Shown: one piece after another, positions 1 to 17,753 of the stretch
Position numbering within the stretch: the stretch's first letter is position 1
Layout of the letters: the number at the start of each line of letters is the position of its first letter
Virus record (IMG/VR): IMGVR_UViG_3300035678_000011
DNA length: 17,753 bases
Source of the DNA: a virus
Direction: 5' to 3' (one strand)
The notes under the pieces: generated by a model
What the model was told of the DNA's origin: nothing
Database searches by the model: none
The model's input: only the letters and a program-made list of their open reading frames with translations
Position numbers and translations under genes: made by a program

Positions 1-127
1 GCCGCCGCAGCCCGCGATCATGGTCACGCCCAGCACGTACGGGCCGCCGCCGACCGGGGGCCGATGATGGCCGAGCCGATGGACTTCACCGTGGTCGGCC
101 CGGACGGCGACGGCGACACCTGGTTTG
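1..127. repeat. Exact 127-bp terminal direct repeat, left copy (identical to 17627..17753)
   Basis: Compared base by base: gccgccgcagcccgcgatcatgg...gacacctggtttg is present at both window ends. It carries the 3' end of CDS 17235..17693 (stop TGA 65-67) and the first 64 nt of CDS 64..423. This implies a circular or terminally redundant unit of 17,626 bp. Confidence 0.97.
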
Positions 128-423
128 CGCAGGGCGCCGTGATCGGGTTCGGCGACGACGTGCTGAACACGATGGCGATCCCGCAGAGCAGGCCGGTCGG
201 CGGGATCGTGACGCCGGCAAGCCAGCCGCCGGACGCCGACGGCATGATCGCATCGACCATGCTCAGCGTGATCATGTCGTGGCAGGATCTCGCCACGCTG
301 GCCGGGCATCTGCGGGTGTGGCGCGAGCATCTGCCGGTGCACCTGCGCGACCAGCACGACGCGCGGGCCGCGGCGGCCGAGCGTCAGTTCCGCGAGGCGC
401 TGGCCGCGGCTGGTGAGTCATGA
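64..423 (+). CDS. Hypothetical protein (119 aa), plus-strand early/accessory module
   Basis: ATG at 64 overlaps the TGA stop (65-67) of the upstream gene (ATGA). Third codon positions are almost uniformly G/C up to TGA 421-423. No family recognised. Confidence 0.75.
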   Translation: MMAEPMDFTVVGPDGDGDTWFAQGAVIGFGDDVLNTMAIPQSRPVGGIVTPASQPPDADGMIASTMLSVIMSWQDLATLAGHLRVWREHLPVHLRDQHDARAAAAERQFREALAAAGES

Positions 424-557
424 ACGGCGATCACTTCCACAACCCGCGGCGTCGCTCGCGGATCGGACAGGCGCTCGATCTGCTGCCATGGGCGCTGGTC
501 GCCGCGGCCGGGCTGGCCATGATGGTCGGTGGGATCGTGGGTCAGCTATGGCACTGA
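420..557 (+). CDS. Small single-pass membrane protein (45 aa), below ORF-track cut-off
   Basis: ATG 420-422 overlaps the stop of 64..423 (ATGA). It translates to MNGDHFHNPRRRSRIGQALDLLPWALVAAAGLAMMVGGIVGQLWH, a basic N-terminus plus one hydrophobic helix. Third positions are G/C-rich, whereas the overlapping 5' part of track ORF 413..766 has A/T-rich third positions. Confidence 0.5.
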   Translation: MNGDHFHNPRRRSRIGQALDLLPWALVAAAGLAMMVGGIVGQLWH

Positions 558-766
558 CCGGCGGGTATGACCATGAGGCCCAGGCGATCTCGCGGATGGC
601 CACGGACTGGTCGGCGTTCCGGATGTGCCCGGTGTGCAAGGCGGGCACGGGCGAGCCGTGCTACTCGCTGTCCGGCCGGATCATCGGCGGCCAGCCGGAC
701 AACATGCCGACGGTGCTGATGGATCCGCACCGGTCCCGTAAGGCCCGGACGGGTAACCGGCGGTGA
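548..766 (+). CDS. Small zinc-finger-like basic protein (72 aa)
   Basis: In-frame ATG at 548 within track ORF 413..766; overlaps 420..557 by 10 nt. Sequence: MALTGGYDHEAQAISRMATDWSAFRMCPVCKAGTGEPCYSLSG...DPHRSRKARTGNRR. It has CPxC-x6-C plus His and an Arg/Lys tail. Confidence 0.6.
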   Translation: MALTGGYDHEAQAISRMATDWSAFRMCPVCKAGTGEPCYSLSGRIIGGQPDNMPTVLMDPHRSRKARTGNRR

Positions 767-915
767 CCCCGGGCGAGCTCGAGCGACTCGTTATCGCTGC
801 AGAGCTGCCCGACCCCCGCGGCGCGCTGTGCGCGTGGTGCGGCGTACGCGGGGGACACGCACGGAGCGGGTGCCGCCAGCCGGCGACGTCGCGCAGGTGG
901 GCGCGGTTTCGCTAG
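763..915 (+). CDS. Tentative small Cys-containing protein (50 aa)
   Basis: GTG 763-765 overlaps TGA 764-766 (GTGA). Sequence: VTPGELERLVIAAELPDPRGALCAWCGVRGGHARSGCRQPATSRRWARFR; stop TAG 913-915, about 30 nt before the terminator hairpin. Third positions are mostly G/C. The ORF is short and not in the ORF track. Confidence 0.3.
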   Translation: MTPGELERLVIAAELPDPRGALCAWCGVRGGHARSGCRQPATSRRWARFR

Positions 916-941
916 GCTGACCCGAGCGGATTTCCCCCGTG

Positions 942-983
942 ACGCAGCGACCCCCGACCGGTTTCGGTCGGGGGTCGCTGTGT
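942..983. terminator. Bidirectional intrinsic-terminator-like hairpin between convergent operons
   Basis: Perfect 16-bp stem: cagcgacccccgaccg (945-960), loop gttt, cggtcgggggtcgctg (965-980). It lies between the end of the plus-strand module (766/915) and the endolysin stop (1052). Confidence 0.7.
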
Positions 984-1051
984 GCTCTGCGCGTCGTCCA
1001 CACGCTGAACGGCTTCCGTGTCCGCGGCCGCGGATTCTGGAAGCAGCCAGA

Positions 1052-1696
1052 CTACGCGGCCGGCGGCGGCGCGGCCGGCGGGGTGGTGTTCTTGACGACC
1101 TGCGCGATGTTGCGGGAGATCTCGCCGAGCTTGGTGGTCATGTCGCCGATGGCGGTCTGCGTCATCCAGGTCGTCGACTGGCCGCTGGCCGGGGTGACCG
1201 GCACCGTGTCGCTCTTGAGCAGCGCTGCGGCGATGTAGTCGGCCAGCTTGCGCATCTCTGCGTCCGTCATCTCGAGGTCTCCCAACAATCCCCAGGCGGC
1301 GGTCGACGACCAGCCGGTCCCGTCGTGGCGCGCGCTGAAGTGCGCGTGGTTGTCGTGCGGGTCGGTCGACCCGGTGTACTGGCGCCAGGCCCAGCCGTGC
1401 GACCGGGACGCGATCTGGCTCTTGTGGATGATGTACTCGAGCCGGTTGTCGGCGCCGGACGCCTGACGCGCGCGGAGCCACTCGCACCGGTCCCACAGCG
1501 ACGGTGTGCCGTGAAGGTCGACGTCGATGTCGATGGCCCGGACGGCGCCCTGCGCGTTGGGCTGATGGTCCGACGTGAGGTCGTGGCTGCTGTCTGCGAT
1601 CCACCCGTCGGCGCCCTTGTCGCGGGTCGGGTAGGCCTGGTTGAACTCGCTGCGCAGGGTGGCGAGGCTGGCGACCAGGTAGGGCGCTGGGCTCAT
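1052..1696 (-). CDS. Endolysin, zinc metallopeptidase type (LAS/M15-like H..D..HxH arrangement)
   Basis: 214 aa. Motifs: GADGWIADSSHDLTSDHQPN..GAVRAIDID, then HDNHAHFS (HxH). It is the last gene of the late operon and is ATGA-coupled to a two-TM holin-like gene. Family assignment is from motif recall only. Confidence 0.75.
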   Translation of the reverse strand: MSPAPYLVASLATLRSEFNQAYPTRDKGADGWIADSSHDLTSDHQPNAQGAVRAIDIDVDLHGTPSLWDRCEWLRARQASGADNRLEYIIHKSQIASRSHGWAWRQYTGSTDPHDNHAHFSARHDGTGWSSTAAWGLLGDLEMTDAEMRKLADYIAAALLKSDTVPVTPASGQSTTWMTQTAIGDMTTKLGEISRNIAQVVKNTTPPAAPPPAA

Positions 1697-2049
1697 GAGG
1701 GCACCTTCCCGCGGAACTGCTTGACGACGGACGCCGCGGCCCGTTCGGCGATGTCCTGCCGTTCGGCCTCGCTCATGCCGTTGGTCTGCTGCACCACGGT
1801 GTGCAGCGTGTCCGCGGTCGAGCGCTGCCCGGCGCCGACGGCGCGCTGCAGCTGGTCGATCGACTCGGCGGTCTTCTGCTGGTTGCGGATGGCGACGATC
1901 AGACCGGTAGCGATGGTGCCGAAACCCGACACCATGCCGACGATCGCGCCGTCCGACCAGTTCGCGAACACGGCCAGGCCGAGGATCAGCCCGGTCATGC
2001 CGATCAGCACCACGGCGACCAGGGCCACCATCTGGTTAGTGATCTTCAA
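1693..2049 (-). CDS. Holin-like membrane protein (two TM helices, charged C-terminal tail)
   Basis: Sequence: MKITNQMVALVAVVLIGMTGLILGLAVFANWSDGAIVGMVSGFGTIATGLIVAIRNQQK..., followed by a polar tail. The stop overlaps the endolysin ATG (ATGA at 1693-1696). TTG start at 2049 lies just after AGGGGGAAG; the start codon is uncertain (ATG at 2031 is an alternative). Confidence 0.65.
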   Translation of the reverse strand: MKITNQMVALVAVVLIGMTGLILGLAVFANWSDGAIVGMVSGFGTIATGLIVAIRNQQKTAESIDQLQRAVGAGQRSTADTLHTVVQQTNGMSEAERQDIAERAAASVVKQFRGKVPS

Positions 2050-2102
2050 ACTTCCCCCTATCGATCGTTCAGCCCCAGCGTACGGGCGGGGTGTGACAGC
2101 AC

Positions 2103-2128
2103 CCGTCGCGCCCAGCTCGAGGCGACGG
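2103..2128 (-). terminator. Hairpin between tail genes and lysis cassette (possible attenuator)
   Basis: ccgtcgc (2103-2109) pairs with gcgacgg (2122-2128): a 7-bp stem with a 12-nt loop. It sits immediately downstream of the TAG stop at 2129-2131, inside the 79-nt gap. No U-tract. Confidence 0.3.
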
Positions 2129-2659
2129 CTACAGCGAGATGCCGGTGTCGCCCGGGTCGGTGCTGAAGTGCTCGACGATCAGGTCGACCGGGGCGGTCGC
2201 GCTGGCGAAGAATTGGAAGGTGCCCAGCGCGGTGATCCGAATCCCAGACAGCAGCACCGACAGGAAACCGTTCGTCGCCGGGTACCAGTTCGCGGTCAGC
2301 ACGTTCTCGTCCGCGAGGGTGTTTTCGCTCTGGTAGCTGCGCATCTCCCCGATCTGGGTGCTGGCCGTGGTCGCCGCGGTGCCCGTGGTGGCGGACTGGA
2401 CCGCTCGCAACCGGGCGGCGCCCACCTCGTTGTTGACCGTCGAGTCGAGCGTTAGGTTGCTCGTGGTGATCCGGTAGGTGTGCCCGGCGATCACGGGGAT
2501 GTCGTCCAGGCGCAGATAGCCGGCTTCCGCGGTGATCGGGGTCTTGGCGGTGATCCGCCGGGCGCGCCGGATGTTGCTGTTGAGGCTGGCCGCGATGATG
2601 TCGTTGATGGTGCTGGCCACGATGATGTCTCCGGCCAGCACGTTGGCGTAGGCGGTCAT
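2129..2659 (-). CDS. Minor tail protein, candidate receptor-binding/tail-tip protein (176 aa)
   Basis: ATGA-coupled to the upstream tail gene (2656-2659) and is the last structural gene before lysis. Thr/Ser/Ala-rich beta-type sequence (MTAYANVLAGDIIVASTINDII...). Function inferred from position. Confidence 0.65.
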   Translation of the reverse strand: MTAYANVLAGDIIVASTINDIIAASLNSNIRRARRITAKTPITAEAGYLRLDDIPVIAGHTYRITTSNLTLDSTVNNEVGAARLRAVQSATTGTAATTASTQIGEMRSYQSENTLADENVLTANWYPATNGFLSVLLSGIRITALGTFQFFASATAPVDLIVEHFSTDPGDTGISL

Positions 2660-4758
2660 AGCGCGTACCTCCCAGGGGTCGCCACGTGGATTTCACTGCC
2701 GGCCGGCAGCGACTTGGTGACGCCGTTGATGTGCCGTGTCACCGTGCCGACTTGCAGGAACGGGCCGGTCCCGGTGACCGCTCCCATGGCGGTCACCATC
2801 ACCACCTCACCCGCGATCGTGACGGGGTAGGGGACGCCCGCGGTGGACCACACATCGCCCGGGTTGACGGTGCTGAACGTGATGGCGGTCGCGCTCGAGT
2901 TGTACAGCGCGGCGGTGGTGGTGCTGCCACTGTCGTAGCGGCTCGTGCCGTACACGCCCGGGTTGAACAGCTCGCCCGGCACCGTCGTGAACATGATCTT
3001 GCGGGTGATGGCGCCCACCACGTGCGTGATGCCGATGACGATCACGGGGATGAGGTCGGCTTCGTAGCCGGCCACGGTGAGCAGGTCGCCGATATCCACC
3101 GCGGACGCCGCGGCGACCAGGCCGGGGTTGGCGACCAGGTCGATGGTGACGCTGGCGTACCGGGACCGCGGCAGGGTGCCCCGCTTGAGCCACCAGCCGC
3201 AGAGCAGCGGCAGGTCGTTGTCCGGGTCGTTGACGTTGACGTCGACCTGCTGCTTGGCCTCACCCACCCCGGCCGGCGGCGGCTGCACGCTCATGGGACC
3301 CGTGGTGAGGATCATCTCGACGTCGGCGCCGTCGCGCTGGCTGACGATGATCCGGTTGTGGGTGCCCAGGTCGCCGATGATCTCCCGGAACGGGCTGGTG
3401 ATGTGCGTAGGGAAGGTGAGCGCCATGGCCGCGGTCTGGTTGTACCGGTCGGCGCGGGTGCGCATCGTCAACCCGATGACCGTCCTGGTGTCGTAGATCA
3501 TCCCGTCTTCGGTGGTGACGATCTCTTTCAGCAGGTTGAGGAAGGTGTCGGCCCGCTCGGGTCCCATCGGCCGGGTGTTGGCCGCCACACCCCGGACCGT
3601 CCAGGTCAAGCCCTTGTAGATCATGAGCCGGGCGAACCGGTCGGCGGCTTTCTCCCCCCGATATCCCAGGAACGCGGCGGTGCGGTCCGCCGAGTTGAGG
3701 TCGTCGGTCACCCCGGTCACGCCCAGCACGTGGCCGTACGTGGCGCCGCTGGAGAACGCGGTGCCGGTGATGCCCCAGATCTGCAGCGAGCTGGTCACCG
3801 CGCCCGCATAGGTGGGGGTGAACAGGGCGATGAACGCGCTGCCCTCGGTATACCAGGACACCTCAACCGACACGGTGCCCGCGGACACGGTGCATTTGAC
3901 CCGGAACAGATTCCACTGTGTCCAGTCGGTGTCCGACACGTCCACTAAGGAACTGATCACGCTCGTGCCGTCGCCCAGCTGGGTGATGACCTGCAGATTC
4001 GTGTCCGTGAAGATCAGCGCGCCGATGGTGCCGTCGGCCAGCCGCCAGTCGAAAAACTCGGAGAACGTACCGAGCACCGGGCGGGTCGGGAACTTGACCG
4101 CAAAGGACAGCTGCCACCCCGCGGTGGTCGACGCGACCGCCTTGAAATAGCCGGTCATGAATCCCGGGTCGGGCACGTCGATCAGCGGTTCGGAGCCCGG
4201 CGGGCGCTCCTGCGACTCGAAGTTGACCGCCTGCAGCACCCCGCCGTGCGCGCCGTCGACCGGGCTGAACAGCTCCTTGACGCCGCGCTTGTCCTCCATC
4301 GGGAAGTAGCCGACCGACGACGCGTAGGCCGAGTTCAGCCGGTACATCGGTGAGCGCAGCGGTTCGGTCCACTGCGCGATCCGGGCGAGCAGCCCGTACG
4401 CCTCGAGATCCACCCAGGCGCGGCCGAGACCGGCCGCCCGGTCGAAGTCGATGGTGCGGTCCGGCCGCCACTCGGTGGCCTCCACCACGGCGAGAATGTC
4501 GGTGCCGACGGACAGCCGGGCCGGGGTGTTCCGGCCGGCCTTGCCGTACAGCGGACTCTCCGGGTTGGAGGGCCGGAACTTGTCGGTGGCGTTGTTGAAC
4601 GCCAGCATCCCGGACGCGGCGCGCAGCGCGGCGCCCTCCTCGCCCTGCCCGCGGGTCACCCGGATCTCGTCGGCGGAGAACAGCTCGGTTTGCGCGGCGA
4701 CGGTGTTCCACACCCCGTCGTAGAACAGCTCCACTTTCGCGTCCTGCAAGGTGGCCAT
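2656..4758 (-). CDS. Large minor tail protein (700 aa), distal-tail/baseplate-hub-like
   Basis: True start taken as ATG 4758 (MATLQDAKVELFYDGVWNTV...), sharing 1 nt with the tape-measure stop (TGATG). The N-terminus resembles siphovirus distal tail proteins (..IRVTRGQGEEG..NPESPLYGKAGRNTPARL). The upstream 200 codons of track ORF 2656..5358 overlap the tape measure gene and are Arg-rich junk. Confidence 0.8.
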   Translation of the reverse strand: MATLQDAKVELFYDGVWNTVAAQTELFSADEIRVTRGQGEEGAALRAASGMLAFNNATDKFRPSNPESPLYGKAGRNTPARLSVGTDILAVVEATEWRPDRTIDFDRAAGLGRAWVDLEAYGLLARIAQWTEPLRSPMYRLNSAYASSVGYFPMEDKRGVKELFSPVDGAHGGVLQAVNFESQERPPGSEPLIDVPDPGFMTGYFKAVASTTAGWQLSFAVKFPTRPVLGTFSEFFDWRLADGTIGALIFTDTNLQVITQLGDGTSVISSLVDVSDTDWTQWNLFRVKCTVSAGTVSVEVSWYTEGSAFIALFTPTYAGAVTSSLQIWGITGTAFSSGATYGHVLGVTGVTDDLNSADRTAAFLGYRGEKAADRFARLMIYKGLTWTVRGVAANTRPMGPERADTFLNLLKEIVTTEDGMIYDTRTVIGLTMRTRADRYNQTAAMALTFPTHITSPFREIIGDLGTHNRIIVSQRDGADVEMILTTGPMSVQPPPAGVGEAKQQVDVNVNDPDNDLPLLCGWWLKRGTLPRSRYASVTIDLVANPGLVAAASAVDIGDLLTVAGYEADLIPVIVIGITHVVGAITRKIMFTTVPGELFNPGVYGTSRYDSGSTTTAALYNSSATAITFSTVNPGDVWSTAGVPYPVTIAGEVVMVTAMGAVTGTGPFLQVGTVTRHINGVTKSLPAGSEIHVATPGRYAL

Positions 4759-5741
4759 CAGCGCTTGCCGCCCAGCACGACGTCGGTGGTGCCGCGGCGC
4801 CGCACGGCCTTGCTCACCGCTTCGACCAGGGCGTCGTCGAACGCGGAGCCGGCGGAGCGGATCTCGAGCACCACCGTGCCGCCGCCGCGGGACGCCATCG
4901 AGCCGATCTTCTCGCCCGCCTGCAGCACCGCCACGGTCGGGGTGCCGGGCACACCGCCGACGACGCCTCCCGCGTGGAAGGTGGGCAGCTTGGGTACCGA
5001 GATCGAGTTGCCGCCGATGCCGGGCACCCAGCCGGGCACCGTCCAGGACAGCCGGCCGATCGTGTTGTTCCACAGTTTCGCCACGGCGTTGAAGCCGATC
5101 CGGAACGGCAGCGTGATGAAGTTGGCGATCTTGCCGAATGCGTCGCCGATCCAGCCCGGGACCTTCTTCAGCCAGTCCCACACATTCGACGCGGATTTCT
5201 TGATCCATCCCCAGGCGGCACCCCACGCCTTGGAGAACCAGTCGGTCTTCTTCGCGATCAGCACAATGATCACGATCAGGGCGACGATCGCGACGACTAT
5301 CCACGTGATCGGCGACGCGAACATGGCTGTGTTCATCAGCCATTGCGCGGCCGTCCACACCCGGGCGGCGCCCGCGGCGACCTTCTGCGCGGCCGCCTGC
5401 GCGAGGGTGGCCACCTTGGTCTGTGCCAGGGACATGATCAGCGGCGCCAGGCCACCGGCCAGGTCCGCCCAGCCTTGAATGTAGGCGACGATGCCCTGCT
5501 TACCGGGGCCTTTCATGATCGTCGCGGTGCCGTCGATGACGTCGTGGACGCCGATGAGGTTGCGCTCGGAGTTGTCCGCGGCCTCACCCACCCGGTTCAA
5601 CCCGCCGGTGTGTCCGTCTATTTCGCGGGTGGCGCCGCCGACCTTGTCGGACATGCCCTTAGCGGACGCTCCGACCCGGTCGAACGAGTCTTCGATCGGC
5701 TTGCTCTCACCCGCAAACGTGAGGGTTACCTGGTTGGGCAT
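4758..5741 (-). CDS. Tape measure protein (short, 327 aa)
   Basis: It sits between the chaperone/gp10-like genes and the tail-tip genes. It has a central hydrophobic segment (ASPITWIVVAIVALIVIIVLIA) and Trp-rich repeats (KAWGAAWGWIKK, NVWDWLKKVPGWIGDAFGKI). ATG 5741 shares 1 nt with the upstream stop. Confidence 0.85.
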   Translation of the reverse strand: MPNQVTLTFAGESKPIEDSFDRVGASAKGMSDKVGGATREIDGHTGGLNRVGEAADNSERNLIGVHDVIDGTATIMKGPGKQGIVAYIQGWADLAGGLAPLIMSLAQTKVATLAQAAAQKVAAGAARVWTAAQWLMNTAMFASPITWIVVAIVALIVIIVLIAKKTDWFSKAWGAAWGWIKKSASNVWDWLKKVPGWIGDAFGKIANFITLPFRIGFNAVAKLWNNTIGRLSWTVPGWVPGIGGNSISVPKLPTFHAGGVVGGVPGTPTVAVLQAGEKIGSMASRGGGTVVLEIRSAGSAFDDALVEAVSKAVRRRGTTDVVLGGKR

Positions 5742-6151
5742 CAGCGCACCTCGAGCCCGGCCTCAGTGGCCAGCCGGGCCAGCGCGCGGGACATGATCTC
5801 GGTGACCTCGGCGTGCCGGACCTCGAGCCCCTTGTACACGTACCGGCCGCCGCGGATGAAGTCCCGTTTGGGTGGCCGGCCGTGCACCCTGCCCTGCCCT
5901 CCGAAATCCAGCCACGGCGCGTACGGCGCCTTGCGGCCACCCAGCGCGATCCGGGCCTCCCGCTGGCTCGAGCGGGCTTTCAGCGACGCCGCGGCGGCGC
6001 CGGTGTCGTGCGGCATCCGCGGCTGCGCGTAGTCGATCACCGCCTGGCTGGCCTCGTTCAACGCCAGCCGCAGCTGTTTCGGCAGACCCGCTTCCATCGC
6101 CTTGAGGGAGCGCTGGAATTCGCGGAGCCCAGTGATCTCGATCCTGGCCAT
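5741..6151 (-). CDS. HK97 gp10-family head-tail joining / tail completion protein (136 aa)
   Basis: Sequence: MARIEITGLREFQRSLKAM...ASQAVIDYAQPRMPHDTGAAAASLKA...ARIALGGRKAPYAPWLDFGG. It fits the gp10-family pattern (G..e....L, P.dTG.L, .YA...eFG). The start abuts the upstream stop (TGAATG). Confidence 0.7.
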   Translation of the reverse strand: MARIEITGLREFQRSLKAMEAGLPKQLRLALNEASQAVIDYAQPRMPHDTGAAAASLKARSSQREARIALGGRKAPYAPWLDFGGQGRVHGRPPKRDFIRGGRYVYKGLEVRHAEVTEIMSRALARLATEAGLEVR

Positions 6152-6635
6152 TCACGCACCCGCTTTCAAACGCTCTAATTCCTCGGCCTGCATCTTCCGC
6201 GAATAGAACCGCGACCAGAGCACGAACTCGTCGTTGTCCATGATCTCGATCATCTGCCGGCGGGTCATGCCCAGCTTCTGCGCAAGGTAGAACTCGAATT
6301 CGAGGTCAGGATTGTTCTCCAGCGCCAGCCACGCCGCTTTTCCCGGCGCCCTTCTTGAGCCCCGACAGTTCGGCGACCGCGTCGGACACGGCGACCAGGT
6401 CGCCCGCGTCGGCGACACCCGCCCACACGGCGACGTCGTCACGGGTCAGCACCGGGTTGGTCATGCCGGTCGCGATGATGAAGTTGTCCCGGTCGGACAG
6501 CGACTCCATCTCCTGCATCTCGATCACCTCGTCCCGGGTCAGCGCCCGGATCGCCACGGTGGAACCGTCGAGCAGGGTGGCGGTGCCCTTGCCGGTCTTG
6601 CGGGCCAGGATCTGCGAGCGGGTCAGATGAGCCAT
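6152..6635 (-). CDS. Tail assembly chaperone, frameshifted long (G-T-like) product, about 160 aa
   Basis: A second frame stays open from 6442 to TGA 6152-6154 and reads ..GKAAWLALENNPDLEFEFYLAQKLGMTRRQMIEIMDNDEFVLWSRFYSRKMQAEELERLKAGA. It is +1 (equivalently -2) relative to the G frame. The two frames can be joined at GGGAAAAG (6344..6337). Confidence 0.55.
6306..6635 (-). CDS. Tail assembly chaperone, short (G-like) product, 109 aa
   Basis: Lies directly downstream of the major tail gene. SD AGGGGGAAA is about 9 nt before ATG 6635. Sequence: ..VAIRALTRDEVIEMQEM...AVSDAVAELSGLKKGAGK. An overlapping extension frame is present (see 6152..6635). Confidence 0.75.
   Translation of the reverse strand: MAHLTRSQILARKTGKGTATLLDGSTVAIRALTRDEVIEMQEMESLSDRDNFIIATGMTNPVLTRDDVAVWAGVADAGDLVAVSDAVAELSGLKKGAGKSGVAGAGEQS
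6337..6344 (-). promoter_or_regulatory. Candidate recoding (slippery) site GGGAAAAG
   Basis: The G frame reads GCC GGG AAA AGC and the extension frame reads CCG GGA AAA GCG. tRNA-Lys on AAA can re-pair on the next AAA one base 3' (+1). This is the only homopolymeric run in the 6306-6442 two-frame overlap. Confidence 0.45.
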
Positions 6636-6649
6636 GGTGCGGTTTCCCC

Positions 6650-7060
6650 CTACGGCAGTGCGGTGGTGGTCACCGGGCCGGAGATCTCGATCTCCGCCGA
6701 CCAGGTGATCATGTCGTCGTTCGGGTTGGTCTCGACGTACTTGGTCAGCACCCCCGCGAAAGCGTCGTTGGGCTTGCCGGTGCCCGTACCTTCCAGGTTG
6801 CGGACCACCGCGACCGTGGTGCCCAGCAACGCCTTGAGCGCGTTGCGCGGGCCGACCGACACGGTGTTGTCGTACACCCCGCCCATCGTGAACTTGCCGT
6901 CGAGCAGGCCACCCGACTTGGTCTTCGCGCCGCCGGTCGGGCTGTAGCCGGTCGTCTCGTGGAAGTCCGCCGTGCCCTCGTAGCTCGAGGTCTTGCAGTA
7001 CGGCGAGATGTCCTTGGTCGCGACTTGGATCTTGGTGAATTGCCCGTGCACGGTGGCCAT
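6650..7060 (-). CDS. Major tail protein (136 aa)
   Basis: Sits immediately upstream of the chaperone pair. SD GGAAGGGG is about 10 nt before ATG 7060. Gly/Thr-rich beta-type protein ending ..DDMITWSAEIEISGPVTTTALP. Function assigned mainly by synteny. Confidence 0.72.
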   Translation of the reverse strand: MATVHGQFTKIQVATKDISPYCKTSSYEGTADFHETTGYSPTGGAKTKSGGLLDGKFTMGGVYDNTVSVGPRNALKALLGTTVAVVRNLEGTGTGKPNDAFAGVLTKYVETNPNDDMITWSAEIEISGPVTTTALP

Positions 7061-7062
7061 GG

Positions 7063-7467
7063 CTAGGCGCCCCTTCCGACGATGTCCAGGTGAAAGATGA
7101 CGGCCAGGTAGTCCGTACCGGCGTACTTGGCGTTGTCGAACTCGGCGTAGCTCACCCGCACCGAGTCACACGCCACCCAGGCGTGCGCGAACAGCACCGC
7201 CTTGACCGACGACGCCCCCGACCCGGCCGCGTACGCGGCGAGCTGCTTACGGGCCGTGCGCACGTTCGTCACCCCGACCAGGATGACGACCGGCAGGTCC
7301 GGGTAGTTGTCGACGCCGCGGCCGTACGTCAGGTACTCGATCCGCTCCGGCAGGGCCACGATCGCCGCGGGCGGGCTGATCTTCTCCACACCCCAGGCGG
7401 GCACCCGCAGACCGGCGATGCTGCCCAGGGTGGTCCCGATCTCCAGCGAGACAGCTTCCAGGTCCAT
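7063..7467 (-). CDS. Head-tail joining / tail terminator-like protein (134 aa)
   Basis: Clean ORF between the adaptor and major tail genes with 2-4-nt gaps. Size and position fit neck/tail-terminator proteins. No decisive motif. Confidence 0.55.
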   Translation of the reverse strand: MDLEAVSLEIGTTLGSIAGLRVPAWGVEKISPPAAIVALPERIEYLTYGRGVDNYPDLPVVILVGVTNVRTARKQLAAYAAGSGASSVKAVLFAHAWVACDSVRVSYAEFDNAKYAGTDYLAVIFHLDIVGRGA

Positions 7468-7471
7468 GCCG

Positions 7472-8074
7472 TCACCCGACCTTCCGGCGCCGGGACAGCC
7501 CGGCGAGGGTGGTGGCCACGTCCGGGTCGAGCTTGGCGAGCAGCCGCAGTTCGGAGCCCTGGTCGGGGGAACCGGCCACGCCGAGCGGGCTGTCCCGGCG
7601 AGCGTTCCACCGGTTCAGCTGCAGCCGGCCGGCCGTCGGCACCTGCGCGGGCACCGCCGACCAGCCCCAGCGGGCCACCACGGCGTTGCTGATCGGCTGC
7701 CCCGGATAGCTCGGGTACGGCCAGGTGACGAACCCCAGGGCCGTCCAGGGCTTGCCGTCGGCGGGTGCGTTGTCGGGCAGCAACGTCGCCCCCGAACTCG
7801 CGTACGCCACCCCGTTGATCGTCATGCCGGTCAGGTCCTGCACGTCGTCGATCTCCAGCGTCCAAAACCCGGTCGTCGGGTCGTAGAACGGGGTGCGCCG
7901 GTACACCCGGGTCGCCGGGGCGGCCAGTTGGCCGAACTGCCGGTTACAGCGGCGGTCGATGGCGCGGGACGCCGACGTGATCCACAGGGCGATCTCGACG
8001 TCGTCGATGGCGTCGCCCACCCTCAGGAAGTTCTTGGCCTCCGGCAGGGTCAGATAGTCGGGTTTCCACGCCAT
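7472..8074 (-). CDS. Head-tail adaptor/connector (gp6-like N-terminus), 200 aa
   Basis: MAWKPDYLTLPEAKNFLRVGDAIDDVEIALWITSASRAIDRRC matches the gp6-like connector signature (L.eaK..LR....dD..I...i.aA). At 200 aa it may be longer than a simple adaptor, so it may carry an extra C-terminal domain. Confidence 0.72.
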   Translation of the reverse strand: MAWKPDYLTLPEAKNFLRVGDAIDDVEIALWITSASRAIDRRCNRQFGQLAAPATRVYRRTPFYDPTTGFWTLEIDDVQDLTGMTINGVAYASSGATLLPDNAPADGKPWTALGFVTWPYPSYPGQPISNAVVARWGWSAVPAQVPTAGRLQLNRWNARRDSPLGVAGSPDQGSELRLLAKLDPDVATTLAGLSRRRKVG

Positions 8075-8080
8075 GGCCGG

Positions 8081-8566
8081 CTACTCGCTCTCGACGTCTG
8101 CCGGCGGCACGTCGGACCGCTTGCCGGCCGGGCCGGTGATGCCGGGCGTGCCGGCCACCGCCGGGTCGATCAGCCCGTCGGCTACCGACGGGTAGACGTA
8201 GGTGACGCCGCGGATGTTGGCCGGCTGGGATAGGGCCGCCTTGGCGATCTCCCGCCGGTCGGTGCCCGGCTTCGGGTCGCCGATCTCGACGCCGGATTGG
8301 GTGTCCGACTTGGCCAGCTCGGCGCGGACCTGGTCGACGGTCATCAGCCGGCCGCCGATGTTTGCGACGCCGTGCCGCTCGAGCTCCTGCCGGTCGCCCT
8401 CGGACAGGAAAAACGTCTGCGCGGGCTGATACGTGCGGCCGGCGGTGGCCAGCCCGGTCGCGGCGACCAGCTGACCGCGCAGGTTCTCGTTCTCGGCCTG
8501 CGCCGCGGCGAGCCGCTGCTCCAGGTCCGCCTTCGTACCGGGCGCGGGCGCCTCAGAATCGGACAT
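8081..8566 (-). CDS. Hypothetical head-associated protein (161 aa) with N-terminal coiled-coil-like segment
   Basis: Strong SD GAGGAG 6 nt before ATG 8566. Sequence: ADLEQRLAAAQAENENLRGQL, then a Gly/Pro-rich region. It lies directly downstream of the capsid gene. Function unknown. Confidence 0.7.
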   Translation of the reverse strand: MSDSEAPAPGTKADLEQRLAAAQAENENLRGQLVAATGLATAGRTYQPAQTFFLSEGDRQELERHGVANIGGRLMTVDQVRAELAKSDTQSGVEIGDPKPGTDRREIAKAALSQPANIRGVTYVYPSVADGLIDPAVAGTPGITGPAGKRSDVPPADVESE

Positions 8567-8585
8567 CGATACTCCTCAACTCGGG

Positions 8586-8613
8586 TGCACCGGCGCCCAT
8601 AGACGCCGGTGCA
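8586..8613 (-). terminator. Hairpin downstream of capsid ORF (terminator/attenuator or mRNA stabiliser)
   Basis: tgcaccggcg (8586-8595), loop cccataga, cgccggtgca (8604-8613): a perfect 10-bp stem. It lies in the 121-nt gap after the stop at 8688. No U-tract. Confidence 0.5.
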
Positions 8614-8687
8614 TATTCGCTGCTCAACCACACACACAAGATCGGATGGCGCCGCCGAATCCCACACCGCGGGATGGCGCCGGCGGT

Positions 8688-11600
8688 TTACACCGGGTCG
8701 TAGACCAGCTCGCGGGTACCGGCGAAGTCGGTCACGCCGAACGCCTTGTAACCCCAGATGCCCATGTCCACCCAGGCCACCCGCCAGGTGATGTCGATGC
8801 GCTGCGGAGCGGACGCCCAGCCGCACACCTTCTCCGGGTCGAACATGTAGCTGCTGGCCGCGTTGATCGAGGTGGCCGCGGTGGCCCACGCGGGGATCCA
8901 GAGCTTGCCGTGCGCGTCGAGCGAGTCGTAGCGGGGGTCGGCGGTGCCGACGGCGTTCTGTGCCCCGATCGACGGGTACAGCCGGCGGCCGTTGGAGTCC
9001 TTGGCCTTGACCATGGCCGAGTACAGGTCGATCTGGGTGTACACGTTGCGGAACCGGTCACCGCCGCGGATGAACTTCAGCGGGATCAGCCCGGTCGCGA
9101 TCGCCTGATCCAGGGCCGAGTCGACCGCCGCGGTGGTGATCGTGATGTCGGTCATCGACGCGGCCACCGCGACCAGCTGGGCCACCGCGAACGCTTCCAG
9201 GGCCTCGAAGTAGCCGCGGGTCATCTGCCGGTAGATCAGCCCACTCATCTGCGGGTTGCCGCCCTGGTCGAACGCCTCCCGGGTGATCTCCACCTTGCCC
9301 GACACGGGCGACGGGGTGATGGTCTGCGCGGTCGCGGTGAACGTGCCCGGGGTCGGCTCGGTGCCGGTGACGTGGTCGGCGACCAGGCCGGAGCTCGAGT
9401 TGAACTTGGGGATGACGAACGGGGTAACCGCGTCGAGGGTGCCCTTGTTGATCGCGTCCCAGATCGGGTACTGGAATTCCATCTGGTCGACGTACATGTC
9501 CGGCCGGTTCTGCGGGTAGTTGAGGTTCACGACGTTGGCCGGGGTGATCGCGAACTGCTGCGGGTCCGGGTCGGCGTACTGGTCGCGCAGGAACCCTTCG
9601 GCCCGGTCGCGGGAGCCCTGGTCGCCGCCGCCGCCCTCACGCCACCCGGCGAGCAGGTCGGCGCTGAAATCGTGGGTGCCCCGGCGCAGGTTGCCGGTCC
9701 GGTCGAACCGGTACGGGGAAGGCTCGCGGACCTGCGCTGGCCCGTGGTGCGGGTTGACGACCAACGGCGGCTGCGGGGCGCCGTTGGCGTCCAGCGGGAT
9801 GGGCGTCACGCCAGCCTGCTGCGCGGCGACCCACGCCTGGAATTGCTCGAACGTGGCGCCCGCGCCGGGGTTCGGCACGGCCGGCGGCACCGCGGCCGGC
9901 GGGGCGGTCTGGCGCAACTGCGCGATGAACGTCTGGCACGCGATGTTGGCTGCGTGCTTGTGGCCGCAATGCTGGCATGGGTCCACGGTGGTGCCTCCTG
10001 TCAGGTCCGCGGCCACCTTGGTCACGCGGGCGTTGTCGAACGCGGGCAGATGGGTCGAGCTGGTCTCACGCCACGTCGCCCGGACCACGTCGTAGACCTG
10101 GTCGTCTTCGTTGAAAACGACGTCGCCGTCTTCGGGGTACATGCTGAAATCGACGCCGACCGACAGCCCGGTGTACATGCCGTGCGCTGCGTCGTAGAGC
10201 AGCCCGTCGCGCTGGGCTTTCTGCGGGGAGCCTTCCGGGCCGTCCAGGATCGACAGCTCGACGGTCGGGCCAGCCGCCGAATCGGTGATCGACTTGTGCA
10301 TACCGACCGGGTCACCGTGGTTCTTGAGCACCGGCATCCGGTCCGGCGACGAGTACTCCAGGCTGCCCGGCTTGAACCGGTATTTGATGCCGAACTTCGT
10401 CGCGACCTGGTTGTAGGGCACGGCCAGGCCGGTGATCGTGCGGGCGCCCTCGTCGACGGTCGGCGCGGCCACCGGCGCACCGTCGAACTCCGACCAGTCG
10501 AAGGTCATCGTTTGGGGCGCGTCGAAGGTGACCCGCGGCCGGGCCTTGCTCTGCTGGCCGGCCGCCGCTTCCTTGGCCTCGCCCGCGGCGGCGCGGGTGA
10601 CCACGTCGGCGGGAATGCCGGCCTGCTCACCGATCCACTGTTCGTCCACCACACCCATGTCCTGTAACGCCTTCCAGTAGGTGGTCTGGGCGACCGGGTC
10701 GGGTTTGAGGTAGTCGGACAGGTCGAACCGGGGTGCGTAGCCGCGCCGGGTCACATCGCCCATCGCCAGGCGATCGGTGAGCGCGGACATGTACGGCGCG
10801 TACATCCGGTTGATCTTGTCCCGGCGGCGCGCGTCCTCGTTCTGATAGGTGCGCGACGTGGTGGACACCCCCAGGTCCTCCGGGTCGACGCCGAGCCCGT
10901 TCGCGATCGCGATCGTCACCTGCGACTGCAGCTCGGACAGGGTCAAGTCTTTCGGCGACGGCGACGTCACGTCGGAGCGCTGCACCGTCGACGGGATCCA
11001 GCCGAACGGCCGGTACTGGCGCATCGCCCCGTACTCGGCTAGGAACAGGTCCACCTCGTCGTCGTCGAGCGGGTCAACGTCGGAGGCCGGATTGTCGGTG
11101 AAGAACTCGCGCAGCGCCGGGTTCTCGGCGTACATCTCGGTCAGCCGGTCCAGTTTGATCGCGATCCGGATGGCCCGCGCGTTGGCTGCCAGGATGCCCG
11201 GGTTCGGGCTGTCGAAGCGGATCATCAACGCCGACGGGAACGGCTGCCAACCCTTGCCGTCGCAGTGGTCGATCCACACGTACCGCTTGTCCTCGGCGGC
11301 CACGCCGGTGCGGTCCAGCGGCGGGATGCCGGGCAGGTTCGTGTTCGGCGACCGGCCGGGCTTGGTCAGCGACACCTTCCGCGGGTCGATGCGCCGCACG
11401 CTGGCCGGGTAGTTGTCGAAATCTTGGCCGGTGACCTGCCACCAGGCGATGTGCTCGAACGCCAAGTCTTCGATCGTCATGGCCATGTGCACCACGTTCG
11501 GCACGTCCGGGTCGAACTGCCGAAATAGGGCCGAGTCGACCACCGCAGGCCCGCGGTACAGACGCAGCGGCAGCGTGGAGATCGAGCAGATTTCGTTGCG

Positions 11601-11801
11601 GCCGCGTTGCACCGCCGCCACCGAGAGGGCCGCCTCGCGGGAGACGACGGTCATCTCCCCGTTCTTCATCGCGGCCAGCACCATGTCGACTGGGCGCGGG
11701 GCGGTGTCGAAGGTGTGCGTCGGCTCGAGGTCGAGGGTGATCATCCGTGGCGGGGTGACGAGATCCCGCATGACCTGCACTGCTGTGCGCACCCATCCCA
11801 T
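8688..11801 (-). CDS. Portal - S78 prohead protease - HK97-fold major capsid protein fusion ORF (1037 aa)
   Basis: N-terminal ~400 aa are portal-like (..RGRNEICSISTLPLRLYR.., ..TSRTYQNEDARRRDKINRMYAPY..). Residues ~430-610 are HK97-type protease (ITGLAVPYNQ.., VLKNHGDPVG, YTGLSVGVDF, ETSSTHLPAFDNA). The C-terminal ~300 aa are HK97-family MCP (..PIWDAINKGTLDAVTPFVIPKF.., ..VEITREAFDQGGNPQ.., ..WGYKAFGVTD..). I saw no stop or frame break in 3,114 nt. Confidence 0.85.
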   Translation of the reverse strand: MGWVRTAVQVMRDLVTPPRMITLDLEPTHTFDTAPRPVDMVLAAMKNGEMTVVSREAALSVAAVQRGRNEICSISTLPLRLYRGPAVVDSALFRQFDPDVPNVVHMAMTIEDLAFEHIAWWQVTGQDFDNYPASVRRIDPRKVSLTKPGRSPNTNLPGIPPLDRTGVAAEDKRYVWIDHCDGKGWQPFPSALMIRFDSPNPGILAANARAIRIAIKLDRLTEMYAENPALREFFTDNPASDVDPLDDDEVDLFLAEYGAMRQYRPFGWIPSTVQRSDVTSPSPKDLTLSELQSQVTIAIANGLGVDPEDLGVSTTSRTYQNEDARRRDKINRMYAPYMSALTDRLAMGDVTRRGYAPRFDLSDYLKPDPVAQTTYWKALQDMGVVDEQWIGEQAGIPADVVTRAAAGEAKEAAAGQQSKARPRVTFDAPQTMTFDWSEFDGAPVAAPTVDEGARTITGLAVPYNQVATKFGIKYRFKPGSLEYSSPDRMPVLKNHGDPVGMHKSITDSAAGPTVELSILDGPEGSPQKAQRDGLLYDAAHGMYTGLSVGVDFSMYPEDGDVVFNEDDQVYDVVRATWRETSSTHLPAFDNARVTKVAADLTGGTTVDPCQHCGHKHAANIACQTFIAQLRQTAPPAAVPPAVPNPGAGATFEQFQAWVAAQQAGVTPIPLDANGAPQPPLVVNPHHGPAQVREPSPYRFDRTGNLRRGTHDFSADLLAGWREGGGGDQGSRDRAEGFLRDQYADPDPQQFAITPANVVNLNYPQNRPDMYVDQMEFQYPIWDAINKGTLDAVTPFVIPKFNSSSGLVADHVTGTEPTPGTFTATAQTITPSPVSGKVEITREAFDQGGNPQMSGLIYRQMTRGYFEALEAFAVAQLVAVAASMTDITITTAAVDSALDQAIATGLIPLKFIRGGDRFRNVYTQIDLYSAMVKAKDSNGRRLYPSIGAQNAVGTADPRYDSLDAHGKLWIPAWATAATSINAASSYMFDPEKVCGWASAPQRIDITWRVAWVDMGIWGYKAFGVTDFAGTRELVYDPV
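9984..9999 (-). promoter_or_regulatory. Internal ribosome-binding site plus in-frame GTG inside the fusion ORF
   Basis: The minus strand reads ACAGGAGGCACCACCGTGGAC: AGGAGG (9999..9994), a 7-nt spacer, then GTG (9986..9984). The GTG is in frame with the stop at 8688 (1,299 nt). It falls just after the protease domain. Confidence 0.35.
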
Positions 11802-11829
11802 GATCGGGAGTGTACGACGATCGGACAGA

Positions 11830-13413
11830 TTATCCGCTCACGCCGGTGCGGACAGTCCGGACCACCTTCCGCGGGGTCGGCATGGTCCGGGCCAGATGCA
11901 CCGCCCCGGCCGCCGCGTACATCGCGTCGACGTGCCCGGCGCCGCGGCGGGTGAACACCCACCGGTCACCGGTCCACAGTTTCTCGGCGCCCTCGGCCTG
12001 GGCGTCGAGCAGGTCTTGCCCGGAGTGCGCGATCATCACCGCCGACACCCGCTCGGCGAGCCCCATCACCACCGCGGGCACCTCGGCCGCCTGCAGCTCC
12101 TTCACGGTGACGCCGCGCGGCGGCCACGCTGCCCGGCCGCCCTTGGCCCGCCGGTCCCGCAGCGTGGCGTCCAACGTCGCCGCGGGGCCTCCCGGAAACC
12201 AGCCGAACACCTTCGGGCGTACGCGGGTGATCCAGCCGGGCAGGTCGGCCAGGCACCGGGCCAGGGCGTCCGGGCCATCCCACGAGCGGACCGCTTCCAC
12301 CCGGGTCCGCCCGTCGGCCATCATGGCCGCCGCCGTGAGGGTGGCGTGTTGCTGGTCGGGGGACACGTCGATGCACGCGGCCAGCCGGGTCCGCTCGTCC
12401 AGGTCCAGCGGTCCCGGGTCGCGGCAGCCTTTCCAGCCGGCCGGGCTGATCGCCGGGTCCAGCTGGTCGACCGCCATGCACATGATCTCCGTCAGGAACC
12501 CGGTCAGTTCCTCCGGGTCGGCGCCGGGCTTGGCCACCCGCCGGGCCGCCGCGATGATCGTCTCCGGGTCCATGCGCCGCCCGTACTGCGGGTTGGCCGC
12601 GGCGTGGCCGGCGGTGTCCATCGGGTGCGTGCCGGGCGCCGCCGACCACTCGAAGATGCCGACCGGGCGCTCGAGCGCCAGGCTCGCGATCGCGTCGGCG
12701 CGCAACGAGTTGAGCACCACCGAGCGGGCGTCGCCCATGTTCGTGATGTAGACAACCTGCGCGCGCGGGCGCGCATTCATGGCGTTGTACGCGGCGTGGT
12801 ACGCCTCCCACGTGTGTTGCTCACGGAGCTCGTCGCCGATCGCCCGGTCGATGCTCTTGCCGCGCCCGCCCTTGCGGTCGGCGGCGCCGATCTTGTACCG
12901 GCAGCGGTCGACGGTCGCGACCACCTGCTGGCCGTTGCCGATCCGCTTGTGCTTCGGGAACCGCGGCATGAGCGCAACCAGGACAGGCGTCGCTTCGGCG
13001 AGTTCGACCGCGGCCTCCCACGCTTCCTTCGCCTGCTCGAGGTTCGTGCTCGTCCCGAACACCAGCGGCCACCGCTCGATGAACAGCCAGAACAGGGCGA
13101 GCACCTTGCAGAGGTGGGTCTTGCCGTTCTGCCTGGCCACGATCACCAGGACCTGTCGGAACCGCGGCCGGCCGTCGGCGAGCATCTCGCCGAGGTGGAT
13201 CACCAGCCACTGCTGCCACGGGTCGAGTGGCTGGCCGAGGATCACCGCGGCGAAGTGGATCACCGCGTAGCCGTAGCTAGTCCTCGGTGTCAGCCGCCGT
13301 AACGGCCGGGTCCACAGCCGCGGCGTAATCGAGCCCAGTGGTAGGGGCGCCTGCAGCGGCGTCGGCTCGGAGTCGCTCGAGCTCAGCAGTCGCAGGGTCG
13401 ACAACCGTCTCAC
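11830..13413 (-). CDS. terL: Terminase large subunit (527 aa)
   Basis: Walker A-like VIVARQNGKT. The N-terminal ..ITPRLWTRPLRRLTPRTSYGYAVIHFA..LGQPLDPWQQW is typical of Terminase_1-type large subunits. GTG 13413 is preceded by GGGAG 5 nt upstream. The start is uncertain (TTG 13404 is an alternative). Confidence 0.9.
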   Translation of the reverse strand: MRRLSTLRLLSSSDSEPTPLQAPLPLGSITPRLWTRPLRRLTPRTSYGYAVIHFAAVILGQPLDPWQQWLVIHLGEMLADGRPRFRQVLVIVARQNGKTHLCKVLALFWLFIERWPLVFGTSTNLEQAKEAWEAAVELAEATPVLVALMPRFPKHKRIGNGQQVVATVDRCRYKIGAADRKGGRGKSIDRAIGDELREQHTWEAYHAAYNAMNARPRAQVVYITNMGDARSVVLNSLRADAIASLALERPVGIFEWSAAPGTHPMDTAGHAAANPQYGRRMDPETIIAAARRVAKPGADPEELTGFLTEIMCMAVDQLDPAISPAGWKGCRDPGPLDLDERTRLAACIDVSPDQQHATLTAAAMMADGRTRVEAVRSWDGPDALARCLADLPGWITRVRPKVFGWFPGGPAATLDATLRDRRAKGGRAAWPPRGVTVKELQAAEVPAVVMGLAERVSAVMIAHSGQDLLDAQAEGAEKLWTGDRWVFTRRGAGHVDAMYAAAGAVHLARTMPTPRKVVRTVRTGVSG

Positions 13414-13678
13414 CCCCGCTCCCGGTCACCGCGGGCCGCGCCGACGGCGACATGCCCAACCGGTCAAGCATCGCCTCGAGGCGCGCGCCCACGCGCGCAA
13501 TCTCCAGGATCTTGCGCGCGTGTTCCGCCCCGTCCTCGGCTGCCTCACCGTTCAACAGATCGTCGAAACAGTCGTCTAGGGCGTCGGCGTACCGCTTGGC
13601 GAGCGCGATCGTCGCCCGGTCGCGGGGGAGCACCGGTGTGGTCTCCAGCGACTGCCGGAGATCACCGCCGATGGTCAC
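13277..13678 (-). CDS. terS: Terminase small subunit (about 133 aa)
   Basis: Lies immediately upstream of terL. Sequence: ..IALAKRYADALDDCFDDLL..ARVGARLEAMLDRLGMSPSARPAV, an L-G-x-S/T-P-S-x-R motif typical of P27-type small terminases. I take GTG 13678 as the start because it overlaps the upstream TGA (GTGA). Track start 13717 would overlap the methyltransferase gene. Confidence 0.65.
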   Translation of the reverse strand: MTIGGDLRQSLETTPVLPRDRATIALAKRYADALDDCFDDLLNGEAAEDGAEHARKILEIARVGARLEAMLDRLGMSPSARPAVTGSGGETVVDPATAELERLRADAAAGAPTTGLDYAAAVDPAVTAADTED

Positions 13679-14400
13679 CCGTCGCGCCCAGCTCGAGGTG
13701 ACACATACGCGCGCCACGCCTGCCCGACGATGCCGGAACCGGGGTACAGGTCGTCCAGGGTGTCGCCAGCCGTCGCGCCGACCAGGTCGAAGATCCAGCG
13801 ACAGAACGCGGCCGGCTTCGCACCGATCACCCGCGACGGCAGCGTGATCATGGCGGACACGCCGTGCTGCAAGACGTCGACGCGTCGCGCCGCGCCGGCA
13901 CCGCGGCGGAACGCGACGGGTACGTAGATCACCGGCTCCCAGGCGTTGACCGCGTTCCTAGCCGTCGCGTGCGGCCGGGCGCCACGGATCCACGCCGCGA
14001 CGCGTACCGGCAGGCCTTGCGCGACAGCTAGCGCCAGCACGGCCGGCAACGCCCGCGCGGACGTCGACAGCGCCCATCCGTCGTAGGTGGCCAGCCGCGA
14101 CAGCAGCGCGGCGTGATCCACCTCGCCCGCGTAGTCCGGGTGCCCGCGGTACAGATGCGCGTTCCCGGGGTACGGCGGGTCGGCGTACGCCAGCCGTCGC
14201 GTGGATCCAGGCGACGCGTCGTGCGCCGCGGCCGCGGGCCCACGCGACGCGTAGCGGGTGACGCGATGCCGGGCCTGTCGGCACGACTGCGAGCAGGTCA
14301 AGGCGTCGCGTCGCGCCCGGGCGGGGATCGGACCGGAGCACCAGCGGCATTGGCGTTCCGTCGCGGGCGCCGGCGGGAGCGACGGGTCGGCGACGGTCAC
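13675..14400 (-). CDS. DNA methyltransferase (beta-class N6-A/N4-C type) with N-terminal zinc-ribbon
   Basis: Motif IV is YADPPYPG. Motif I-like DDLYPGSGIVGQA lies near the C-terminus (order IV...I). The N-terminus CRWCSGPI..ALTCSQSCRQARHR is a 4-Cys ribbon. Confidence 0.8.
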   Translation of the reverse strand: MTVADPSLPPAPATERQCRWCSGPIPARARRDALTCSQSCRQARHRVTRYASRGPAAAAHDASPGSTRRLAYADPPYPGNAHLYRGHPDYAGEVDHAALLSRLATYDGWALSTSARALPAVLALAVAQGLPVRVAAWIRGARPHATARNAVNAWEPVIYVPVAFRRGAGAARRVDVLQHGVSAMITLPSRVIGAKPAAFCRWIFDLVGATAGDTLDDLYPGSGIVGQAWRAYVSPRAGRDG

Positions 14401-14672
14401 CCGCGGCCGGCCGAATTTCGGGGCACCGGGTCCGCGGCGGCCGGCTGTTGCTCGAGCTGGGATCGATCAGAGTCGATCGCTACAGGTCGTGACGGGTCCG
14501 TGAAAATCGGCGTGGATCGGTCCGGGGGGAGAGAAAAACAGGGCGCGGGTGTCCGCCCACCTCCTGTGCCGGGAAAAAACGCGGCCTGCGCGCGGGCCAA
14601 CGCCTCGAGCCCGCCCGTCGCGATGTGCTGATGCGCGACGCCAGGTCCGGGACAGTTCGGGCAGTCGTTCAC
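14397..14672 (-). CDS. Doubtful ORF (91 codons); only the 5' third looks coding (VNDCPNCPGPGVAHQH..)
   Basis: GTGA overlaps at both ends. From about 14590 down to 14400, third-position G/C drops and homopolymer runs appear, so the 3' two-thirds may be non-coding. Confidence 0.3.
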   Translation of the reverse strand: MNDCPNCPGPGVAHQHIATGGLEALARAQAAFFPGTGGGRTPAPCFSLPPDRSTPIFTDPSRPVAIDSDRSQLEQQPAAADPVPRNSAGRG

Positions 14673-14866
14673 CGCTGGAAGTCCACGCCGTGGTAGTCAA
14701 CGTGCGGGCCTGCGTGCCCCTCTGCCTTGCGGCAGTGCAACGTCCCGCCCGATCCGGGCACCTCGTGCGTTGCGTCGCAGTAGCCGTCTGCCTGCTCGGG
14801 TGGCTCGTGCATTCGCCACGCGCTGCAGGGCCAGATCTCGCCGCACTCGGGGCAGGCGCGGGTCAT
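14669..14866 (-). CDS. Small Cys/His-rich protein (65 aa)
   Basis: ATG 14866 overlaps the upstream stop (ATGA). Sequence: MTRACPECGEIWPCSAWRMHEPPEQADGYCDATHEVPGSGGTLHCRKAEGHAGPHVDYHGVDFQR. Third positions are strongly G/C. The first 19 codons of track ORF 14669..14923 are discarded. Confidence 0.65.
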   Translation of the reverse strand: MTRACPECGEIWPCSAWRMHEPPEQADGYCDATHEVPGSGGTLHCRKAEGHAGPHVDYHGVDFQR

Positions 14867-15033
14867 CGTTTGAACGGCTTCAGCGAGTAGCAGAGCAGGG
14901 CGCGGCAGCGGGTGCGCTTGCACCGCGTCTCCCAGTGGCCGAGCGCGTTGGGTGTGGACGCACCCCAGGAGTGGAAGCCCTGCCGGCAGAGCCAGGGCCT
15001 GCGCTCGGTCGGCTCACCGTCGAGCTTAATCAT
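14863..15033 (-). CDS. Small Cys-rich basic protein (56 aa)
   Basis: ATG 15033 is preceded by AAGGTGGTGA. Sequence: MIKLDGEPTERRPWLCRQGFHSWGASTPNALGHWETRCKRTRCRALLCYSLKPFKR. Third positions are G/C-rich. This is the 3' part of track ORF 14863..15306. Confidence 0.6.
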   Translation of the reverse strand: MIKLDGEPTERRPWLCRQGFHSWGASTPNALGHWETRCKRTRCRALLCYSLKPFKR

Positions 15034-15035
15034 GC

Positions 15036-15317
15036 TCACCACCTTGTCACGGGCACGGCCGGCGGATCGGCCGTGCCGCTCGGGTCGCCCAGATGCAGGT
15101 TGCACGGGGCGCACGCTGCCTGTAGATGGTCGGGCTGGTCGGTCTTGCAGCCGTGGCACCCGGTCTTGCCGTGCATGTGGTGCACGTGCATCGGGTCGGA
15201 TTGCCCGACGCACGTGCCCTCGATCTTGAGCTGACAGGCGTGGCCATCGCGCTGCAGCACGAGAGCGCGGCGCCGCCGCCACGCTCTCGTGCTGCCTGCT
15301 GCCCACCCTGCGCTCAT
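15036..15317 (-). CDS. HNH endonuclease (93 aa)
   Basis: Sequence: ..RRRALVLQRDGHACQLKIEGTCVG..MHVHHMHGKTGCHGC..DHLQAACAPCNLHLG. This is an HNH/zinc-finger core. It lies upstream of the terminase genes, as in HNH-dependent cos packaging modules. Confidence 0.85.
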   Translation of the reverse strand: MSAGWAAGSTRAWRRRRALVLQRDGHACQLKIEGTCVGQSDPMHVHHMHGKTGCHGCKTDQPDHLQAACAPCNLHLGDPSGTADPPAVPVTRW

Positions 15318-15418
15318 GTACTCAGTGTGGGCAGTCCGGGCCGCCGGATGCCGTGCCGCTCGAGCCAGGCCACGGCGGCGCGGATCCCTGGCTCGGTGCC
15401 GTCGCTGATCAGCTTCAT
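15314..15418 (-). CDS. Tentative mini-protein (34 aa)
   Basis: ATG 15418 and stop 15314-15316 both sit in ATGA overlaps with neighbouring genes. Sequence: MKLISDGTEPGIRAAVAWLERHGIRRPGLPTLST. Third positions are G/C-rich. Confidence 0.45.
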   Translation of the reverse strand: MKLISDGTEPGIRAAVAWLERHGIRRPGLPTLST

Positions 15419-15762
15419 GAGCGGTGCGCCCCGTCGTGACCGCGCTCCCGGCTGCACCTGGTCGTCACCAGCTTGCCGCTGCGCGAGAACGGCATCCCGC
15501 ACGGCGCCATCATCGGCGAGGCGCGCAGCGCGCTCGAGTTCAGCACCTCGGTCCGGGCCGCCTCCGCCTCAGGCGTGCTGTCCAGGATCGGCAGCTCATG
15601 CGCGCTCTGATTCCAGGCCACCTGCGCGCCCTGCTGCACGGCGTTGGTCATGTCCAGCTCAGCCAGGGCGCCAGCCAGCGCACGAGCCAAGATCCAGTTG
15701 TGGTCGATTACCGCGCGTTTGGTCCGCTCTGCGAGCAGCATGTACAGGGTTGAATCGGGCAT
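15415..15762 (-). CDS. Hypothetical protein (115 aa), first gene of the late coupled operon
   Basis: ATG 15762 is preceded by GAGAGGTGA 5-6 nt upstream. Sequence: MPDSTLYMLLAERTKRAVIDHNWILARALAGALAELDMTNAVQQGAQVAWNQ... Third positions are nearly all G/C. The upstream 153 codons of track ORF 15415..16221 lack that bias. Confidence 0.65.
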   Translation of the reverse strand: MPDSTLYMLLAERTKRAVIDHNWILARALAGALAELDMTNAVQQGAQVAWNQSAHELPILDSTPEAEAARTEVLNSSALRASPMMAPCGMPFSRSGKLVTTRCSRERGHDGAHRS

Positions 15763-16376
15763 TTGATCACCTCTCGATGGGAGCGGTTGGTGGATGGTGC
15801 ACCCCACCCCTGCAAGACCAATTTCCGCACGCAGCGGTGGTCCGGCAGGGGTGGTGAGAGCTCTCGACGGTCGGGCAGTCCGGACGTACGCAGAGCCCAC
15901 GCACGTCGCATTACTGACGAGCCAGGGCGGGGTATGTCGGCGGCTCTCACCGCGCCGGCCGCACCCTGGCCGTGGCTTGGTCGCAAATCGCGGCCAGGGT
16001 GCGGAGCCTTCCGGCGCGGACCGCTCTGCGCGGTGCACGTTGGGCCTGACGTGTTCCGCTGCACCCCTCGCGAGGTGCGCAACACGTGCTCGGCCGCCGA
16101 CTCCAATACGCGTGATTCGTGCATTCACAGGGACGCGCGGCAAAGGGACGTTGTGCGTTCGCTTCCCAGCGATCACGCGGTTGATAAGCCTGCTCCGCGT
16201 TTCGCGCCCAACGGATTGCAAGTCCGTTTTTCGCCATATGAGGATGATCTACGGCGATGCGGGCGGCAGACAGTTTGTCCGGTAGCCTGACACCTGGATT
16301 TGTTTTGGCGCTGTCATCGTGAACGCTCGGCCCCGGGTTTGCAAGGCCCCGGCCGAGCGTTTCGCGTTTTACGCTC
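15763..16376. other. 614-nt non-coding, hairpin-rich region (candidate ori / packaging site / ncRNA locus)
   Basis: No frame on either strand shows the G/C third-position bias seen in every other gene, and all track ORFs here are Arg-rich. It contains a 12-bp-stem hairpin (15961-15972/15991-16002), palindromes gagagctctc (15856-15865) and gtccggac, and repeated motifs (see findings). Confidence 0.6.
16322..16361. terminator. Strong hairpin directly downstream of the Cys-rich gene; U-tract only on the plus strand
   Basis: aacgctcggcc (16322-16332) pairs with ggccgagcgtt (16351-16361), an 11-bp stem, with a further 3 bp possible. On the plus strand it is followed by tcgcgtttta. On the minus strand it lies 16 nt after the stop at 16377. 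Confidence 0.55.
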
Positions 16377-16559
16377 TCAGCGAACATGTGCGTTGTGCGA
16401 CCGGCAGTACCGGGTCGCGGTGCAGTGCTCGCAGATGGTGGCGACCAGCCACACCCGCGGTCGGGTGCAGCCGGCGGCCGGGTCGTGCCGGTTGCTGCAG
16501 TCGCCGCACACCGGCCAGCCGAGCGAGCGTTGGTCGCGCTTGCCGAACTGTCTAGGCAC
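16377..16559 (-). CDS. Small Cys-rich protein (60 aa) with CxxC...CxxCx5C spacing (WhiB-like flavour, truncated)
   Basis: Sequence: VPRQFGKRDQRSLGWPVCGDCSNRHDPAAGCTRPRVWLVATICEHCTATRYCRSHNAHVR. GTG 16559 overlaps the HTH gene end by 8 nt. Third positions are strongly G/C. Confidence 0.6.
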   Translation of the reverse strand: MPRQFGKRDQRSLGWPVCGDCSNRHDPAAGCTRPRVWLVATICEHCTATRYCRSHNAHVR

Positions 16560-16761
16560 GGCCGGCCACCACCGCGCGTGCCTCCCGTAGCCGGATCACC
16601 TCGGCGCGCCAGAACACGCGGATGTTGCCGATCTTGTAGTCGCCGAGCGAGCCGCGGGCCACCATGTCGTAGAGCGTGGCCCGGGACACCCCGAGCATCG
16701 CCGCGGTCTGTTTCGCGTCGCACCATGCGTCCGGGTTGGGTAGATCAAGTGTTGCTTGCAT
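16552..16761 (-). CDS. Helix-turn-helix DNA-binding protein, MerR/excisionase (HTH_17)-like, 69 aa
   Basis: Start ATG 16761 (MQATLDLPNPDAWCDAKQTAAMLGVSRATLYDMVARGSLGDYKIGNIRVFWRAEVIRLRE..) is the classic Xis/AlpA-type winged HTH pattern. The upstream 74 codons of track ORF 16552..16983 overlap the divergent gene and are discarded. Confidence 0.8.
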   Translation of the reverse strand: MQATLDLPNPDAWCDAKQTAAMLGVSRATLYDMVARGSLGDYKIGNIRVFWRAEVIRLREARAVVAGRA

Positions 16762-16764
16762 ACG

Positions 16765-16792
16765 CACATCTTGCGGTCGACCGGACGATGTG
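16765..16792. promoter_or_regulatory. 28-bp imperfect palindrome (candidate operator) in the 45-bp divergent intergenic region
   Basis: cacatcttgCGGTCGACCGgacgatgtg: 12 of 14 half-site positions are self-complementary. The core is the perfect 10-bp palindrome cggtcgaccg (16774-16783). Confidence 0.5.
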
Positions 16793-16796
16793 TCAA
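16768..16796 (-). promoter_or_regulatory. Candidate promoter of the HTH gene (leaderless-type)
   Basis: The minus strand has TTGACA (16796..16791), a 17-nt spacer, CAAGAT (16773..16768), then 6 nt to ATG 16761. A mirror-image TTGCGG (16771-16776) / CAACCT (16794-16799) pair sits 7 nt before ATG 16807 on the plus strand. Confidence 0.35.
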
Positions 16797-16806
16797 CCTG
16801 GTCGGC

Positions 16807-17238
16807 ATGACGCACGCCGAAATGAGAGACCGTCCCGTAGACCTGACTACCGAAGAGGCCGTCCGGAGCCCGGAGCGCCGCAGGCGCATCGGCATGGCCC
16901 ACGACGAAGCAAGGCATGACGCCGCAGCGCGGGAGCTCGAGCAGCGCATCCCGGGCCGCGCGCAGATCATCGCCGCGGTCCACGCCTACGCCGACTTCCT
17001 AGCCGAGCACCCCGAAATCCCCGCGCCGAGCACGGTCACGGGCACTTTCCACCAGCACGAGCCGCGCGAGGATGCCGGCCGGGTTGCCTACGTCGAGCGG
17101 TACGCCGACGCTCAGGAGATCGAGCTCGACCGCGGTGACACCTCGATGTGGGCCCGGCTGCCCATCGCCGTGAAGGTCCTGCACGGGGTCGAGATCACCC
17201 ACGTCGTGCAGACGCACCACGGCCGTACGCCGCTGTGA
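16807..17238 (+). CDS. Hypothetical protein (143 aa), first gene of plus-strand module
   Basis: First ATG after the divergent region, with no SD (consistent with a leaderless mRNA). G/C third-position bias runs through to TGA 17236-17238. No family recognised. The start could instead be ATG 16822. Confidence 0.65.
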   Translation: MTHAEMRDRPVDLTTEEAVRSPERRRRIGMAHDEARHDAAARELEQRIPGRAQIIAAVHAYADFLAEHPEIPAPSTVTGTFHQHEPREDAGRVAYVERYADAQEIELDRGDTSMWARLPIAVKVLHGVEITHVVQTHHGRTPL

Positions 17239-17693
17239 GCGGTGAGCACCGGGCGCCCGGACAGCTGTTCCGGGCGCCGGGCGGCCGGGCGGGCCAGCCG
17301 GACGGGCGGCACACCGCGGAATACGTCGCTCGCAACGGCGTCGGCATCGTCGGCATGTACCCCGCGGGGGCGGCCGGCCGGGTGTCGCTCGCCGAGCACC
17401 TCGCCGACCCGAACCCGGACCGCGGCGGCCGATTCGATCCCCTCCCAGGAAGGCAGGACATGACCCATCATCGTCCCGAATATGTGCCGGTCGAGGCGCA
17501 TTACGTCAACCCGCCCGGGGCGCCGCCGCGCGCCCGCCGGGCTGTGATCACCACCGCGGCGCTGCTGGTCGCGATCGCCGCGGCCGCGGTCACGTTCACG
17601 CTGTGCACGGGCTGGCTGGCCAGCCAGCCGCCGCAGCCCGCGATCATGGTCACGCCCAGCACGTACGGGCCGCCGCCGACCGGGGGCCGATGA
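17235..17693 (+). CDS. Membrane-anchored hypothetical protein (152 aa; alternative start ATG 17460 giving 77 aa)
   Basis: GTG 17235-17237 overlaps the upstream TGA (GTGA), and the frame keeps G/C-rich third positions from there. The alternative ATG 17460 has a GGAAGG SD 6 nt upstream. One TM helix (AVITTAALLVAIAAAAVTFTLCTGWLA). The stop overlaps the next ATG (ATGA at 17690-17693). Confidence 0.6.
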   Translation: MSGEHRAPGQLFRAPGGRAGQPDGRHTAEYVARNGVGIVGMYPAGAAGRVSLAEHLADPNPDRGGRFDPLPGRQDMTHHRPEYVPVEAHYVNPPGAPPRARRAVITTAALLVAIAAAAVTFTLCTGWLASQPPQPAIMVTPSTYGPPPTGGR

Positions 17694-17753
17694 TGGCCGA
17701 GCCGATGGACTTCACCGTGGTCGGCCCGGACGGCGACGGCGACACCTGGTTTG
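17627..17753. repeat. Exact 127-bp terminal direct repeat, right copy (identical to 1..127)
   Basis: See left copy. Bases 17690..17753 are a truncated duplicate of the start of CDS 64..423. Confidence 0.97.

Follow-up and report, generated by a model that had tools for sequence, protein, structure and literature searches.

The DNA analysed here (hereafter the window) is a stretch of 17,753 nt, IMG/VR record IMGVR_UViG_3300035678_000011, with an exact 127-nt direct terminal repeat at its ends. It thus represents a complete circular or terminally redundant assembly (size 17,626 bp), that is, the complete ~17.6-kb genome (~70% GC) of a small actinobacterial phage of the siphovirus type. Next to two terminase genes lies a single ORF of 1037 codons, in which segments predicted to encode a portal, a prohead protease and a major capsid protein (MCP) follow one another in frame (Table 1). 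This uninterrupted frame had been reported in an earlier note made from the letters alone; it was confirmed, with the refinement that it is read on the minus strand. Translated on the plus strand, positions 8688-11801 are not open and contain stops. Because long ORFs arise by chance at ~70% GC, the frame was submitted to a coding test. GC3 was 0.86-0.98 in the ORF frame over its entire length, the codon-position GC pattern was uniformly of the coding type, and no frame switch was seen along the ORF. The JGI gene call is 10 codons shorter at the 5' end, starting at Met11. When all genes of the window were checked, no other was found that could supply a portal, a protease or an MCP.

Table 1. 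Features of the fusion ORF and its surroundings, in window coordinates.
Feature	Position	Residues	Strand	Remarks
Small terminase gene	13277..13717		-	Pfam Terminase_6, 34.8 bits (GA 27)
Large terminase gene	11830..13413		-	Directly upstream of fusion ORF; phrog_9, E=9e-59
TACACT, TANNNT -10-like hexamer, candidate leaderless promoter	11809..11814		-	7 nt upstream of ATG; unique in window
ORF start ATG	11799..11801		-	Conserved ATG GGA TGG
Full-length ORF: portal, linker, S78 protease, CCHC/scaffold-like region, HK97-type MCP (predicted)	8688..11801		-	1037 codons, ATG to TAA
Portal domain, HK97-family fold (predicted)	10617..11654	~50-395	-	Pfam 73-385; 3kdr E=2e-9; Foldseek; pLDDT mostly 80-95
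Linker 1, variable, Pro/Ala-rich, predicted disordered	10485..10616	~396-439	-	No conserved internal start
S78 prohead serine protease domain (predicted)	10002..10484	~440-600	-	pLDDT 80-93; relatives' Pfam scores; tblastn
Internal Shine-Dalgarno (SD) AGGAGG	9994..9999		-	Codons ACA GGA GGC (Thr-Gly-Gly)
Putative internal in-frame start GTG	9984..9986	606	-	7 nt past SD, directly after protease
Nested in-frame gene, 432-aa scaffold-like + MCP precursor	8688..9986		-	Proposed major product; Phage_capsid_4 40.2 bits
CCHC motif, C609-x2-C612-x3-H616-x5-C622	9936..9977	609-622	-	Invariant; putative zinc knuckle at N-terminus of nested product
Variable Pro-rich stretch and conserved, partly helical region	9522..9935	~623-760	-	Proposed delta/scaffold-like
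MCP core (predicted)	8718..9458	782-1028	-	Pfam Phage_capsid_4 (PF25209)

Profile searches and fold comparison bore out the proposed domain order of portal, S78 protease and capsid. For the N-terminal part, the Pfam Phage_portal profile (PF04860) just missed GA on the window sequence (36.1 bits against 39.1; E=5.4e-9; profile positions 13-311 of 321), while full-length relatives score 68.7-111.8 bits. A PDB sequence-profile search of the ORF matched portals only, among them 3kdr. The AF2 model, with pLDDT mostly 80-95 over aa 55-400, gave the same picture: its top 50 Foldseek matches are all portals (E~1e-12), with TM-scores of 0.68-0.70 for 3kdr and 0.65 for the HK97 portal in situ (8cez). 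Residues ~1-400, described as portal-like in the earlier note, are thus modelled as a portal fold of the HK97 family; since Pfam, 3kdr and Foldseek all returned portals, the failure of profile searches that might have overturned the assignment did not occur. Three potential internal starts in or near the first linker were discarded. Met432, between portal and protease, is not conserved (L/Y/F/V/H in relatives); a site near aa 393-398 combines SD and start in just 3 of 24 sequences; and Met382, within the portal crown, is an unlikely start even though ATG is found there in 19/24, the purine runs before it being weak, badly spaced and partly forced by Trp-Lys codons.

The protease segment of the window gave no direct Pfam match when searched alone, and its assignment to S78 comes from relatives, tblastn and fold. 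Two relatives that align over their full length, L035 and L037, score 36.2 and 25.5 bits, respectively, with Peptidase_S78 (PF04586; GA 21). Window residues 448-601 match, at 35% identity, residues ~16-149 of gp5 of Microbacterium phage Noelani, which correspond to the S78 domain of gp5 (54.7 bits), and a match to phrog_2263, "major head protein", spans aa 448-942 (E=1.7e-20). The His and Ser motifs picked out beforehand (KNHGD and GLSVG) held up: H495 (VLKNHGD; 10317-10319) and S547 (TGLSVG; 10161-10163) are invariant in 51 sequences, and we take them to be equivalent to the catalytic residues of HK97 gp4. The middle segment is therefore predicted to be an S78 prohead protease.

The C-terminal segment is, by profile match, a Phage_capsid_4 MCP, scoring 37.4 bits within the full ORF and 40.2 bits within the nested product described below (GA 27; profile positions 17-258 of 262). 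The MCP anticipated here is thus recovered above GA at the profile level; as to a putative HK97 fold, AF2 confidence is low (pLDDT 30-80 over this segment of the full model, mean 38.9 for the nested product alone). The ~120-aa "linker" thought to separate protease and MCP does exist as a region, but it would be no linker: it appears to be the N-terminal, scaffold-like part of the nested gene and bears the CCHC motif. Residues ~623-760 would be removed on maturation as a delta/scaffold-like region.

The fusion is widely conserved. All 29 related loci compared, which come from various metagenomes and from three cultured genomes, keep the frame open over its whole length, portal N-terminus through capsid stop codon, down to 37-40% identity. 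Thus neither a frameshift nor an assembly error is involved, and the 1037-codon ORF is a real gene conserved as one frame. Family members are 37-77% identical in protein. Among the best 120 of 725 matches, most are ~1000 aa long, are covered to ~100% and lie on ~17-kb contigs, and, of the 149 cluster representatives (50% identity) nearest to the window in an exhaustive search, 64 have all three domains. In L035 a single ORF scores above GA for each of them (Phage_portal 92.6, Peptidase_S78 36.2 and Phage_capsid_4 45.7 bits). Integrated copies are found in Micromonospora and Actinoplanes (Micromonosporaceae), and an integrase adjoins in both annotated cases.

Whether relatives split these genes was a check suggested in the earlier note; they do, in every possible way. 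The most informative split forms are L055 and L056, in which a 586-aa portal-protease gene is followed by TGA-GAAAGG-N8-ATG and a separate 403-aa capsid gene beginning MPCALC. These loci have the same domains as the window, in the same order, and the same CCHC start of the capsid gene, but a TGA stop and a 14-nt spacer lie between the two genes; furthermore, their portal-protease start is of the SD type, in contrast to the TACACT-N7-ATG layout of the window. The 403-aa protein of L055 aligns to residues 3-432 of the nested product (46% identity, E=2e-120) and starts at the homologous residue. Since split relatives exist, covalent linkage of portal-protease to MCP is not essential and could be nearly neutral, and loss of a stop codon is the probable origin of the fused form. 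Another locus, P0243, was rejected as a free-standing capsid gene, being a truncated contig whose upstream frame is still open.

An unbiased scan of the entire ORF for nested starts, in 24 distinct sequences, singled out one site, which in the window is the AGGAGG preceding codon 606. GGAGG is found there in 20/24 sequences and a strong SD with an in-frame ATG or GTG in 19/24; the runner-up reaches 8/24 and is forced by an invariant P-E-D. GGA is the rarest Gly codon (6.6% overall; mean 3.8% and maximum 9% at 34 other conserved Gly columns), yet at this site it is used in 20/20 and 14/21 cases. The start column holds Met in 79, Val in 39 and Leu in 1 of 119 relatives, at an SD-to-start spacing of 4-8 nt. 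SD-antiSD pairing averages -11.2 kcal/mol at this site versus -3.3 kcal/mol at the 5' start. Both SD and start are retained in L035 and L037, the deepest members of the family. On the truncated contig P0243, a gene caller independently picked the internal SD-ATG, and purine-rich codons followed by Met come after the S78 C-terminal motif in 92-93% of representatives, as compared with ~40% of control windows. The synonymous-site signal of the nested start is limited to about 3 codons; a synonymous-conservation scan of the ORF showed no broad peak or extended element (maximum obs/exp ~1.16). Strong SDs are absent from most genes of the window, so SD strength is not the sole determinant of initiation in this genome. 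From these alignments we infer that ribosomes initiate at codon 606 and in what proportion the two products arise; with its conserved internal ribosome-binding site, the capsid part can very probably be made alone and in bulk.

The start of the full-length frame is of a different type, having no SD. A hexamer TACACT, TATCAT or TATGAT lies 6-7 nt (in a few cases 8-9 nt) upstream of ATG GGA TGG in about 17-20 of 24 loci and is absent from four to five divergent ones. The ORF start fits the pattern taken as leaderless, namely no SD and, some 6-8 nt ahead of the start codon, a TANNNT -10 hexamer. An SD-less start with a conserved -10-like hexamer 7 nt upstream suggests a leaderless mRNA, and the full-length start is probably leaderless. 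A scan for consensus sigma-70 promoters missed TACACT because there is no matching -35; it returned one internal promoter-like match, at 11250-11221. A terminator scan gave a single weak candidate, which lies on the opposite strand.

Taken together, these features favor a gene with two products, a minor full-length chain and a major nested scaffold-capsid protein, a reading to which we assign a probability of roughly 80%. Ribosomes starting internally at AGGAGG and the GTG of codon 606 would make the 432-aa scaffold-MCP precursor alone, while initiation at the SD-less, presumably leaderless ATG would yield the minor portal-protease-scaffold-MCP chain. With separate starts, an internal SD and an SD-less ATG, the two proteins sharing a C-terminus would be made at different rates. 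Internal initiation was among the options listed in the earlier note for a capsid that needs 12 portal subunits and hundreds of MCP subunits; it is retained here, but its place would be codon 606, downstream of the protease, rather than the junction of portal and protease.

The best surviving alternative, which we nevertheless consider improbable, is that the 1037-aa chain is the only product, made 1:1:1 and self-cleaved, with surplus portal and protease wasted or degraded and the internal SD inert. No relative has a stop inside the ORF, and the linkers are disordered and variable as expected of cleavable tethers; furthermore, protease-MCP "capsid polyproteins", that of PAJU2 for example, have been proposed to cleave themselves (PMC8306868). 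However, a sole polyprotein leaves two things unaccounted for: the fixing of the rarest Gly codon to spell GGAGG, at a single site, 4-8 nt before an invariably start-compatible codon, and the start of a split relative's capsid gene at exactly that residue. For each portal domain used, some 20 portal domains and 20 protease domains would also go to waste. A somewhat less probable alternative is that SD and start are a decaying relic of a separate capsid gene, as the existence of split forms might suggest, or an SD-like pause site between domains. A functionless site should have decayed at 37-77% identity, when GGA is not retained at other synonymous positions, but SD and start persist even in the deepest members. 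A pause site, for its part, has no need of a start codon at a fixed 4-8-nt spacing in 119/119 proteins. It is very unlikely that a programmed frameshift near the protease/capsid boundary ends most chains as portal-protease, with read-through into capsid being rare: many sequences do have +1-frame stops 5-6 and 12-13 codons ahead of the internal start, but these result incidentally from conserved Val-Thr and Leu-Thr codons, an in-phase slippery heptamer occurs in 0/24 sequences, and suppression at synonymous sites is not seen at the boundary. Finally, the idea that separate genes were joined by a sequencing or assembly indel, or that the ORF is a pseudogene, can be dismissed given the same open frame in 29 independent loci and 64 cluster representatives and the uniform codon-position GC.

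If two products are made, the nested scaffold-MCP chain would make up most of the shell, which at T=4 takes about 235 copies of the MCP to 12 portals. Four parts of the full-length chain, namely the crown at the C-terminus of the portal, the protease, the scaffold and the N-terminus of the MCP, are expected to point into the capsid, so the chain could sit at the portal vertex. From there it would bring in 12 proteases and link the portal to subunits of the shell, after which the protease would cleave the linkers and strip the scaffold region. Relative expression, the leaderless transcript, cleavage and any role in nucleation are proposed on the strength of the sequences. More tentatively, and with the odds somewhat against it, the covalent chain might itself be an assembly device, a dodecameric portal ring with 12 tethered protease-scaffold-capsid arms that nucleates the shell while the nested gene supplies the bulk. 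With such a device each head would be assured of exactly one portal vertex and of a set dose of 12 proteases, and it would represent a natural, genetically hard-wired case of portal-nucleated capsid assembly. Delivery of the protease tethered to the portal, also in the split portal-protease relatives, would be an undescribed route for packaging a maturation protease.

Two old problems of phage assembly are the placing of a portal at a single vertex and the loading of the protease. Both become directly accessible to genetics in a large natural family that joins the portal covalently to the protease and, in most near relatives, to a capsid subunit as well; the split and fused forms of close relatives could be swapped experimentally. 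The nested in-frame start would provide a way round the apparent 12-versus-hundreds copy-number paradox. There is also a practical side. In public records the ~1000-aa proteins go under the names "phage portal protein", "phage head maturation protease" or "hypothetical", with no capsid gene called; detection or classification of viruses by capsid markers will consequently miss or misread these ~17-kb elements, which are widespread in metagenomes and Micromonosporaceae genomes.

A literature search found no description of a natural fusion that includes the portal, in agreement with the earlier note, and a search of 50,697 phage records gave nothing at E<=1e-5 for either the portal segment or the capsid segment of the window. 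The fold families are those of HK97 gp3 (portal), gp4 (protease) and gp5 (capsid), which, unlike the window's, are encoded by three separate genes. Neither phage has a separate scaffold gene, an N-terminal extension of the MCP being the likely equivalent; that of the window begins with an invariant CCHC motif and a Pro-rich stretch, with no sequence similarity to the HK97 delta domain seen.

In-frame nested protease and scaffold genes exist in phage lambda (C/Nu3). The herpesvirus UL26/UL26.5 pair is a precedent for the same arrangement (PMC4498786), and a lambda scaffold-protease fusion is cited in PMC5513430. In both systems, as proposed for the window, the protease is encoded in a 5' part that only the long ORF has, and the shorter ORF, which is in frame and initiated on its own, has the same C-terminus. 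In both, a minor protease-bearing product co-assembles with the abundant short one and then releases itself, and the window's products may behave analogously. The shared part is scaffold alone in UL26/UL26.5 and C/Nu3, portal and capsid protein being separate genes, whereas in the window it would comprise a scaffold-like region and the entire capsid protein, and the long form adds the portal. UL26.5 also has its own promoter, while the evidence in the window points to an internal ribosome-binding site.

Among the closest parallels are the genes annotated "major capsid and protease fusion protein" in small actinophages: Microbacterium cluster EE (Noelani gp5), Arthrobacter clusters AN, AM and AU, and Rhodococcus phage RRH1 (PHROG 2263). 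These phages share with the window a 15-17-kb genome and the order terminase, portal, protease/capsid, adaptor, terminator, major tail protein. Noelani gp5, like the window's ORF, has an S78 protease followed in frame by Phage_capsid_4. The Noelani portal, however, is a separate gene whose stop overlaps the start of the fusion (ATGA), while that of the window is in the same frame with no stop. To our knowledge, a nested start has not been reported for the actinophage protease-capsid fusions. Noelani gp5 likewise has an SD-like motif and an ATG directly after the protease. The pattern at the protein level suggests that the same nested-start trick underlies the widely annotated "major capsid and protease fusion" genes, now read as simple polyproteins.

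The 1037-codon ORF proposed in the earlier note was confirmed in its exact extent and length, with the qualification that it is encoded by the minus strand, plus-strand translation being interrupted by stops. As long ORFs commonly arise by chance at a GC content as high as that of the window (~70%), coding was tested. Third-position GC remained between 0.86 and 0.98 in the ORF frame in every 50-codon window, with no frame switch. The ends of the window carry a 127-nt exact direct repeat, indicating that it represents a complete assembly of 17,626 bp, circular or terminally redundant.

All three head functions that had been read from the sequence were upheld by profile, structure or comparison with relatives. 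The Pfam Phage_portal profile (positions 13-311 of 321) aligned with aa 73-385 at 36.1 bits, just below its gathering score (GA) of 39.1. A profile of 51 family members matched 3kdr, a solved HK97-family portal, at E=2e-9, and a Foldseek search with the AlphaFold model, which is high-confidence at aa ~55-400 and ~430-583, returned exclusively portals among its top 50 matches (TM 0.68-0.70 for 3kdr and 0.65 for 8cez, the HK97 portal in situ), establishing a portal fold in the N-terminal ~400 aa. The protease segment of the window gave no direct Pfam match. In tblastn, aa 448-601 matched a protein annotated in Microbacterium and Arthrobacter phages as "major capsid and protease fusion protein", in its N-terminal part; in gp5 of Microbacterium phage Noelani this part scores 54.7 bits as Peptidase_S78. 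The His and Ser motifs noticed previously, KNHGD and GLSVG, were found as described, and their H495 and S547 are invariant across 51 sequences. Two divergent full-length relatives yielded S78 matches above GA within single ORFs: L035 (Phage_portal 92.6, Peptidase_S78 36.2, Phage_capsid_4 45.7 bits, all above threshold) and L037 (portal 111.8, S78 25.5 bits). These matches uphold the assignment of the middle segment to an S78 protease. Phage_capsid_4 covers aa 782-1028 (37.4 bits, GA 27) and PHROG 2263, "major head protein", aa 448-942; the C-terminal part is assigned at the profile level as an HK97-type major capsid protein with a putative HK97 fold. In the family alignment, three conserved blocks alternate with two linkers that are variable, gap-rich and predicted to be disordered.

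An internal start in the portal/protease linker was rejected, no conserved start codon being present there. When 24 distinct ORFs were aligned by codon, codon 606 of the query, just after the protease, proved to be ATG or GTG in 20/24, preceded by "ACA GGA GG[A/C/G]". An unbiased scan of the whole ORF showed GGAGG to be positionally conserved (20/24) only at this site; likewise, a strong Shine-Dalgarno (SD) sequence and an in-frame start co-occur widely only here (19/24), the second-best site (8/24) being dictated by an invariant Pro-Glu-Asp. Of the Gly codons in these genes GGA is the least used (6.6%), and its use at 34 other conserved Gly columns of the same sequences averages 3.8% (maximum 9%); at the two Gly codons of the internal SD it is found in 20/20 and 14/21. 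In divergent members the peptide at the SD site differs (Glu-Gly, Arg-Glu-Asp) and a purine-rich SD and start are kept. Among 119 family proteins the codon-606 column holds Met in 79, Val in 39 and Leu in one. Predicted SD-antiSD pairing averages -11.2 kcal/mol. A 7-nt spacer separates AGGAGG from GTG in the window. In one truncated contig (L054), the gene caller chose the internal SD-ATG even though the upstream frame is open.

One relative, represented by contigs L055 (18.3 kb) and L056, carries the two parts as separate genes. Its TerL gene is followed by a 586-aa portal-protease gene ending "...PAFDDARVSAVAASAY" TGA, after which come "GAAAGGCTCACCTG" and the ATG of a 403-aa gene ("MPCALCNTIH..."). 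The 403-aa protein aligns with residues 3-432 of the window's nested product (46% identity, E=2e-120); hence the start of the split capsid gene coincides with the counterpart of codon 606. The 586-aa portal-protease fusion by itself appears to be undescribed too. The existence of split relatives implies that covalent linkage of portal-protease to capsid is dispensable for this head type, so that the fused state may be adaptive or nearly neutral.

From these sequences, we propose that the long ORF specifies two products with a common C-terminus. The full-length portal-protease-scaffold-capsid chain would be the minor one; the major one would be a 432-aa scaffold-capsid precursor initiated via the internal SD. 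The earlier note had raised a stoichiometry problem, 12 portals against hundreds of capsid subunits, which a separate major nested product would remove; about 235 capsid subunits would be needed if T=4, as genome size suggests. The S78 domain would cut the disordered linkers. Portal C-termini (crown), prohead proteases, scaffold/delta regions and the N-termini of capsid proteins all point into the capsid, making the fused full-length arrangement topologically plausible. A review (PMC3012670) reports that packaging is not blocked when the T4 portal is tethered to the shell by engineering. In the capsid segment, third-position GC is slightly higher than in the portal and protease segments (0.96-0.98 vs ~0.88-0.94), as is synonymous-codon conservation (obs/exp ~1.1-1.16 vs ~0.9-1.0); these values, unadjusted for amino-acid composition, would fit stronger translational selection on a more expressed nested part.

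Frameshifting leading to termination near the protease/capsid boundary could be invoked instead, but the 24 sequences contain no in-phase slippery site. A pure polyprotein, giving products at 1:1:1, cannot explain the codon-level selection for the SD and start, nor the homologous free-standing gene start in the split relative. The view that the internal SD and start are a decayed relic or a pause site is contradicted by their retention despite saturated synonymous divergence and by the fixation of the start codon. Finally, a fusion created by error is excluded: DNA was retrieved for 50 related loci, and all 29 that span the ORF keep one frame open between the portal N-terminus and the capsid stop, even at 37-40% identity, with no sign of the frameshift or assembly split whose possibility had been raised.

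A large protein database gave 725 matches; the best 120 of these are mostly ~1000 aa long, with ~100% query coverage and 55-77% identity, and most lie on contigs of 16.5-18.1 kb, similar in size to the window. Public labels among the matches listed read "phage portal protein", "phage head maturation protease" or "hypothetical". When 1.84 billion cluster representatives were searched exhaustively with HMMER, 882 matched, and the best 149 of 882 were sorted by domain content: 64 have portal, protease and capsid (912-1103 aa), 44 protease and capsid, 16 capsid only, 12 portal only, and nine portal and protease, several of the latter being truncated forms of the three-domain protein. The ORF was absent from all 50,697 isolated-phage records searched. 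Three of the 29 open-frame loci belong to cultured genomes (Micromonospora globispora S2901, M. mirobrigensis DSM 44830 and Actinoplanes sp. NPDC051851); in the two annotated ones (M. globispora, Actinoplanes) the element is integrated and adjoins an integrase and a replication helicase. Integrated relatives L001 and L002 (Actinoplanes, Micromonospora) encode a tyrosine integrase with a DnaB or AAA_25 helicase, and the M. globispora element is flanked by DUF72 genes of 289 and 278 aa, which may represent a target that was duplicated or split. A scan of the window's own ORFs (13700-17753 and 1-2100) recognised no integrase.

Together with its neighbours, the fusion ORF makes up the complete head and tail module of a small siphovirus. 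It is preceded by TerS and TerL and followed, in order, by a 161-aa gene, head-tail adaptor, tail terminator, 136-aa major tail protein, chaperone, Neck1, tape measure and 701-aa tail protein; no alternative source of portal, protease or capsid was found among the window's other genes. The overlapping ORFs in 6152-6635 look like the usual chaperone pair with programmed frameshift, upstream of the tape measure. Elsewhere in the window, a 93-aa Cys/His-rich ORF (…HVHHMHGK…CHGC…CAPCN…H…) resembles an HNH endonuclease; it gave no Pfam match at E<=0.01.

Coordinates of features in the window and in the split relative
Feature	Location	Strand	Remarks
Terminal repeat	1-127 = 17627-17753		direct
701-aa tail protein	2656-4761	-	phrog_5313; phosphodiesterase-like segment
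Tape measure	4758-5741	-	327 aa, very short; best PHROG match an endolysin-type family
96-aa ORF	6152-6442	-	overlaps 109-aa ORF
109-aa ORF	6306-6635	-	weak tail-assembly-chaperone match
Fusion ORF	8688-11801	-	
Proposed nested gene	8688-9986	-	
C-x2-C-x3-H-x5-C	9936-9977	-	aa 609-622, invariant; extreme N-terminus of nested product
Internal GTG	9986-9984	-	codon 606
Internal AGGAGG	9999-9994	-	
TACACT	11814-11809	-	
TerL	11830-13413		
TerS	13277-13717		
93-aa ORF	15036-15317	-	
Split genes, L055	4633-7619		portal-protease, separate scaffold-capsid
Split genes, L056	3577-6563		portal-protease, separate scaffold-capsid

The 5' start of the long ORF is of a different kind. No SD is present in the 28 nt separating the TerL stop from the ATG, and SD pairing there averages only -3.3 kcal/mol. 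TACACT, unique in the window, lies 7 nt before the ATG, and TACACT, TATCAT or TATGAT precedes "ATG GGA TGG" by 6-7 nt (in a few cases 8-9 nt) in about 17-20 of 24 loci. These hexamers lie at the TerL/portal junction (window 11802-11814 and homologous sites in L003-L036), and the -35 region is not conserved. Actinobacterial leaderless transcripts have a TANNNT hexamer at such a distance and no SD; the conserved hexamer may accordingly serve as the -10 element of a late transcript that lacks a leader.

The CCHC motif of the nested product recurs in the split relative's capsid gene ("MPCALCNTIH...C"); when a strict pattern is applied, roughly half of the triple-fusion representatives carry it, compared with few of the protease-capsid class. 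Its region had no Pfam match. The 14-residue span is that of the retroviral CCHC zinc knuckle, and a metal-binding knuckle, putative here, would be unusual within a scaffold/delta-like region.

A nested start may extend beyond this family. In 92-93% of representatives, in the triple and protease-capsid (P0183-P0267) classes alike, a Met lies within 5-32 residues after the conserved S78 C-terminal motif, as against about 40% in control windows, and the residues before it have purine-rich codons (G/E/K). At the DNA level, the two-domain fusion gene of L057 has GAAGGGAA-N8-ATG right after the S78 domain, and Noelani gp5 (L053 3771-5357) has GAGAGGA-N10-ATG at aa 166. On this evidence, protease-capsid "fusion" genes in general may contain a nested capsid start.

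In-frame nesting of a similar kind is found in phage lambda C/Nu3. The closest precedent is herpesvirus UL26/UL26.5, overlapping in-frame genes with a common 3' end, the protease being encoded in the 5' part that only the longer one has (PMC4498786). A lambda scaffold-protease fusion is cited in PMC5513430. Protease-capsid fusions have been described in Arthrobacter clusters AM, AU and AN, Rhodococcus RRH1, Microbacterium cluster EE, PAJU2 and Nocturne116 (PMC5513430, PMC8306868). Each of these has a separate portal gene, whereas in the window the portal shares the frame; in Noelani the stop codon of the portal gene and the start codon of the fusion gene overlap as ATGA. No natural portal-protease or portal-protease-capsid fusion came up in full-text literature searches, in keeping with the initial impression that none including the portal had been described. 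We rate the components and the nested-gene logic as already known, and the inclusion of the portal, together with a whole capsid protein in the nested part, as new.

Follow-up and report, generated by a model that had tools for sequence, protein, structure and literature searches.

A conserved internal ribosome-binding site and start codon in the portal–protease–scaffold–capsid gene of a small actinophage probably give an extra capsid protein from the same message

The nested C/Nu3 genes of bacteriophage lambda, reportedly described by Shaw and Murialdo in 1980, and the nested protease/scaffold genes I/Z of Mu, said to have been described by Grimaud in 1996, are the closest known systems. In both, a short product is made from an internal Shine-Dalgarno (SD) sequence and start codon, in frame with a longer, protease-bearing protein whose 3′ end it shares; the short form is made abundantly as the assembly protein, and the C-terminus common to both directs the protease to the prohead. 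The herpesvirus genes UL26 and UL26.5 are likewise in frame and 3′-coterminal and yield a minor protease–scaffold fusion and a major scaffold, and the herpesvirus protease and the phage prohead proteases fall into one wider fold class. The short UL26.5 form has its own promoter and mRNA, and the herpesvirus portal and capsid protein are encoded by separate genes. A further group comprises actinophages with a 'major capsid and protease fusion protein' (Microbacterium cluster EE; Arthrobacter AN, AX and FE; Gordonia CW and DM; Rhodococcus RRH1), in whose records a single CDS is annotated. Their fusion has been described and likened to lambda, and an internal start is not described (PMC7302621, PMC5513430).

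The DNA analysed here, called the window throughout, is a viral stretch of 17,753 nt from a small soil phage and corresponds to a genome of 17,626 bp once a 127-bp terminal repeat is taken off. A single frame on its minus strand encodes a portal, a protease, a scaffold-like region and a major capsid protein (Table 1), with Pfam matches to Phage_portal and Phage_capsid_4. The same architecture is found in more than 120 protein clusters of 970–1080 aa, and a protein look-up found the window's own product absent from protein records. The locus shares with the fusion-gene actinophages the gene order, a genome of the ~15–18 kb class and the presence of a putative S78-type protease, a scaffold-like region and an HK97-fold capsid protein within one open reading frame (ORF). 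However, those phages have a separate portal gene, whose stop overlaps the start of the fusion gene, whereas here the portal is fused too, lying in the frame of the long ORF itself without an intervening stop.

Table 1. Features of the polyprotein gene and of the proposed nested gene (window coordinates; aa, residues of the 1037-residue chain)
Feature	Position	Strand	Basis or remark
TACACT, –10-like hexamer (TANNNT), putative leaderless-mRNA promoter	11809..11814	-	7 nt upstream of ATG 11801..11799
Long ORF: portal, protease, scaffold-like region and major capsid protein in a single frame	8688..11801	-	1037 codons, 113 kDa; ORF list, translation
Portal domain, ~aa 55–410	10572..11639	-	PF04860; AF2 model; Foldseek HK97 portal 8cez_A, E 7.5e-13
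Prohead-protease-like domain, ~aa 430–582	10056..10514	-	phrog_2263 4e-15; phrog_80 2e-4; AF2 beta-rich fold
Predicted disordered linker, aa 583–605, with the SD in its last codons	9987..10055	-	AF2 pLDDT <50 at residues 582–602
AGGAGG Shine-Dalgarno sequence	9994..9999	-	built from codons 601–603 (ACA GGA GGC)
GTG, codon 606, proposed internal start	9984..9986	-	in frame with ORF 8688..11801; (11801–9986)/3 = 605
Nested ORF: CCHC motif, scaffold-like region and capsid domain	8688..9986	-	432 aa, 46.7 kDa; N-terminus (M)DPCQHCGHK
C-x2-C-x3-H-x5-C motif (C609, C612, H616, C622), directly after the internal start	9936..9977	-	invariant in 77/77 aligned proteins
Pro/Ala-rich, partly helical region, aa 623–780	9462..9935	-	low-confidence AF2, short helices; putative scaffold or delta-domain role
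HK97-fold major capsid protein domain, ~aa 781–1037	8691..9461	-	PF25209 4.6e-9; Foldseek 8fqk_A 1.8e-8

The domain order was delineated with an AF2 model of the full-length protein, built with a homologue alignment, and with profile matches. A first, sequence-only reading of the window had placed the internal site directly after the protease domain, and the model agrees with that placement, since a folded, beta-rich domain (~430–582) is followed by a disordered stretch (582–602), in line with the PHROG and Pfam matches. The phrog_80 profile matched by the protease segment is that of a head maturation protease, and the domain shares 35% identity with the protease portion of proteins annotated as 'major capsid and protease fusion'. 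PF04586 (Peptidase_S78) is matched by 21 of 56 aligned relatives; the window's own segment has no Pfam match, and a sequence profile search of the PDB returned no protease match for it. His495 and Ser547 are invariant in the alignment, and we take them to be catalytic by reference to HK97 gp4. As in lambda C/Nu3-type pairs, the protease domain is N-terminal to the part that the two products would share and lies directly upstream of the site.

Downstream of the protease, the linker varies among relatives in both length and sequence. The CCHC motif, around which AF2 predicts a hairpin and a helix (residues 605–631), is missing from some distant relatives that keep the SD and the start. Residues 623–780 match no family among the Pfam and PHROG profiles; their position is that of the scaffold part in protease–scaffold–capsid fusions (PMC7302621). 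The capsid domain has the HK97 fold, as Foldseek matches it to HK97 prohead and head structures (E ~1e-8). The predicted 432-aa product would accordingly have the layout of a capsid protein with its own scaffold, of the HK97 gp5 type (PMC10275583), with an N-terminal non-shell region followed by the HK97-fold domain. In contrast, gp5 has an ordinary gene of its own and lacks a CCHC motif in its delta domain, and the protease gp4 and the portal gp3 have separate genes as well.

At the end of the linker the minus strand reads ...GACCTGAC AGGAGG CACCACC GTG GACCCATGC..., with a spacer of 7 nt (9993..9987). The sequence-only reading had pointed to this AGGAGG, its 7-nt spacing and the in-frame GTG at 9984–9999; the element is real, and its coordinates, its frame and its assignment to codon 606 were all confirmed. 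Translation from the GTG does give, as had been proposed, a 432-aa protein made of the scaffold-like region and the major capsid protein. It shares its stop with the long ORF, so that the two frames are 3′-coterminal in the manner of lambda C/Nu3. The site had also been called the strongest ribosome-binding site of the window and stronger than those of most genes. Only the latter holds. The SD:anti-SD duplex energy computed at GTG 9986 is –11.9 kcal/mol, for plausible gene starts mostly ~–8 to –12, but it ranks 21st among 1386 start-type triplets on both strands, and three plausible gene starts have stronger duplexes (–16.7 at 13404, –15.1 at 7467 and –12.4 at 6151). Local mRNA structure at the site (–10 to –11 kcal/mol) is weaker than the ORF average (–14 kcal/mol), and this opening is modest (rank ~64–127 of 980 windows). 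AGGAGG occurs three times on the two strands of the window against 5.9 ± 2.6 expected, and only the copy under study has a start codon at a usable distance. Taken alone, the window's sequence does not place the motif beyond chance; its conservation at the homologous position in relatives does.

Conservation of the SD in homologues, proposed earlier as a check, is extensive. All 80 distinct junction sequences carry an in-frame start (ATG in 61, GTG in 19) after an SD-like tract, with 4 or 7 nt between the GGAGG core and the start, a spacing within the functional range. The SD is at least 5 nt long in 70 of these junctions, and the other 10 have only a 4-nt contiguous core. Most belong to portal-fused forms, 72 of the 80 lying in ORFs with more than 400 codons upstream of the junction. 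Nearly all close loci have GGAGG or AGGAGG, and SD and start persist down to ~37% protein identity. In a non-redundant set of 34 sequences, the site is the only conserved internal SD (at least 5 nt) and start of the ORF, being present in 33, against 14 at the next best position and a background of ~0.001 such sites per codon, that is, about one other per 1000-codon ORF. Such conservation at the nucleotide level, together with drift of the encoded residues (below) and uniqueness within the ORF, is the signature expected of an initiation site in use. On these sequence comparisons, we consider it likely that AGGAGG-N7-GTG is a working internal translation initiation site, in frame within the polyprotein gene.

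Codon usage at the site bears on whether the protein could account for the element by itself. Since GC3 codon bias dominates synonymous sites and a 6-nt element is beyond the resolution of a sliding window, sliding-window synonymous-site conservation was dropped in favour of scoring rare codons column by column and counting the codons used for conserved glycines. Of 983 columns, 601 and 602 have the strongest bias toward rare codons. The Gly602 codon is GGA in 31 of 32 sequences, although GGA makes up 6.8% of all Gly codons and no more than 9.7% at every other conserved Gly column (34 columns compared), and codon 601 is a rare ACA or TCA that supplies the A of AGGAGG. A need for a flexible Gly-Gly linker, or for a protease cleavage site ending in a hydrophobic residue, with the likeness to an SD and a start being incidental, would fit the ~95% conservation of G602 and G603 as amino acids in close homologues and the location of the site between two domains, in a disordered linker of the sort in which cleavage would be expected. 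Such a need would have been served equally by GGC, which accounts for 59% of Gly codons, and it gives no reason for the rare codon that precedes. Moreover, in distant relatives the residues at the SD change (TGG, DGG, KES, REG, NGD, KGR, ERG and others), Gly-Gly being swapped for KE, EG, RE or GD, among others, yet the purine tract is kept, and relatives without the CCHC motif (L034 and L037) retain AGGAGG-N7-GTG. The residue after the spacer follows the same rule: in the aligned column of 77 proteins it is M in 44 and V in 30, the other three having M or V one or two positions off, and it is never I, L or F, which is the pattern that ATG and GTG would leave. A cleavage site could coexist with a start, but it leaves the codon and M/V facts unexplained, and we regard protein requirements as a very unlikely explanation on their own. 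With 80 of 80 junctions conserved and rare codons fixed, the long ORF appears instead to hold an initiation signal of its own that is under selection.

Intragenic SD-like sequences have been proposed to slow elongating ribosomes, an effect that is disputed, and the position of the site at a domain boundary would suit a translational pause that lets the protease fold before the capsid part emerges, without initiation. A pause does not need a start codon, however, and the invariable ATG or GTG at the end of the spacer would be superfluous. The boundary between portal and protease also has no similar element: a scan of the 34 sequences found no conserved SD and start there, or a trace of one. Finally, full-length translation alone would make portal and capsid protein equimolar. 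A pure pausing role is, in our view, just as improbable as protein requirements.

The site might also be a decaying relic, now without function, of once-separate protease and capsid genes. Separate genes do exist among relatives. In a related phage (L139), a free-standing 439-aa homologue of the short product is the capsid gene, located after separate portal and ClpP-type protease genes, and in other relatives only the portal is separate, its stop overlapping the start of a protease–capsid fusion gene. Decay should nevertheless lead toward preferred codons, and the rare codons are held down to ~37–45% protein identity in both fused architectures; the portal/protease junction, in turn, has kept no vestige of a start. 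A relic is marginally less credible still. As for a chance AGGAGG ahead of a GTG in a GC-rich ORF, the lack of enrichment of the hexamer and the abundance of GTG codons in the genome are compatible with it, but the comparative data refute it, given the 33 of 34 non-redundant ORFs with SD and start at the homologous position and the low background per codon.

Three further candidates were discarded. Some database proteins seem to stand alone and to start exactly at the internal Met (P0187, P0209, P0266); the two whose contigs were looked up, P0187 and P0209, do not represent separate genes, as both are cut at a contig edge with the upstream frame open, and the SD is still there. No slippery heptamer follows the SD by eye, in the window or in homologues, as a frameshift-stimulating role would require. 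The out-of-frame ATG at 9978 (ORF 9637..9978) lies 15 nt away from the SD, and homologues do not keep a start there.

No SD lies between the TACACT hexamer and ATG 11801, where the SD duplex energy is only –1.5. TANNNT precedes the ATG by 6–7 nt in 24 of 26 loci and by 6–8 nt in 29 of 33 more distant ones; inside the ORFs it is almost absent, and no occurrence is conserved. This is the arrangement of actinobacterial leaderless genes, in which an ATG or GTG lacking an SD follows a –10 TANNNT at a distance of ~6–8 nt, and it suggests that the mRNA of the long ORF is leaderless. Since no TANNNT is conserved within the ORF, both products would be translated from one mRNA. A scan for E. coli-type promoters and terminators over 8400..12200 gave no hit where the portal begins or ahead of the internal GTG; the conserved TANNNT was relied on instead, because actinobacterial promoters have no clear –35. 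Leaderless mRNAs are translated well in Actinobacteria, so that the 5′ start need not be the weaker of the two. The locus differs here from the herpesvirus pair, in that it has no conserved internal promoter-like element and its SD points to internal initiation on a common mRNA.

Taking into account the sequence, the frame, the domain order and the nucleotide-level conservation of SD and start, we infer that ribosomes start at codon 606 and that one mRNA would give two proteins. The 1037-aa full-length chain would be translated from the 5′-proximal ATG without an SD, probably at the 5′ end of a leaderless transcript, and the 432-aa CCHC–scaffold–capsid protein from the SD-led start. The short product would provide the large excess of capsid subunits that a head requires, since there are 12 portal subunits and a T=3 or T=4 shell takes ~175–235 capsid subunits; the long one would be the source of portal and protease, in amounts that are low and matched. 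Since both products end in the capsid domain, the long one could also carry the protease into the assembling shell, the role that common C-termini play in lambda C/Nu3 and herpesvirus UL26/UL26.5. The earlier suggestion that nested translation would settle the conflict between portal and capsid stoichiometry is in this way strengthened, the SD and start being kept at all 80 junctions as the residues drift, and the stoichiometric argument itself stays a predicted consequence.

By analogy, the locus has the in-frame, 3′-coterminal layout of lambda C/Nu3 and Mu I/Z, with a prohead protease at the N-terminal side of the shared part in the long form, its expression here being predicted. The shared part differs, since it comprises the scaffold and the capsid protein itself rather than the scaffold alone, and the long form carries the portal in addition. 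No sequence homology to lambda C/Nu3 was found and none is claimed. Compared with herpesviruses, portal and capsid protein are fused here and encoded separately there. More tentatively, and with somewhat more doubt than confidence, the widespread ~17-kb actinophage family may hold its whole head-assembly set in one gene that is read in two ways. A leaderless 5′ start would yield a portal-tethered protease–capsid polyprotein that nucleates the shell with exactly portal-matched protease, the SD-led internal start would yield the bulk scaffold–capsid subunit, and the ratio of the two initiations would set the capsid stoichiometry.

A fused portal–protease–scaffold–capsid gene poses a stoichiometry problem, because a head holds 12 portal subunits but capsid subunits in the hundreds, to which a conserved internal start offers a simple and testable answer. 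It would extend the logic of lambda C/Nu3 and herpesvirus UL26/UL26.5 to the capsid protein itself, in a large and uncharacterised group of minimal tailed phages. Leaderless and SD-led initiation would share one mRNA in a natural system, which may also help the design of minimal self-assembling capsids. An SD-like tract and an ATG also lie at the same junction in several cultured small phages with protease–capsid fusions: the Arthrobacter phages Kels and Decurro, Rhodococcus phage RRH1, Atraxa and Noelani. A working internal start would imply that annotation of 'major capsid and protease fusion' genes as a single CDS misses a product in many cultured actinophages (for example Kels, Decurro, Atraxa, RRH1 and cluster EE). 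In four other cultured fusion-gene phages, Schiebs, SallySpecial, Emperor and Yavru, the protease is not directly followed by an obvious start, which indicates that a fusion gene does not strictly need one.

The window was also compared with three bacterial genome loci. Alignments by blastn cover 3.7–8.7 kb, all of them within the head-to-tail structural gene block (window ~4291–13338); with tblastx the match spans each whole locus, a kind of match that does not resolve prophage borders. Prophage-like copies of the family occur in Micromonospora, with M. mirobrigensis DSM 44830 and M. globispora S2901 as carriers, and in Actinoplanes, and soil metagenomes contain hundreds of its members.

Rereading the minus strand confirms the Shine-Dalgarno (SD) sequence AGGAGG, the 7-nt spacer and the in-frame GTG from which the sequence-only reading had proposed nested initiation (GACCTGAC-AGGAGG-CACCACC-GTG-GACCCATGC). 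Within the long ORF of 1037 codons the GTG occupies codon 606, and initiation there would indeed give a 432-aa product from within that ORF, with a computed mass of 46.7 kDa against 113 kDa for the full chain. Judged in the window alone, the AGGAGG-GTG motif is unremarkable: AGGAGG occurs three times, where 5.9 copies are expected, and only the copy at this junction is followed, within usable spacing, by a start codon. The description of the site as the strongest ribosome-binding site of the window was somewhat overstated, in that its pairing with the 16S 3′ end, computed at -11.9 kcal/mol and placed 21st among 1386 start-type triplets, outdoes that of most plausible gene starts but is exceeded at three. 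The mRNA structure is locally weaker (-10 to -11 kcal/mol, compared with an ORF average of -14 kcal/mol), which, being about top tenth only, lends the internal start modest support.

In the long ORF, Pfam recognises a portal domain at aa 73-385 and, without a change of frame, a capsid domain at aa 782-1028. The table lists the succession of modules in an AlphaFold2 model of the full chain (mean pLDDT 72), which draws on 77 homologues. Among the Foldseek matches are the portal of HK97 (8cez_A, E 7.5e-13) and capsid chains from the HK97 prohead and head (E about 1e-8). Several lines of evidence identify the middle domain as the predicted protease: it matches a PHROG head-maturation-protease family, shares 35% identity with the protease portion of proteins that are annotated as 'major capsid and protease fusion' in Microbacterium and Arthrobacter phages, and contains invariant His495 and Ser547 residues; Pfam Peptidase_S78 is reached by 21 of 56 aligned relatives. 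Because of this domain order, with the protease followed by a disordered stretch, the SD occupies the last codons of the post-protease linker, just past the protease as first described. A zinc-knuckle-like C-x2-C-x3-H-x5-C motif (9936..9977, minus strand; aa 609-622) lies 2-3 residues beyond the internal start, with the same Cys2-to-Cys4 distance as the retroviral CCHC knuckle. It is kept in all 77 close homologues and missing from some distant ones; no such Cys/His motif is known on other scaffold or delta domains.

Coordinates of the translation signals and modelled domains of the long ORF, and of matching signals in cultured phages (L-numbers denote loci of relatives compared with the window)
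Feature	Location	Strand	Basis or context
AGGAGG SD	9999..9994	minus	window sequence
Spacer CACCACC, 7 nt	between AGGAGG and GTG	minus	window sequence
GTG internal start	9986..9984	minus	codon 606 of ORF 8688..11801(-)
TACACT, -10-like hexamer	11809..11814	minus	7 nt upstream of ATG 11801..11799
Portal module	about aa 55-410		AlphaFold2
Disordered stretch	aa 409-426		AlphaFold2
Beta-rich domain	about aa 430-582		AlphaFold2
Second disordered stretch	aa 582-602		AlphaFold2
Small hairpin plus helix	aa 605-631		AlphaFold2
Poorly ordered, partly helical region	between the hairpin plus helix and the C-terminal domain		AlphaFold2
Well-folded C-terminal domain	from about aa 780		AlphaFold2
L053 Kels	gp5 codon 176		in-frame ATG + SD-like tract, unannotated
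L134 RRH1	codon 274		in-frame ATG + SD-like tract, unannotated
L052 Noelani	codon 166		in-frame ATG + SD-like tract, unannotated
L130 Decurro, L131 Atraxa	just 3′ of protease domain		in-frame ATG + SD-like tract, unannotated

Conservation of the SD in homologues, which had been suggested as a check, gives the proposed nested initiation strong evolutionary support. In an alignment of 77 proteins, the V606 column contains Met (44) or Val (30), the other three having one of these residues 1-2 positions off, and 1-2 variable residues separate it from the Gly602-Gly603 pair, which is about 95% conserved. All 37 nucleotide sequences (36 loci and the window) show [A/C]GGAG[G/A] followed after 4-8 nt by ATG or GTG. 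The SD-like tract and start are kept at the same place in relatives at 37-44% identity, two of which lack the downstream Cys motif yet have AGGAGG-N7-GTG. A broader second scan gave the same result for loci at 41-51% identity, in which the encoded residues vary (TGG, DGG, KES, NGD, KGR, REG, ERG, KGD) while the purine tract is retained. Among the 80 distinct junction sequences of all loci pooled, the start codon is ATG in 61 and GTG in 19, 70 have a contiguous SD match of 5 nt or more and 43 one of 6 nt or more, and the GGAGG core stands 4 nt from the start in 31 junctions and 7 nt from it in 41.

As a control for uniqueness, every in-frame start codon of 34 non-redundant ORFs was scanned for an SD of 5 nt or more. 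The internal site has this combination in 33 of the 34; the next best position, where AAGGA derives from conserved Lys-Asp codons within the portal, has it in 14, all remaining positions in 4 or fewer, and the background of other such sites is about one per 1000 codons in each ORF. Across these genes GGA accounts for 6.8% of Gly codons, as against 31/32 at codon 602 and 20/31 at codon 603; at the other conserved Gly columns, of which 34 were examined, it never exceeds 9.7%. When 983 aligned columns are ranked by codon rarity, column 601 (ACA or TCA) comes first, 602 (GGA) second and 603 fifth. Together, scan, GGA usage and ranking show that selection acts on nucleotides. A constraint on the protein only, as a linker or cleavage site, would leave unexplained the fixed rare codons, the column restricted to Met and Val, and the drift of residues over a retained purine tract. 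A translational pause element would draw on the internal SD but requires no start codon, and a site left over from an earlier gene boundary would be expected to decay, as at the portal/protease boundary, where no trace of a start is left. Stimulation of frameshifting by the SD is unlikely, since no slippery site is seen 3′ of it in the window or the 36 loci, and chance occurrence is ruled out by the comparative counts. The internal SD and GTG probably represent a functional start, nested, in-frame internal initiation being the best-supported reading.

The ORF's own ATG has no SD (duplex energy -1.5). A TANNNT hexamer lies 6-7 nt upstream of the homologous ATG in 24 of 26 close loci, within variable flanking sequence, and 6-8 nt upstream of the start in 29 of 33 more distant ones. 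The hexamer and SD-less ATG look like the arrangement expected of an actinobacterial leaderless mRNA, with TANNNT as putative promoter of the head gene. Within the ORFs TANNNT is almost absent (at most 2 of 34 sequences at any position), which speaks against the short product having an internal promoter of its own.

With nested initiation, one message would yield both a full-length portal-protease-scaffold-capsid chain from the 5′ ATG and a 432-aa scaffold-capsid protein from the SD-led GTG. The capsid for about 17.6 kb is presumably T=3 or T=4, judging by other small HK97-fold capsids; such a shell would require some 175-235 capsid subunits for every 12 portal subunits, more than full-length translation alone can supply. 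The in-frame scan of the 34 ORFs detected no conserved start at the portal/protease junction, so that the protease would come only within the long chain, in step with the portal. In cultured relatives the portal gene stop overlaps the protease-capsid gene start, and loss of this stop would yield the present fusion with its logic unaltered. One relative (L139, 3051..6320) has separate genes, with overlapping stop and start codons, for a 426-aa portal, a 231-aa protease of ClpP type and a homologue of the short product that stands alone at 439 aa. The scaffold-capsid module is therefore paired there with another protease family, and its free-standing form makes it plausible that the 432-aa product is a self-sufficient capsid precursor, comparable to HK97 gp5 with its delta domain (PMC10275583).

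None of the papers in the library searched uses 'portal-protease', 'portal-capsid fusion' or a similar term, and GenBank records of the fusion genes annotate one CDS. Nested protease/scaffold genes are classical, as in lambda C/Nu3, Mu I/Z and herpesvirus UL26/UL26.5. Protease-scaffold-capsid fusions are described as common among actinophages with small genomes, and a parallel with lambda has been drawn, in two papers that make no mention of an internal start (PMC7302621; PMC5513430). An SD-like tract and ATG lie right after the protease end in five of nine cultured representatives (Kels, Decurro, Atraxa, RRH1 and Noelani), and in each of these the gene is annotated as one CDS for a 'major capsid and protease fusion protein'. 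No obvious SD and start follow the protease in Schiebs, SallySpecial, Emperor and Yavru. The phages with the junction signal can be grown and engineered. The new elements of the proposed arrangement are that the capsid protein itself would be the nested product, that the long form would include the portal, and that initiation appears to differ in mode between the two starts.

The two ends of the window carry an exact 127-bp direct repeat (1..127 and 17627..17753), which indicates that the window holds a whole genome of 17,626 bp, assembled in circular form; no integrase was recognised in it. The fusion is not an assembly error, since the full architecture is common to more than 120 protein clusters (90% identity; 970-1080 aa), mostly from contigs of about 17 kb, with three from Micromonospora and Actinoplanes genomes. 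By the portal-protease-scaffold-capsid fusion a large family is defined, with 355 IMG/VR relatives and with copies in Micromonospora globispora, M. mirobrigensis (within a 569-kb contig) and Actinoplanes sp.

Elsewhere in the window, a third AGGAGG (14565..14560, minus strand) lies between two T-runs (GTTTTTTCCC ... CTGTTTTTCTCTCC) with no suitably spaced start codon, and this stretch (14520..14590) may represent a terminator or a regulatory element where the early genes border. A 327-aa ORF (4758..5741, minus strand) matches endolysin and tape-measure PHROGs (2e-24). The next long ORF (2656..about 4761, minus strand) has no Pfam match, and its ATG overlaps the TGA of the 327-aa ORF; the two may share the tape-measure function between them. 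The strongest computed SD of the window (-16.7, GGGAGCGGGGGTGA) precedes a TTG at 13404 (minus strand), in the large-terminase frame and 9 nt inside the longest ORF call, where the large terminase probably starts, overlapping the small-terminase gene.

Follow-up and report, generated by a model that had tools for sequence, protein, structure and literature searches.

What function does a 614-base non-coding island serve in the genome of a small tailed phage? We analysed a 17,753-nt stretch of DNA (the window), a circular assembly of a 17,626-bp tailed phage whose TerL, HNH and capsid-protease genes are of actinophage type. The island (15763..16376, minus strand) lies between the stop codon of an ORF for a Cys-rich 60-aa protein and the ATG of the gene that heads the late operon. 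The original prediction had described it as a structure-rich segment of lower GC content and proposed an origin, a packaging/cos region, a late promoter with leader, or a structured non-coding RNA (ncRNA). The GC content of the island was indeed lower (0.650, compared with 0.695 genome-wide), and every hairpin, palindrome and repeat named there was found in its place, including a perfect 12-bp stem (15961-15972/15991-16002), the palindromes GAGAGCTCTC (15856-15865) and GTCCGGACGTACG (15878-15890) and a direct repeat of AGGGACG (16129-16135 and 16144-16150). A stem of that length occurred in only 2 of 500 shuffles of the island. The complementary pair GGTGAGAGC/GCTCTCACC (15853-15861/15943-15951) was present in the sequence but was not conserved among relatives, because its downstream partner falls in a variable stretch. 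The description of the genome as otherwise nearly gapless did not hold: intergenic gaps of 112-285 nt were also found at 767-1051 (285 nt), 14401-14668 (268 nt), 8567-8687 (121 nt) and 14924-15035 (112 nt).

Full-length copies of the island were conserved in 42 non-redundant phage contigs, and conservation was stronger than in the genes on either side. Four relatives (L003, L010, L015 and L008) matched the full-length island at 62-78% DNA identity, and the flanking genes of L010 and L015 had no DNA-level match although the island did. The GC3 bias of the real genes (0.87-0.95 in those flanking the island) was absent from every codon phase of the island. Across the 42 homologues, the mean codon-phase GC difference was 0.064, all six frames were interrupted by stops in 32, and 95 of 111 indels were not multiples of three. 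A conserved open frame, a phase bias and indels in threes, as expected of a protein-coding gene, were lacking in these homologues, and the island remained non-coding, as had been proposed. ARAGORN found 0 tRNA or tmRNA genes in the window.

We then assessed the structure of the island by comparative analysis. The RNAalifold structure comprised 129 pairs within a body of about 540 nt on the minus strand (15770..16309), from the predicted transcription start to a conserved tail. The results showed that 87.9% of cells were paired, compared with 72.8% in shuffles and 37-44% in slid controls. Double-compensatory cells numbered 750, compared with 244 in shuffles, and none of 500 shuffles reached 750. 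The covariation score was 0.381, against 0.132 for shuffled and about 0.07 for slid partners, and 82 of the 129 pairs carried double changes. The strand was chosen by counting G-U pairs and A-C mismatches in covarying helices. In helices other than H1, G-U outnumbered A-C on the minus strand (248 vs 85), a ratio of about 3:1 despite a U-poor strand. This G-U excess, a GNRA loop and the promoter described below point to transcription of the island as a minus-strand RNA. The comparison of RNAalifold energies did not discriminate between the strands, and the per-sequence MFE was lower on the opposite strand, which we attributed to composition. The covariation above controls, the GNRA loop and the strand-specific G-U pairs bear out the proposal of a structured ncRNA.

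The 5' domain (16110-16309) was only partly resolved, into H5 and H7. It is followed by the 5' arm of the long-range helix H10 together with the invariant TGGAGTCGG (16090..16105, minus strand), whose 3' arm lies at 15936-15948. H10 was 97.4% paired, with compensatory changes in 7 of 10 pairs (for example GC:31/AU:11 and UG:20/CG:16). A core three-way region (16020..16089, minus strand) contains H11 (16084-16089/16035-16040, 97.6% paired), H12 (16076-16083/16051-16060), H13 (16070-16074/16061-16065) and H15 (16030-16034/16020-16024, 99% paired, all 5 pairs covarying), as well as the invariant motifs ACG...GGCCCA and GCAGAG. The loop of H13 was GCGA, GUGA or GAGA, a GNRA tetraloop, in 40 of 40 homologues. 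The small hairpin predicted at 16034-16051 was present in the sequence, but it competes with H11 and H12, which are better supported by covariation.

Downstream of the core on the minus strand, H16 (16011-16019/15950-15958, block 15950..16019) showed compensatory changes in 9 of 9 pairs and encloses H17-18 (15994-16004/15959-15969), the 12-bp hairpin of the original prediction; the conserved CCGGAAGGCTCC lies at 16003-16014. H17 carried compensatory changes in 7 of 8 pairs, and the length of H17-18 varied among homologues, the hairpin being nearly absent from plasmid-type copies. The most conserved block, GAGAGCCGCCGACATACCCCGCCC (15925-15948), contains CCCGCCC, which was invariant in 42 of 42 sequences, and is followed by the hairpin H19-20 with loop GUAAUGC (15913-15929/15898-15909, block 15898..15948). 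Pairing in H20 reached 96.6%; 7 of its 9 pairs covaried, and it showed G-U at 50 vs A-C at 2. The 3' hairpin H22 (15800..15859) has 21 pairs, 12 with compensatory changes, which include CCCCACCCC/GGGGUGGGG vs CCCCGCCCC/GGGGCGGGG, and it holds the invariant G-run CAGGGGTGGGG (15799-15812). H22 is not a canonical terminator, since no U-tract follows it. The conserved tail CTCCCATCGAGAGG (15770..15783) leads into the next gene through its Shine-Dalgarno sequence to the ATG (15760-15762); it was kept in most phage copies at 6 to 72 nt from the start codon, took a variant form, CTCCCTCCGGCAG, in L072, L085 and the Prauserella plasmid, and was absent in L008. As separate observations, long-range CGG/CCG (16279-16281/15868-15870) and GGAG/CUCC pairs are candidates without covariation support; their bases are invariant and therefore uninformative for covariation. 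A simple stack search was too noisy in variable helices for extending the model or finding pseudoknots.

Upstream of the RNA body, we located a putative sigma-A-type promoter (16316..16344, minus strand) with the -35 box TTGCAA (16339-16344), a 17-nt spacer and the -10 box CACGAT (16316-16321), and transcription is predicted to start near 16309. Among 42 sequences, alignment columns T34, T35, G36 and A58 were nearly invariant and T62 was invariant. A -35/-10 pair occupied this alignment position in 36 of 42, compared with 13 of 42 for the next-best site on either strand, and many homologues read TTGACA-16/17-TAACCT. No antisense promoter was conserved, the best antisense site (13/42) being away from the 5' region. 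The window's own TTGCAA-17-CACGAT fell below the threshold of an E. coli-type scan, and its -10 box is weak. The -35 box lies in the loop of hairpin H1 (16322..16361, given here without a strand), in which 7 of 8 stem pairs showed compensatory changes; an A-rich tract (16362-16376) adjoins H1 on its 5' side in the minus-strand sense. Mismatches in H1 were A-C 27 vs G-U 5 in that sense. Read on the plus strand, these mismatches become G-U, and TTTCGCGTTTT comes after the stem. The A-tract is a U-tract in that sense, and H1 looks more like a plus-strand terminator; on the minus strand no U-tract is present, and a terminator pattern scan called H1 on neither strand. The A-tract and H1 hairpin were also retained in the Micromonospora and Prauserella copies.

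The gene order around the RNA was nearly universal among the phages: HTH17, Cys-rich ORF, RNA, 1-3 small ORFs, HNH, TerS and TerL. The genes on either side of the RNA in the window lie on the minus strand. An HTH_17 (excisionase-like) protein (16552-16761; Pfam HTH_17 1.8e-8, PHROG 66) and the Cys-rich 60-aa protein (16377-16559, GC3 0.87) are encoded upstream, and these two genes were always linked upstream of the RNA in phages. The first downstream gene, geneA (15415..15762, 115 aa, assigned from the GC3 frame plot), is followed by a 34-aa ORF and then an HNH endonuclease gene (15036-15317; PHROG 144, 2.3e-7). Related IMG/VR loci searched with geneA as the probe yielded no relatives; a motif, WA..AL..GRY.LA..LA.LA, was common to about 20 of 33 first downstream ORFs. 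The RNA lay promoter-proximally in a long operon both in the window and at about 40 of the 42 phage loci, and no canonical terminator followed it in the window and about 95% of relatives. The promoter is conserved and the predicted RNA would run directly into the first gene of the packaging/structural operon, in agreement with the proposed late promoter and leader. Two relatives from two samples (L008 and L119) had the whole early block inverted. The order HTH, Cys-rich ORF, RNA was still maintained in the inverted L008, and in both genomes an unrelated 60-aa ORF alone followed the RNA before convergence on the lysin gene.

At least 10 independent relative contigs started at CTGTYYCTCTCTCCCC, which corresponds to about position 14541 of the window, about 1.2 kb from the island and just upstream of methylase-like and TerS genes. 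The putative genome end (cos) therefore maps near 14541, outside the island. Hairpins with T-runs at 14541-14599, between the RNA and the terminase genes, may be cos features rather than terminators.

The RNA core also recurred outside phages, on a Prauserella plasmid, a relaxase-bearing contig and a Micromonospora contig. A core covariance model, R1, matched plasmid-type copies at E 2e-10, 8e-6 and 2e-7; it reached the Prauserella copy, which an nhmmer profile built from phage copies failed to reach. H10 in the Prauserella copy showed compensating changes on both arms. Its carrier is plasmid pPcorDSM45821a of Prauserella coralliicola DSM 45821, a culture-collection strain. At two plasmid-type loci, a DUF2637-like gene and a TrwC relaxase gene lay downstream of the RNA in the same orientation. 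The RNA and the next gene of the Prauserella plasmid are separated by GGACCGG repeats and a further promoter-like site. In Micromonospora, the RNA and parA are convergent, and the contig shows no convincing gene downstream of the RNA. The predicted RNA family spans dozens of tiny soil phage genomes and extends to actinobacterial conjugative plasmids. Searches with blastn using the island and the consensus core against cultured phages and PLSDB stayed at chance level except for the Prauserella plasmid. When 185,579 bacterial genomes were scanned strictly for two motifs there were 0 matches, and a single-motif scan of bacterial genomes gave one, in Micromonospora. No RNA was found near Amycolatopsis and Kibdelosporangium chromosomal homologues of the plasmid's 406-aa protein, and Gordonia phage Emperor had an analogous low-coding stretch without a homologous RNA.

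On balance, we judge it somewhat probable that the island is a self-contained minus-strand RNA module, in which a promoter drives an ornate RNA, about 540 nt long, that forms the late operon's 5' leader. A host-type (sigma-A) promoter, inside and just after H1, would drive the ncRNA, which would fold into the long-range H10, the three-way core, the GNRA-capped hairpin and the G-rich 3' hairpin. Because no canonical terminator follows the RNA, it would also be the 5' leader of an operon that may run from geneA through HNH and across cos to the terminase, structural and lysis genes; we infer both transcription from about 16309 and co-transcription with the late genes. More tentatively, we suggest as one possibility that the RNA, once folded, engages some conserved machinery of the host (most plausibly the RNA polymerase making it) and sets the reach or efficiency of transcription into the downstream operon. 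Such an effect would resemble processive antitermination by put or conAn2, or leader attenuation. The stand-alone copies suggest that the fold can also act without a downstream operon. Its candidate roles are those of a leader that acts in transcription elongation or regulation, of an RNA working in trans and of a ColE1-like primer. Several points argue against the leader model. A strictly cis-acting antiterminator would be useless or harmful in the L008/L119 arrangement; the Micromonospora copy converges on parA, and the Prauserella copy has a separate promoter-like site before the next gene. About 55 invariant nt over 540 nt are far above the needs of known antitermination RNAs. The lower antisense MFE, the terminator look of H1 on the plus strand and the weak -10 box also count against it.

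A second explanation, to which we give a smaller though appreciable probability, is a stand-alone trans-acting ncRNA, forming a particle to bind or sequester a factor of the host early after DNA entry, for host take-over, establishment or anti-defence, its leader position being incidental in most genomes. It would fit the phage leaders, the inverted L008 and L119, the Micromonospora parA locus and plasmids with a separate downstream promoter alike, and a conserved promoter belongs to the RNA itself. The plasmid copies adjoin oriT-like repeats, upstream of the relaxase operon. In phages, the genome end away from the terminase genes, which in lambda is packaged last and ejected first, lies 1.2-1.8 kb from the RNA. 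Made from the first DNA to enter a new cell, such an RNA might disarm a host defence. The ornate fold, the many invariant unpaired bases and the GNRA loop resemble the phage-borne GOLLD and ROOL (PMC12286853). Against this explanation, the 3' end has no terminator, the conserved tail runs into the ribosome-binding site of the next gene in most phages, and the phage-linked Cys-rich protein is absent from the plasmids.

The proposed origin leads to a third explanation, which we consider unlikely: a primer and origin similar to ColE1 RNA II, serving phages and small conjugative plasmids as a protein-free replication device, in which the G-rich 3' part would hybridize persistently to the template and be processed by host enzymes so as to prime DNA synthesis. 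The scans covered the 14.9-kb plasmid and 10 window ORFs, which surround the island or belong to the early block, and no replication protein was recognised in either set. The length of about 540 nt and the promoter-first layout are like those of RNA II, an invariant G-run (GGGGUGGGG) lies near the 3' end, and the orientation relative to other genes can flip (L008). The Micromonospora copy lies beside parA, and the Prauserella copy adjoins an AT-rich palindrome and repeats. However, no RNA I-like antisense promoter is conserved, the G-run is paired within a covarying hairpin, and the island RNA departs from RNA II in the dense invariant nucleotides at its junctions and in its GNRA loop. No ColE1-type origin is known from Actinomycetota. 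Several early ORFs without an assigned function could also be initiators. A protein-dependent origin would have iterons or DnaA boxes, an AT-rich unwinding element and an adjacent initiator gene. The phage island had no iterons (the only repeat was one 7-nt pair) and no AT-rich stretch (GC 0.61-0.68 throughout), and no initiator was recognised among the scanned ORFs. Cumulative skew was uninformative in this nearly unidirectional genome. The statement that the whole genome lacks a recognisable replication gene comes from the original prediction.

A structured ssDNA element of the sso, ssi or Frpo type, to which host RNA polymerase or primase would be recruited once one DNA strand had folded in the course of rolling-circle replication or conjugative transfer, seems to us very unlikely. 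Strand-specific structure with wobble pairs would look identical in ssDNA, GNNA-type loops are also stable in DNA, and the plasmid copies adjoin relaxase/oriT-like regions, where ssDNA arises. Against it, 36 of 42 phage copies keep a -35/-10 promoter of the double-stranded type immediately upstream on that strand, the DNA injected by cos-packaging tailed phages is double-stranded, and 540 nt with long-range helices and a three-way core exceed the size and complexity of known sso and ssi elements. Finally, a packaging signal (cos/pac), a degenerate protein gene or chance structure is highly improbable: the island does lie upstream of HNH and terminase genes and high-GC sequence yields many ORFs and hairpins, but the contig termini place packaging at about 14541, which overturns the proposed cos role, stop codons, indel lengths and codon phase exclude coding, and covariation far beyond both controls, with a 12-bp stem matched in 2 of 500 shuffles, argues against chance.

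Structured bacterial and phage RNAs longer than 500 nt are rare, and the known classes (RNase P, tmRNA, group I/II introns, OLE, GOLLD, ROOL and HEARO/omega RNA) each opened new biology. The RNA is previously undescribed and has no Rfam 15 match. An Rfam 15 scan of the window at E<=1 returned two sub-threshold matches, both outside the island, and a scan of 13 homologous loci at E<=5 gave nothing above 25 bits on the element. Membership of GOLLD, ROOL, OLE, HEARO, group I/II introns, RNase P or tmRNA was rejected for lack of a match, as were 6S, EAR and riboswitches. No description of this RNA was found in the accessible literature, and the motifs given in the text of an IMG/VR structured-RNA survey were 151 nt or shorter. 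Comparative support for the RNA, from at least 42 diverse sequences, is unusually strong, and its presence on both tiny tailed phages and relaxase-bearing plasmids implies a general function for mobile elements of Actinomycetota. It is also directly testable, with one carrier in a culture-collection strain, and it bears on how tailed phages of 16-19 kb without recognisable replication or late-regulation proteins control and copy their genomes. If true, a protein-free replication device would explain how phages of about 17 kb manage without a recognisable replication gene.

GOLLD, ROOL and OLE are large ornate ncRNAs of bacteria and phages (Rfam; PMC12286853). The island RNA is like them in falling in the 500-800 nt class and in its many covarying helices, invariant junction bases and carriage on mobile elements. 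Unlike them, it matches no Rfam model in the window or in 13 homologues, occurs in a different host phylum, and lies away from tRNA genes, directly upstream of an operon and behind a conserved promoter. ColE1 RNA II is a structured transcript of about 550 nt with a constitutive promoter. The likeness lies in a G-rich segment near the 3' end and a replicon without a recognised initiator protein; the island RNA differs in having no conserved antisense promoter, a G-run locked in a hairpin, much more conserved unpaired nucleotides and an unrelated host phylum.

In the late region of lambda, the constitutive PR' is followed by the 194-nt 6S leader RNA and tR', and late transcription proceeds across cos. 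Here too, the predicted late promoter and leader lie near the right end of a linear genome, and the terminase and head genes can be reached only by transcription across the joined cos. The lambda leader, however, is short, unstructured save for its terminator, and Q-dependent, whereas the leader proposed here is a covarying fold of 540 nt, and the scanned window ORFs included no recognisable Q-like protein.

The put RNA of phage HK022 is an RNA element heading a long operon on a mobile element. Further precedents for large leader RNAs on mobile elements come from pLS20, with the conAn2 antitermination RNA, which works with the ConAn1 protein (PMC8191782), and a 456-nt leader attenuator (PMC13401043). 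Like these, the island RNA is structured, promoter-proximal and placed at the head of a very long phage or conjugative-plasmid operon, with a small conserved protein gene next in many genomes and T-run hairpins further down the operon. It shares no sequence or model homology with the conAn2/put group, whose hosts are Firmicutes or enterics and not Actinomycetota, and it is much larger and more conserved than put. As would not be expected of a strictly cis-acting element, the island RNA persists as a stand-alone copy in L008, L119 and Micromonospora.

The exact 127-nt terminal direct repeat of the window (1-127 and 17627-17753) indicates a circular assembly with a k-mer overlap and a genome of 17,626 bp, so that plus-strand ORFs at the two window ends are contiguous. 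The genome has a GC content of 69.5%, and almost all of its genes lie on the minus strand. Around the island their order is an HTH_17 protein (16552-16761), a Cys-rich 60-aa ORF (16377-16559), the island itself (15763-16376, minus sense), geneA (15415-15762), a 34-aa ORF, an HNH endonuclease (15036-15317) and an 84-aa ORF, followed past a 268-nt gap by a 241-aa protein, TerS, TerL, and the structural and lysis genes; a short plus-strand block diverges from them at about 16807. TerL is about 33% identical to the large terminases of Gordonia, Arthrobacter and Microbacterium phages, and 34 nt of one long ORF are identical to part of the capsid-protease fusion gene of the 16.6-kb Gordonia phage Emperor. 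The 1037-aa ORF at 8688-11801 (minus) spans the match to this capsid and maturation-protease fusion, and may have further head functions fused. The 241-aa gene (13675-14400, minus), the first past cos, encodes an N-terminal CxxC...C...C motif and the sequence LAYADPPYPGN, which resembles the DPPY motif found in N6-adenine DNA methyltransferases; the protein had no Pfam match, and in three relatives (L015, L092 and L104) its gene lies immediately upstream of the RNA instead.

We then examined the conservation of the island. A Logan assembly contained the same phage, and there too gene calling placed nothing in this stretch. Among 26 loci of TerL relatives in IMG/VR, blastn showed that four kept the whole 614 nt at 62-78% identity, and in two of these the flanking genes had no DNA-level match. 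Scanning viral and metagenome contigs for motifs and then with nhmmer brought the number of non-redundant full-length copies to 42, mostly from soil; their contigs are all about 16-20 kb long or are fragments. In their alignment, invariant blocks, including TGGAGTCG, ACG...GGCCCA, GCAGA, CCCGCCC, GTA and GGGG, alternate with helices that vary in sequence and length. The island is not coding: the GC3 bias of the real genes was absent from every codon phase, stop codons occurred in all six frames in 32 of the 42 copies, and the open frames of the other ten differed between copies. The mean codon-phase GC difference was 0.064 across the 42 copies, and 95 of 111 indels between close pairs were not multiples of three. 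The original prediction was right about the island, and all its hairpins, palindromes and repeats were found exactly in place, including a perfect 12-bp stem that only 2 of 500 island shuffles contained; its description of an otherwise nearly gapless genome was too strong, as four further gaps of 112-285 nt exist.

A structured non-coding RNA, one of the roles originally proposed, was borne out by covariation. RNAalifold predicted 61 pairs from 21 sequences and 129 pairs from all 42. In the 42-sequence alignment 87.9% of cells were paired, compared with 72.8% in column shuffles and 37-44% when the partner was slid by 1-3 columns; 750 cells had changed on both sides with pairing kept (shuffles 244, with 0 of 500 reaching 750; slid 140-215), and the covariation score was 0.381 (shuffles 0.132; slid about 0.07). 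The long-range helix H10 (TGGAGTCGG.../...GCCGAC), whose arms lie about 150 nt apart in the window, was 97% paired with 7 of 10 pairs covarying, and H11, H15 and H20 were 97-99% paired. H16, H17 (the 12-bp hairpin) and the 3' hairpin H22 were also among the best helices, and H13, on a covarying stem, ended in a GNRA tetraloop in 40 of 40 copies (GCGA 32, GUGA 6, GAGA 2). The fold of the 5' third was only partly resolved. Alifold energies were similar on both strands and did not discriminate between them, and single-sequence MFE was lower on the plus strand in 41 of 42 copies, which we attribute to the higher G and U content of that strand. In the covarying helices other than H1, 248 G-U pairs stood against 85 A-C mismatches on a minus strand with only 14.6% U, and several pairs alternated between G-C and G-U with zero A-C, indicating that the fold belongs to the minus strand, in the same sense as the flanking genes.

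The first hairpin, H1 (16322-16361), holds TTGACA or TTGCAA in its loop, with an xAxxxT hexamer 16-17 bases after it. The hexamers are TTGCAA and CACGAT in the window, below the threshold of an E. coli-type scan, and TTGACA and TAACCT in many relatives; TTG and A were nearly invariant and the final T invariant. In a positional scan this -35/-10 pair fell at the same alignment column in 36 of 42 copies, compared with 13 for the next-best site on either strand, and transcription is predicted to start near 16309. We infer that the RNA is transcribed; since H22 lacks a canonical terminator behind it, the transcript would form the 5' leader of the late operon in this genome. The late promoter and leader proposed originally are supported. 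H1 has an A-rich tract at its 5' side and 27 A-C mismatches against 5 G-U, and so reads on the plus strand as a stem followed by a U-rich tail. At 16322-16376 the hairpin looks like a product of selection on the plus strand, although the minus-strand promoter occupies its loop and 3' flank; alternatively, the conserved A-tract may serve as an UP-like element. Plasmid-type copies keep the A-tract and hairpin, and the -35 box is missing from the loop there.

The 268-nt gap (14401-14668) is likewise non-coding and contains two minus-strand hairpins, each followed by T-runs, and relatives retain its core immediately upstream of TerS. The starts of at least ten independent contigs coincide at CTGTYYCTCTCTCCCC, equivalent to window position ~14541, and mark what is very probably the cos site and the physical end of the genome. 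The packaging or cos role suggested for the island is thereby excluded. A hairpin and T-run in the gap straddle the genome end. In the linear genome, 1.2-1.8 kb separate the island from the right end, and transcripts started at its promoter can include the terminase genes only by running through the joined cos.

Nearly all loci share the gene order HTH17, Cys-rich ORF (or 241-aa gene), RNA, 1-3 small ORFs, HNH, TerS and TerL; the first downstream ORF is heterogeneous, with a common N-terminal motif in about 20 of 33. The exception is a lineage from two samples (L008 and L119), in which the entire early block is flipped with respect to the late operon (L008 2600-10500, compared with window 16807-766 and 15763-16761). 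Here HNH, cos and TerS lie downstream of the plus-type early genes, and the HTH gene, Cys-rich ORF and RNA read the opposite way into an unrelated 60-aa ORF, converging on the lysin gene. This RNA keeps the invariant bases and promoter and lacks the CTCCCATCGAG tail and H13. A covariance model built on the 106-nt RNA core found no core in Emperor or in the more distant TerL relatives L012, L014, L021 and L025 over the sequence upstream of TerL, about 4.5-10 kb. In Emperor a low-coding stretch (15635-16287) occupies a comparable position between an excisionase-like regulator and HNH, without a homologue of the RNA.

The RNA also occurs outside phages. Among 185,579 bacterial genomes, a motif scan picked out one match, a shorter, divergent copy (nhmmer E 8e-33) on a 23.8-kb Micromonospora contig, within a ~1.4-kb non-coding stretch between M48 peptidase and ParA genes; a TraG-like coupling-protein gene lies near the RNA, and no phage proteins were found on the contig. 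Blastn with this copy identified the 14,853-bp circular plasmid pPcorDSM45821a of Prauserella coralliicola, where the RNA fills an 860-nt unannotated gap. Its 3' neighbors are genes for a 406-aa protein (weak ribbon-helix-helix match, DUF2637-like family) and a TrwC/MobF relaxase-helicase, and the plasmid also encodes a TrwB-like coupling protein. The core model matched the Micromonospora contig (64 bits, E 2e-10), the Prauserella plasmid (41 bits, E 8e-6) and a Logan contig (45 bits, E 2e-7), where the RNA again precedes, in the same orientation, genes for a 411-aa homologue of the 406-aa protein and a TrwC relaxase. Both H10 arms of the Prauserella copy have changed in a compensating way. 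The stretch that separates the RNA from the next gene on this plasmid (~12290-12520) holds an AT-rich palindrome GGCTGTATAACTGATTATACAGCC, TTGACG-17-AATAAT and eight or more GGACCGG repeats, candidates for a promoter together with an oriT, iterons or operators.

These results show that the fold is conserved, strand-specific and ornate, with a conserved promoter, on phages and plasmids. About 95% of the phages and two plasmid-type loci have it in the leader position, which suggests that the RNA acts on transcription into the downstream operon, a cis-acting role that we propose tentatively; the T-run hairpins before the terminase genes were counted toward this role as well. An argument for the module also working alone comes from the inverted lineage, the setting in Micromonospora and the separate promoter-like site in the Prauserella plasmid, and favors a trans-acting RNA or a role in replication or establishment after entry. 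A trans-acting RNA appears somewhat less probable than a cis-acting role, and a replication role, as a ColE1 RNA II-like primer or the origin suggested originally, less probable again. A single-stranded DNA element is very improbable. The RNA is testable in a culturable strain.

No tRNA or tmRNA was found in the window, no Rfam 15 family matched the island there (E<=1) or in 13 homologous loci (E<=5), and our literature search found no description of the RNA. On comparative evidence, the element is a well-supported new family of large structured RNA without an Rfam counterpart; the motifs reported in an IMG/VR structured-RNA survey are no longer than 151 nt. For the cis-acting role in transcription, precedents for a leader RNA exist in conAn2 (PMC8191782) and the pLS20 leader (PMC13401043).
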